Positions 1 to 64,000 of a DNA stretch of 64,000 nt are shown piece by piece. Every line of letters starts with the position of its first letter. Position 1 is the stretch's first letter. Both the position numbers and the translations under genes were made by a program. Source of the stretch: Anaeramoeba ignava BMAN (taxonomy: Eukaryota > Protista > Anaeramoebae); contig JAPDFW010000137.1 of assembly GCA_028826165.1 (NCBI GenBank), positions 1-64,000 of the forward strand, written 5' to 3'. A model generated the notes under the pieces. It had not been told where the DNA came from. It made no database searches and saw only the letters and a list, made by a program, of their open reading frames with translations.

Positions 1-3000
1 ATATTTTTGTTTGTTTTGAAAATCAAAATTAAAATAATAAATAAAATTACTCTCTAATTTATTATTTATTTTTAATTTAAAAGAAAAAGATTAGATTTAA
101 ATTGTTTTTGTTTTTGTTTTTGTTTTTGAAAAATAAAATAATTAAATTGAGGAAATTTTGTATATTTATTAAGATTTTCCATTAATTTCCAAATATATTT
201 AATTTAATTTAATTTAATTTAATTTAATAAATATATTAAAATCTTTATTAAATTATTAAAAGATTAATTGAAGAAAATAATAATAATATAGATTTATATT
301 TTAAGGTTATGAAAGATAGAGAGATTATAAAGGGAATAAATAATAAAGATGAAAAGAGGAATATATTTATTTATATTTATATTTATATTTATATTTATAT
401 TTTATATTTATATTTATATTTATATTTTGTATTTGTATTTATATTTATATTTATATTTTATATTTATGTATTTATATTTATATTTATATTTATATTTAGA
501 TTTATATTTATATTTATATTTATATTTATATTTATATATTTATATTTATATATTTATATATTTATATTTGTATTTATATTTATATTTATATTATTTATAT
601 TTATATTTATATTTTATATTTATATTTATATTTATATTTATTTAGTTAAAATATCTAAGATAAGAGATAATTACAAAACAAGATAAATTCAATTTGAAAA
701 AAAAATCAAAAATAATAAAATAATTTATCAAAAATTAAATTTAATTAATAAGAAAGAAAGAAATTGAAAATATTCAATCTAATCAATAAAAATATGAGAA
801 ATAAATAATATTTTAAATAAGATTAAAAGAAATAATACAAAAAGTAAATTCTTTTAAATTAAATTAAAATTAAATTAAATTAAATTAAAATTATTCAAAT
901 AAAAATAAAAAAGATTTTTGAATAATTTATAAATAAAAGTGTTAATTATTCTTATTTAAAATTTATAAAAATAATAAATAAATAATTTATAACAAGAAAT
1001 ATCAAAATTTTTCTTATTTTATAAAATTAGGAAATAGATATAAATTTAAAGAAAAAAAATCAAATTAAATATAGAAATTCAAAAATATTAAATTAAAATT
1101 AATTAAAACAAGATATTACAAATTTTAAATTTATATAAATTAATTATCAGAAAATCATTTCTTAATATATTTGGTATTATTAATATTATCAATTTTCATC
1201 TATTAGGAATTATTCAAAATAAAAATAAAAATAATATATTAACTCTTTTTTTTTTTGAAATTTTAAAAATGAAAAGAATAAAATATCAAATAAAAATATT
1301 CAAAATTTATTTAAAAATATTAAAAAGAAAGAAAATTGAAATAATAAAAATGAATTAAATTCACAAAAATAAATCAATTCTAAATTTAAAATATAATTTA
1401 TTTATTAATATTAATGAATTAAATAGAATAAATAAAACTCAAAAATTAGAAATAAATTTAAAAATATATTTCTAAAATAAAGAATAACAATTTCCATAAT
1501 ACAAGAAATATATTTGAGAAAAAGAATATATTTTGAAAATTATTATTAATTTAAGAAATAAATCAAATAGGAATAAAAATATTTATCAAATAATATATAT
1601 ATAAGTAAATATACTCAATAAATTAATAATTATAATAAAAATATTAATATAAATTAAAATAGAAGAATTAAATGTTATTAGAGAATATATGAAATATATA
1701 AATCAATATCAAATTATGAATAAAATAAATCAAATAATTGAAAAAAAAATTAGGAAAGGAAATAAAAATATATAATAAGATGAGGATATTTTAATCAAAT
1801 AAAATAAATAAAATTGAAAAAAAAACATTTGTGATTTAATACTCAAATCATATTTAATATTCAAAATAATGTAATAAGAAATATAAATCATTTTTTTTTG
1901 GAAATCAAAAATTAAATTAAAAATAAAAATTATCTCAAAAATAAAAATAAATATTAATCAAGAAAGAAAAAAAGAAAAAAGAAATATTATCAATCAATAA
2001 AATAATAATTTCAAGATATAATAATGAGAAGAATTGAGAAATCAAAAAAAAAATTTAAATCAGAAATCAATTCTCAATATTTCAATAATTAGAAATATAA
2101 AAGATAATAAATTTAAGAAAAGAAAATTTATATAAATAAATATAAATAGATAAAAAAATTAAGATTGGAATTAATTTAACATAATTTAATTCAAAAAAAA
2201 AAGTAAATAATATTGATAAAAAAATATTTTGAGGAATAAAAAATAGATAATAAAAAATAGATAAATAAATTAATGAATTGAAATGAAAAGAAAAAGAAAA
2301 AGAAAAAGATATTATATTTAATAATAAATAAAAAATAATTTAAATAACTTATTGATGAAATTAAAATACAAGTTAAAGAATCAATATTTAAATAAAATAA
2401 AATAAAATAGAAAATAAAATAATAATCATACAATTTGATATTAAATAAATTAAATAAATAATTCCTTATAATAAATTAATAAAAATAATTTAAAATTCAA
2501 GAAATAGTTCAATTTATGAATATAATAAGATAAAAATTTATCAAAAATTATTATATTATATTATATTATATTGAAAAAGAAAATTCAAAAAATATTATTA
2601 TTATCAATTTATTAAATAAAATAAATAGAATAATGAAAGAATAAATAAAGAATATGAATCAAAAAGTAATAAATTAAATGTTTTCAAGAAGAATTATGTT
2701 TATCTATAAACAATTTATTAATAAGAATATTTATTATTTTTGAAAAGAATATTTGAATAAATTAAATTATTATGAGAATATATCTTGTATAAATAAATTG
2801 GATTTAGAAAAATAATGAATATAAGAATAGAAATTTTAAAGTTACAAAATAAATTAATATAAATAAAATAACCTTATATAATAAATATAAATATTCAAAA
2901 ATATTTTGATATAATTAATTAGAAAATTAATTAGAAAAATTATTATCAAATTTCATCAATATTATTATTATTATTTAAAACTTCTTAAATAAATATTATA

Positions 3001-4560
3001 AGGTAAATAAATATTGAATAAATCAGAAAGAGATATATTATTTATCCCTTTTTATTATTTGGAATGATTAATCATTTTATTATTGAAGAGATAAAATTTA
3101 TTATTGATTATATGATTATATTGATATAAAAATTTTCATATATAGAAATTGTATTTAAAGTTCAAATAATATTAATAACAATTCTTGAAAATTATGAATT
3201 AAAATCAAATAAAAATAAAAATAAAAATAAAAAGGAAATATTAAATATCTTGAAATTATTCTTAATTCAAATAAATATATTGAAAATAATATTCAAAGAA
3301 AAATTCAAAGAAAAACAATTTTTAATTAATTAATTAAGGTTTATAATCAATTTAAATAATATTTCAAATCATTTATAAAATAATTATTTTATAAAATAAC
3401 AATTCTTACATAATTATATTATGTAACAAAAACCCTAATAATATTATTATTAAAAAGAAATAATATCAAAGAATAAATTTAATTGTTAATAAACATATTA
3501 AATCAAGTTTATTTAAAAAAATTAATTTATATTCATATATTTTGACTTTTTGGAATGAAATAAACATTTCTAATTTCATAATTCAAATAAATATAAGAAG
3601 ATAGAAAATAATAGAAAAATTAAAATAAAATTAGAAAATCTTAATTCAAGAAATTATATTCAATCTTTATAAATAAGATAGAAATAAGGAATACAAAATA
3701 TTTCAAAATAATTCAAAGAATATTTATTTTTTAGAAAGATAAAAAGAAATTAGAATGAATCAAGGATAGAAAAAAAAATAACTTATTTAGAAATAATTAA
3801 ATTATAAACCAAAAAAAAAATCAAAGAATAAAAAAATATCTAAAATATCAAAAAAAATATTATTCTTCTAAAATTAATAATTTTCATAAATGGAATCAAT
3901 AAATAAACTTATTCAAATGAAAAATAATAATATGAAATATATCTATGTTATTTAAAAGAAAGAAAAAGAAATATTAAATTATTTTCTTTATTTGTAAATA
4001 TTAAATTTATCAAGAAATAAGAAATAAATGAATAAAAATCAATTCATTCAATTAAATAAATAAACAAAAACTAATAAAATAAATTAACAGAAGGTAAATA
4101 TATGAAAAAAATAAACAATAGAATATATTCAGAAGATATTTGAAATTATATCATAATTTATAGTTAATGGGAAATAGAATATAATATAAGAAAGATGAAT
4201 AGAAAATGAGAAATAATGAAGAAAATAAAATTCAAAATCAAATTCAATAATGAGAATAAAATTAATAAGATAAATAACAAGGATAATTCTGAAAACAAAA
4301 ACAAATTCAAAAATAAAAACAAATTCAAAGAAGAAAAAGAAAAAGATTCAAAGAAAATAAATTATAACAAAGAAAATAAATCTAATAAGGGATATAAAGA
4401 ATATTTGAAAATATAAATTAACAAAGATAAAGATAGAATTAGAGTTAGAATCAAAATAATGAAAAGAATAATCAGAATATTATACAGATTATTTGATAAA
4501 TTATTCTTAATTGAAAAGATTAAATAGAATATGATTATAAAAATTAATTTAAAAATGAAT
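1..4560. other. AT-rich, non-periodic region with no credible ORF; possible decayed sequence
   Basis: Almost only A/T with scattered G and few C on the + strand. ORF-track hits (309, 349, 2191, 4216) are low-complexity artefacts. Confidence 0.4.
360..642. repeat. (TATATT)n microsatellite
   Basis: Hexamer tandem array read directly. Confidence 0.9.
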
Positions 4561-4829
4561 TATTCCATTTTCCTTTATTTTCTTTTTATCAAAATTACTT
4601 CAAAAACATAAAAAAAACATGTAGAAATCTCACTTATGATTTTCTTAATAAAATCAAAAATAAAAATCTTATTTAATATTTCCCCAATTTCAAATTAAAT
4701 TAAATTAAATTAAATTAAATTTAAATTATTTTTTTTTTCAAATGAACTAAATAAATATTATTTTATTTGGGAAATTTGTTTTTGTTTTTATTCAAAAGAA
4801 AAATCACAAAAAAAAATGTTTATTTTTAC

Positions 4830-7800
4830 ATACTATTTTTTTTCAAAATAAAATAAAAACAAATTTTCATTCAATAAATAATTCATTTTTTTCAAAAAAA
4901 AAGGAAATTTTGATTTTGATTTATTTTTACTTTCTATTATAAATAATTTAATATTATTCAATTTAAAAATAAAAATTGATTATTTTTGATATTTATTTAT
5001 TATTTAAATAAAATAATTTTAATTGTAATTGTAATTGTTTTTGTTTTTGTTTTTTGAATAATAAAAATGTAATTTAAATTGAAAAAATTTTATATTATTT
5101 TACATCTTGTTTATTCCAATCATCTCCTAAATTAATAAAATGATTAAAAAGATCCTTATTAATTGGTTCCTTTTGTGCAAAATAATGTAATAAAGTTGCT
5201 CCATAAGTCTTTATTTTTGTTTTTAAATTTAATATTGGAAAAAACAAAATAATTCAAAAAAGAAATGAATTAAAATAAATTATTCATAATTTAAATAATA
5301 AAAATGAGTTAATAAATTAAGAACTAATTGTTGTTAATTTTAATCAAAAAATAATTCAAACCTTATTTTTCTAAATTTATTTTTTAAAAAATTAAATAAA
5401 ATTTAAATTAAAATGTTTTTGTTTTGTTTTTGTTTTTGTTTTGAATTACATAATCTGATTTGTTAAATTCATCATCTAAAAGCTTTAATTCCTTTTCAAT
5501 TTCAACGTTGTTACTCTTTAATTTGTAAATTTTTATGTGTTAAAATTAAATAATAAATCAAAATAGATTAATTTTTTTTTCCAAAATAATAATAAATATT
5601 AATTTAATATTATTTTAATAATAATTTCTTTTTTTTTAAATTTAATTATTTACTGGCTATTTATTAAATTAAATAATTAATTAAATAATTAATAAAAAAA
5701 GGATTGTGAAGAAAAAAAATTGGCAAAAAAAAAGATATTTACTTCCTATTTATTTTATGAATAATTGTTTTTGAATTAATAAATTTTTAAATATTTTATG
5801 AATAAATTAAAATAATTGGTTTAAAAAAAAGGAAAAAAATATTTAATTTTTAAATTCCACAAATGAACAAAATGGCAAGGAAAATATATTTACTTCCTAT
5901 TTATTAAATAATAAATAATTATAAATTAATAAATAAAAAGAATTGAGCATAAAAAAAGGAGAGAATATTTATTTTGAAATTTCTCAAATTAAAAAAATTG
6001 GGAAAATGAGAAAAAATGGGAAATGAAAATATATATTTACTTTCTATTTATTTTATAAATAATTTTCATTTTTATTTTGAGAATTGTTTTTTGTTTTTAA
6101 ATATATTAATTTACAGGCTATTTTGTTTTTATTAAATATTTTCAATTCAAATTATTTAAAATAAATTTATTGATTTAAAAATATAATTACTGGCTATTTT
6201 TATTTGAATGAAAATTATTAATTAGTTTCGGAAATGAATATATTAATAATTAATAAATTAGAGATTAATTAAATTCAAATTATATTTTTGATTTAAATTT
6301 GAAAATATATATTAATTTGAAATAAAATTACTTGTATTCGAGAAAGTAAATCTTTCTCTCTTTCTAATAATTCTTTTTCCTTCTTGATTAATTCTTGTTC
6401 TTTGTTTCCTAAATCAGTTTCTTTCTTGGTTAATTCTTTTTCTTTCTTTTGATTTTCTTTCTTTTCTTTAGCGTTCTTCTTTTCCATCTTTCCTAAATCG
6501 ATTTCTTTCTTTCCTAAATCAGTTTCTTTCTTTCCTAAATCAGTTTCTTTCTTTCCTAAATCAGTTTCTTTCTTTCCTAAATCAGTTTCTTTCTTTCCTA
6601 AATCAGTTTCTTTCTTGGTTAATTCTTTTTCTTTCTTTTGATTTTCTTTCTTTTCTTTAGCGTTCTTCTTTTCCATCTTTCCTAAATCAGTTTCTTTCTT
6701 TCCTAAATCGGTTTCTTTCTTTCCTAAATCGGTTTCTTTCTTTCCTAAATCAGTTTCTTTCTTTCCTAATTCTGCTTCTTTTTTCGTCACATCTTTTTCT
6801 TTGATTTTAATTTCTTTTTGTTTCTTTTTATTATCTTCCTTTTCTTTAGTTAAGGTTTCTTTGTCTTTAGTTAAATCTTCTTTTTCTTGAATTAATTCTT
6901 TTGTTTTCTTTTTAAGATCTTTCTTTTCTTGAATTAATTTTTGTTCCTTAGCTTGTATAGAAGTTTCGATCTATTTATTTTTATTTTTATTTTTGTTTTT
7001 ATTTTTGTTTTTGTTTTTATTTTTATTTTTGTTTTTGTTTTTATTTTTGTTTTTATTTTTGTTTGTTTTTGTTTTTGTTTTTGTTTTTGTTTTTATTTTT
7101 GTTTTTAATTTTATTTTTGTTTATTTTTGTTTTTATTTTTGTTTTTATTTTTGTTTTTATTTTTGTTTTTGTTTTTGTTTTTGTTTTTGTTTTTGTTTTT
7201 ATTTTTTGTTTTTATTTTTGTTTTTGTTTTTATTTTTATTTTTGTTTTTGTTTTTGTTTTTATTTTTGTTTTTGTTTTTGTTTTTGTTTTTGTTTTTGTT
7301 TTTATTTTTGTTTTTGTTTTTGTTTTTGTTTTTATTTTTGTTTTTAATTTCAAAATAAATGAAGTTACATGGTGATTGTAGATTTCAACAACAGTTTCAA
7401 AAGGAAAAAAAGAGAATTTCTGAATTTGATACATTTGATAATCTGAAATTGGATGAAGAAATTGAATATGTTCCAATAATTGAAAAATGGATTTATAAAA
7501 TGGAATTTGTAGATTCTTTAAATGTAATTTTGAATATTCTCGTTGAGGTTTCAAATTGTTGTATTTGAACCATTCAATAACTAAACCTGGAATTAATTTG
7601 AGTTTATTGGTTGTTTTGTTTAAAAGCATCATTTCAATAAAGCAAATAACTTCATGTTGATTGATTTTTTGAACTTGATTTGATTGAATCATTTGGTCAA
7701 TATTCTGAGTTAATAAATCTCCACAAGATTGAATAAGAAAATCTGATGAAATTCTTTTAGATTTAGAATATACATCAACTAAGTTATCTTGATTTAATGA

Positions 7801-8592
7801 TTGTTGAATATCTTTTTCAATTTTGATTTTAAGTTTTGGTAATATTAGTTTATCAGCTAATTTGTGATAAGAATCAAAAGATTGTTGAGGAATTTTAATT
7901 TCTCCAGTATACAAAAAACCCATAACAGGATCAACAATTCCATATTCAAATTCAGCGAAATTGATTATTTCCAAATCTTTTTGTCGGAATAATGAATGAA
8001 AAAATTGGCTTCTCGAACTTAAAATTAATTTATGGCAACGAAATTCTTTTAGATTTTTACCACAAATTATTGTAAAATCAGAAAGGGCTGCTTCAGTTTT
8101 CAATAAAGCTTTGAGGTCTATCGTGCATTCATCAGAAAGTAAAGCATCAAGTTGATTGTTTGGTAAATTCAATAAGTTTGTATTCATTGCATTCATTGTG
8201 TTTGTATTCATTGCATTCATTGTATTTGTATTCATTGCATTCATTGTATTTGTATTCATTGTGTTTGTATTCATTGTGTTTGTATTCATTGTGTTTGTAT
8301 TCATTATGTTTGTGTTCATTGTGTTCATTGTGTTTGTATTCATTGCATTTGTATTCATTGCATTTGTATTCATTGTGTTTGTATTCATTGTGTTTGTATT
8401 CATTGTGTTTGTATTCATTGTGTTCATTGTGTTTGTATTCATTGCATTTGTATTCATTGTATTTGTATTCATTGTGTTTGTATTCATTGTGTTTGTATTC
8501 ATTGTGTTTTCATTCATTGTGTTTGTATTCATTGTGTTTGTATTCATTATGTTTGTATTCATTATGTTTGTATTCATTGTGTTTGTATTCAT
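4830..8592 (-). CDS. BTB/POZ protein with MNTNT repeats, KKETDLG coiled-coil repeats and an ankyrin-like repeat; multi-exon, 3' end uncertain
   Basis: Exon 8592-7369 has the BTB motif SDFTIICG..EFRCHKLILSSRSQFF..MGFLYTG. GT-AG intron 7368-6971. Exon 6970-6332 is in frame with ORF 6293..6790. Six 3-nt exons follow, then exon 5515-5450 (SNNVEIEKELKLLDDEFNKSDY), exon 5208-5104 (TYGATLLHYFAQKEPINKDLFNHFINLGDDWNKQD, ankyrin-like) and two more 3-nt exons. All introns are phase 0. Confidence 0.75.
5654..6193 (-). other. Six candidate 3-nt microexons (CCA, CCT, AAA, GAA, GAA, CCA = PPKEEP)
   Basis: AATAG|NNN|GTAA on the minus strand at 6193-6191, 6117-6115, 6043-6041, 5896-5894, 5745-5743 and 5656-5654, separated by 71-148 nt AT-rich introns. 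Confidence 0.7.
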
Positions 8593-9308
8593 TGTGTTTG
8601 TCTTTGTCTTTTTGTGTTTGTTTTTGTTTAAAAAAAAATGAAAAAAAAATGAAAAAAAAATTTTTTTTTTAATTTTTATTTTTCCTATTTACTCTTATGT
8701 CAAATTTAATAATAAATAATTTAAGTTCCTTATTTAAATAATTTAAATTTAATTTCAAAAAAATAAATTATTAAAGGTTTTTTTGATTAAAAATTTAATT
8801 AAATAATTTTTTTTTAATTTTTTTAATTTAAAATTAGTTTTGATTCTTTTTAAAAAATAATTAAATTAAATTATAAATCAATTTAATGGAAAAAAATTAA
8901 ATAAATTTCCTTTCTCTTCATATATTTAATTGTTATTATTATTGTTATTTTTTTTATTAAATTTTTTTTTCCGATTTTTTATTTATTTTTTTTTTATTTA
9001 ATTTTTAATTAAAAAATTAACACAAATTATCATTAAAAAAAAATTTTGAATTAAAACTTAATATTTATCTTAAAAGTTAATGAATTAAAATTATTAAAAT
9101 AGATTTTTTTTCTTATTAAAATTATGTCTAAATTATCAAGCCTTTTGTTATATATTTTTTAAATATAATTTTTTTAATTAATTTTATTCTATTTCTTTTT
9201 TTCTCACAATTTTATTTCAGAAATTATTCAAGAAGTTTATTTTATTATTCTTTGATTTTATTAATTTTTGTTTTATTTATTTTTTTGTTATTAATTTTTT
9301 AAATATAA

Positions 9309-12300
9309 TTAAAGAGCTTCCCATTTTAAACTTTGAATAAATTCCAAAACAATTTTTTCTTTACTTCTTCCAAATAAAATTGATAAAACTGTTCTTAACC
9401 ATAATTTTGAATTTTCATCTAAAGTTGTTTGCTTTTCCATACAAAAATCAATCAAAACATTTTTTTGAGGAATTTGTAAATGAATTAAATCAATTAAATA
9501 TTGAGTATCTTTTTGGAATAATTCAATAATAACTTGTAAATCAAAAACTCGATTTTGTATTTTTTGAGCTGAAACACCATTTCCATTAGAAAAGAAGAAG
9601 CTTTTGAGTATTTCGATTGTGTAATGGAAAATCAAGGAATGTTCTTTTGGAAGGGATTTGATTTGTGTTTGGGGTTTGTGAAGGAAATAGCCTGTGTTTT
9701 GTGGTTCAAGAGAAAGAAAAGAATGAGGAATCATAACTTTTTTCAAGTTTTCAAAAGTGGAATTGAACAAAATCTCGAAAAATTGAAGATAAATATTTTG
9801 AGGGAGATTTGCGGAGTATATGTATGTTTGGTATTGGAGATATGTGTAAAGAGGTGCGATTAGTTTGCGTGCATAATGTTTGCGGATTTGGACATCTTTT
9901 TCGATGAAATTTCTTCGTCTTTTGGTTTTGGATTTGTTTTGGTTATATTCTGAACTACGTAGATGAACAGAGATCATGTGTTCGAAGAGTGTGAGAATTT
10001 CTGGATCGATTGATTCGACGATAAATTCGATGAGAGTTGTTATTTTGAGGTTTGTGTCATCCTCGGTGTTTGAGTAAAGAGAGTTGAAATTTAAAGGAGA
10101 TTTGATGTTTTGAAGATTATTTTCATTTGTTTCATTTTTTTTCAATAAGGATTTAATATCGAGTTTTAGGAGTTGGAATTTATCGATAATTTTGTTGAGG
10201 ATTGAGATTAGAGAACAGAAATAGCTTGTTATTGTGTAGAATTTTGTGCGTTCGCGTTGGGATTCTTCTGTGATTGTGATAGAATTTACTGAGTCTGACA
10301 TTATTGGAAATAGGTTGAGAATCATGCACATGCTTTGGAAGGAGTTTTCTTGTTTGATACCGCTAGAAATCTCTTCGAAATGGAATGATTCGTAAATCTT
10401 TGCGATTAGGAATTTTGTAATTTTATCAATCATTTTAGAGAAACGAACAATAATTTTGTGGTAGTTGTTATCATTCCAGTCGAGTTTACTGAGAAATTCG
10501 AGTTCTATTTGGTATGTTTTGAATAGATCAAATATCAGCATATTTCCTTGAGATGCAAAAAACTGGCGATCGTTAGCATTATTAAGAAGTGTATTTTCAA
10601 TCCAGCGTTCTTTTTCTTGGCGGAGATATTCCAGCCATGCTTTTAAGATGGGAAGAAATATTCTGGAAACTGGGAATAATTCCAAAGAACGGATATCTAA
10701 GTTGCTCAAAATGCTGTTGAATTTTGTTAATTTTTTGGAAAGCAAAAAGTTATTAATTTTGTACGAGTTGTCGCTAATCATCAATTTGAAAATATCTGTG
10801 AAAAGTATTTTTGTGTATTGAAGAACTGTTATTTCCAGCAAAGGGAAATGTTTTGGGAAGCTTTGTGAAAATAAGTATTCGTTGATATCAGTGATTTGTT
10901 GTTGAACAAGATCGACAACAGTGAGCATTTTGATTTTATCTTTTTCAGTTTCAAGAAGATGGAAAAATTCTGAAAGTTCTTCTGTTTCTTGTTTCGGTTC
11001 AAAGACTTCCATGATTCGCGGTTTTGCGATTCCGTTGTGGTGTTGTGGTTCAAGAAACAAGCCTTCGACTGCGGTTTTGAGTTCTTCGATGTATGTGTCA
11101 AGAGTTTCCAATGCAAGAGGATTGAAAATATTGAAATAATTCTCATAAATTCCTGAGATGATAAGAATGGAAAGAAGTATTTCTGTTTGTGAAGCGCGTT
11201 GTTGGATCTCTGTGAGATATACATTTGTTGTGGATGTTAGTCCGAGTTCCTCTCTCTTTTCGTAATACAAGTCAAAACTAATCTCGAAATTGGGGATTTG
11301 AGAGATATTGATTAAAGTGGAGAAAATATTTATGCAATGATGCAAACAACCAGAAGGTTTGTTTTGAGGGAAAATTAGTGAGAATTGTTGGATATTGAGA
11401 GCCACGAGGTCAAGCAAGCGTTGGAAGATTTGTCGAAGGAGAATATTTTCTTTTCTTGTAAATGCGCCAAATTGTGAATTATCTCTTAATTGTTGTTCTA
11501 TTTTGGTTAATAGAAAATCCACACTAAATAAAATTCTTCTGTCTTCTTCCAAATTTCTTGTTAAAATATCCAGTAATGTTACGCGTAAATAGTTTTCATT
11601 TAGTCCGAATCTTAAGACGAATTCTGTAATAAGATCTGCAAAAACAGGAGAAACAAGAATCGATAGAATATGCCATGTGTTAATTCCAGATTTTTGGGAA
11701 ATATTTTGGCTATCAATATCATTAATTTCATTAATTCCAAAATTTTCCAAATTTTCTTCTTCTTCTTTACGACGAGAAAGAACACCAAAAGGAGAACATA
11801 AGGCTTTCTCTATGATATCAATAAGTATATTGTGGAAATCCAACAAACTTGTTGTTGTTTGTTTTGTGCTAATTCCTTTTGATGGTGAAATGTAAATTTG
11901 CTTTAAAATATCTGGATCAGGTTCTTTTTCTTCTATAAAATGTTCCATGCTGATCTTGGCTTTTCCTGACACTTGGTCTGTTGATTTCGATTTTTTCAAT
12001 GTGATCCAAGCTACTTTCCTTGTGTTTATGTTCAAAGATCCTGTGTCGATATCAATTTTGCCAAGTGGAATATATTTTTCTGAGTTATTTTTGGCTTCCC
12101 AAAGAGATATTGTTATTGGTGAATTTTTTTGGCTTAATACAAATGTGAAAACTTGGGCGTTAGGCCATTTGATTTTCTTTTCTATTGGGATTGCTGTTGT
12201 TTTTCCACGTAAATTTTCATAATCAAATTTAGCGAAAATTTTAGATTGTGGGTTATTTGCTTTGATTCCTTGGATAGCAAGAAGAGATACGCTTATTTTA

Positions 12301-13771
12301 TTAGCTGTAGGTTTTTTGAATTTCATTTCAGTTTGTAAATAATTTGATAGTTGGATTTGTTTGTGTTTTGAGTGTTGGATTTGTTGTTGTATTTCTTCTG
12401 TGGAACGAATAATTTTTTTGAGTTGGAATTTTTCTGATTCCATCCAATTATTATAATGGGTTTCATTTTCGAAATTATGTTTTGAATATAAGGAATGGTT
12501 TGAAATTTTTGAGAGTCTTTCTTCGAGAAATTCTATTGTATTCTTTTTTTAATCAAAATAATAAAAATAATTAAAATAAATCAAAATAAATTAAAATAAA
12601 AAATAAATATACTATTGGATAATTCCAATTTTCTAAATTTTTAAGGATTGTAGCTTGAATAGAATCAGGAATTCCAAAACATTTTTGAAGAAAATTTAAA
12701 TTTTCTTTAATATGTCTAAATATTTCTTCAGCTTTAATTTCTTCATCATTATTTAAAATCTTTTTTTTTTTTTTTATGAATTTTAATTTTATAAATGAAT
12801 TTTAATTTTATAAATGAATTTTAATTAAATTTTACTTGTGAAAATTCTTGTGAACATTCAGTAAAAGCATTATCATTGGATTTATATTTACGTTTCTTTT
12901 TGAGTGTATTCAAAATATTTTCAAAAGAATCAGAAAGATATTGAATTACAAGTTCATCTTCTTTGTTTAAAATGGTTGAAAATATTTTTTTCATTTCTCG
13001 AAGAGATTTTAGATAAAGTTGATTAAAAATTGTTTTTTCTCCTTTTTTAATTTTAGCTTCAAGAAGACCAATTTTTTCCATTGTAAGAGAAACAATTTTT
13101 TTTAATTTTGGACGAGTAATCCTGTTTCCTTTTATTTTTTAAATAAATTTTTTAAATAAATTTTTAAATGAATTTTTAAATAAATAAATTTATTAAAAAA
13201 CAAACTTTGAAATCCAAATTGAATAATTTCGGAAACAACTTCATAATATTTAACAGAATCATATTTCCTTTTTAAAGGAAACAAAACGCATTTTAGAAGT
13301 TGTTCATAATCTGTTATTGATTCTTGATTTAATTCACTAAAAAATTGTTTTTTAAATTGAAGTTCTGATTTTGATTGAGAAGATAATATTCTTTCATGAA
13401 GTTGTTGAATTGTAATATATTTAGTTGGTTTTTGAATGAATTGAGCAATTAAAGGATTTGTTTTTTTTTGAGCAATTCTAGTTGAAATAATCTGATGAAA
13501 ATAAAAATATTTTAATTTTATTCAAATTTTTATTCAAATTTTTATTCAAATTTTATATTTATTTATATTTATTTACAGCTTTAATACAATCTATAATTGA
13601 TTCATGTTTATAAACTTCTAAATATTCTTGAACTGTTTTTCTTGCATCACTTATCATTTTTTGTTGTTTTTCTCTAAAAAATTGATAAGGTTTATTTGAT
13701 TTTCCAAGTAATTTGAAATGACTTGATTCATTCCATTGTATTCCCATTAATTCAAAAAAGGAATCTGACAT
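9309..13771 (-). CDS. C2-domain plus Munc13/MUN-like helical protein
   Basis: Exons 13771-13577, 13491-13206, 13128-12836, 12759-12613 and 12542-9309 join in frame. C2-like segment ISVSLLAIQGIK..IKWPNAQVFTFVL..ITISLWEA..PLGKIDID..WITL is followed by a long helical region resembling MHD1/MHD2. Confidence 0.65.
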
Positions 13772-13918
13772 TTTAAATTTTTTTTTTTTGAAATGAAAAA
13801 TGAAAAATGAAAAATGAAAAAAATGAAAAAAATTTATTTATTGATTTTTTTCTTAATTTAATTTAAAATTCCGATTTATCTTTTTTTAAAATTAAAATAA
13901 AATTAAATTAAATTAAAA

Positions 13919-14683
13919 TTAAATTTTGTTCTCATTATTTTGTTGATTTGAATTTTCTTCTTCTTTTTGTTCATTTGAATTTTGTTTTAAATTCTGTTCT
14001 TTTTGATTTGAATTTTGTTCATTTAAATTCTGTTCTTTTTGTTCATTTAAATTCTGTTCTAAATTTTGTTTTGAATTTTGATTTAAATTTTGATTTAAAT
14101 TCTGTTCTAAATTTTGTTTGTTTTTTTGTTTTGAATTTTGTTTAAAAATTCCAAATTCAATTAAATCAAAATATTCATCACCATGTAAAGCATGTTTCTT
14201 TCTAAATCCCTCTCTAACCATACCAACTTTTTCAAGAACACGAGCAGAAGCATTATTATGGGAATAAACTTTGCCATGAACTTTATTTACATCCAAATGA
14301 TTAAAAGCGAAATCGATCAAAGCTTTAGCAGCTTCAGTAGCATAACCATTTCCCCAATAAGGAGAGCCAATCCAGTAACCAATTTCTGCCATTTTATTTT
14401 CAGGTTCGAAAATTAGCCCAATTATTCCGATTAGTTCGGTTTCCAAAATGATTGCGAAATTTAGCTCATTGAGATGATTGTTGGTGTAGTTTATAAAAAT
14501 AGTTGCATGATTTTCTGTGTATGGATAAGGAATTTTTGCTGCAAAATCTGATATTCTTTTGTCTTGAAGCAATTCAGTTATTCTACTAACATCTGTTTCT
14601 TTAAGTGGACGTAATTCAAGTCTTTTTGTTTGGATTTTTATTTCTTTTTCTTTAATTGAAGAAAATTGATTAGGATAATTCAT
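13919..14683 (-). CDS. GNAT N-acetyltransferase, RimJ/RimL family, with N/Q-rich tail
   Basis: IQTKRLELRP..AEIGYWIGSPYWGNGYATEA..NNASARVLEKVGMVREG is the Acetyltransf_3 signature. Intronless. Confidence 0.9.
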   Translation of the reverse strand: MNYPNQFSSIKEKEIKIQTKRLELRPLKETDVSRITELLQDKRISDFAAKIPYPYTENHATIFINYTNNHLNELNFAIILETELIGIIGLIFEPENKMAEIGYWIGSPYWGNGYATEAAKALIDFAFNHLDVNKVHGKVYSHNNASARVLEKVGMVREGFRKKHALHGDEYFDLIEFGIFKQNSKQKNKQNLEQNLNQNLNQNSKQNLEQNLNEQKEQNLNEQNSNQKEQNLKQNSNEQKEEENSNQQNNENKI

Positions 14684-14760
14684 AAAAAAAATGAAAAAAA
14701 AATAATTAAAAAATTAAAAAATTTTTTTTCATTTTTTTCTTTTTCATTTTTTTCTTAATT
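14684..14760. promoter_or_regulatory. 77-bp divergent intergenic region with TCATT motifs on both strands
   Basis: Head-to-head ATGs at 14683(-) and 14761(+). T-tract TCATT occurs on the minus strand (about 14686-14700) and the plus strand (about 14722-14752). Confidence 0.6.
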
Positions 14761-17432
14761 ATGTTGAAATTTAATGAAATAAAACCAATTAATCAACCTC
14801 CAACTCCAAGATCATATATGTATTCAATTCTTTATGAAAATCAATTATATACATTTGGAGGATATAATAAATCTTTACCTGAAATTTATTTCAATGATTT
14901 ACATAAATTTGATCTTGGTAAATTTTAATTTATAAAAAAATTTAATTTATAAAAAAATTTTCAAATTTTTTCGTTTTTTATTTTTAGATAAGCATGAATG
15001 GCAATTAATTGAAACATCTGATGAAGATAAACCATCACCTCGTTGTGGACATAGAGCAGTTCTTTTCCATAATAAAATGATTATATTTGGAGGTTATGAT
15101 AATTCTTGGTTTAATACTTTTTATGAGTTAATTCAAATTCAAATTCAAATTCAAATTTTCAAAAATGAAGAAATAATAAAATTATTTATTCCTTTTTCAA
15201 TATCCAAATTTTAACAGATTTAATATCAAAAAAAAAGCATGGAAGAAAATTAAGCTTGATTTTACTAGTTTTGTTATTGATCCAAGAGTTTATCATTGTT
15301 CTGTTTGTATTCGAGATAAAATGTTTATATTTGGAGGAGCAAAAAGTACAACTGATTTTAATGATCTTTTTGAACTTGATTTAAGAAGCAATAGTTTAAA
15401 GTTAATTAAATCCAAAACACCACCACCATCTCCAAGAAGTTATCATTCTGCTGTTGCAGTAATTTCTATTTTATATTAAAATTATTTATAAAATTATTAA
15501 TAAAATTATTATAAAATTATTTATAAAATTATTTATAAAATTATTTATAAAATTATTATTAAATTATTTATAAAATTATTAATAAAATTATTATTAAATT
15601 TATTATTAAATTATTTATTAAATTATTTATAAAATTATATATAAAATTATTAATAAATTGATTATTAAAATTATTATTAAATTTATTATAAAATTATTAT
15701 TAAAATTATTATTAAATTTATTATAAAATTATTAATAAAATTATTAATAAAATTATTATTAAAATTATTATTAAAATTATTTATAAAATTATTATTAAAA
15801 TTATTATTAAAATTATTATTAAAATTATTATTAAATTTATTATTAAAATTATTTATTAAATTATTATTAAAATTATTATTAAAATTATTAAATTTATTAT
15901 TAAAATTATTATTAAAATTATTATTATATTTATTATTAAAATTATTATTAAAATTATTATTATATTTATTATTATATTTATTATTAAATTTATTATTAAA
16001 ATTATTGATAGTTTGGAAATAAAATGTATGTTTATGGTGGTCGTGATCATCAAGATATCTCTTTAAATGAATTATATTCTTATGATATTATTGAAAATGA
16101 ATGGTCTTCTCCGTTATACACAACTGGTGATGTTCCATTAGGAAGAGATCATCATTCAGCAAGTGTGTATCATACATACATGTATATTTTTGGAGGAAAT
16201 ACAAACGCTGATAGATTTGTTTCAACTCTTTTTAGACTTAATTTAAGTAAACACAAAAAAATAAAAATAAAAATAAAAAGAAAAAAATTCATATAATATA
16301 TTCTTCTTTAGTAACTTTGGAATGGCAGAAAATTATTACTTCTAATCCACCAATAGAGCGTTGGGCACATAATGCGATTGTTTATAACCATAATCTTTAT
16401 ATTTGGGGAGGAGATCTTCTTGTTGGTGAAACAACATATTTCAATGATATTCATTCAATTCCAATTCACACAAACACGCTTTTAATTGATTTAGAAAAGA
16501 TGTTTCAACAAGAACTTTTTGCAAATATCGAAGTTATGACAAAAGACGGCAAATTATTTAAAATTCATGAATGTATTATCAAAGCGCGAGTGCCTCAATT
16601 AACAAAAACATTGATTTCAGTGATAAATGAATTTGAATCAAAAATTGTTGAAATCATACTCCATTATATTTACACAGGATTACTGAACAGAATCAATGAA
16701 ATCATGAACCATGAAAAAACCGTGCAGAAAGTTCTCTTATTAGCAACAGAATTGAAACTGAATAATCTTATCAAGTTTATCCAGAAAAGTGAGTTTGATA
16801 TTGGCGAGCATAATGCAAATATGCAAATGCTCATAACCGATACATCCACTTTTGATGTTCAAATCAAAATTCCAAAAAAATCGGATGATCATGTTCAACG
16901 TCTTTACTCAAGTTATTCTGTTCAAGAAGATGAAAAATTCTGGATTTTCAATGCTCATAAATGCATTCTGACGGCTCGTAGTAAGTTTTATGCAGATCTC
17001 TTTCAAAAAAATGCGAGTCAATCTGAGTTTGTTGATGAACAAACAGATTTTTTCACTTTCAAGAATCTTTTGGATTTTTTTTATTTGGGAAATTTGGATA
17101 ATATTGTTGATTATGGTGTTGCTCGTAATCTAAATAATTTAGATCGAGTTTATCAATACACTTACAATCCTTTTGTTCAGCATATGGATTTTTTGATTCA
17201 GAAATTAAAACGGAAGTCTATTAAATCTTGGAATCAAATTGATGTTTCAAATTGGCTTCGTTCTTTGGGGAAAGATAGTCTTGTTCCAATTTTTGAATTT
17301 CATGAAATTGTTGGTGAACATTTACCGCTTTTGACTTCTGAAGTTTTACAACAAGAACTTGAAGTTCGTTCTCTTCAGGATGCAGTTTTAATTATTCAAG
17401 AAATTTTGAAGTATTCTGAAGATGATTTATAA
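14761..17432 (+). CDS. Kelch-repeat plus tandem BTB plus C-terminal SAM protein (LZTR1-like architecture)
   Basis: Exons 14761-14917, 14988-15126, 15218-15458, 16012-16246 and 16312-17432. Kelch motifs (LYTFGG, MIIFGG, MFIFGG, MYVYGG, MYIFGG, LYIWGG). Two BTB segments (FKIHECIIKAR..HYIYTG; AHKCILTARSKFY..DFFYLG). SAM motif WNQIDVSNWLRSLG..FEFHEIVGEHL. Confidence 0.8.
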
Positions 17433-17439
17433 AACAAAT

Positions 17440-18870
17440 TTATAAACAGATTTATCAAAGAATTTATAAAAGAATTTATCAAACAAATTTATCAAAGAAT
17501 TTATAAAAGAATTTATCAAAAAATTTATTAAAAAATTTATTAAAGAATTTATTAATTTATTATTAAATTTATTATTAAATTTATTATTAAATTTATTATT
17601 AAATTTATTATTAAATTTATTATTAAATTTATTATTAAATCTATTATTAAATTTATTATTAAATTTATTATTAAATCTATTATTAAATTTATTATTAAAT
17701 TTATTATTAAATCTATTAATAAAATTATTATTAAAATTATTATTAAATTTATTATTAAAATTATTTATTAAATTTATTATTAAAATTATTATTAAAATTA
17801 TTTAAATTATTATTAAAATTATTATTAAATTTATTATTAAAATTATTATTAAAATTATTATTAAATTTATTATTAAAATTATTATTAAAATTGATTATTA
17901 AAATTGATTATTAAAATTTATTATTAAAAATTATTATTAAAATTGATTATTAAATTGATTATTAAAAAATTTATTATTAAAATTATTATTAAATTTATTA
18001 TTAAATTTATTATTAAATTTATTATTAAAATTATTATTAAATTTATTATTAATTTATTATTAAAATTATTATTAATTTATTATTAAATTTATTATTAAAA
18101 TTATTATTAAAATTATTATTAAATTTATTATTAAATTTATTAATTTATTATTAAAATTATTATTAAAAATTATTATTAAATTTATTATTAAATTTATTAT
18201 TAAATTTATTAATTTATTATTAAAATTATTATTATTAAAAATTATTATTAAATTTATTATTAAATTGATTATTAAAATTATTATTAAAATTATTATTAAA
18301 ATTATTTTTAAAATTATTATTAAATTTATTATTAAATTTATTATTAAATTTATTATTAAATTTATTATTAAATTTATTATTAAAAATTATTATTTAATTT
18401 TATAAAACAAATTTATTAAAGAATTTATAAAAGAATTTATAAAAGAATTTATCAAACATTTATCAAAGAATTTATAAAAGAATTTATCAAAAATTTATCA
18501 AAAATTTATTAATTTATAAAAAGAATTTATCAAAAATTTATTATTAAATTTATTAAATTAAATTTATTAAATTTATTATTAAATTTATTATTAAATTTAT
18601 TATTAAACAGATTTATAAAAGAATTTATCAAAAATTTATTATTAAAATTATTAATAAAAATTATTAATAAAATTATTATTAAATTTATCATTAAATTTAT
18701 TATCAAAAATTATTATTAAATTTATTATTAAATTTATTATTAAATTTATTATTAAAATTATTATTAAATTTATTATTAAATTTATTATTAAATTTATTAT
18801 TAAATTTATTATTAAAATTATTATTAAAATTATTATTAAATTTAATATTAAAATTATTAAATTGATTATT
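17440..18870. repeat. (AAATTTATTATT)n-type intergenic satellite
   Basis: Degenerate 12-mer array flanked on both sides by AAAGAATTTATCA-type units. Confidence 0.85.
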
Positions 18871-19110
18871 TTAATAAAGATCACAATTAATTTTTAATTT
18901 GAATTTTCTTTTCTCAAATTTAAAATCCAAATTAAATTTAAAAACAAATTTAAAATCAAAATTAAATTTAAAAGCAAATTTAAAATCAAAAAATTTTTTT
19001 TTCTTCTTTTTTTTTAAATTAAAAAAATAATTTTTATTTTTTATTTTTTTTTTTTCATTTTCCTTCTTTCTTTTTTGTTTTATTTTCTCATTTCAAGAAA
19101 CAAAAAAATA

Positions 19111-22100
19111 ATGGGCAATACAGAAAAAACAGTTTTTAAATCTTCTCAAGTGAAGAAATATAGAAAAATCATTTCAAAAACAAAAAAATCAATTTTTGCT
19201 GTTGATTTTGGAGGGAATTTAGTGAGCTGTACAAAACAAATGACTGAAATTTTTGGAAATGAATTTATTAATGAATCAATTTGGAAATTTATTCCTAAGT
19301 TCCAAAGTCATGTTTCAATGGAATCTAGAAACTTTGCAGAATTTTTACTTGAAAAATTAAAGTTAATTTATATAAAAAAAAAAGAATAAAAGAAAAAGAA
19401 TAAAAAAAATTAAAATGAAATAAATTAGATCAAATAACCTTCCTATTTGGGGTTACAAATTTAAATTAAAAATAAAATTAAAAATAAAATTAAAATCTAA
19501 ATTAAAATCTAAATAAAATAAATTTTAAATTAGACAAACAAAAAGTATAATCACAATAAACTTCCTTTGGATTATAAATGATAAAGATCGTATTTGGAGT
19601 ACTTTAGATATATCTCTTCAACCTATAGGAAAAGAAAAACAAATTGTTCAATGCATTTATACTTCATGTTCAAAACCAGAAGAAATGAGTCAACTTCTTA
19701 AAAATGAAATTGAAAATTATAAAAAAGAAAAATTTACAAATCCAAATCAAATCAAATATTACACAAAAAGAATCCAACAACTCAAATTCGAAAAAAATCG
19801 ATTAGCACAAAAAGATCAAACAGGAGTGATCACGGAAAGCATTAAGGATATCAAAACGAAAATACAAAAAACGATTAGTGAAAAAGAACATCTTCAACAC
19901 CAAATTGATTCAACTTTCCAACTTATTGAACAAGAAGAGGCAAAATTACATTCCAAGGAATTCAACCAAAAAGTTATTCAGTTGAAAAGCGAAAAACAAA
20001 AACTCAAATTCGAAATCAAAAAATTTGCTGCAGAATCTCTTTTGGATCAAAATAAATTGGCAATCCAAAAAATCAAAGAAAGAATTGATGACCAACTCAT
20101 TTGCAACACAGATCTCAAATACAGACTCCAAACTGAACAGAAATTAAATGAGTATAATATGAATATTATCCAAAAAAATGTCAATAAAGATGATTTCGAT
20201 CAAATTTTGGAAATTTTAAATCAACAACTTGATTTAGTCAAGAAAGTTCTTGAAGAAGAAAAGAAAAAAAAGAAAATTGAGGATTTAAGGCAACAAATCA
20301 TTTTAGAGAAAAAGAAATTCAGGTTTCTATCTGAACAAAAAGAGGATTTTGTTTTGTATTCTACAGATATATTGAGCAATATTTCAATTAGTCGTTCAAG
20401 TGTTTGTGTTGAAAATTATTATTAATTTTTTATCAAAAAAGAAAACAAAACAAACAAAACAAACAAACAAACAAAATAATTTTGTTCATTTTATTTATTA
20501 ATTTTAAAATTAGACACAAGATTTCGAAACTACTTCTCATATTTCTGATGAACCAAGTGAAAAGAGCTTATCTTTTGAGTAAATATTTTATTAACAATTT
20601 TTATTAATTAATTTAATTTATTTAATTTTTAATTTTTATTTTTATTTTTTTTAGTTATGAAAAAGAAGATAAAGTAATTGATATTTTTTTGATCTTTATA
20701 ATTATAAATATAAAAATAAAAATAAAAATATATATATATAGGAATTTAACACATTGCAAGATATTTTGAAAGATAAATTTTCAGTTCAATTCTTTATTGA
20801 GTTTCTTGTTCAAGATTTTCGATTTGAATCCTTTTTATTTTATTTGGCTGTTTCTCAATTTGAAGAAGAAGAAAATGAAGATCATCAAGTACTTTTTAAA
20901 AAAGCTGATCAAATTTATAAAAAATTTATCAAATCAGATTCTTTATTTGAATTAAATATTCCACTTGAAAGAAGAACAGAAATTCGACAAAAAATTTTAC
21001 AAAATGAATTTGATAATCAACTTTTTACAAAAGTAAAAAAAAAACAACAAAACAATTTTATGATTAAATTTACAATTCTAAATTAAAAAATAAAATAAAA
21101 ATAAAGGAAAAACAAATGGTTCATCAAATTTTAATTGAAAAATTATTTCCTGAATTTAAAAACTCTGCACTTTTTCAAAGTTTGAAAACTTATTATGGAG
21201 AAAGAAACAAATTTTTAAGTTATAATGTTTGTTTCCAAAAATCAAAATTAAAATCAAAATTAAAATTAAAATCGAAATTAAAATTAAAATCAAAATCAAA
21301 ATAAAAATAAAATTAAAATTAATTTCAAAATCAAAATTAAAATCAAAATTAAAATCAAAATCAAAATCAAAATTAAAATTAAAATTAAAATTAAAATTAA
21401 AATAAAATTAAAATTAATTTCTTTCTTTTTAAAAAAATTTTTATTAGACTGGAATTTTAACTTTTGAAAGAAAGAAATCCAATGTTTTAAATTTAATAAC
21501 TCATTATCAAGAAAATTTACGATCACCAATGAAAATTTCAGAAAATTTAACTGAAATGGTGATAAATATTTGTAGTTCAAGATATTCAATTAGTACAGAA
21601 CAAATTGAATTAACTTCTTTAGCTGAATCATTAACATTTATGAAATTTTTATTATCATCTAGAAAACTTCAAAAAGTAAGAAAACACACAAAAGAAAAAA
21701 AGTGGAACAAAAATTTTTTTAAAATTAAATTTTCTCATTTTTCTTTTTTTTTGTAATAATAATAACAATGAAAATAATAATAATAATAATAATTAAGGCA
21801 AAAATCAAAAAATTACAACCTGAACAAAAAATACCTTTTTTTGTGAATATGTATAATGTTTTGTTATTTCATATTGCTGTTTTAAATTTAGCACCTAAAA
21901 GTCATGGACTTGAACAAAATGATTTTTTTCACTATAAATATAATATTGGAGGATTTGAGATGTCACTGAATGATATTAAAAATGGGATTTTACGCAAAAA
22001 TGAAAAGATGTTAGCATGTGTTAAAAGTGCAGAATTTGGGAAAGAATTAGTTGTTCCAAAATTTGATCCAAAAATTCATTTTGCGATGTTAACACTTGAT

Positions 22101-22536
22101 TCTCATACACCTATATTGAGGGTTTTGTATCAAGATACGTATGAAGTAGAGTTAGAAAATATGACGCAAGAATTTATACGTTCTCGGGTGATATTTAGTA
22201 CCAAAACGAAGAAAGTAAATATTTCCAAAAACAAATGATAAAAGATATCAAATTTTTTATTTTTAATTTTAAATTTTTTATTAGATTGTTTTACCGAAGT
22301 TGTTTCAAGAGTTTGATGTTGATTTTGGAGGGAATTGGAAATCAGTTGTGAGTTGGGTATCTCGATATTTGGAACAAAATGATCAAGTTAAAGAAATGGT
22401 TTCCAATCTTGATTCTTATGAAGTTAGATATGTAGCTCCAAAGAAGAGTCCTTTATTTATTTTTGACTCTTCTATGACTTCAGTTGATTTGACAGATTCT
22501 GATAGAAGTGAAGAATCTCAAATCAAAGAGATTTAA
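19111..22536 (+). CDS. PAS-like, coiled-coil, RGS and DUF547 protein
   Basis: Starts MGNTEK. The N-terminal region resembles PAS. RGS motif QFFIEFLVQDFRFESFLFYLAV..ADQIYKKFIKSDSLFELNIP. DUF547-like KIPFFVNMYNVLLFH..YNIGGFEMSLNDIKNGILR..DPKIHFAM. About nine GT-AG exons join in frame, including a 19-nt exon at 20655-20673. Confidence 0.75.
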
Positions 22537-22599
22537 AAAATTTTTTTTTCTAAATTTTTACATTTTTACATTTTTACATTTTAATTTGTTTTATTTGAA

Positions 22600-24100
22600 G
22601 AAAATTGATTAAATTTTAAAAAGGATAAATTTATTTAAAAAGAATTAATTAAATTTATTTAAAAATAATTAATAAAATTTATTTAAAAATGATTGATTAA
22701 ATTTATTTAAAAATAATTAATTAAATTTATTTAAAAAGAATTAATTAAATTTATTAAGAAAGAGTTAATTAAATTTATTAAGAAAGAGTTAATTAAATTT
22801 ATTTAAAAAAAGTGGAACAAAAATTGATTAAATTTATTTAAAAATAATTAATAAGATTTATTTAAAAATAATTGATTAAATTTATTTAAAAATAATTAAT
22901 AAGATTTATTTAAAAATTGATTAAATTTATTAAGAAATGATTAATTAAATTTATTTTAGAAAGAGTTAATTAAATTTATTAAGAAAGAGTTAATTAAATT
23001 TATTTAAAAAGTGGAACAAAAATTAATTAAATTTATTTAAAAAAATAATTAATTAAATTTATTTAAAAATAATTAATTAAATTTATTTAAAAATAATTAA
23101 TTAAATTTATTTAAAAATAATTAATTAAATTTATTTAAAAATTAATAAGATTTATTTAAAAAGAATTGATTAAATTTATTTAAGAAAGAATTAATTAAAT
23201 TTATTTAAAAAGTGGAACAAAAATTAATTAAATTTATTTAAAAATAGTTAATTAAATTTATTTAAAAATAGTTAATTAAATTTATTTAAAAATAATTAAT
23301 TAAATTTATTTAAAAATAATTAATTAAATTTATTTAAAAAAATTAATAAGATTTATTAAGAAAGAGTTAATTAAATTTATTTAGAAATGATTAATTAAAT
23401 TTATTTAAAAAGAATTAATTAAATTTATTTAAAAATAATTAATTAAATTTATTTAAAAATAATTGATTAAATTTATTTAGAAATAATTAATAAGATTTAT
23501 TTAAAAATAATTAATTAAATTTATTTAAGAAAGAATTAATTAAATTTATTTAAAAAAATGGAACAAAAATTGATTAAATTTATTTAAAAATAGTTGATTA
23601 AATTTATTTAAAAATAATTAATTAAATTTATTTAAAAATAATTAATTAAATTTATTTAAAAATAATTGATAAGATTTATTTAAAAATAATTAATTAAATT
23701 TATTTAAAAATAATTGATTAAATTTATTTAAAAATAATTAATTAAATTTATTTAAAAATAATTAATTAAATTTATTTAAAAATAATTGATTAAATTTATT
23801 TAAAAATAATTAATTAAATTTATTTAAAAATAATTAATTAAATTTATTTAAAAAGTGGAACAAAAATTGATTAAATTTATTTAAAAATAATTAAATAAAT
23901 TTATTTAAAAATAATTGATTAAATTTATTTAAAAAGAATTGATTAAATTTATTTAAAAAGAATTAATTAAATTTATTTAAAAATAATTAATTAAATTTGT
24001 TTAGAAATAATTAATTAAATTTATTTAAAAATAATTAATAAGATTTATTAAGAAAGAGTTAATTGAATTTGTTTAGAAATGATTAAATAAATTGATTGAA
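22600..24100. repeat. About 24-bp minisatellite (AATTAATTAAATTTATTTAAAAAT) with GTGGAACAAA and GAAAGAGTT variants
   Basis: Tandem array read directly. Variant units recur at about 22811, 23011, 23211, 23558 and 23855. Confidence 0.85.
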
Positions 24101-24205
24101 AAGAATATTAATAAGATAAAATAATAATTAGTAATAAAAACGTTTTAATTAAATTTTTTTTTTTATTTTTTTTTTTCATTTTTTTCTTTTTAATTAAAAA
24201 AAAAA

Positions 24206-27200
24206 ATGGTTGATATTAATCTATTTAGAGAAGAATATGGAGGAAATCCAGAAAAAATTAAAGAATCAATAAGAAAAAGATTCAAAGATGAAACGATTGT
24301 AGACGAAATAATAGCTATTGATAAACAATGGAGAACTGCACAATATGATACAGAACAACTTGCAGCACAACAAAAAACAATAAGTAAAAAAATTGGACAA
24401 AAAAAGAAAAACAAAGAAAACGTTGATGATGAAATGCAACAAGTGAGCATGATTATTGAGAAGAAAAAAGAACTTGAGAAAAATTCAAGTGAATTAAAAA
24501 ACAAATTGGATCAAATGATTTTGAAAGTGGGAAATTTAGTTGATGAAAGTGTACCTTTTGGAAAGGATGATTCATTCAATGAAACAGTATCAAAATGGGG
24601 AGAGATTAAAGAGAAAGATCCAAATCAAAAGCACCATCATGAGCTTTTGGTTATGATTGATGGATATAACCAAGAAAAAGGTGCGATTGTTGCTGGTCAT
24701 AGAGGTTATTATTTAAAAGGTTCTGCTTTTCTTTTGTCTCAAGCTCTTATTAATTATGGTCTGCAATTCTTAATCAAAAGAGGTTATGTTCCAATGCAAA
24801 CCCCTTATTTTATGAAAAAGAAATTAATGGCTCAAGTTGCTCAATTAGAAGATTTTGATGAGAGTCTTTATCAAGTATTTTCGAATTTCAATACAAAATA
24901 AATATCAATATCAATATCAATATCAATATCAATATCAATTTCAATATCAATATCAATATCAATTTCAATATCAATATCAATATCAATATCAATATCAATT
25001 TCAATATCAAATTCAATTTCAATATCAATATCAATTTCAATATCAATATCAATTTCAATATCAATTTCAATATCAATTTCAATTTCAATTTCAATTTCAA
25101 TTTCAATTTCAATTTCAATTTCAATTTCAATTTCAATTTCAATATCGAAATATCAATATCAATATATCAATATCAATATCAATTTCAATATCAAATATCA
25201 ATATCAATAAAAATATCAGTAAAAATATCAATATCAATATCAATTTCAATATCAATATCAATAGAAAATATCAATATCATTATCAATATCAATTTCATTT
25301 TTCAATTTTCAATATAATTAAATTTCAGTATCAATATCAATATCAATTTCAATTTCAATTTCAATTTCAATTCAATGAATCATATCCAATATCAATATCA
25401 TATCAATTTCCAATATCAAATATCATCAATATCAAATATCAATATAAATCAATATCAATATCAATAAAAAAAATATCAATTTTCAATTCAATTTCAGGTT
25501 TTATTTATCAATTTCAATATCTTTTCTTTATCAATTTCAATTTCAATTATCAATTTTCAATATCAATATCAATATCAAAAGAGGTTTCAATATCAATATC
25601 AATTTCAATTTCAATGAAAAAAAATCAATATCAATAATATGAAATGGTTCAATTTTGATCAATATCAATATCAATATTTTCAATATCAATAATATCAATA
25701 TCAATATCAATATATCATCAATATCATATCAATATCAATATCAATATCAATATAAATATATATCAATATAATTTCAATATCAATATCAATATCAATATCA
25801 ATTTCAATTTCAATTTCAATTTCAATATCAATTTCAATATCAATATCAAATCAATTTCAATATCAATATCAATATCAATATCATTATCAATATCAATATC
25901 AATATCAATTTTCAATTTCAATTTCATTTTCAATTTCAATTTCAATATCAATTTCAATATCAATATCAATATCAATATCAATTTCAATATCAATATCAAT
26001 TTCAATATCAATTTCAATATCAATATCAATTTCAATTTCAATATCAATATCAATATCAATTTCAATATCAATTTCAATTTCAATATCAATATCAATTTCA
26101 ATATCAATTTCAATATCAATTTCAATATCAATTTCAATTTCAATTTCAATATCAATTTCAATTTCAATATCAATTTCAATTTCAATATCAATATCAATAT
26201 CAATATCAATATCAATTTCAATATCAATATCAATATCAATATCAATATCAATATCAATATCAATATCAATTTCAATATCAATATCAATATCAATATCAAT
26301 ATCAATATCAATTTCAATTTCAATTTCAATATCAATATCAATTTCAATTTCAATATCAATATCAATATCAATATCAATTTCAATATCAATTTCAATTTCA
26401 ATTTCAAATTCAAATTCAATATCAATATCAATATCAATATCAATATCAATATCAATTTCAATATCAATATCAATATCAATATCAATATCAATTTCAATTT
26501 CAATTTCAATTTCAATATCAATATCAATATCAATATCAATATCAATATCAATATCAATATCAATATCAATATCAATTTCAATTTCAATATCAATTTCAAT
26601 ATCAATTTCAATTTCAAATTCAAAATTATTTAGGTAACAGGAGGAGGTGATGAAGATGAAGATGAAGATGATAAAGAAAAATATCTTATTGCAACAGCAG
26701 AACAACCATTAACAGCTCTTCATATTAAAGAATGGATTTCACCATCATTATTACCAATCAAGTAGTTTCAAATATTAATAATTTAAATAATTTTATTTAT
26801 AATTTTTATTTATTTATTAATAATTTAAATAATTTTTATATATTTTATTCAAATTTTTATTTATTTATTAAAGATATGCAGGATTCTCAACATGTTTCCG
26901 AAAAGAATCAGGATCATATGGAAAAGATACATGGGGAATATTTCGAGTTCATCAATTTGAAAAAGTAGAACAATTCTGCATTGTATCACCCAAAGAAGAT
27001 AGTTCAGAAAAAATGCATCAAGAAATGTTAAAAGTATCTGAAGAGTTTTATCAGAGCCTGAACATACCATATCGTGTAGTATTAGTAGCATCAGGGGAAC
27101 TTAATCAAGCGACATCAAAGAAATACGATTTAGAAGGATGGTTTCCAGGATTTCAAGAGTTTAGAGAACTTGTTTCATGCTCAAATTGTAAAGATTTCCC

Positions 27201-27444
27201 TTCTCGTAAATTGGAAATTCGTTTTGGCGAATCAAAAACTTCAAGAGAGAAGGAATATGTTCATATGCTTAATAGTACTCTTGTTGCTGCTCAACGTTGT
27301 CTTTGTTGTGTTCTTGAAAATTATTCTAATAATGATGGTATTGTTGTTCCTGATGTTTTACGTCCTTTTATGGGTGGTATTGATTTTATTCCTTTTGTTG
27401 CTAAACCTCCTTCAAAAGGAAAAGGTGGAAAAAAGAAGAAATGA
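24206..27444 (+). CDS. SARS: Cytosolic seryl-tRNA synthetase
   Basis: Exons 24206-24874, 26634-26761 and 26874-27444. Motifs YLIATAEQP, YAGFSTCFRKESG..GIFRVHQFEKVEQF, KYDLEGWFP, ELVSCSNC, HMLNSTL. Confidence 0.96.
24875..26633 (+). repeat. 1.76-kb intron of (TCAATA/TCAATT)n
   Basis: GT at 24875, AG at 26632-26633, hexamer array between them. Confidence 0.9.
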
Positions 27445-27459
27445 ATATCCAAATTTAAA

Positions 27460-28010
27460 ATTTAAATCAAAATTAAAATTAAAATTAAAATTAAAATTAA
27501 AATCAAAATCAAAATTAAAATTTAAATTAAAATTAAAAATTAAAATTAAAATTAAAATTAAAATTAAAATTAAAATTAAAATCAAAATTAAATTCAAAAT
27601 TAAAATTAAAATTAAAATTAAAATTAAAATTAAAATTTAAAATTAAAATTAAAATTAAAATTAAAATTTAAAATTAAAATTAAAATTAAAATTAAAATTA
27701 AAATTAAAATTAAAATTAAAATTAAAATTAAAATTAAAATTAAAATTTAAATTTAAAATTAAAATTTAAATTAAAATTAAAATCAAAATTAAAATTAAAA
27801 TTAAAATTAAAATCAAAATTAAAATTAAAATTTAAAATTAAAATTAAAATTAAATTAAAATTAAAATTAAAATTCATTTATAAAATCAAAATTAAAATCA
27901 AAATTAAAATTAAAATAAAAATTAAAATCAAAATTAAAATTAAAATTAAAATTAAAATTCAAAATTAAAATTCAAAAGAAATATCAAAATTAAAATCAAA
28001 AATTAAAATC
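27460..28010. repeat. (AAAATT)n microsatellite between convergent genes
   Basis: Read directly. Confidence 0.9.
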
Positions 28011-28140
28011 AAAATTTAAATTTAAACTTTTTTCAAAAGAAATAAATTTAGAATTTCTTTTAAATTTCTTTTAAATTTCTTTATTGATTTATTCTAAAAA
28101 ATTTGAAAGGAAAAAAACTATTTTTTTTTTCTAAATCTTT

Positions 28141-31100
28141 TCATTTTAAATTTTGTTCAAAACCTAAAGATTTCGCATCTAAAAAATTTAAATTAAAAAT
28201 TAATAATTAAATTAAAAATTAAAATTAAAAAAATTATTTTTACAAAGTGATTCAATTCCAATTCCAAAATTAGATTCTTTTGTAAATCGAACATTCGTTT
28301 CTAAAGAACAAAAACAAGGTTTGCATTTTATAGAAAATTGATTTGGAATTTGTTTTTTTGTTTCAAAAAGAAGAATATTTTGGAAATTTTGCCAAATATT
28401 TGAATTTTTTAAAATGATTGAAAGAGGATGATCATCAGAAACAATTTCTGATTTGAAACGGAAAATATTAAGAATTGAGATAATAAAAGCTGTAATTGCA
28501 TAATTTTTCTTTTGCTCTCGAATTTGTGTGAATTTTGAAATTAATTTTGAAATGAATGAAAGATCATTTAATAATAAATTGTATAATTCTTTAATATCCA
28601 TTTTAACAATTGCATCAATAATTCTGTAAAATTTTGTATGAAAAATTGTTGAATTTCTTTTTGAAGAAATTAATAAATAAAATAAGAAAATTTGGATTGA
28701 ATAATAAATTTTACGGATATGAAAAAAACCAATTAATTAATGTTTCCCAAACTTCCTTTTTAATTGATAATAAAAAAGAATCTTTTGGTGGAATTGAAGA
28801 TTGCATCTCATAATCAGCAACATTAGCAAAAATTTGGATCATTTTAAGATATTGTGGATTCAAAGAAATTGAAGAAGGAAAATTTTTTGGATTTTGTTCT
28901 TTTTGTGAATTAAGTTCAATTTTGTTCATTATAAAATCACTCAATTCAAGTATATGAATTTTCAAATTGCACATGATATCGTTTTTAATAAAGGAAAGTC
29001 TATTTTCAATACGAGGAGGAGTTTCAAAGATTTCTGAAAAATCAAAGAGTTGTTCTTGACTATAAAAAAATGTTTTAAAAATTAATTTAAATTTAAAAAT
29101 TTAAAAATTAATAAATTAATAAATTATAACCATTTCTCCAAAGTAAAACATAAAATATTCAAAAATTCATATGATTTTTGTTCAGAATATTTTTGAGTTT
29201 TGTTTGTTATAACTTCAAAAATTTTTTGTATTAAAAAAGGATGTTCTTTTTGGAAAGTATTTTGTAATAAAATTTGAGAATTTGGATCAAACATTAATTT
29301 GCTAATAACATTTATGAGGAAATCTGATAAACGACCAACATATTTAGCTAATTAAAAAATATATATATAAATAAATAATTTCGGAATTATTTGTTTAAAA
29401 ATTATACGTTTTTTATGGTAAATAATTTGAGAAAAAATATTTGGAATAAAAAGAATTGATTCGCTTGAAAGATATCTATAAACTTCAGTAAAAGTGGAAC
29501 GCATATTTGCATATTTGTTTTTGATTCCCATCTGGAAGAAGGTAAAAAGAGATTCATTGATTGGAGTTAAATGAGTAAAATGGAAATGCTGAGAAGAGAA
29601 TATTTGTTTTTGATTCCCATCTTTTGGAAGAAGGTAAAAAGAGATTCATTGAGTTAATTGAGGATAAAATGGAAAAAGAACTAATTATATTTTAATATTG
29701 ATTTTAATTTAAATTTTAATTTAAATTTTAATTTTTGATTTTGATTTTAATTTTGATTTTAATTTTAATTTTGATTTTTGAATTTAAATTTTTAATTTTG
29801 ATTTTTGATTTTCTTTAAATTTTTAATTTTTTTTAATTTTAAAATTTTTTAATATTAATTTTTCATTTTTCCATTTTAATTTTGATTGAGGATTTTGAAA
29901 ATTTAATTTTAATTTTAAATTTGATTTTAATTTTAACACAATTTTAATTTTAAATTTTAATTTTGAATTTTGATTTTAATTTTTTAATTTTAATTTTAAT
30001 TTTAATTTTAAATTTAGATTTGAATTTTAATTTTAATTTTGATTTTTAATTTTGATTTTATTTAAATTTTAATTTAAATTTAATTTTAATTTAAATTTTT
30101 TAAATTTTTGATTTTTTAAATTTGATTTTAATTTTAATTTTGATTTTAATTTTGAATTTGATTTTAAAATTTTTATGAATCAAAATACTAATTGAAGAAA
30201 TATTTTTGAGTATATATTCTGAATCTGGATATAAAGAAACAAGAATAAGTATTGTTTTTTCTGATAAATAATTTGATATTTTAAGCATATCTTGTGAATC
30301 CAATTTTTGAATTAAATTTGTTTCTTGTGTTAAAGATATATTTTCTTGAAAATGTTGAATATAATTGTAGTTATGATAAAAATGTTGATGATTAGATTTA
30401 TTTTGAGAATTTTGTTTAAAATTTTTTGAAGTTGCAAATTTTCTTTTATAAGGAAGAAAATGCCGATTTATATCTACGTTTTTGTTTGAAAATGCTTTAA
30501 ATAAAGGTTTTTCTTTTGATGTGATTACTTTTGCAAATGAATATAAAGGTATTTTTGTGATTAAATTGACAAAAAGTCTGCAAGTAACTTTTTAATTTAT
30601 TTTTTTTTATTATAAAAATTTTAAATTAAATTTTTAAAATTAAAAATTAAAAATTATTGTTTTTACATTCATGTGATAAAAAACTAGCAATTTTGCCAAA
30701 AAGTTGAGGTTCAGGAAGAGAAACAAACTCATGAATTAATTCATCAATAGCGATAATATTTTCTTTTTGAAGCCAATCTTTTGGGTCTTTTTGAACAATT
30801 TCAAGTAATTGTAAATGGAAATGATCAAGAGAATCTGATTCCCAATCAGTTTCAGTTTTAATTTCAGTATCAGTATCAGTATCATCATCACTATCTGAAT
30901 TAGAAATATCACTACTATCACTAATAATAATATTATCAAATTCATTTAAATTTTCATTTTGATTTAAATTTTCTTTTTGATTTTCATTTAAATTTTCACT
31001 TTTAAATTTTCTTTTTAAATTTTCTTCTTGATCTGAATCATCAGAAAAGGAAGATAAAGAAGTTGAAGATAAAGAAGCAATTTCATCTAAAATTAATTTA

Positions 31101-31282
31101 TTCTCGTTTCCATAAGTTGTATCAAAATCTTCAAGTAAAACATTAAATTCTGATTTTAAATCAATTTCTGTTTCTGCTATTGGATGAAATCTTGCTTTTA
31201 AATGATTTAATTCTAAATTCATTTCTTCTATTGATTGCGAATCTTCATCTTCTAATTGAATTTCTGTAAAATTATTTGACAT
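28141..31282 (-). CDS. Putative SAPS/SIT4-associated (PP6 regulatory subunit)-like protein, multi-exon
   Basis: Acidic N-terminus. INWFFSYP-NSTIFHTKFYRIIDAI resembles the SAPS FFxYPWNNFLH motif. Several GT-AG exons, the last at 28178-28141 ending in TGA. The frame is disturbed by a duplication at about 29510-29680. Confidence 0.5.
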
Positions 31283-31373
31283 TTTTTTTTTTTGAAATAA
31301 TTTTTATTAAGAAGAAAAAAATGAAACAGAAAAAAAATGAAATAAATTAAATTTTGAAATTAAATTTTATTCA

Positions 31374-34300
31374 TTAAACATTCATTTTTCCATTATTTGA
31401 ATTTGTGAATGAAACCATTGATTCTTTAAGCATTTCTTGTCTTTTTTTGTACCAAATATTCAGACCAATTCCTGAAAAAACAAGAAAAACTCCAATTAAA
31501 TATTTCCAAGTAAAAGGTTTTGAAAAAATAAAAAAGGAAGTTAAAATTGTGAAAAATTTGCGAAGAGTTGTTGTTGTGACAGCAATATGAACTCCGAATA
31601 GTTCTATAAGTATTAAAACTGTTGCTGAACCAACATATCCAACTGCGCCAAATGGCACTATCATTAGAAATATTGTTTTATTTTTTAGTGCGTAATCAAA
31701 AAAATGGAAAAATTCTCCTGATATTAAAATTAGTGCTAAGATTATCATGGATGCTATTAAATAGATATAATGAACCATTTCTGATTGAGTTGGTCTATAT
31801 TTTTTCATAACTCTCTAAAATTTTTTAAATTTTAAATATAAATTTGATTTTAATTTTAATTTTAATTTTAATTTTTAATTTAATTTTGAATATAAATTTG
31901 ATTTTAATTTTAAATATAAATTTAATTTTAATTTTAATTTTAATTTTAATTTAATTTTAATTTTAATTTTAATTTTAATTTTAATTTTGATTTTAATTTT
32001 AATTTTAATTTTGATTTTAATTTTAATTTTATAAATGAATTTTGAATTTTAATTTTAATTTTAATTTGATTTTAATTTTAATTTTAATTTTGATTTTAAT
32101 TTTAATATTAATTTTGAATTTTAATTTTTAATTTTAAATAATTTTAATTTTAATTTTTAATTTTAATTTTAATTTTAATTTTAATTTTAATTTTAATTTT
32201 AATTTTAATTTTAATTTTAATTTTAATTTTGAATATAAATTTAATTTTAATTTAAATTTTAATTTTAATTTAAATTTTAATTTTAATTTTAATTTTAATT
32301 TTAATTTTAATTTTAATTTTAATTTTAATTTTAATTTTAATTTTAATTTTAATTTTAATTTTAATTTTAATTTTAATTTTAATTTTAATTTTAATTTTAT
32401 AAATGAATTTGAATTTTAATTTTAATTTTAATTTGATTTTAATTTTAATTTTAATTTTTAATTTTAATTTTATAAATGAATTTTAATTTTAAAAATATTT
32501 TACTTCCTGATTATTTCCCATAAAAGAATCACCAATTAAAGCAAACATCATAATTAAAATTCCAGCATAATTAAATCTTGGTGAAATTGCTATGTTTTCA
32601 ACAGTAAAAACAACTATTCCAAAAATCATAAGAATTGCAGCAGAATATTGAACCCAAGAATATCGAACATTTTGAATAAATTTACCAGCTATCATAACAA
32701 AAATAATTTTCGAACTTTTCAAAATTACTTGAACAGGAAAATCCAAGTATACACATGCCCAATTTGAAAGTCCCATACTTCCAATAACATAAACTGCAAG
32801 CATAATATATTCATTGATTGGTGCTCTAAATATAAATTTAATTATAAATTTAATTATATATTTAATTATATATTTAATTATAAATTGTAAAATAAATTAT
32901 AAAATAAATTGTAAAATAAATTATAAAATAAATTATAAAATAAATTATAAAATAAATTATAAAATAAATTATAAAATAAATTATAAAATAAATTATAAAA
33001 TAAATTATAAAATAAATTATAAAATAAATTATAAAATAAATTATAAAATAAATTATAAAATAAATTATAAAATAAATTATAAAATAAATTATAAAATAAA
33101 TTATAAAATAAATTATAAAATAAATTGTAAAATAAATTATAAAATAAATTATAAAATAAATTATAAAATAAATTATAAAATAAATTATAAAATAAATTAT
33201 AAAATAAATTATAAAATAAATTATAAAATAAATTATAAAATAAATTATAAAATAAATTATAAAAATAAATTATAAAATAAATTATAAAAATAAATTGTAA
33301 AATAAATTGTAAAAATAAATTATAAAATAAATTATAAAAATAAATTATAAAATAAATTATAAAATAAATTATAAAATAAATTATAAAATAAATTATAAAA
33401 ATAAATTATAAAATAAATTATAAAATAAATTATAAAATAAATTATAAAATAAATTATAAAAATAAATTGTAAAATAAACTATAAAATAAATTGTAAAATA
33501 AATTATAAAATAAATTATAAAATAAATTATAAAATAAATTATAAAATAAATTATAAAATAAATTATAAAAATAAATTATAAAATAAATTATAAAATAAAT
33601 TATAAAATAAATTGTAAAATAAATTGTAAAATAAATTCTTAAAATAAATTGTAAAATAAATTGTAAAAATAAATTGTAAAATAAATTATAAAATAAATTA
33701 TAAAATAAATTGTAAAAATAAATTATAAAATAAATTGTAAAATAAAATTATAAAATAAATTATAAAAATAAATTGTAAAATAAATTATAAAAATAAATTA
33801 TAAAATAAATTATAAAATAAATTATAAAATAAATTATAAAATAAATTATAAAATAAAATTTATAAAATAAATTATAAAATAAATTATAAAAATAAATTAT
33901 AAAAATAAAAAATTAAAAAAAAAAAAATTATAAAATAAATTATAAAATAAATTATATAAAATAAATTATAAAATAAATTATAAAATAAATATAAAAATAA
34001 ATTATAAAAATAAATTATAAAATAAATTATAAAATAAATTATAAAAATAAATATATAAAATAAATTATAAAAATAAATTATAAAAATAAATTATAAAATA
34101 AATTATAAAATAAATTATAAAATAAATTATAAAATAAATTATAAAAATAAATTATATAAAATAAATTATAAAATAAATTATAAAAAAAACAAATAAAAAT
34201 AAATTATAAAATAAAATAAACAAATTATAAAAATAAATTATAAAAATAAATTATAAAATAAATTATAAAAATAAATTATAAAATAAATTATAAAAAAATA

Positions 34301-37300
34301 AATTATAAAATAAATTATAAAAATAAATTATAAAAATAAATTATAAAATAAATTATAAAAAAAATTATAAAATAAATTATAAAATAAATTATAAAAAATA
34401 AATTATAAAATAAATTATAAAATAAATTATAAAATAAATTATAAAATAAATTATAAAATAAATTATAAAATAAATTATAAAAAATAAATTATAAAATAAA
34501 TTATAAAAAAAATTATAAAATAAATTATAAAATAAATATATAAAATAAATTATAAAATAAAATTATAAAATAAATTAAAAATAAAAAATAAAAAAATTAT
34601 AAAACAAAATTATAAAATAAATTATAAAAATAAATTATAAAATAAATTATAAAAAAATAAAATAAATTATAAAATAAATTATAAAAATAAATTATAAAAT
34701 AAATTATAAAAAAATAAATTATAAAATAAATTATAAAATAAATTATAAAATAAATTATAAAAATAAATTATAAAAAATAAAAAAAAAAAATAAATTATAA
34801 AATAAATTATTAAAATAAATTATAAAAAAATAAAAATAAAAACAAAATAAATTATAAAATAAATTATAAAATAAATTATAAAAATAAATTATAAATAAAT
34901 TATAAAATAAATTATAAAATAAATTATAAAATAAAATTGTAAAATAAATTATAAAATAAATTATAAAAATAAATTATAAAAATAAAATAAAATAAATTAT
35001 AAAATAAATTGCAAAATAAATTATAAAAACAAATTATAAAAATAAATTATAAAAATAAATTATAAAATAAATTATATAAAATAAATTATAAAATAAATTA
35101 TAAAATAAATTATAAAATAAATTATAAAATAAAATAAAATAAAAATAAAATAAATTATAAAATAAATTATAAAAATAAATTATAAAATAAATTATAAAAA
35201 TAAAATAAAATAAATTATAAAATAAATTATAAAATAAATTATAAAATAAATTATAAAAACAAAATTATAAAAATAAATTATAAAATAAATTATAAAATAA
35301 ATTATAAAAAATAAAATAAAAAATTATAAAAATAAATTATAAAATAAATTATAAAATAAATTATAAAAATAAATTATAAAAATAAAATTATAAAATAAAA
35401 TAAAAAATAAAAATAAATTATAAAAAAAATAAATTATAAAATAAATTATAAAATAAATTATAAAATAAAAACAAAATAAATTATAAAAAAAAAAAATAAA
35501 AATAAAATAAATTATAAAATAAATTATAAAAATAAATTATAAAATAAATATAAAAAATAAATTATAAAATAAATTATAAAAATAAATTATAAAATAAATT
35601 ATAAAATAAAATTATAAAATAAATTATAAAATAAATTATAAAATAAATTATAAAAATAAATTATAAAATAAATTATAAAATAAATTATAAAAAAAATAAA
35701 AAACAAAATAAAATAAAATTCCTTTTATAAAATAAATTATAAAAAATAAATTATAAAATAAATTATAAAAAAAATTAAAAATAAAATTATAAAAATAAAT
35801 TATAAAATAAATTATAAAATAAATTATAAAAAAAAAAAATTATAAAATAAATTATAAAAATAAATTATAAAATAAATTATAAAATAAATTATAAAAATAA
35901 ATCATATAAAATAAATTATAAAATAAATTATAAAATAAATTATAAAAATAAATTATAAAAATAAATTATAAAATAAATTATAAAATAAATTATAAAAATA
36001 AATTATAAAACAAATTATAAAATAAATTATAAAAATAAATTATAAAATAAATTATAAAAATAAATTATAAAAATAAATTATAAAATATCATATAAAATAA
36101 ATTATAAAATAAATTATAAAAATAAAATTATAAAATAAATTATAAAATAAATTAAAACAAATTATAAAAATAAATTATAAAATAAATTATAAAATAAATT
36201 AAAAAAATAAATTATAAAAATAAAATAAAATAAAAAAAAATAAATTATAAAATAAAAAATAAAAATAAAAATAAAAAAATAAATTACAAAAATAAAATTA
36301 TAAAATAAATTATAAAATAAATTATAAAATAAATTATAAAATAAATTATAAAAAAAAATTATAAAAATAAATTATAAAATAAATTATAAAATAAATTATA
36401 AAATAAATTATAAAAATAAATCATAAAAATAAATTATAAAATAAATTATAAAATAAATTATAAAATAAATTATAAAAATAAATTATAAAATAAATTATAA
36501 AATAAATTATAAAAATAAATTATAAAATAAATTGTAAAATAAATTATAAAATAAATTATAAAAATAAATAAATTGTAAAATAAATTGTAAAATAAATTGT
36601 AAAATAAATTGTAAAAATAAATTGTAAAATAAATTATAAAATAAATTATAAAATAAATTATAAAAAATAAATTGTAAAATAAATTAAAATAAATTATAAA
36701 ATAAATTGTAAAAATAAATTAAAATTAAAAATAAATTATAAAAATAAATTATAAAATAAATTATAAAAATAAATTATAAAATAAATTATAAAATAAATTG
36801 TAAAAAATAAATTTAATTTTTAAAATAAATTGTAAAATAAATTATAAAATAAATTATAAAATAAATTATAAAATAAATTATAAAATAAATTGTAAAATAA
36901 ATTATAAAATAAATTATAAAATAAATTATAAAATAAATTGTAAAATAAATTATAAAATAAATTATAAAAATAAATTATAAAATAAATTATAAAATAAATT
37001 ATAAAATAAATTAAATTATAAATTATAAAATAAATTAAATTATAAATTATAAAATAAATTATAAAATAAAAACAAAATAAATTATAAAATAAATTATAAA
37101 ATAAATTATAAAATAAATTATAAAATAAATTATAAAATAAATTATAAAATAAATTATAAAATAAATTATAAAATAAATTATAAAATAAATTATAAAATAA
37201 ATTTAATTATAAATTGTAAAATAAATTGTAAAATAAATTATAAATTTAATTATATATTTAATTATATATTTAATTATAAATTGTAAAATAAATTATAAAA

Positions 37301-37644
37301 TAAATTATAAAATAAATTATAAAATAAATTATAAAATAAATTATAAAATAAATTATAAAATAAATTATAAAATAAATTATAAAATAAATTATAAAATACC
37401 TTCTTGGTTGGTGAAAAGACACTTTAAGATCAACTTTTGCCAGAAAAGAAAAAATAAAGAATTGAAAAAAAGTTAAAGTCCAAGCAAAATTAAAACCTTT
37501 TTCAAGAAATAGTTTTTCTTGTATTATTGAAGAAACACCAAAACAAGTAAAGATAATGAAACTGCAAATAATAAATGTTGTTGTTTTAGAGTTTTTATTA
37601 AAACTTTTTCCAAATATTTTTGCTTCTTGTTCACTATTTATCAT
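31374..37644 (-). CDS. UAA-family nucleotide-sugar/PAPS transporter (SLC35B3-like)
   Basis: Exons 37644-37400, 32825-32504 and 31814-31374 join in frame. Motifs QEKLF..LTFFQF, YLDFPVQVILKSSKIIFVM, DSFMGNNQE, TTLRKFFTILTSFFIFSKPFT. Confidence 0.88.
32826..37399 (-). repeat. 4.57-kb intron of (TAAAATAAATTA)n as read on the + strand
   Basis: 12-mer array between the donor at 37399 and the acceptor at 32826. Confidence 0.9.
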
Positions 37645-37721
37645 TCTCTAAAACAAAAATTAAAAAGAAAAAAATGAAAAAATGAAAAAACAAAAATTTT
37701 TTTTTCTTTTTTTTTTATTAT

Positions 37722-38434
37722 AATTTTTAATTTTTAATTAGATTTTATTTGGAATTTGTTTCCAATCCAAAAAAAAGAAAAAGAAAAAGAAAAAATTATT
37801 GAAAATTATTGAAGATTATTGAAAATTATTGAAGATTATTGAAGATTATTGAAGATTATTGAAGATTATGGATTTTTTTTTTATAAGAGAATTAAAGTTT
37901 ATGATAATCAAGATCATTAACATCAAATTGATAATTATCTGAATTTTTAATTTTTAATTAGATTTTATTTGGAATTTGTTTCCAATCCAAAAAAAAAAAA
38001 GAAAAAGAAAAAGAAAAAGAAAAAGAAAAGATTATTGAAGATTATTGGATTTTTTTTTTATAAGAGAATTAAAGTTTATGATAATCAAGATCATTAGCAT
38101 CAAATTGATAATTATCTTAATTTTTAATTTTTAATTAAATTTTATTTGGAATTTGTTTCCAATCCAAAAAAAAAAAAAGAAAAGATTATTGAAAATTATT
38201 GAAAATTATTGGATTTTTTTTTATAAGAGAATTAAAGTTTATGATAATTAAGATCATTAGCATCAAATTGATAATTATCTGAATTTTTAATTTTTAATTA
38301 GATTTTATTTGGAATTTGTTTCCAATCCAAAAAAAAAAAAAGAAAAGATTATTGGAAATTATTGGATTTTTTTTTTATAAGAGAATTAAAGTTTATGATA
38401 ATCAAGATCATTAGCATCAAATTGATAATTATCT
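37722..38434. repeat. Four-copy tandem repeat (about 165-220 bp) of the last codons, stop and 3' flank of the 38386..39867 gene
   Basis: TTAAAGTTTATGATAATCAAGATCATTAGCATCAAATTGATAATTATCT occurs at about 37892, 38069, 38232 and 38386, each preceded by TTTTATTTGGAATTTGTTTCCAATCC. Confidence 0.9.
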
Positions 38435-39867
38435 GAATCTTCAGAATCAGTTAAAAGTTCTTTTTCAGGAACGGATTTTTTTGGATGAGTTTTTCTATAC
38501 AAGATCATAAAAATCAAAACAGCGACGATAACCGGGATACCAGAAGCAAATACGATGATGATGATAATCTTAGCATTGCTTGAAGAAGTAGTTGTATTAT
38601 CACTAGCTTTAGTGGGTCTTGGTTCATGACTAATAGAAGGATTATAACTAGGCGATGGTGCTGGCGTTGAAACCGAGTACAGAACAACATAGCCGCCTCT
38701 TGGCGCAGTGACGCACGTAGCATTGTCTTTGATGGAAACGCGCGCGCCGAAATTTGCGTCTGGTTTGCCAAGTGCGGTGAATATCCATTCTTCTGCTTGA
38801 TTATCCCAAACAGCAAAACTGCCGTTGGACAAAAATTCATCCTTAATACTCCCCTCTGTGCTGTTCGCATTGGGATCCCCCATCAGCACTATAGACTCCG
38901 TGAGTTGCATTGTTTGCGGGTTCGTGCTTAGATTCTTTGTGTATGTTTCTGTCCAGTTTGTGTCTTGATAAACAAACTCGGCAAGTGTGGAAAAGTACGC
39001 AGTCGGATTGAAATTAATATCAAAAGAAACATTGAGTTTGATTGCGACAACCGTGTTGTTCGGCATGATCCCTGAAAGCGGGATGCCGTAGAAGTTCGAG
39101 ATGGAGAACTCTAAGTTGCAAGCGTGGAAGACCTTTGTGTAAAGAAGTGACGCGTTTTTTTGGTAGATATAAACGCAACGGAAAGACGAAACAACCAAAT
39201 ACTCCGCGTTCATGCTCACAGACATCCCGTACATCGATGGGATAAACATGATGTAGTTGTTCTCTTCCTCAGTCGGCATTTTTTGGATAAAATTATATGT
39301 TGTTTTATTAAGCTGGTAAATTGTGACCGACGAATTGAATTGCGATGAGATGTTCAAATCAACATCGCTCACAATCAGGAAGTCTTCGTACATCGCGAGA
39401 ATTTGTCCGAATGTTTTCGTGTTCTGGCCCTGATCAGGCGCGATTTCAAACGTGATATTTTCTGGGGAGGTGTAATTATAAATGCACTTTAAAACCGAAG
39501 TGCCATTTGAATCATCGCCAAAATTAGATGTCGTATTGTTATACGCAGCGTACACAAGATAGTCCTTAGACAGCGCAATTGTGTGGTACACATTGTAGGT
39601 AGTCAGATTAGAAAGCTGCGTCATACTTAGATACTCGTAATTCTGAGACGCTATTGTCTCGTTCGTTGTTGTGTTCAGAAGAATCCATGTGTTGCTCGAG
39701 TTTTCCGCATATGCTGTCCGTATAAGCAGTATATCTTCGTTCACAGCGCAATCTAGTTGATCGTATTCTCCGTCTAGTGTGTAGGTTGTGCTGTTCCAGT
39801 CAAGTTGTTTTGTTGGAAATGCGATATATAGAATTGTTATTGTTATTAAAATTATTTTATTATTCAT
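38386..39867 (-). CDS. Single-pass type I membrane glycoprotein with FG-GAP-like repeats
   Basis: Hydrophobic N-terminal signal, many NxS/T sites, FGQILAM, YGMSVSM and FGARVSI motifs, a P/S/T stalk, TM segment IIIIIVFASGIPVIVAVLIFMIL and an acidic tail. Intronless. Confidence 0.7.
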   Translation of the reverse strand: MNNKIILITITILYIAFPTKQLDWNSTTYTLDGEYDQLDCAVNEDILLIRTAYAENSSNTWILLNTTTNETIASQNYEYLSMTQLSNLTTYNVYHTIALSKDYLVYAAYNNTTSNFGDDSNGTSVLKCIYNYTSPENITFEIAPDQGQNTKTFGQILAMYEDFLIVSDVDLNISSQFNSSVTIYQLNKTTYNFIQKMPTEEENNYIMFIPSMYGMSVSMNAEYLVVSSFRCVYIYQKNASLLYTKVFHACNLEFSISNFYGIPLSGIMPNNTVVAIKLNVSFDINFNPTAYFSTLAEFVYQDTNWTETYTKNLSTNPQTMQLTESIVLMGDPNANSTEGSIKDEFLSNGSFAVWDNQAEEWIFTALGKPDANFGARVSIKDNATCVTAPRGGYVVLYSVSTPAPSPSYNPSISHEPRPTKASDNTTTSSSNAKIIIIIVFASGIPVIVAVLIFMILYRKTHPKKSVPEKELLTDSEDSDNYQFDANDLDYHKL

Positions 39868-40128
39868 TAAATGAAAAAAAATGATGAAAAAGCAAAAAAA
39901 AAAACAACAAAGTAAAAAGAAAAATTATCAAACAGAAAAAAGAAAAAAGAAAAAAAGAAAAAAGAAAAAAGAAAAAATGAAATTTAGATTTGATTTTTTT
40001 TTTTAATTTGATTTTCTTTTAAAAAAATATTTGAAAGTTTTTTTTTCAAGAAGAATTAAAACTTTCAAAAAGAAAAAATCAAAAATCAAAAACTGAAGAA
40101 ATTAAAAAAAAAAGATTAAAAAAAAAGA

Positions 40129-43100
40129 TTATTTGAGTTTTTCAAATTCATTATTAATCCATTCACTATCTTTCATTGGGAAACCACGAGAAGGAGAATA
40201 AGGTTTTTTACGAGGAACAAAAGAGATGCAATCTGTAACAGGACAAACATCGTAACATAATCCACAACCTGTACAATCATCAGTAATAACAGGTATATGT
40301 GTAACAGAATCGAATTTAATAGCAGAATATCCTGTATCAGCGCAAGTTAAATAACATTCTATTTTAAATTAAATTAAATTAAATTAAATTAAATCAATTA
40401 AATTAAATTAAATTAAATTAAATTAAATTAAATTAAATTAAATTAAATCTTTTAAATAAAATCAATTATTTTAAATTAAATTAAATTAAATTAAATCAAA
40501 TTAAATTAAATCAATTATTTTAAATTAAATTAAATAAATTAAATTAATTAAATTAAATTAATTATTTTAAATTAAATTAAATCAAATTAAATTAATTATT
40601 TTAAATTAAATTAAATTAAATTAAATTAAATTAAATTAAATTAAATTAAATTAATTTAAATTAATTAAATCAAATAAATTAAAATTAAATTAAATTAAAT
40701 TAAATAAATTAAATTAATTAAATTAATTATTTTAAATTAAATTAATTAAATTAATTATTTTAAAATAAATTAAATTAAATCAAATCAAATTAAATCAAAT
40801 TAAATTAAATTAAATTAAATTAAATTAAATTAAATTAAATTAAATTAAATTAATTAAATTAAATTAATTAAATTAAATTAAATTAAATATTTTAAATCAA
40901 ATTAAATCAATTAAATTAAATAAATCAATTAAATTAAATTAAATCAATTAAATTAAATTAAATTAAATTAAATCAAATCAAATCAAATCAAATTAAATTA
41001 AATCAAATCAAATCAAATTAAATCAAATTAAATTAAATTAAATTAAATTAAATAAATTAAATCAAATTAAATTAAATTAAATTAAATCAAATCAAATTAA
41101 ATTAAATCAAATTAAATCAAATTAAATCAAATTAAATCAAATTAAATTAAATTAAATCAAACTAAATATTTTAAAATAAATTAAATTAAATTAAATTAAT
41201 TAAATTAAATTAAATTAAATATTTTAAATTAAATATTTTAAATTAAATCAAATTAAATTAAATCAAATTAAATATTTTAAATTAAATCAAATTAAATATT
41301 TTAATTAAATTAAATCAAATCAAATTAAATATTTTAAATTAAATCAAATTAAATTAAATAAATTAAATTAAATTAAATAAATTAAATTAAATTAAATATT
41401 TTAAATTAAATCAAATTAAATTAAATATTTTAAATCAAATAAATTAAATTAAATAAATTAAATTAAATTAAATTAAATTAAATCAAATCAAATAAATTAA
41501 ATTAAATTAATTATTTTAAATCAAATCAAATCAAATTAAATTAAATCAATTATTTTAAATTAAATTAAATTAAATTAAATCAAATTAAATCAATTATTTT
41601 AAATTAAATTAAATAAATTAAATCAAATTAAATCAAATTAAATTAAATTAAATTAAATATTTTAAATTAAATTAAATTAATTAAATCAAATTAAATTAAA
41701 TCAAATTAAATCAAATTAAATTAAATATTTTAAATTAAATATTTTAAATTAAATTAAATTAAATCAAATTAAATTAAATCAAATATTTTAAATAAAATTA
41801 AATTAAATAAATCAAATTAAATTAAATTAAATTAAATTAAATTAAATTAAATTAAATTAAATTAAATAAATCAAATTAAATTAAATTAAATTAAAATAAA
41901 TTAAATCAAATTAAATATTTTAAATTAAATTAATTAAATAAATTAAATACTCCCGCAATTAATGCATTTAGTCTCATCCGCTATAAAAGCAACAACATGA
42001 TCAACATCTTCACTAGGAAGTTGGGATGTCCCAACAATTCGATTAACAGTAAGACCAACAATATCATTGATTCTGGGAATCTTATCAACTTTGCCAAGCT
42101 CAACAAACTCATTCTCATCAAACTTAACATCACTAAAAGAGAATTTCTTAAGAGCTTCCTTCTTAGCCTTGCGATTCTCAATCTCAAAATCTCCGAAACG
42201 AGGAAGTGCCTTGGAATATGAAAGATCAACATGCTGGCGATGTCTTTGGAATTGGAACTCCCAAGAATTGCGGAGATCGGGACGACCAAGCATGTACAAA
42301 AGACATCTGAGACCTGTGATATAGTCGTTGACAACAGTGTAGTCTTGGTTCTGTATCGATGAGCAGAATTGGATCACAGAGGCTCCTGCATAGATGTATT
42401 GAAGAGCCGCCTCTGCAGAGTCGCATCCACCAATACCAAGCACTGGGGATGGACTGATCTGTTTGTATGCAGAGGAAATAGCCTTGAGTGCTACAGGTCG
42501 CACAATGTTTCCGGAGACTCCTCCGTAGGAAGTTTTCTGGATGCTTCTGTCCTTCCCAACTGCAGGCCAACCTGTGGAATCGAATCGGATACCAGCAACT
42601 CCTGACACGGTATTGATGCCTGATATTCCTGTTGCGCCTCCCTTTTTGGCTGCTTCGGCAATGGCTGCTACGGATGTTGCATTGGGTGTTAATTTGGCGA
42701 AAAACGGAATCTTGACTGCTGCTGCGACCCATTTGCAAACTTGCTCAACTGCTTCAGGATTGGTGCCGATGGTCATTCCAAAAGCCTCTCCATGACGTCC
42801 AGAAATATGAGGACAACTTAAATTCAATTCAAGCGCGTCTGCTCCGTATTCTTGTGATACTTTCGCCAGTTTTTCCCATTCGGTTTGTTCGTAGATCGCC
42901 ATGATTGACGCAATCACAATGCGGTCGGGGAAGTCTTGCTTCAGCTCCTTGATCGCCTTGCACCAATACTCGCTTGTCTTCTCGGAAATCAGCTCAATAT
43001 TCAAGAATCCTTGTTGATGCGGCCCGAAGAGATTGTGGTCAGCGCTCTTTGTGATACGAGGGGAAACGTTAGTCGATACGTTGTTGTCAAGCGCAAAAGT

Positions 43101-46100
43101 TTTTGTGACTGCAAAGCCCCATCCAGCTTCAAATGAACGACGAATCATCGCAGCTGTTGTTGATGGTGGTGAGCTTGCCAATCCAAAAGGATTAGGGAAA
43201 GTCAATCCGGCAACATCGACACTCAGATCGACAAGATCAACCTCTGTAAAGAATCCAGGAAGATTTGGTTCTGCATTTGCAATTTCTTTGTCGCCGTATT
43301 TCATCTGGAGATATCTGTGAATCCCCCACGCTGCTGTCTTGCCGTCGTTTGAGGCTTCCACTGTCATTTTCGATCCTACAATATCTCCTCCCGCAAAGAC
43401 AATCTCGTTTTTCTTGGATTGCATTGTTTCTGCTTCCACAACAGCAAGTCCACGCTCAAAATCAACAAGCGGATCAAGTGCGCGCATAAATGGCGAGTCT
43501 CTCATCTGCGCACCGAAAGCTGATACAATGAAGTCGCATTTAACAAATGATTTCTGATCTGCGTCAATTTCATATACGCCCTTATCGTTCTTTGCGAACC
43601 GCACAAATTCAACCCCGAAAATCTTACCCTCGCGCACATCCACTTTGTTGGGTGTTGAGAACGGGATCAACTCCACTCCCTCCTCTCGCACAGAGACCAA
43701 CTCTTCTTCAACTGCGCGCATGTCGTCTGTGGATCTTCGGAAGCATAATGAAACGCGCTCTGCGCCGCATCTGAACGCTGTAAGACAGCAATCCATGGCA
43801 GTGTCTCCCGCACCAAGCACGATAACATGCCCGTGAAGTTTGGGTAGTTCTTCAAGTTTCTGCACAATGCCTGGTTTTGATGCGAGTGCGGCCTTCTGGA
43901 GAAATGTTTTCGAGGTGTAGAATCCGCTCTCTTCAGTCAGATCCTTAAACGCATCAATGTAATTCGCAAACGGTAATCCAACCCCTAAGAAGATAGCCTC
44001 GTAGTTGTCTTTCTTCAATGTTTCGTAGTTGAATTTCTCTGTTCCAAACTCAGAATTATATTGGATTTTAACTCCCAGATCCTCCATAAGTTTTACTTCC
44101 CATTTGACAGCTTTATATGGAAGTCGGAACGCTGGGATTTCTGCAGAGGATATTCCTCCTGGGAAAGCGTTCTTCTCGAATACTGTGACATTCTTGTATC
44201 CAAGTCTTCCCAGAAACGATCCGCAACTGATGCATGATGGTCCGCTTCCGATTAATGCAATTTTCGCATCAAAAGATTTCGGTAATTTGTCAAGTGCTGG
44301 TAAACTTGGATCCCGAATTTGTGGGATTTTCATTTTCATAAATGTTTCCACTGCGAAGTGTTGTAATCCAGATATGTTGATTGCTCCCCGGCTTGTGTTG
44401 GAAAGATTGCAAGCTCCTGAACAAAGCTCGCTTACTGGGCATACCATTCCGCATGATAATCCCACTGGGTTCTCTGATAAGATCATCTTTGCTGCTCCGT
44501 AAAAGTTCCCTGTTGACATGCATTGAATGAATTGTTTTATATCGACTTGTGCTGGGCAGGATTTTGTACATGGTGCATCTGCGCATTTGAGGCATCTTCT
44601 TGCTTCTACGATTGCTTCTTCTTGTGTGAGTGTTGTTTTTTTGATATCTTCGAAGTTATTATGTAGTTCGCATCCCTTTTTAAATTCATTTTAAAATTTA
44701 TTTTTAAAATTTATAATTAAACTCATTTTAAATTTATAATTATATTTATAATTATATTTATAATTATATTTATAATTATATTTATAATTATATTTATAAT
44801 TATATTTATAATTATATTTATAATTAAATTTATAATTATATTTATAATTATATTTATAATTATATTTATAATTATATTTATAATTAAATTTATAATTATA
44901 TTTATAATTATATTTATAATCAAATTTATAATAAAATTTATAATTAAATTTATAATTAAATTTAAAATTAAATTTATAATTAAATTTATAATTAAATTTA
45001 TAATTATATTTATAATTAAATTTATAATTAGATTTATAATTAGATTTAAAATTAGATTTATAATTAAATTTATAATTAAATTTATAATTAAATTTATAAT
45101 TATATTTATAATTAAATTTATATTTAAATTTATAATTAAATTTATAATTAGATTTATAATTAGATTTAAAATTAAATTCATAATTAAATTTATAATTAAA
45201 TTTATAATTAAATTCATAATTAAATTTATAATTATATTTATAATTATATTTATAATTATATTTATAATTAAATTTATAATTATATTTATAATTATATTTA
45301 TAATCAAATTTATAATTAAATTTATAATTAATTTTTATAATTAGATTTATAATTAAATTTATAATTAAATTTATAATTAAATTTATAATTAAATTTATAA
45401 TTATATTTATAATTAAATATTATAATTATATTTATAATTATATTTATAATTAAATTTATAATTAAATTTATAATTAAATTTATAATTAAATTTATAATTA
45501 AATTTATAATAAAATTTATTTTAAAATTTATTTTACAATTTATAATTAAATTTATAATTAAATTTATAATTAGATTTATAATTAAATTCATAATTAAATT
45601 TATAATTATATTTATAATTAAATTTACAATTAAATTTATAATTAAATTTACAATTAAATTTATAATAAAATTTATAATTAAATTTATAATTAAATTTATA
45701 ATTAAATTTATAATTAAATTTACAATTAAATTTATAATAAAATTTATAATTAAATTTATAATTAAATTTATAATTAAATTTAAAATTAAATTTATAATAA
45801 AAATTTATAATTAAATTTATAATAAAATTTATAATTAAATTTATAATTAAATTTATAATTAAATTTATAATTAAATTTATAATTAAATTTATAATTAAAT
45901 TTATAATTAAATTTATAATTAAATTTATAATTAAATTTATAATTAAATTTATAATTAAATTTAAAATTAAATTTATAATTAGATTTATAATTAAATTTAT
46001 AATTAGATTTATAATTATATTTATAATTAAATTTATAATTAAATTTATAATTAAATTTATAATTAAATATATAACTAAATTTATAATTATATTTATAATT

Positions 46101-47945
46101 ATATTTATAATTAAATTTATAATTAAATTTATAATTAAATTAATAACAAAATTTATAATAAAATTTATAATTAAATTTATAATTAAATTTATAATTAAAT
46201 TTATAATTAAATTTATATTTAAATTTATATTTAAATTTATAATTAAATTTATAATTAGATTTATAATTAAATTTATAATTAGATTTATAATTAAATTTTA
46301 TATTTAAATTTATATTTTAAATTTATATTTAAATTATAATTAAATTTATAATTATATTTATAATTATATATTTATAATTAAATTTATAATTAAATTTATA
46401 TTTAAATTTATAATTAAATTTATATTTATATTTATAATTAAATTTATAATTAAATTTATAATTAAATTATAATTAAATTTATAATTAAATTTATAATTAT
46501 ATTTATAATTAAATTTATAATTAAATATATAATTAAATTTATAATTAGATTTATAATTAAATTTATAATTAAATTTATAATTAAAATTTATAATAAAATT
46601 TATAATTATATTTTTATATATTTATATTTTATATTTTAATTAAATTTATAATTAAATTTATAATTAGATTTATAATTAAATTTATAATTAGATTTATAAT
46701 TAAATTTATAATTATATTTATAATTAAATTTATAATTAAATTTATAATTAAATTTATAATTAAATTTATAATTAAATTATAATTAGATTTATAATTAAAT
46801 TTATAATTATATTTATAATTAAATTTATAATTAAATTTATAATTAAATTTATAATTAAATTTATAATTAAATTTATAATAAAATTTATAATTAAATTTAT
46901 AATTAAATTTATAATTAAATTTATAATTATATTTATAATTAAATTTATAATTAAATTTATATTTATATTTATATTTAGATTTATAATTAAATTTATAATT
47001 AAATTTATAATTAAATTTATAATTAAATTTATAATTAAATTTATAATTAAATTTATAATTAAATTTATAATTAAATTTACTTCAAAATTTATAATTATAT
47101 TTATAATTAAATTTACAATTAAATTTATAATAAAATTTATAATTAAATTTATAATTAAATATATAATTATATATATAATTAAATTTATAATTAGATTTAT
47201 AATTAAATTTATAATTAGATTTATAATTAAATTTATAATTAGATTTATAATTAAATTTATAATTAGATTTATAATTAAATTTATAATTAGATTTATAATT
47301 AGATTTATAATTAGATTTATAATTAAATTTATAATTAGATTTATAATTATATTTATAATTAAATTTATAATTAAATTTATAATTAAATTTATAATTAAAT
47401 TTATAATTAAATTTATAATTAAATTTATAATAAAATTTATAATTATATTTATAATTAGATTTATAATTAAATTTATAATTAGATATATAATTAAATATAT
47501 AATTAAATTTATATTTAAATTTATATTTAAATTTATATTTAAATTTATAATTAAATTTATAATTAGATTTATAATTAAATTTATAATTAAATTTATAATT
47601 AAATTTATAATTAAATTTATAATTAAATTCATTTTAAAATTTATAATTAAATTTATAATTAAATTTATAATTAGATTTATTCGTATTTGTTTGTTTTTGT
47701 TTTTGTTTGTTTTTTAGGATTAAATTAAAGTTTTCTTTTGTTTTAAACCAATTAAACAATTAACTGAAAAAAAAATTTTTTTTTATATGAAATTATCTTA
47801 CGTGACATTTAATATTTCTTTTCCACTTCTTTTGATTTGCTCTTGTTATTTTTGTTGTTTGGACTTTGGCAAATCTTCTAACATGAGAATCAAGTGCAAG
47901 AATTTCTTTTTCTTTTTCTGAAATAAGAGTTATTTTAGATTCCAT
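40129..47945 (-). CDS. DPYD: Dihydropyrimidine dehydrogenase (NADP+), eukaryotic single-chain type
   Basis: Exons 47945-47802, 44675-41951 and 40358-40129 join in frame. Motifs [73 protein letters not shown]. Confidence 0.95.
40359..41950 (-). repeat. 1.6-kb DPYD intron of (AAATT/AAATC)n
   Basis: Pentamer array with GT/AG ends on the minus strand. Confidence 0.9.
44676..47801 (-). repeat. 3.1-kb DPYD intron of (ATAATTAAATTT)n
   Basis: 12-mer array with GT/AG ends on the minus strand. Confidence 0.9.
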
Positions 47946-48194
47946 TATTAAAATCTAAAAAAAAATGAAAAAAAAAATTTTAATTTTTAAATTTTAATTT
48001 TTAATTTTTATTTATTAAGAAAAAAAGTAAAAAAGTAAAAGAAAGAGAAAGAGAATAGATCTATTCAAGAAATCCAAAATAAAATTCAGGATTAAAAGAA
48101 GAAGATTAAAAGAAAAAAGAAAGAAAAGAGCAAAAATTTTGCTTTTTTTTGTTTTTTTTTGCTTTTTCTTTGTTTTCTTTTTGTTTTTAAGATT

Positions 48195-50448
48195 TCAATT
48201 TTGTCCACAAACTGAAGCAACAAACTCAAATAATTCTTTCTCTTCAATCCGATCATTAATACTATTTTTAATTCTTCTGAAAGTACTTAGACCATTAGGC
48301 AAAATTTTATCAGGTCTTTCTCTCAAAACAACCCAAGTATTAGTTTGACTATCAAAAGAGCATTCAACAATTTTATTATCAAAATATGACAACTGAGGAT
48401 TTCTTATTGAACTGACAATTACCTCATTGCCTTTACTCATGACAACAAAATTCGCAAGACTTCGATCATTTAAATCAATTCGAACTCGAAAATCAGCTGT
48501 GTTCAAATATGGTGGTTTCCATTTCAATAATTTTTCAAAGCGATCTGGTGTGTATTTCTCATTTACTGGTGTGAAAATTAATCCATCTGAATTATGTTTT
48601 AATTCTTTCACATAATTTTTTAATATTGTTTTTGTGTATTTCAACTCAAACATTTCTTTGAATACAATTTCAAATTCTGCTTTTGTTTTTTGTTTTGTTT
48701 TTTGTATTCTTTCAAGAAGTTCGCGAATTGCTCCTAATCGTGTATCAAGATGTTTTTCAATAAAAGATCTGCCATCAAAACAAAGTAAATCATAAACCAA
48801 AAAAACTAATTTCGTTTGAATTTGATTTTGATTTTGGATTTGAATTTGAATTTGAATTTGATTTTCATTTTGATCTAAATTTTGATCTTGATTTGAATTT
48901 TGATTTGAATTTTGATTCGAATTTTGATTTGAATTTTGATTTGAATTTTGATTTGAATTTGGTTTTGCTTCAATATATTCTTCAACCATTTCTCCATCAA
49001 CTATTGTAATTCCTAAATGAGGAAAATTCATATCAACTTTATAAAAACTAAAATTTCTATCACACAAATAAGTTTCACTATCTAAAATAACCATAAAAAA
49101 TCTTGTTCCATCTGCTTTCCAAGTCACCCAAAATCTCTGTTTCTTTAAAAAATCTATATTGTTTTTATCTAAAGAAACTGGTTGAGCTCCTGGAAAATGC
49201 TCATCTGGGAATTGTTTGTCGGGAAATAAATTTAATACAGCTTTTCGTAGTTTTTCTTGTTCTTGATCATTAACTTTTTGGAATTGAATTTCTGGATTAA
49301 CAACTCCAGTATGTCCGTTTTGATTATTATTGTTTTGATGATAATTATTTTGATGATAATTATTTTGATGATAATTATTTTGATGATAATTATTTTTGAT
49401 GATAGTTGTTTTGAATTTGATTTTGAATTTGATTTTGATGATAATTATTTTGATGATAGTTGTTTTGATTTTGAATTTGATGATAATTATTTTGAATTTG
49501 ATTTTGATGATAATTATTTTGAATTTGATTATTTTGGTGATAATTATTTTGATGATAGTTGTTTTGATTTTGAATTTGATTTTGATGATAATTATTTTGA
49601 TGATAATTATTTTGAAGATAATTATTTTGATGATAATTATTTTGATGATAATTATTTTGATTTTGATTATAATTATTTTGAATTTGATTTTCATTTTGAT
49701 TTTCATTTTCATTTTCATTTTCATTTCCATTTTCATTTTCATTTTCATTTTCATTTTCATTTTCATTTTCATTTTCATTTTCATTTTCATTTTCATTTTC
49801 ATTTTGATTTTCATTTTCATTTTCATTTTCATTTTCATTTTCATTTTCATTTTCATTTTCATTTTCATTTTCATTTTCATTTTTATTTTCATTTTCATTT
49901 TCATTTTCATTTTCATTTTCATTTTCATTTTCATTTTCATTTTCATTTTCATTTTCATTTTCATTTTCATTTTCATTTTCATTTTCATTTTCATTTTCAT
50001 TTTCATTTTCATTTTCATTTTCATTTTCATTTTCATTTTCATTTTCATTTTCATTTTCATTTTCATTTTCATTTTGATTTTCATTTTCATTTTCATTTTC
50101 ATTTTCATTTTCATTTTCATTTTCATTTTGATATCTAATTTGATTTTCATTTTGATATCTAATTTGATTTTCATTTTGAATTCTAATTTGAATTAGATTT
50201 TGAATTCTAATTCGATTTTTAATTTCATTATTATTTTTATTATTTTGATTTTTATAATAATTATAATAATTCTGTTTTGGATTTGCATCTTTTTGTATAA
50301 TTCTTTCTTGTTCGTTTTTTATTTTTATTTTTTGTTCTTTTTTATTTTCCTTTCTTTTTCTTTTAATTTCTTCTTGTTCTTGTTCTTGTTTTTGTTCTTG
50401 TTCTTCCCCATTTCTTTTATTATTTTGTAAATGTTTTCTTGAATTCAT
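48195..50448 (-). CDS. mRNA capping enzyme guanylyltransferase with a long low-complexity N-terminus; 1-nt frame break near 49390
   Basis: Nucleotidyltransferase motifs FPGAQPVSL, KADGTR (I), IVDGEMV (III), FLVYDLL (IIIa), DGLIF (IV), LLKWKP (V), LRERPDK..PN (VI). ORF 49390..50448 supplies the likely start and switches frame within the QNNYH repeats. Confidence 0.85.
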
Positions 50449-50975
50449 TTCTTAAATATAATTTTTAATTTTATAAATTTTATTTTTACTATTTAGTTTA
50501 TATAATTTTATTTGTATTTTTCTATTATTATTATTGTTATTATTATTGTTTTTTTTTTGAAAAATTTTTTAAATAAAGTAAATTTCAAAAAAAAAAATGA
50601 AAGTTTGTGAGTTAATTAATTTAATTATTTAGTTATTTAAATAATTTTATAATTAATTAAAAAAGGAAAATTAAAAAAAAAAATGAAAAAAAAAATATTA
50701 AAAAAAAATTTTTTTTCGTCTTTTTATTTTTTTTTCTCCTTTTTATTTTTTAATTTTATTTTAAATAACAACTGGATATTTTGTGTTATTTTTTTAATTA
50801 AAAATTAAAAATTAAATTAAATTGATCAAGAAACAAGAAATTAAATTAGATTTAAAAATTGAATATTTTTTTTTTGTTTATTTATTGAAATAAAAAATTT
50901 TTTTTTTCATTTTCATTTTTTCTTTCATTTTTATTTTTTCTTTTATTTTCTTTTATTTGGATTTAATTTGAAATT

Positions 50976-53900
50976 ATGGACAGTTCATATCAAACACTTA
51001 TTAATGAATGGAAAAAGATCGGTTGTGTAAAAGTCAAATATTTTTCTCAATTTTTAATGAATCAATTTTTATTTTTTTTTTATAAAAAATTTAATCAATT
51101 TAATCAATTTAATCAAAGAATGTTGTTCAACCGATAAAAACTGTTAATTTAAGACTTGAACCAAAAAAAGTTTTATTATCACAAAATGATGTTATTTTAA
51201 CAAAAGATAATCAAGTTTATCAATTTGATATTCAAGTATTTTTAATCAAAACAAAAATTTAATTTAAATTTATAAGATCAAAAAAAACTCAAATTAAATT
51301 AAAAAACAACTATAAAATTTATTTAACAATTTAATTAACAATTTAATTAACAATTTCAAGATCAATTTAATTAACTATTTAATTAACTATTTAATTAACT
51401 ATTTAATAAATGATTTCAAGATCAATTTAATATTTGATTTCAAGATCAATTTAATAATCCATTTAACAATTCATTTATCAATTTATTTATCAATTTATTT
51501 ATCAATTTATCAATAAATTTATAATTAATTTCTTAATTTCTCAATATAATAATCAAATCAAAACTTTAAAATCAATCTAATAATCCATTTAACAATAAAT
51601 TTAATAATAAATTAATTTCTTAATTTCTCAATATAATAATCAAATCAAAACTTTAAAATGAAATTATCAATCCATTTAACAATTTATTTATCAATTTAAT
51701 AATCCATTTAAAAATAAATTAATTTCTTAATTTCTCAATATAATAATCAAATCAAAACTTTAAAATGAATTTATCGATCCATTTAACAATTTATTTATCA
51801 ATAAATTTAATATTTGATTTCAAGATCAATTTATCTATCAATTTATTTATCAATTTATTTATCAATTTATTTATCAATTTGTTTATCAATTTATTTATAA
51901 ATTTGTTTATCAATTTATTTATCAATTTATTTAATAATTTATTTATCAATTTATTTATCAATTTATTTATCAATTTATTTATCAATTTATTTATCAATTT
52001 GTTTATCAATTTATTTATCAATTTATTTAATAATTTATTTATCAATTTGTTTATCAATTTATTTATCTATTTATTTATCTATTTATTTATCAATTTATTT
52101 ATCAATTTATTTATCAATTTATTTATCAATTTATTTATCAATTTATCTATCAATTTATTTATCAATTTAATAATCCATTTAACAATAAATTTAATATTTG
52201 ATTTCAAGATCAATTTATTTATCAATTTATTTATCAATTTATTTATCAATTGATTTATCTATTTATTTATCAATTTATTTATCAATTTATTTATAATTAA
52301 TTTCTTAATTTCTCAATATAATAATCAAATCAAAACTTTAAAATGAATTTATCGATCCATTTAACAATCGATTTAACAATTTATTTAATAATAAATTAAT
52401 TTCTTAATTTCTCAATATAATAATCAAATCAAAACTTTAAAATGAATTTATCGATCCATTTAACAATTTATTTATCAATAAATTTAATATTTGATTTCAA
52501 GATCAATTTATCTATCAATTTATTTATCAATTTATTTATCAATTTATTTATCAATTTGTTTATCAATTTATTTATAAATTTGTTTATCAATTTATTTATC
52601 AATTTATTTAATAATTTATTTATCAATTTATTTATCAATTTATTTATCAATTTATTTATCAATTTATTTATCAATTTGTTTATCAATTTATTTATCAATT
52701 TATTTAATAATTTATTTATCAATTTATTTATCAATTTATTTATTAATTTATTTATCAATTTATTTATCAATTTGTTTATAATTTATTTATCAATTTATTT
52801 ATCAATTAATCTATCAATTAATCTATCAATTTATTTATCAATTTATTTATCTATTTGTTTATCTATTTGTTTATTATTTATCAATTTATTTATCAATTTA
52901 TCTAAAAGAATGAATCTCAAATCGCAAAATTAAAAAAACATGAATCTAAAATCAAATTCATTTTGAGACAAGAAAATACACTTATAACATCAGATAGCGA
53001 AGGTCTTATCGTTATCTGGAATTTAATCGAAAAAAGAATCCAAAGATTAATCAAGCTAACAAGTTCTGTCACAAGCATGACTATATACAAAACAACACTA
53101 TTTGCAAGCTCTCTTACTCCATCAATCATTCACCAATGGGATTTTAAAACAGGAGAAAAAATTACTCAATATGAAGGTCATGAAAAATCTATTAATCAAA
53201 TCCAATTTTTACCTCAAAAATCTACTCTCTATTCTTGTTCAGATGATGGAACTGTTATTGCTTGGTCTACTTCTGTTAGTTTATTCTTTCGAAATAATAT
53301 TTATATTTATATTTATATTTTAAATCAAATTATCAATTTAGGATCAAAACAAAAAAATCCGTTTAAAATTCCAAGGACATTATGATCCAGTTGTTTGTTT
53401 TTGTATTATGGAAGAAAAAGATTTGCTTTTTACAGGTTCAAAAGGTAATTCTTTCTTTTTTTCAAAATTCAAAATTCAAAATTCAAAATTCAAAATTGAT
53501 TTTTTTTTGATTTGATTTGGAAATGTAGATCTTACAGTTATTTGTTGGGATATGAAAGTAAAAAATATTTCCATTTCTTTCTGTTTTTGTTTTTCTTTCT
53601 TGTTTTCTTTTATATCATAATTTTTCAAAAAAAACAAAAACAAACAAACAAACAAAAAGAATGCTCAACCAATCCAAAAATTTTATGATTTTTCATCATT
53701 GACTACAAAAATGATCGCAGAAAAAAATCAAGTATTTATTGGATTTGATGATGGCACAGTTATCGGTATCAAACCAAATAGAAGAAAATCATTTGAAGTT
53801 GGAGTGTATCCAGGACACCAACAAAAGAATTACAGAAATTCGCACCTTTGAAAAAAGAATAATCACATCATCAGAAGATGAAACAATTCGAATTTTTTCA

Positions 53901-56900
53901 ATAGACTCGAAAAAATCAAAAATACTTTGTGAAGGACACAAATCGAGTGTAAAAACCTTTTCCACTTCTAACGAAGGAAATCTTGTATCAATAGATGCAG
54001 ATGGAGAAGTATTTTTTTGGCCAGTAAAAATTTTAAAAGCAGAAAAGGAAAACAAAAAGAAAACAAAGAAAACAAAAACAAGAACAAACGAAGAAATTCC
54101 CAAACAAGAAATAGAAAAATCAATACTATCATCCAAAAAACTGAATGAAAAAGTAACAGTGTTTATTGACGGAAAACAATATCAAGGAGATTCAAACAAA
54201 AGTATTTTGGAAGTTTGCAGAGAAAATGGGATTGATATCCCGTCTTTGTGTTATCATCCACGATTGCATCCACTTTCCACATGCAAATGCTGCGTTGTGC
54301 AAATTGAAACCACAGCAAACTGTTTCCGCAAAGCGTGTGCATGTGCAACGGAAATTCGGGATGGGATGAAAATAATCACAAATTCAAATGAAATCAAAGG
54401 GTTTCAAAGAAACGCAATTTTGGAGTTGCGACAAAAACAGCGCAGTCGAGCATTAACTCTCAAAGACGAGAGTTTCGACAAATCAACGGAATTTGGACGT
54501 TTACTCACGAATGTATACGATAAATTTGTGGATAATTCCAATGGGGCAATTTCTATTGATTTATCCAAATGCATTGATTGCGCAAGATGTGCTCAAGTCT
54601 GCGACAAAATCCAAGGCATGTCAATCATCTCGTTTCCTGCGCGATCCATTGGCGCCATTGAAACAGTTCTACGTACAAAAGGGAATTTTCTTTCGGAATC
54701 ATCTTGTATTGCTTGCGGACAGTGTTCCGTTTTTTGCCCCACTGATGCCATCTCAGAATTTGATCAAACTTCTGTTTTAAAGCAGCAAATCAAGCTTGGC
54801 GACAAGAGACTTGTTGTTGGAATTGCACCTTCTGCAAGAGTCTCTATTGCAGAGGAGTTTGAAATGGAACCAGGTGCTATTTCTGTTGAAAAGTTTGTCT
54901 CTGCTTTGAGAATGCTTGGTTTTGATGATGTTTTCGATCTTCAGTTTACTGCTGATTTAACAATTATGGAAGAGGGAACTGAGTTGTTAAAAAGATTGAA
55001 AGATCCAAATGCAGTTCTTCCAATGTTCACATCCTGTTGTCCTGCTTGGATTAATATGGTGGAAAAAGTATATTAATTAAAAAGAATTTCAATCCAAAAA
55101 TTTATTTATTTATTTATTTATTCTATAATAAGTTGTATCCATTTCTAATACCTCATCTTTCAAGTGTAAAATCTCCTCAACAAATATTTGGAGCAATTGT
55201 TAAAACTTTTTATGCTCATAAAATCAAAATTGATCCACAAAATATTTATTGTGTAACAATTACACCTTGTACTGCAAAAAAACAAGAAATTCATCGTGAA
55301 GAAATGAAATCTTCAGGTTTTCAAGATGTGGATCTTGCTTTAACAGTAAGAGAAATAGGAAAAATGCTGAGAGAAATTTCGATTAATTGGGAATCAATTA
55401 AAGAAACATCATTTGATGATCCTCTTGGAAAGTCTTCTGGTTCTGGTTCTTTATTTGCGTCAACTGGTGGAGTTATGGTAGATTTCGATTTAATATTGTT
55501 TTAAATATTTTAAATATTTATTTAATATTGTTTTAATAATATTTTAAATATAGGAAGCAGCAATAAGAACTGCATATGAAATTGAAACCAAAAAAACATT
55601 TCCAAAATTGGTATTCCAGGAATTAAGAGGATTAGAAAACATAAAACAAACAACAATAGAATTTGAAGAAAGAAACACTAAAGTTAGTTGTAGTTAACAG
55701 TGGAGCATCAATACACAAACTAATCAACGATTTCCAAAAGGGATTAATAACATTCGATTTTGCAGAGGTGATGGCATGCCCAGGAGGATGTCTTGGAGGC
55801 GGAGGACAGCCACGTTCACATATCAACATTTTACCCAAAAGAATACAAGCAGTTTATGACAACGAATTTTCACTTCCATATAGAAAATCACACACAAACA
55901 AATCAATAATGAAAATTTATGAAAAATTTCTGAACGAACCAATGTCAGAAATATCAAGAAAATTACTTCACACAAAATATCGACCAAACGCGCATCAAAG
56001 TGAAGTCAAACAAAACTCAATCAATATGTTTAAATTTGTTATGGAAGGTCTTAGTGAACATAACTCTGTCCTTGTTTTATTCGGATCTCAAACTGGAACT
56101 GCTGAAATGGCTGCAATTAAAATTACACAAATTTTATTAGAATCCAAAATCAAAGCAAGACTTTTTGAAATGAATAATTATCCCATTACAAATTTATCTT
56201 CAGAAAAATTCGTTATTCTTATCACTTCCACTTTTTGGGAAGGATCTTTTCCTGAAAATGCAATCCAATTTTGGAAAGATTTGCAATCCTTCTCCTTCAG
56301 ATTGAAAAACATTAAATATTCCATTTTTGGTTTAGGTAATTCAACTTATACTCATTTTAATCATGCAGGTCGATTGTTGGATATTCAATTAAAAAAATTA
56401 GGAGCTCATTGTTTTTTAAAAATGGGAGAAGGTGATTATCAAGCTCCAGATGGGTAAATCAAAAATTCAAATCAAATTTAAATCAAAATTAAATCAAAAT
56501 TTAAATCAAAAATTAAATCAAAATTTCAAATCAAAATTTAAATCAAAAAATCAAAAATTAAATCAAAATCAAATATTAAATCAAAATTAAATCAAATTAA
56601 ATCAAAAATTAAATCAAAAATTAAATCAAAAAGGTATTAAATCAAAATAAATCAAAATCAAATATTTAAATCAAAAATTAAATCAAAAAAATCAAAAATT
56701 AAATAAATCAAAAATTTAAAAAAATTTAAATCAAAATTAAATCAAATATTAAATCAATATTAAATCAAAATTTAAATCAAAATTTAAATCAAAATTAAAT
56801 CAAAAATTAAATCAAATATTAAATTAAATTTAAATCAAATATTAAATCAAAATTAAATCAAATTTAAATCAAAATCAAATCAAAAATTAAAATTTATTTT

Positions 56901-56914
56901 TATTTAGTTATTAA
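50976..56914 (+). CDS. hydA: WD40-repeat, [FeFe]-hydrogenase (2Fe-2S, 2x[4Fe-4S], H-cluster, small-subunit region) and flavodoxin fusion; two apparent +1 frame breaks
   Basis: Exons 50976-51026, 51119-51235, 52909-53274, 53342-53444, 53529-53557, 53660-55067, 55133-55477, 55554-56453 and possibly 56908-56914. WD40 repeats (YEGHEKSINQI..LYSCSDDGTVIAW). Fe-S motifs LCYHP..CKCC..AC, CIDCARCAQVC, CIACGQCSVFCP. H-cluster motifs FTSCCPAW, TPCTAKKQE, EVMACPGGCLGGGGQP. Flavodoxin motifs LFGSQTGTAE..TSTFWEG..IFGLGNSTYTHFN. Confidence 0.85.
51470..52900. repeat. Intronic composite repeat: (ATCAATTTATTT)n, a five-copy unit of about 50 bp and a duplication at about 677-bp offset
   Basis: AATTTCTTAATTTCTCAATATAATAATCAAATCAAAACTTTAAAAT at about 51527, 51614, 51721, 52299 and 52398. 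ORFs 51765 and 52442 begin identically. Confidence 0.85.
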
Positions 56915-57381
56915 ATTTAAATTTAAATCAAATATTAAACCAAAATTAAATTTTAAAAATTTAAAAAAAATCTACAAAATTTAAATGAGATTTTAAATCA
57001 AAAAAACAAAAAAAACAATTTTTCAAATCAAATCAAATCAAATCAAATCAAAATTTTTTCTTTTATTTTAAATCAAAAAAAACAAATTAAATCAAAAATT
57101 TAAATAATTTTGTAATTTTTTGGGAATTTTGATAAAAGACTTGATTTTTAAATAAAAACAAAACAATTTTCAAATCAAATCAAATCAAATCAAATCTTTT
57201 CTTTTAGTTTTAAATTAAATTGAATTGAATTTTTGGGAATTTTATAAAAGGCTTGATTTTTGTAAATTGAATTAAATTGAATTAAATTGAATTGAATTGA
57301 ATTGAAAAAAAAAGAATGAATGAATGAAAATCAAAAATCAAAAATCAAGAATTTAACTTCTGAATTAGAAAATTTCTTTTT

Positions 57382-60300
57382 TTATAAGAAATATTCTGGA
57401 ATTTTTTTCTTTTGAGGAGTTTGTCTTGTTTCATCAGGAGCAGCATCAAAAACCTTAAAATTTCTATCTAAATTATCTTGAATTTCAAGAATAGCAGCAG
57501 AATTACCGCATCTATAATAATAATTGGGAGCTGACCAAACAGTAACTAATGATTTATTAAACATATAAAGATATCCTTCCATAATAAGTTGATGTGCTCG
57601 GCATATTAAACTTAAATTGTTAATTTTGGAAAATTGCATCACTGGTTCTGATCCAAAAATAAATCCAGCTCCTCTTGGTCCATTTCCCCAACCTTCAAGT
57701 TCTTTTTTTATCAAAAAATTTTAATTTTAATTTTAATTTTAAATTTTAATTTTAATTTTATTTTTAATTTTAATTTTAAATATAATTTTAATTTTAATTT
57801 TAATTTTAATTTTAATTTTATTTTAATTTTAATTTTAAATTTTAATTTTAATTTTAATTTTAATTTTAATTTTAATTTTAATTTTAATTTTAATTTTAAT
57901 TTTAAATTTTAATTTTAATTTTAATTTTAATTTTAAATTTAAATTTTAATTTTAATTTTAATTTTAATTTTAAATTTTTAATTTTAATTTTAATTTTAAT
58001 TTTAATTTTAATTTTAATTTTAATTTTAATTTTAATTTTAATTTTAATTTTAATTTTAATTTTAATTTTAATTTTAATTTTAATTTTAATTTTAATTTTA
58101 ATTTTAATTTTAAATTTTAATTTTAAATTTAATTTTAATTTTAATTTTAAATTTTAATTTTAATTTTAATTTTAATTTTAATTTTAATTTTAATTTTAAT
58201 TTTAATTTTAATTTTAATTTTAATTTTAATATTCAAATTGATAAAGAATTACCTTCAGGATCACTCCAAAGTAAATCACACATTGCACCTTCATGTGGAA
58301 CTTCTAATTTTCTATCAATTACTTGAATCTAAATTTTCATTAAAATAATTTTTGTTTTTAAATAATTTTTGTTTTTAAATAATTTTCATTAAAATAAATT
58401 GAATTTTCTTTTTTGATAAATTTACTTGATCAATTGTTGAAACTGAAGGAGATAAACCACCATGAACACAGAAAATTTCTCCTCCAACAAGAGCAGCTAA
58501 TGGAAGATAATCAAAAACTTCAGTACAATATCTCCAAACATTTGCATTAGTATATCTTCTTAAACACTCTTCATAAAATCCATAAACCTTTTTTAATTTT
58601 AATTTTAAATATTATTTTAATTTTAATTATAAATTATAATTTTAAATTTAATTTTAATTTTTATTTCAATTTTAATTATAAATTATAATTTTAATTTTAA
58701 TTTTAATTTTAATTTTAATTTTAATTTTAATTTTAATTTTAATTTTAATTTTTATTTTAATTTTAATTTTAATTTTAATTTTAATTTTAATTTTAATTTT
58801 AATTTTAATTTATTTTAATTTTAATTTTAATTTTAAATTTAATTTTAATTTTAATTTTAATTTAATTTTAATTTTAATTTTAATTTTAATTTTAATTTTA
58901 ATTTTAATATAATTATAATTTTTATTATAATTCTAATTTGAATAAATTTACTTGAGTAATTTGTCTACTTTCGTGATTTCCTCTAAGTAAGTAAATTCGA
59001 TCAGGGTAACGAACTTTAAGAGCAAGAAGTAATAAAAAGGTTTCAAGAGAAAAATAACCACGATCAACATAATCTCCCATAAAAAGATATTTTGTTTTTG
59101 GACAAAAACCCCCAATTTTAAATAATTCTTGTAAATCATAAAATTGTCCATGAATATCTCCACAAATCTAATCAATTTAATTATAAATTTAATTATAAAT
59201 TTTATTATAAATTTTATTATAAATTTAATTATAAATTTAATTATAAATTTAATTATAAATTTAATTATAAATTTAATTATAAATTTAATTATAAATTTAA
59301 TTATAAATTTAATTATAAATTTAATTATAAATTTAATTATAAATTTAATTATAAATTTAATTATAAATTTAATTATAAATTTAATTATAAATTTAATTAT
59401 AAATTTAATTATAAATTTAATTATAAATTTAATTATAAATTTAATTATAAATTTAATTATAAATTTAATTATAAATTTAATTATAAATTTAATTATAAAT
59501 ATAATTATAAATTTAATTATAAATATAATTATAAATTTAATTATAAATATAATTATAAATTTAATTATAAATTTAATTATAAATATAATTATATATATAA
59601 TTATAAATTTAATTATAAATTTAATTATAAATTTAATTATAAATATAATTATAAATTTAATTATAAATAAAATTTAATTATAAATTAAATTATAAATTTA
59701 ATTATAAATTTAATTATAAATTTAATTATAAATTTAATTATAAATTTAATTATAAATATAAATATAATTTAATTATAAATTTAATTATAAATTTAATTAT
59801 AAATTTAATTATAAATTTTATTATAAATTTAATTATAAATTTAATTATAAATTTAATTATAAATTTAATTATAAATTTAATTATAAATTTAATTATAAAT
59901 TTAATTATAAATTTAATTATAAATTTAATTATAAATTTAATTATAAATTTAATTATAAATTTAATTATAAATTTAATTATAAATTTAATTATAAATTTAA
60001 TTATAAATTTAATTATAAATTTAATTATAAATTTAATTATAAATTTAATTATAAATTTAATTATAAAATTTAATTATAAATTTAATTATAAATTTAATTA
60101 TAAATTTAATTATAAATTTAATTATAAATTTTATTATAAATTTAATTATAAATTTAATTATAAATTTAATTATAAATTTAATTATAAATTTAATTATAAA
60201 TTTAATTATAAATTTAATTATAAATTTAATTATAAATTTAATTATAAATTTAATTATAAATTTAATTATAAATTTAATTATAAATTTAATTATAAATTTA

Positions 60301-61364
60301 ATTATAAATTTAATTATAAATTTAATTATAAATTTAATTTAATTATAATTATAAATTTAATTATAAATTTAATTATAAATTTTAATTATAAATTTAATTA
60401 TAAATTTAATTATAAATTTAATTATAAATTTAATTATAAATTTAATTATAAATTTAATTATAAATTTAATTATAAAATTTAATTATAAATTTAATTATAA
60501 ATATAATTATAAATATAATTATAAATTTAATTATAAATTTAATTATAAATTTAATTATAAATTTAATTATAAATTTAATTATAAATTTAATTATAAATTT
60601 AATTATAAATTTAATTATAAATTTAATTATAAATTTAATTATAAATTTAATTATAAATTTAATTATAAATTTTAATTATAAATTTAATTATAAATTTAAT
60701 TATAAATTTAATAATTATAAATTTAATTATAAATTTAATTATAAATTTAATTATAAATTTAATTATAAATTTAATTATAAAATTTAATTATAAATTTAAT
60801 TATAAATTTGATTATAAATTTAATTATAAATTTAATTATAAATTTAATTATAAATTTAATTATAAATTTAATTATAAATTTAATTATAAATTTAATTATA
60901 AATTTAATTATAAATTTTAATTATAAATTTAATTATAAATTTAATTATAAATTTAATTATAAATTTAATTATAAATTTAATTATAAATTTAATTATAAAT
61001 TTTATTATAAATTTAATTATAAATTTAATTATAAATTTAATTATAAATTTAATTATAAATTTAATTATAAATTTAATTATAAATTTAATTATAAATTTAA
61101 TTATAAATTTAATTATAAATTTAATTATAAATTTAATTATAAATTTGATTATAAATTTAATTATAAATTTAGTTATAAATTTAATTATAAATTTGATTAT
61201 TTGGGTTTTTTAAAATATACAGTAATTGGAGGATCAAGATAAATTAGATTTCCATCATCAAGAAGAACTTCTTGAGCTTTGATACATAATTTTTTAACTT
61301 CATTTTCTGAAAGTAATTCTCTTTTATAAAGTTTTTCAATTTGAATATCTATTTGACTTGACAT
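57382..61364 (-). CDS. PPP4C: PP2A-family Ser/Thr phosphatase catalytic subunit, most like PP4 (PP6 not excluded)
   Basis: Exons 61364-61221, 59167-58952, 58587-58426, 58328-58253 and 57701-57382. Motifs [61 protein letters not shown]-terminal EYFL. Confidence 0.85.
59168..61220 (-). repeat. 2.05-kb intron of (AAATTTAATTAT)n as read on the + strand
   Basis: Highly homogeneous 12-mer array between donor and acceptor. Confidence 0.9.
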
Positions 61365-61620
61365 TTTAAAAAGGGATTTTTTTTTCTTGTTCTTTTTTTT
61401 TTTTATTTTTTTTTTTAAATTGATTTTTTTTTTATAGAAATAGAAATAGAAATAGAAAATGGAAACAAACAAAAAAAAAACACAAAAAAGGAAAAAACTT
61501 ATTCTAACGTAATTAGAAAAATGAAAAAAAAAAATTAAAAAAAAAATTTAATTAAAACTTAAAAAAAAGAGAAAAGAAAAAAAATTTTTATTTTTCTCCT
61601 TTTATTTTTTTTTCTCCTTT

Positions 61621-64000
61621 TTATTTTTCTAATTCATTTTCTGAACTTAAAATTTCTTCCATAAAATCTTCATCTAAACAACAATTTTCATTTTGGAATT
61701 CATTTTGATTTTCATTTTCATTTTCATCTATATTAATATCAAAATTTAAATCTTGAATTTGATCTGAAATATTTTTTTGGATTAAATTTTTTTTCTTTTT
61801 AGAAATTTTTAGTTTTTTTGTTTTTTGATTAAAAGAATTATCATTATTTATCAATTGAAGATCATCATCAAAAAAATCAAAAGAATCAATTTTAATTTGA
61901 TTTTTGATTTTGATTTTAATTTGATTTTGATTTTGATTTTGATTTTGATTTTTATTTTTAATTTGATTTTGATTTTGATTTTGATTTTGATTTTGATTTT
62001 GATTTTGATTTTTAATTTGATTTTGATTTTGATTTTTAATTTTGATTTTGATTTTTAATTTGATTTTGATTTTTGATTTTGATTTTGATTTTGATTTTGA
62101 TTTTGATTTTCATTTTGAATTTGATTTTGATTTTGATTTTGATTTTGATTTTGATTTTGATTTTGATTTTGATTTTGATTTTGATTTTGATTTTTAATTT
62201 GATTTTGATTTTGATTTTTAATTTGATTTTTAATTTTCATTTTCATTTTTGATTTTTGATTTTGATTTTATTTTTCATTTTGAGATTTTGATTTTGATTT
62301 TCATTTTGATTTTGATTTTCATCTTTTATCTTTTTATCTTTTTATCTTTTTCAAAAATCTTTATCTTTTTATTTTTTTATTTTTATGTTTCTTTTTATCT
62401 TTTTATCTTTTTTGTTTTTTATCTTTTTTATCTTTTTTATCTTTTTTATGTTTATGTTTATGTTTATCTTTATCTTTATCTTTATGTTTATTTTTATGTT
62501 TGTCTTTATCTTTTTCTTTCTTGTGTTTATGTTTATCTTTTTCTTGATTTTCATCAATTTGAATAATTTCATATTTTGGTTCATTTTTATCATTTTCTTT
62601 TAATTCTAAATCATGGAATTTCTTTTTATGAAGCGATAAAGTTGATAAATAACTAAACAATTTCCCACAAAATAGACACTTATATCTAATGCCTTTATGA
62701 ACAGCATTGATATGAGCATTAAGAGAAGACAAAGTTGCAAATGAAGAATTACAATCTTTATGATTGCAAACATAAACCTTTCGATTGAGCTCATGAACTT
62801 GGGAATGATTTTTTAAATTTCTTTTTGAATTAAATTTCTTTCCACAAACATCACATTCATATTGCAAGGCATGAAATTCTTTAATATGTCTTTGAAGCTC
62901 GTTAAATTTCAAGAAACTCAATCCACATTCACCACAAATATGAGTTTTTTCTTTAGTATGAACAGAACGAATATGTCTTTTGAGTTGTGAAGGGTAATCA
63001 AAGCACATCCCACATCCTTCATAGGTACATTGATAGGGTTTCTTTCCTGTATGGATAGCTTTGTGACGAATCAATTGATTTTTTTTGACGAATCTTGCTT
63101 GGCATCCAGGAAAGTCACATTGATATTTTTCTTTTTTGTGAACGTTATTGATGTGCCGAGTTAATTTTTCTTTTCGGAAATATTTTTTATTACATCCTTC
63201 ATAAGGACATGAATATTTTTTCTCTCTGTCTTCTTTGTGTGTTTCCATGTGGTTTTGTAAGTGATCTTTTCTCTTGAATTTCTTGTTGCATCCTGGAAAT
63301 GGACATTCAAATTTCCTTTCGTTTGTATGTGTTGTCATGTGTCGATTTAATCTTGATTGTTTAGTAAATTCTGATCCACAAATTGGACATTCAATTATTT
63401 TTCTTTTTTTGCGTGAATTTTTTGAATTTTTTCTATTTGATTTTCTATTTGATTTTCTATTTGATTTTCTATTTTGATTTTCTATTTTGTTTTCTATTTT
63501 GTTTTGTAAATTGTTTTGTAAATTGTTTTTGTAAATTGTTTTCTATTTGATTTTCTATTTGATTTTGTAAATTGTTTTGTAAATTGTTTTGTAAATTGTT
63601 TTTTAAATTGTTTTGTAAATTGTTTTCTATTTTGTTTTCTATTTTGTTTTCTAAATTGTTTTGTAAATTGTTTTGTAAATTGTTTTGTAAATTGTTTTGT
63701 AAATTGTTTTCTATTTCATTTTCTAATTTGTTTTGTAAATTGTTTTCTATTTGATTTTCTATTTGATTTTCTATTTTGTTTTCTAAATTGTTTTGTAAAT
63801 TGTTTTCTATTTTGTTTTCTAAATTGTTTTCTATTTTGTTTTCTATTTTGTTTTTTAAATTGTTTTCTAAATTATTTTGTAAATTGTTTTCTATTTCATT
63901 TTCTATTTTGTTTTCTATTTTGTTTTCTATTTTGTTTTCTATTTTGTTTTGTAAATTGTTTTGTAAATTGTTTTCTATTTTGTTTTCTAAATTGTTTTCT
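61621..64000 (-). CDS. GTF3A: TFIIIA-like nine-C2H2-finger protein with low-complexity termini; 5' end probably outside the window
   Basis: Nine C2H2 fingers from CPICGSEFTKQSRLNRHMTTH (just upstream of ORF 62403..63338) to CLFCGKLFSYLSTLSLHKKKFH. TFIIIA-like fingers include FVKKNQLIRH, PSQLKRH and FLKFNELQRH. The link to the acidic tail at 61621-61880 runs through frame-broken repeats and is inferred. Confidence 0.7.

Follow-up and report, generated by a model that had tools for sequence, protein, structure and literature searches.

Candidate single-codon exons in tandem arrays within BTB-adaptor genes of Anaeramoeba ignava

The window, by which we mean the whole 64-kb stretch of Anaeramoeba ignava DNA analyzed here, carries on its minus strand a gene with BTB, coiled-coil and ankyrin-like regions. 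Exon 1 (7369..8592), read from its ORF and a GTAACT donor, contains the start codon, an N/T/M-rich tandem repeat and a BTB/POZ domain that matches Pfam BTB in a profile search (E = 2.4e-18). Intron 1 (6971..7368) is filled by an (AAAAC)n-type microsatellite and has the 3' end AAATAAATAG. It leads into exon 2 (6332..6970), a lysine/glutamate-rich coiled-coil region with a 7-residue tandem repeat; a weak match of this exon to RNase_Y_N is owing only to coiled-coil composition. Exon 2 terminates with the codons R-I-Q in phase 0 at 6332, and a 66-nt exon of 22 codons (5450..5515), which is also found in the public gene models P0121 and P0123, is in phase 0 at both ends, as the original prediction had held for these flanks. 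A 105-nt ankyrin-like exon (5104..5208) was recognized by alignment with the ankyrin exons of another gene, the ankyrin-BTB gene L033. Over its last 33 codons it runs colinear with the 32-33-codon exons of L033, and it has no Pfam match of its own at E <= 1. A putative last exon of seven codons plus TAA (4549..4572) lies in frame behind an aaataaag acceptor and would resume the ankyrin repeat at position 4, placing His at position 9. Its string is kept in four of five gene copies and is present in none of the public gene models.

Among these larger exons lie eight candidate exons of 3 nt. Six of them, CCA (Pro, 6191..6193, in the context aaaatag-CCA-gtaatt), CCT (Pro, 6115..6117), AAA (Lys, 6041..6043), GAA (Glu, 5894..5896), GAA (Glu, 5743..5745) and CCA (Pro, 5654..5656), would spell a Pro-Pro-Lys-Glu-Glu-Pro linker following the coiled coil. 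The remaining two, AAA (Lys, 4931..4933, placed by analogy with L033) and TAT (Tyr, 4830..4832), would provide the hairpin-tip residues at positions 2 and 3 of the terminal ankyrin repeat. All eight triplets are flanked as (A/T)ATAG-NNN-GTAA, the consensus of the gene's ordinary introns, and the AG acceptor and GT donor borders of 8/8 are canonical and conform to the local consensus. The eight TAG-NNN-GTAA sites thus fall on the minus strand of one gene exactly where they had been predicted, and it also holds that none of the triplets is a stop codon. From exon 2 to the TAT triplet the introns measure 138, 73, 71, 144, 148, 86, 138, 241, 170 and 98 nt. The predicted range of 71-170 nt is correct for the introns that were meant, another one being 241 nt long. 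The intron units of this gene are about 72% alike, i.e., not near-identical.

The gene occurs in five copies, each of which has all eight sites. The six linker triplets and the TAT triplet are kept in 5/5 copies, and the triplet at 4931..4933 reads AAA, GAA, GGA, GAA and AAA. Because the copies diverge by merely 3-9%, introns included, agreement of sites among them says little about selection, and the comparison was discarded as a test of constraint. Two paralogs carry longer arrays, with 32 triplets and no stop in the corresponding region of L065 and 32 triplets in L002. All public gene models skip the arrays or enter an intron past the first acceptor. Protein searches and cluster members returned NCBI gene models only and no transcript-derived protein of an array gene; the sole EukProt transcript protein seen, P0102, belongs to an intronless paralog.

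The spacing of 3 nt is enriched in the window. TAG-N3-GTAA is found 11 times vs. 2.93 +/- 1.74 expected from 100 dinucleotide-preserving shuffles, none of which reached 11. Spacers of 0-2 and 4-12 nt yield 0-2 sites each, with 2 sites for spacer 0, where AG is directly followed by GT. Three further N3 sites of the window lie outside the gene (47-56 minus, 31686 plus and 32682-32691 minus). The site at 31686 is antisense to a coding ORF and that at 32682-32691 lies within an ORF, so that both were rejected as chance matches. Genome-wide, AATAG-N3-GTAAA occurs 1,219 times on both strands, and the counts for N2, N4, N5 and N6 are 124, 91, 130 and 124, respectively; the reversed-pattern control for N3 gives 452. 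The genome-wide comparison with N2, N4 and N5 proposed in the original prediction therefore finds N3 about ten times commoner than the neighboring spacers. As N6 is not enriched, the signal is specific to 3 nt rather than a property of multiples of three. Among the first 100 entries in the genome-wide list of N3 sites, 94 are in arrays or pairs. Runs comprise up to 26-32 successive 3-nt candidates at intervals of 60-180 nt and in any intron phase. Four isolated strict sites on contig C1 were dismissed as chance matches, one at an exon start of a DPP3-like gene (L029) and three inside exons (L031, L032 and L034); two others there (L030 and L035) are ambiguous.

The ankyrin-BTB gene L033 offers a structural yardstick for the triplets. 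Five gaps of about 200 nt between its ankyrin exons were inspected. Each of four scanned gaps holds exactly two AG-NNN-GT sites and no others, and two more were read by eye in the fifth. The ankyrin exons each align to Pfam Ank positions 2/3-32 of 33, and hence two residues per repeat are absent unless both triplets are included. The triplets of L033 would thus supply residues that the family requires; the last two triplets of the window gene would do so by colinearity only, and no family constraint applies to the six linker triplets. The introns of L033 are old and dissimilar, yet every splice site and triplet is retained.

A coding signature is evident in sister arrays located at a TLDc loop. 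The open frame and the codon-position bias were tested on these arrays, since the eight triplets of the window alone are too few. In 17 regular TLDc-loop arrays (151 triplets, 168 codons) there is no stop when they are read in phase 1, as the flanking exons dictate, even though two of the 151 triplets are TGA. Permuting the letters within triplets yields 9.3 stops on average and never fewer than 1 in 3,000 trials, and the remaining two frames contain 2 and 37 stops. The GC content of the three codon positions is 0.48/0.21/0.14 in arrays of phase 1, compared with 0.48/0.30/0.02 in those of phase 0; the AT-rich codon position tracks the reading frame and not the splice sites. Moreover, the array peptides are similar to the contiguous loops of intronless paralogs, which span 2-21 residues with an abundance of Y, D, S, G and P. 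Skipping of a whole array leaves 1-2 loop residues vs. 2-21 (mostly 3-5) in the intronless paralogs. Irregular spacers of 2, 4 or 5 nt are present in 9/26 TLDc arrays, two of which have in-frame stops, indicating that some TLDc arrays are decaying or necessarily partly skipped. The coding signature of the triplets could partly be a relic, should the introns have invaded very recently.

The TLDc arrays are built from a 177-nt intron unit, of which at least 888 copies with 96-100% identity are arranged in tandem, 3 nt apart. The adjoining exons are just 86-94% identical between loci, and the intervening 3 nt are by far the most variable letters between units. All 177-nt arrays whose flanks were read sit at one TLDc loop, including 26/26 arrays with both flanks parsed. 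Neighboring triplets are identical in 20% of cases vs. 11% expected. Target-site duplication predicts identical neighboring triplets or 6-nt exons and fits poorly with the unenriched 6-nt spacers and with this 20%, a 3-nt duplication being expected to give a value near 100%; an unsystematic look at the unit showed neither terminal repeats nor a regular duplication of the target. A model in which an exon is eaten codon by codon is disfavored for TLDc, where conserved flanks are never split.

We consider it likely, with a probability of roughly 0.7, that the eight triplets are genuine 3-nt exons of the BTB / coiled-coil / ankyrin gene and members of a larger class comprising more than 1,200 single-codon exons across the genome. 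This assessment draws on genomic sequence. The interpretation of the triplets as single-codon exons, already put forward in the original prediction, gains indirect support from the 3-nt spacing, the coding signature of the sister arrays and the ankyrin fit of L033; its idea of combinatorial skipping is neither strengthened nor weakened, as joins at any distance are free of stops no more often than pooled shuffles. The class appears to sit at variable positions of expanded BTB-adaptor families, namely ankyrin hairpin tips, one TLDc loop and inter-domain linkers.

We infer that the triplets are included in the mRNA, and likewise the splicing order and the way in which arrays grow outlined here. 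Stepwise splicing would be our preferred mechanism. Strict intron definition, as originally suggested, can reasonably be inferred from the mode of 76 nt in the intron lengths of the A. ignava genome, and short introns would then be recognized singly. An exon of 3 nt is probably too small to accommodate U1 and a 3' splice-site complex at the same time, and hence the upstream intron would be removed first. Once ligated, the triplet would form the end of a normal exon, and the next GTAAAT donor would be exposed. As each ligation would expose the next donor, removal would proceed from 5' to 3' in a ratchet-like manner, leaving three letters per step. All splicing information would reside in the introns, which may explain why the intron ends are uniform and the exon letters are free to vary. 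The arrays probably gain and lose single codons via unequal recombination between near-identical intron units.

A more tentative extension is that the arrays form a codon-cassette system at binding positions, namely ankyrin hairpin tips and a TLDc loop, of a BTB adaptor repertoire of several hundred members. With one residue per 3-nt exon and interchangeable introns, such a system might diversify recognition surfaces in the germline and perhaps also at the level of splicing. Recombination within the introns would insert, remove or exchange single codons, both inside a paralog and between paralogs, and never shift the frame, and the spliceosome may also select among codons. The introns might be uniform through that recombination, or be self-copying to a fixed 3-nt offset.

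Several other explanations have to be weighed. A possible though doubtful variant accepts the triplets as exons and proposes that each mRNA contains a subset, giving rise to many single-residue isoforms of a linker, hairpin tip or loop. Any or all triplets can be skipped in frame, and thus even an mRNA that skips all of them would be viable. Furthermore, 1,113/1,119 joins (99.5%) at any distance in phase-1 arrays create no stop, TLDc arrays holding a 4-nt piece have an open frame only when that piece is skipped, and the sites are variable positions of a family of about 500 members. However, the 6 stops observed among these joins compare with 5.1 in pooled shuffles, so that selection for skip tolerance is not significant and the overall triplet composition accounts for the stop-free joins. 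L033, moreover, needs both triplets for a canonical ankyrin repeat.

Alternatively, each run of triplets might lie inside one long intron, with TAG-NNN-GTAA representing tandem-repeat junctions that resemble splice sites and the large exons being joined directly. The NCBI models P0121, P0220, P0005, P0125 and P0127 indeed join the flanking exons directly and in frame, and the intron units are tandem repeats. We nevertheless regard this as unlikely. The 3 nt between units are the most variable of all letters, the triplet composition tracks codon phase in a stop-free frame set by the exons, and the ankyrin repeat reaches its full 33 positions with two triplets per gap. In addition, introns of 1.5-5.2 kb would be outliers relative to the 76-nt mode and to the longest annotated intron of 4,168 nt.

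It is improbable that the arrays reflect damage, i.e., that a self-copying intron recently shattered loop-coding exons and that the genes are becoming pseudogenes whose triplets were coding until recently. The high identity of the 177-nt units compared to their flanking exons fits such a recent invasion, as does the irregular spacing of one third of the arrays, some of which have stops or frameshifted last exons. Yet the window gene, with units only about 72% alike, and L033, with its old introns, keep every splice site and triplet. The length of the array peptides exceeds what any ancestral loop would predict, and the excess of identical adjacent triplets fits growth by duplication and not insertion into an old exon. 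Finally, it is hardly credible that the repeated introns are the functional product, e.g., as small-RNA hosts like SNORD115/116 with incidental 3-nt spacers: tandem near-identical introns are a hallmark of such host genes, but an array searched against Rfam at E <= 1 gave no hit and neither did the window, the predicted fold of the unit is not superior to that of shuffles (z = 0.58), the units lack visible C/D box motifs, and the arrays are in frame within protein-coding genes.

The arrays share individual traits with known systems. The micro-exon genes (MEGs) of Schistosoma, reportedly described by Berriman in 2009 and DeMarco in 2010, likewise string together symmetric micro-exons for a variable segment of the protein and allow frame-preserving skips. 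Whereas their micro-exons are 6-36 nt long, lie between unrelated introns and encode secreted products, the candidates in A. ignava are 3 nt long without enrichment of 6-nt spacers, lie between near-identical repeat introns in the TLDc arrays and are hosted by BTB/ankyrin/TLDc proteins. Recursive splicing at ratchet points in long introns of Drosophila and vertebrates also sets a 3' splice site against a 5' splice site and presumably takes out the intron in steps. The ratchet point is a zero-length exon in a very long intron and leaves nothing in the mRNA; in A. ignava the spacer is 3 nt, the introns are short and three letters would stay. Introners are known from Micromonas and Aureococcus. 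Introners or introner-like elements resemble the 177-nt unit in comprising hundreds of near-identical introns younger than the surrounding exons (PMC4457414). This likeness extends to the 177-nt unit and not to the introns of the window gene, and unlike introners, which are single and dispersed in unrelated genes, the unit is found only in tandem at one site of one gene family. The tandem snoRNA-host introns of SNORD115/116 include dozens of consecutive repeated introns per transcription unit (PMC11608373). Their exons are non-coding and each intron harbors a snoRNA, in contrast to the A. ignava units, for which no RNA family or structure was found. Isolated 3-nt microexons in animals and plants, such as those of cytohesin-1 and RPS24 and plant microexons (PMC6314551, PMC12686416, PMC8831610), are spliceosomal exons of exactly three nucleotides that add one residue and are missed by aligners and gene predictors. 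They are single between long introns, while A. ignava has up to 26-32 consecutive candidates and more than 1,200 in its 43-Mb genome.

Our literature search found no description of such 3-nt exon arrays, and single-codon-exon arrays between near-identical introns, as read from the genome, seem to be an architecture without earlier description in the literature searched. If confirmed by RNA, they would represent a new extreme of spliceosomal gene structure, with dozens of successive exons at the smallest in-frame length of 3 nt, and would challenge current ideas on splice-site pairing and order. Confirmation would also imply errors in the public A. ignava proteome at more than 1,000 residues in hundreds of genes, and would affect published intron statistics. 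Hypervariable exon letters set between near-identical introns (97-99% identity vs. 86-94% for neighboring exons) would allow intron gain and concerted evolution to be studied in a natural system, and may offer a route to evolving binding loops codon by codon.

The gene was rebuilt from the minus strand of positions 4500-9400. Its first exon (8592-7369) encodes a repeat rich in N, T and M together with a BTB domain (Pfam, E = 2.4e-18) and is followed by a 398-nt intron full of (AAAAC)n-like microsatellite; the coiled-coil exon (6970-6332) comprises 213 codons and ends in phase 0. Downstream lie six 3-nt exon candidates (triplets) in the order CCA, CCT, AAA, GAA, GAA and CCA, spaced by 71-148 nt and in all six cases preceded by (A/T)ATAG and followed by GTAA. 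These are succeeded by a 66-nt exon (5515-5450), a 105-nt ankyrin-like exon (5208-5104), two further triplets (AAA, 4933-4931; TAT, 4832-4830) and, 257 nt past TAT, a possible last exon of 7 codons (4572-4549). The positions and spellings of the eight triplets in the original prediction were exact on re-reading, and their presence is confirmed. The window contains 11 TAG-N3-GTAA sites, compared to 2.93 ± 1.74 in dinucleotide-preserving shuffles, and 0-2 sites for each of the other spacers between 0 and 12 nt. An additional TAG-AGA-GTAA site (47-56, minus strand) is located 50 nt from the contig start, where its gene context leaves the contig.

The window has a GC content near 17% with some stretches below 1%, among them 34001-36000 (0.7% over 2 kb, nearly pure A+T). 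An 858-codon ORF resembling dihydropyrimidine dehydrogenase (41943-44519, minus strand; DHO_dh, Fer4_20 and Pyr_redox_2 domains) resides in a block of 47% GC, as opposed to ~17% for the genome, and looks laterally acquired. The window also encodes an iron hydrogenase: a single open frame (53739-55076, plus strand) has WD40-like matches first and in addition the 2Fe-2S, 4Fe-4S and large-subunit domains of iron-only hydrogenases, and represents an unusual fusion or, alternatively, readthrough of two exons.

The original prediction had proposed counting the 3-nt form against other spacers throughout the genome. On both strands of the 42.8-Mb assembly, AATAG-N3-GTAAA occurs 1,219 times, and the forms with 2, 4, 5 and 6 nt occur 124, 91, 130 and 124 times, respectively. 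In reversed-pattern controls, the 3-nt spacer had 452 sites and the others had 387-1,341. Hence, the 3-nt form is enriched and its neighbors are depleted, and since the 6-nt spacer is not favored, this does not reflect a general preference for small in-frame exons. Among the first 100 AATAG-N3-GTAAA sites listed, 94 belong to arrays or pairs; the isolated sites that were fetched proved to be chance matches at exon starts or inside exons.

Arrays of this kind are found in many members of a BTB-BACK-TLDc family with at least 494 candidates in the genome, where they separate a large exon with a conserved G-P-x-F-G end from the 53-codon last exon. A 177-nt unit has at least 888 matches (96-100% identity) on at least 17 contigs, always spaced by 3 nt; it has no match in Rfam and its fold is not unusual. 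In more distant paralogs of the window gene, the corresponding region holds far longer arrays, with 32 triplets in L065, where they form a Lys/Asp-rich linker, and 32 in L002. In L002, the intron-like units of ~72 nt are ~96% identical between nearest neighbors, and the three nucleotides separating them change from unit to unit.

Three independent lines, namely frame, composition and protein-family fit, favor that the triplets code. First, with the upstream TLDc exon ending in phase 1, the codons are split across the triplets. The genetic code is standard, and in this frame 17 regular TLDc arrays (151 triplets, 168 codons) contain no stop, even with two triplets that read TGA. In 3,000 trials with letters permuted within triplets, stops averaged 9.3 and numbered at least 1 every time; there are 2 and 37 stops in the two remaining frames. 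Among phase-0 arrays, stop codons are absent from the 50 triplets tallied and from the 32 in L065. Second, the three codon positions of phase-1 arrays have GC contents of 0.48/0.21/0.14, and those of phase-0 arrays 0.48/0.30/0.02. The AT-rich position thus shifts with the reading frame and does not reflect a splice-site preference. Third, the triplets fit a protein family, as detailed below for the ankyrin-BTB sister gene L033. The TLDc loop, too, is the variable spot of its domain and measures 2-21 residues in intronless paralogs, where it is rich in Y, D, S, G and P, as are the array peptides; skipping a whole array leaves 1-2 loop residues.

The repeat exons of L033 (32-33 codons) each align to positions 2 or 3 to 32 of the 33 in Pfam Ank, and the gaps between them (~200 nt) contain exactly two AG-NNN-GT sites and no others in the four gaps scanned; two more were found by reading the fifth. 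Two hairpin-tip residues per repeat are therefore absent unless both triplets are included. In designed ankyrin repeats, they correspond to positions 2 and 3, which are the classic variable contact positions. All L033 junctions fit the frame except the acceptor before the fifth repeat exon (L033:2127-2194; ttattag plus an extra A ahead of the first codon), which is one base out and may be due to a misassembled homopolymer or to a defect confined to this repeat. In the window gene, the final 33 codons of the ankyrin-like exon align colinearly with the L033 exons and terminate at the identical repeat position. By this alignment, AAA and TAT would be hairpin positions 2 and 3, and the putative last exon would resume the repeat at position 4, with its His at position 9. 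The reading of the candidate triplets as single-codon exons is well supported indirectly.

Some public gene models join the big exons directly (P0121, for a copy of the window gene; P0220, P0005 and P0125, for TLDc genes), and others (P0123, P0001) splice to the first acceptor but then read on into the intron. As predictors do so with exons beyond their modeling, these models are weak evidence in both directions. Nine of 26 TLDc arrays have a 2-, 4- or 5-nt spacer; three of the nine are open only with the odd piece omitted and two have stops. Given the size of the family, some pseudogenes are expected. The sporadic 4- or 5-nt spacers in otherwise regular arrays (L020, L038, L040, L041, L051) are mostly a triplet with one extra G or T, and in L051 the frame is restored by one piece of 4 nt together with one of 5 nt. 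In such arrays, mutated acceptors or donors have also turned two units into one intron of double length. Several TLDc genes with arrays (L042, L050, L052) are frameshifted within the last exon; part of the family has therefore probably been pseudogenized or contains assembly errors.

The window gene exists in five near-identical copies, on contigs C138 (positions 4549-8592 of the window), C1, C140, C137 and C28 (the latter four being L001 and L062-L064). All five retain the eight triplet sites, with variation confined to the first hairpin triplet (AAA, GAA, GGA, GAA, AAA). Divergence is only 3-9% with introns counted, and thus there is little power to detect selection. Each copy lies within ~10 kb of a contig end and is transcribed toward it, near the contig start on the minus strand in C138, C140, C137 and C28 and near the contig end on the plus strand in C1. 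This placement suggests that a chromosome-end block was duplicated; the window start lacks any telomere-like repeat.

The A. ignava genome is reported to contain 32,108 introns, whose length mode is 76 nt and whose GC content is 8%, and its RNA-seq reads were mapped with Hisat2 (PMC11550330). Neither that paper, its supplement nor the intein paper on the same genomes mentions micro-exons. In the broader literature, isolated 3-nt exons are described from animals and plants, but we found no published account of an array architecture of single-codon exons or anything resembling it.

For splicing, we favor ordered, intron-defined removal. Because a 3-nt exon would be too small to hold both neighboring splice-site complexes simultaneously, the upstream intron would leave first and the next donor would then be used. 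This would resemble recursive splicing in the stepwise use of the next donor, but each step would leave three nucleotides in the mRNA.

For array growth, we favor unequal recombination between units, because neighboring triplets are identical in 20% of cases (11% expected, about double), unit number ranges from 1 to 26 among paralogs, and two tandem paralogs match unit by unit at 94-100% with one array longer by nine units. Moreover, each array is bordered by a first and a last unit with distinct end sequences, as is usual at the edges of a homogenized tandem array. In the tandem TLDc genes L004 and L005 (C1:1,054,000-1,072,000), introns match unit by unit at 94-100%; 3 of 16 triplets differ (5 of 48 nucleotides), changing the amino acid every time, which hints that exon letters evolve faster than introns.

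Introns are more similar between loci than their neighboring exons are: 177-nt units from four contigs are 97-99% identical and the adjoining exons 86-94%, and exon letters are ~20 times more diverse than intron letters. A self-copying intron landing at a fixed 3-nt offset is an alternative explanation for the intron uniformity. The diversity of neighboring triplets and the lack of 6-nt exons argue against an origin of the arrays by 3-nt target duplication. Our best guess is ectopic intron conversion, which would keep the introns uniform, combined with fast evolution of the loop, as is typical of the TLDc loop, which would diversify the exon letters.

What the first reader, a model, noticed from the sequence alone, without database searches (positions are those of the whole stretch)
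50976..56914. WD40 propeller fused to a catalytic-type [FeFe]-hydrogenase and a flavodoxin
Seen: the last WD40 repeats (RITEIRTFEKRIITSSEDETIRIFS..CEGHKSSVKTF..VSIDADGEVFFW) lie in the same open frame (53739-55076) as the ferredoxin-like and H-cluster domains. The WD40-hydrogenase join therefore does not depend on my splicing model. H-cluster motif L3 and the flavodoxin share ORF 55663-56457. Established: hydrogenase fusions to flavodoxin/CysJ-like domains occur in some anaerobic protists, but I know of no described N-terminal WD40 hydrogenase. Inference: the propeller may scaffold or localise a hydrogenase that lacks an obvious organellar presequence, for example in the cytosol or for H2/redox signalling. 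The domain trio also parallels three separate cytosolic Fe-S assembly proteins: Cia1 (WD40), Nar1 (hydrogenase-like) and Tah18 (flavodoxin-containing).
Basis: partly seen in the sequence, partly recalled or inferred. Interest (0 to 1): 0.88.

Follow-up and report, generated by a model that had tools for sequence, protein, structure and literature searches.

The report
WD40-hydrogenase-flavodoxin gene, probably decaying copy
This is a real gene of the anaerobic amoeba Anaeramoeba ignava that joins an eight-bladed WD40 docking domain to a catalytic-type iron hydrogenase and a flavodoxin. It belongs to a gene family found only in this genus, which is deposited but apparently never discussed, and this copy looks broken.

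Summary
ORF 53739-55076 carries the last WD40 blades, a 2Fe-2S domain, two 4Fe-4S motifs and the start of the H-cluster domain. ORF 55663-56457 carries motif L3, the small-subunit domain and a flavodoxin.

The locus is the deposited protein KAJ5066683.1, "iron hydrogenase [Anaeramoeba ignava]". The join is not an assembly chimera. Three further A. ignava paralogues and at least eight A. flamelloides proteins share the architecture, and they form one clade (SH-aLRT 99). In searches of 1.8 and 5.8 billion proteins, WD40 plus Fe_hyd_lg_C appeared only in Anaeramoeba. The scan had already noted the same fusion on another piece of this genome (s1-689359).

The nearest relatives are the CysJ- or flavodoxin-fused, presumed cytosolic hydrogenases of other anaerobic protists.

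This copy has two one-base frame breaks, which the deposited model hides with coding-like "introns". It lacks the last flavodoxin helix and has 10.7% changes at family-invariant sites, against 1.8-3.5% in its sisters. It is probably a young pseudogene (about 0.65); otherwise these are assembly errors.

The CIA (Cia1/Nar1/Tah18) parallel is not supported. The propeller has eight blades and is not Cia1-like, and a separate Nar1 candidate exists. No reads could be obtained.

The parts
50976..51026 (+). Exon 1: start codon and N-terminal helix (MDSSYQTLINEWKKIGC).
   Evidence: Identical to aa 1-17 of the deposited protein P0153. Homologous to the N-termini of P0001 and P0152. A GTAAAA donor follows.
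51119..51235 (+). Exon 2: first WD40 blade.
   Evidence: P0153 aa 18-56. The paralogue on C1 has the same exon, aa 17-59.
51236..52908 (+). Intron of 1673 nt made of microsatellite repeats, GC 11%.
   Evidence: GT...AG ends. The matching intron of the C1 paralogue is about 300 nt.
52909..53274 (+). Exon 3: WD40 blades 2-4.
   Evidence: Pfam WD40 1.8e-9 and several propeller families. tblastn with P0001.
53342..53444 (+). Exon 4: WD40 blade.
   Evidence: Part of P0153. GT-AG borders. The C1 paralogue has the same small exon.
53529..53557 (+). Exon 5: 29-nt WD40 micro-exon (DLTVICWDMK).
   Evidence: Part of P0153. GT-AG borders.
53660..55067 (+). Exon 6: WD40 blades 6-8, about 40 aa of K/E/S-rich linker, the 2Fe-2S domain, two 4Fe-4S motifs, and the start of the H domain with L1 (TSCCPAW).
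   Evidence: The paralogues C1 and C104 have the same exon as one unbroken frame of about 470 codons.
53823..53828 (+). Frame break 1: one surplus base in the run AAAAGA. GHQQK is in one frame and ITEIRTFEKR in the next.
   Evidence: Alignment A1, tblastn frames and sequence. Skipping one base restores the conserved blade.
53806..53858 (+). Approximate span of the 'intron' of the deposited model that bridges break 1. It deletes a conserved WD40 segment.
   Evidence: GC 36%, like the CDS (33%) and unlike the seven real introns (9-19%). The segment is coding in all paralogues.
55133..55477 (+). Exon 7: middle of the H domain with L2 (TPCTAKKQE).
   Evidence: Fe_hyd_lg_C 3.6e-34. The intron positions after NMVEK and after GGVM are shared with C1 and C104.
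55554..56457 (+). Exon 8: end of the H domain with L3, the small-subunit-like domain and the flavodoxin; stop at 56455-56457.
55672..55677 (+). Frame break 2: one surplus base in GAAACA. IEFEER is in one frame and LKLVVVNSGASI in the next.
55683..55740 (+). Approximate span of the 'intron' of the deposited model that bridges break 2. It deletes LKLVVVNSGASIHKLINDFQK of the H domain.
   Evidence: GC 34%. The segment is coding in the paralogues.

Best explanation
The locus is KAJ5066683.1 of Anaeramoeba ignava. It is one of four paralogues of an Anaeramoeba-specific family with this architecture: an eight-bladed WD40 propeller, a flexible linker, a 2Fe-2S domain, two 4Fe-4S clusters, an H-cluster domain, a small-subunit-like domain and a flavodoxin.

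Shown here: the fusion is encoded in one open frame in several loci and in two species. The family is one clade. The catalytic, Fe-S and FMN motifs are conserved. The maturases HydE, HydF and HydG are present in the genome.

Inferred: the family is a cytosolic offshoot of the CysJ- or flavodoxin-fused 'long' hydrogenases of anaerobic protists. In it, electrons pass between the FMN, the Fe-S relay and the H-cluster (2H+ + 2e- <-> H2). The propeller, on a floppy tether, docks the enzyme to a partner protein or structure (odds about 0.5).

This copy is most likely a recently inactivated paralogue (about 0.65). It has two one-base frame breaks, no terminal flavodoxin helix, and accelerated change, mostly in the propeller.
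For: Identity: 404/405 residues match P0153, which is named.

Join within one ORF. The same holds at C1, C104 and C127.

Distribution: PF00400 together with PF02906 was found only in Anaeramoeba, among 1.84e9 representatives and 5.8e9 proteins.

Phylogeny: the 12 WD40-hydrogenases form one clade (SH-aLRT 99), apart from the plain HydA clade.

Motifs. PF10588 is absent, as in the CysJ fusions.

Localisation: the family has no presequence, whereas plain HydA proteins start with ML... extensions. CysJ-fused enzymes are predicted to be cytosolic (PMC4989108; PMC10703272).

Propeller: pLDDT 92 and pTM 0.88, with eight-bladed best matches at TM 0.84-0.87.

Full-length model: pTM 0.43, with the linker below pLDDT 50.

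Maturases: HydE, HydF and HydG are present.

Decay of this copy: two frame breaks; the bridging 'introns' have GC 34-36% against 9-19% in real introns; the paralogues are unbroken at both sites; the YLTxLxPW helix is absent; 26 of 244 invariant sites are changed, against 4 of 222 in P0001, p = 9e-5. Five other long ORFs of the window (10.6 kb in all) are unbroken, which argues against a high indel error rate.
Against: The frame breaks may therefore be leftover Nanopore errors, and the splicing and the fused transcript are unverified for this copy.

Apart from the two breaks there is no stop in 1106 codons, and every cofactor ligand is intact. If this is a pseudogene, it is very young.

Cytosolic location, FMN binding, H2 activity and a docking role for the propeller are all inferred.

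The sister group of the clade is unresolved.

The Fe-S region of the full-length model is of low confidence, so the low pTM is only weak evidence for a free propeller.

Stairs et al. 2021 (Curr Biol) could not be read and may mention the architecture.
Confidence: 0.7

Rival explanations
1. The window copy is intact and functional. On this reading the two frame breaks are assembly errors in short A runs, and the true product is a protein of about 1106 aa like its sisters but with a shortened flavodoxin end.
For: Skipping one base at each site gives 1106 codons without a stop in very AT-rich DNA. All H-cluster, Fe-S and FMN motifs are intact. The assembly is Nanopore-based (PMC11550330).
Against: The runs are only 3-4 A long, and the assembly also used Illumina reads. 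The paralogues and 10.6 kb of other long ORFs in the window are unbroken. The missing terminal helix and the 10.7% changes at invariant sites are independent signs of relaxed constraint.
Confidence: 0.3
2. The family consists of H2 or redox sensors or adaptors rather than metabolic enzymes. On this reading the H-cluster and FMN report the redox state, and the propeller passes that signal on by binding a target, as the sensory (group C) hydrogenases do through other output domains.
For: WD40 propellers are typical adaptor modules. The best structural matches include the substrate receptors Fbw7 and Cdc4. Two family members, P0004 and P0037, have degenerate catalytic motifs. One A. flamelloides model adds B-box and filamin domains. 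The family is expanded in A. flamelloides.
Against: Ten of the 12 members keep the proton-transfer Cys, the Lys and Glu of L2, and L3, as catalytic group A enzymes do. There is no PAS or other known sensory domain. The clade lies among group A type sequences.
Confidence: 0.15
3. The trio is a fused cytosolic Fe-S assembly (CIA) device, equivalent to Cia1 + Nar1 + Tah18.
For: There is a domain-level resemblance only: WD40, a hydrogenase-like domain and a flavodoxin. Nar1 is known to bind the Cia1-containing targeting complex (PMC13451876, listed).
Against: The propeller has eight blades, whereas Cia1 has seven (general knowledge), and Cia1 is not among the 60 best PDB sequence matches. The catalytic residues and the small-subunit domain are kept. 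There is no C-terminal Trp. No FAD or NADPH domain is present. A separate Nar1-like gene ending in ...LTTNW lies at C90:248061-249640.
Confidence: 0.03
4. The fusion is an artefact: a chimeric assembly, or two neighbouring genes merged by annotation.
For: The deposited model does contain two invented introns.
Against: The join lies inside one ORF of raw DNA here and at three other loci. It recurs in independent assemblies of A. flamelloides strains.
Confidence: 0.01

Closest known systems
CysJ-fused and flavodoxin-fused 'long' [FeFe]-hydrogenases of anaerobic protists (Trichomonas, Pygsuia, Stygiella Fe-hydrogenase 2, Paratrimastix, Carpediemonas 'CysJ-fused', Trimastix and Carpediemonas flavodoxin forms)
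   Same: The order 2Fe-2S, two 4Fe-4S, H domain, small-subunit domain, flavodoxin is the same. Both lack the PF10588 His-ligated cluster domain and an N-terminal presequence. These are the best non-family hits, at 40-45% identity. They are predicted to be cytosolic (PMC4989108, PMC10703272).
   Different: They have no WD40 propeller. Most carry FAD_binding_1 and NAD_binding after the flavodoxin, which this family lacks. The tree does not resolve whether the family arose from within them.
Plain hydrogenosomal-type HydA of Anaeramoeba (P0310, P0327, P0307) and clostridial-type group A hydrogenases
   Same: They share the H-cluster motifs L1-L3, the Fe-S relay and the small-subunit domain.
   Different: They form a separate clade (SH-aLRT 100). 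They carry the PF10588 domain and ML... presequences, and have no WD40 or flavodoxin.
Blastocystis HydA with a C-terminal flavodoxin (PMC2428068)
   Same: A hydrogenase followed by a flavodoxin without a full CysJ (abstract and listing; otherwise general knowledge).
   Different: It is organellar and has no WD40. It was not compared by sequence here.
CIA proteins Nar1/CIAO3, Cia1/CIAO1 and Tah18/NDOR1
   Same: The same three fold classes occur, as separate proteins.
   Different: See the membership test. The catalytic residues are kept, the propeller has eight blades, no FAD or NADPH domain is present, there is no C-terminal Trp, and a separate Nar1 candidate exists.
WD40-BAR-SH3 protein of A. 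ignava (G000:C70:299567-301897) and A. flamelloides P0264
   Same: It has the closest propeller outside the family: 32% identity over aa 19-345, E 1e-44, against 1.6e-24 for the next non-family WD40 protein. It is also N-terminal and ends in the same ...WP motif.
   Different: BAR and SH3 domains follow the propeller instead of a hydrogenase.

Membership tests
[FeFe]-hydrogenase, catalytic type (HydA, group A-like) | Fe_hyd_lg_C domain above the Pfam cut-off | tested here: met
   Three exon pieces score 108, 119 and 39 bits against a cut-off of 22.1. Together they cover profile positions 1-245.
[FeFe]-hydrogenase, catalytic type (HydA, group A-like) | H-cluster motifs L1 TSCCPxW, L2 MPCxxKxxE and L3 ExMACxxGCxxGGGQP, with all four Cys ligands and the proton-transfer Cys | tested here: met
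   FTSCCPAW, TPCTAKKQE (Met replaced by Thr) and EVMACPGGCLGGGGQP.
[FeFe]-hydrogenase, catalytic type (HydA, group A-like) | Maturases HydE, HydF and HydG in the genome | tested here: met
   HydE scores 309 bits, over the cut-off. HydG has three loci split by introns. HydF pieces cover profile positions 6-385 but each piece is under the cut-off.
[FeFe]-hydrogenase, catalytic type (HydA, group A-like) | Uninterrupted reading frame | tested here: not met
   Two +1 breaks at 53823-53828 and 55672-55677. The paralogues are intact.
[FeFe]-hydrogenase, catalytic type (HydA, group A-like) | H2 evolution or uptake activity | not testable with these tools
   Needs a matured recombinant protein.
Flavodoxin/CysJ-fused long eukaryotic hydrogenases | Flavodoxin_1 directly after the small-subunit domain, with the FMN motifs | tested here: met
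   Flavodoxin_1 4.9e-30. GSQTGTAE, TSTFWEGSFPENA and GLGNSTY are present. The last helix is missing in this copy.
Flavodoxin/CysJ-fused long eukaryotic hydrogenases | FAD_binding_1 and NAD_binding_1 (a full CysJ) | tested here: not met
   Absent in the window and in all family members. The gene ends at 56457.
Flavodoxin/CysJ-fused long eukaryotic hydrogenases | Branches within that group in an H-domain tree | tested here: inconclusive
   The backbone is unresolved.
Nar1/CIAO3 | Loss of the catalytic H-cluster environment, no small-subunit domain, and a C-terminal Trp | tested here: not met
   The motifs are kept, Fe_hyd_SSU is present, and no family member ends in Trp. A separate candidate ending in ...LTTNW lies on C90.
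Cia1/CIAO1 | Seven-bladed WD40 propeller with specific similarity to Cia1 | tested here: not met
   Tested on paralogue P0001. The model has about 33 strands. The best folds are eight-bladed (TM 0.84-0.87), while seven-bladed ones reach 0.65-0.69. Cia1 is absent from the 60 best PDB sequence hits.
Sensory group C [FeFe]-hydrogenase (HydS) | PAS domain and altered proton-transfer Cys | tested here: not met
   No PAS hit. TSCCP is kept.

The most novel reading that the evidence does not exclude
The intact family members are active cytosolic hydrogenases that the propeller places at a particular cell structure. One example would be membranes next to the hydrogenosome-symbiosome interface, given that the nearest propeller sits on a BAR-SH3 protein. 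So placed, H2 or reducing power would be delivered locally to the sulfate-reducing symbionts, or sensed there. This would be the first hydrogenase positioned by a built-in protein-docking domain.
Probability: 0.15. Interest if true: 0.8.

Novelty: new variant of a known kind. Interest (0 to 1): 0.5.

Why it matters
Anaeramoeba lives by handing hydrogen from its hydrogenosomes to sulfate-reducing symbionts held in a dedicated symbiosome. A lineage-specific, expanded family of presequence-less hydrogenases with a built-in protein-docking propeller would add a second, possibly positioned, route for H2 or redox exchange. It would also be a new fusion type for [FeFe]-hydrogenase classification. The intact paralogues KAJ5077271.1 and KAJ5068775.1 are ready targets for expression and pull-downs. 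For annotation, the locus shows gene models that hide frameshifts behind invented introns.

Tried and rejected
Neither the frame breaks nor the transcript could be checked.

Transcript-derived fragments: a search with the junction ORF found no near-identical proteins of 245-779 aa.

Missing C-terminal exon: local alignment of paralogue tails against 56400-57420, and a motif scan of the whole window, found nothing.

Tiny GT..AG introns (16 nt and 11 nt) as an explanation of the frame changes: rejected, because the paralogue alignment places the shifts in coding A runs.

Literature: no held paper describes a WD40-hydrogenase. Stairs et al. 2021 is not held.

Structure prediction: the first full-length run, with alignment A2, failed. 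The second gave only pTM 0.43, with the Fe-S domains below pLDDT 50, so no inter-domain geometry can be claimed.

Rfam: no RNA family in the window.

The window was searched ORF by ORF by reference, and full-length questions used the deposited paralogues. A joined reading was made only in a local script, to count stops.


Full report
**What is at the locus.** The window is extremely AT-rich eukaryotic DNA (GC 1-47% per 2 kb).

Pfam places the following on the first ORF:
- WD40-type propeller hits at aa 22-118
- Fer2_4 at aa 137-216
- Fer4 motifs at aa 271-339
- Fe_hyd_lg_C profile positions 1-88 at aa 356-445

The piece 55133-55480 holds Fe_hyd_lg_C positions 88-188. The last ORF holds positions 200-245, then Fe_hyd_SSU and Flavodoxin_1. 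The WD40-hydrogenase join is therefore a property of raw open reading frame, not of a splicing model.

**Identity.** A search of 1.84 billion representative proteins with the junction ORF gave four best hits of 1115-1158 aa, or of 4122 aa for P0002. Three of them carry an N-terminal extension of about 280 aa. These are 'iron hydrogenase' or hypothetical proteins of Anaeramoeba ignava and A. flamelloides, and Pfam shows WD40 + Fer2_4 + Fe_hyd_lg_C + Fe_hyd_SSU + Flavodoxin_1 in each. P0002 is discussed under "Other observations".

A second search found P0153 = KAJ5066683.1 / A0A9Q0L7X9, 1070 aa, from a 122,110-base contig. It matches the window ORF at 404 of 405 residues. The window is therefore A. 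ignava, and this gene is already deposited as 'iron hydrogenase'. The genome paper (PMC11550330) describes Nanopore plus Illumina assemblies. Neither its text nor its supplements mention this architecture.

**The fusion is real and forms a family.**
- In the window's own genome the junction ORF matches three more loci whose single open frames span the last WD40 blades and the hydrogenase: C1:1685502, C104:1010447 and C127:99481.
- In C1 and C104 one exon of about 470 codons runs from WD40 blade 6 to motif L1. The introns after NMVEK and after GGVM sit at the same positions as in the window.
- A region-restricted search of 5.8 billion proteins listed PF00400 together with PF02906 only for Anaeramoeba. 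It listed three A. ignava proteins (a fourth is the divergent P0004) and seven A. flamelloides clusters (an eighth is P0037). Several of these clusters have members from more than one assembly.
- An H-domain tree of 52 sequences puts all 12 WD40-hydrogenases in one clade (SH-aLRT 99). That clade is apart from the plain Anaeramoeba HydA clade (SH-aLRT 100). Its sister group is unresolved.
- The fusion therefore arose once, before the two species split, and then expanded, mostly in A. flamelloides.

That agrees with the paralogues found here.

**Closest relatives and enzyme type.** After the family, the best hits are the CysJ-fused hydrogenases of Stygiella, Paratrimastix, Barthelona, Chilomastix and Carpediemonas. 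The flavodoxin-only forms of Trimastix and Carpediemonas come next.
- Like those, the family lacks the PF10588 cluster domain that plain HydA and bacterial group A enzymes carry.
- The literature treats the CysJ-fused forms as presequence-less and probably cytosolic, possibly NAD(P)H-dependent (PMC4989108; PMC10703272).
- The window copy and nine other members keep L1 TSCCP, L2 (M/T/V)PCxxKKxE, L3 MACPxGCxGGGGQP, all Fe-S cysteines and the FMN motifs. P0004 and P0037 are degenerate.
- HydE, HydG and HydF are present in the genome.
- Family N-termini begin directly with a short helix or with the first blade. Plain HydA proteins begin with ML... extensions.

**The propeller.** AlphaFold2 on P0001 aa 1-350 gives pLDDT 92 and pTM 0.88, with about 33 strands.
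- Foldseek's best matches are eight-bladed propellers (Tako8, ODA16, Rsa4/Notchless, Fbw7/Cdc4) at TM 0.84-0.87. Seven-bladed ones reach 0.65-0.69.
- By sequence the domain is a generic WD40, and Cia1 is not among the 60 best PDB hits.
- The nearest propeller elsewhere in the genome (32% identity, E 1e-44) is the N-terminal domain of a WD40-BAR-SH3 protein on C70.
- A full-length model of P0001 has confident propeller, H-domain and flavodoxin parts, but a linker below pLDDT 50 and pTM 0.43. This fits a tethered propeller. It is weak evidence, because the Fe-S domains were also poorly modelled.

**The CIA parallel fails.** The propeller is eight-bladed and not Cia1-like. The H domain is catalytic in type, carries a small-subunit domain and lacks the C-terminal Trp of Nar1. 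No FAD or NADPH domain follows the flavodoxin. A separate Nar1-like gene (MACPFGCLNGGGQ ... LTTNW stop) lies at C90:248061-249640.

**This copy is damaged.** Alignment with the paralogues shows that the deposited model lacks two conserved segments that are present in the window DNA in a shifted frame.
- At 53823-53828 (AAAAGA), GHQQK is in one frame and ITEIRTFEKR in the next.
- At 55672-55677 (GAAACA), IEFEER is followed by LKLVVVNSGASIHKLINDFQK in the next frame.
- With seven GT-AG introns (GC 9-19%) and one base skipped at each site, the locus reads 1106 codons without a stop.
- The deposited model instead splices out about 53806-53858 and 55683-55740. Their GC of 34-36% matches coding sequence (33%), not introns.
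- The copy has no counterpart of the terminal flavodoxin helix (YLTxLxPW..., helix 1111-1132 of P0001) anywhere downstream.
- It differs at 26 of 244 sites that are invariant in nine other members, against 4 of 222 for P0001 and 8 of 226 for P0152 (p = 9e-5 and 0.004). At least 14 of the 26 fall in the propeller.
- Five other long ORFs in the window (10.6 kb in all) are unbroken. At the error rate implied by two breaks in 3.3 kb, that would happen with probability about 0.002.

I therefore favour a young pseudogene (about 0.65) over assembly error (about 0.3).

**Mechanism.**
- Shown: the architecture, the motifs, the clade and the presence of the maturases.
- Inferred: intact members are cytosolic enzymes in which the FMN and the Fe-S relay exchange electrons with the H-cluster, while the propeller docks the enzyme to a partner.
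- A sensing or adaptor role is the main rival for the family (about 0.15).

**Other observations.** The window also holds a GC-rich dihydropyrimidine-dehydrogenase-like ORF, which may be laterally acquired. P0002, the 4122-aa Cyanophora model, carries seven Fe_hyd_lg_C matches and no WD40, and looks like merged tandem hydrogenases.

Noticed in passing
window 41943-44519 (-): A single 858-aa ORF with GC about 47% in a genome of roughly 15-20% GC. Pfam finds Fer4_20 + Pyr_redox_2 + DHO_dh, a dihydropyrimidine-dehydrogenase-like fusion. The composition suggests lateral acquisition.
   Followed up: partly
window 48195-50174 (-): An mRNA capping enzyme (mRNA_cap_enzyme + mRNA_cap_C) preceded by several hundred residues of KM/KI low-complexity repeats in the same ORF. 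An NQ/NS-rich tract also sits inside the catalytic region.
   Followed up: no
window 51236-52908: The second intron of the gene has grown to 1673 nt of microsatellite-like repeats. The matching intron of the C1 paralogue is about 300 nt.
   Followed up: partly
L011 928-2481 (-) = G000:C1, about 6 kb from the P0001 gene: A 517-aa intron-less hydrogenase-like ORF with several 4Fe-4S motifs and the motifs TSCC / GPCFSKKQE / MACKGGC. It looks like a different, bacterial-looking hydrogenase type, next to the WD40-hydrogenase paralogue.
   Followed up: no
L009 721-2055 (-) = G000:C129: A 444-aa protein with only an H domain, degenerate motifs (SSSCSPW, MRCSLK, LACEQGC) and a presequence-like N-terminus.
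   Followed up: no
L018 1744-2343 (+) = G000:C90:248061-249640: A Nar1/CIAO3-like gene. Its last exon has MACPFGCLNGGGQ and ends in ...LTTNW, matching the C-terminal Trp typical of Nar1.
   Followed up: partly
L021 1477-3807 (+) = G000:C70: A 776-aa protein with an eight-blade-type WD40 domain, then BAR and SH3 domains. It holds the closest relative of the hydrogenase-fused propeller.
   Followed up: partly
P0335 (A. flamelloides, 1707 aa): A deposited model that places B-box and filamin domains in front of the WD40-hydrogenase-flavodoxin. It is either a larger fusion or two merged genes.
   Followed up: no
P0002 (EukProt, Cyanophora paradoxa, 4122 aa): A model with seven Fe_hyd_lg_C and seven small-subunit matches, three flavodoxins and one FAD_binding_1. 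It is 50% identical to the window's H domain. It is likely a tandem array of hydrogenases merged into one model, or a contaminant.
   Followed up: no
same genome, other pieces (scan notes): Many first-stage notes report ankyrin-BTB genes with chains of 3-nt micro-exons in this genome. The hydrogenase gene here has a 29-nt exon but no 3-nt exons.
   Followed up: no
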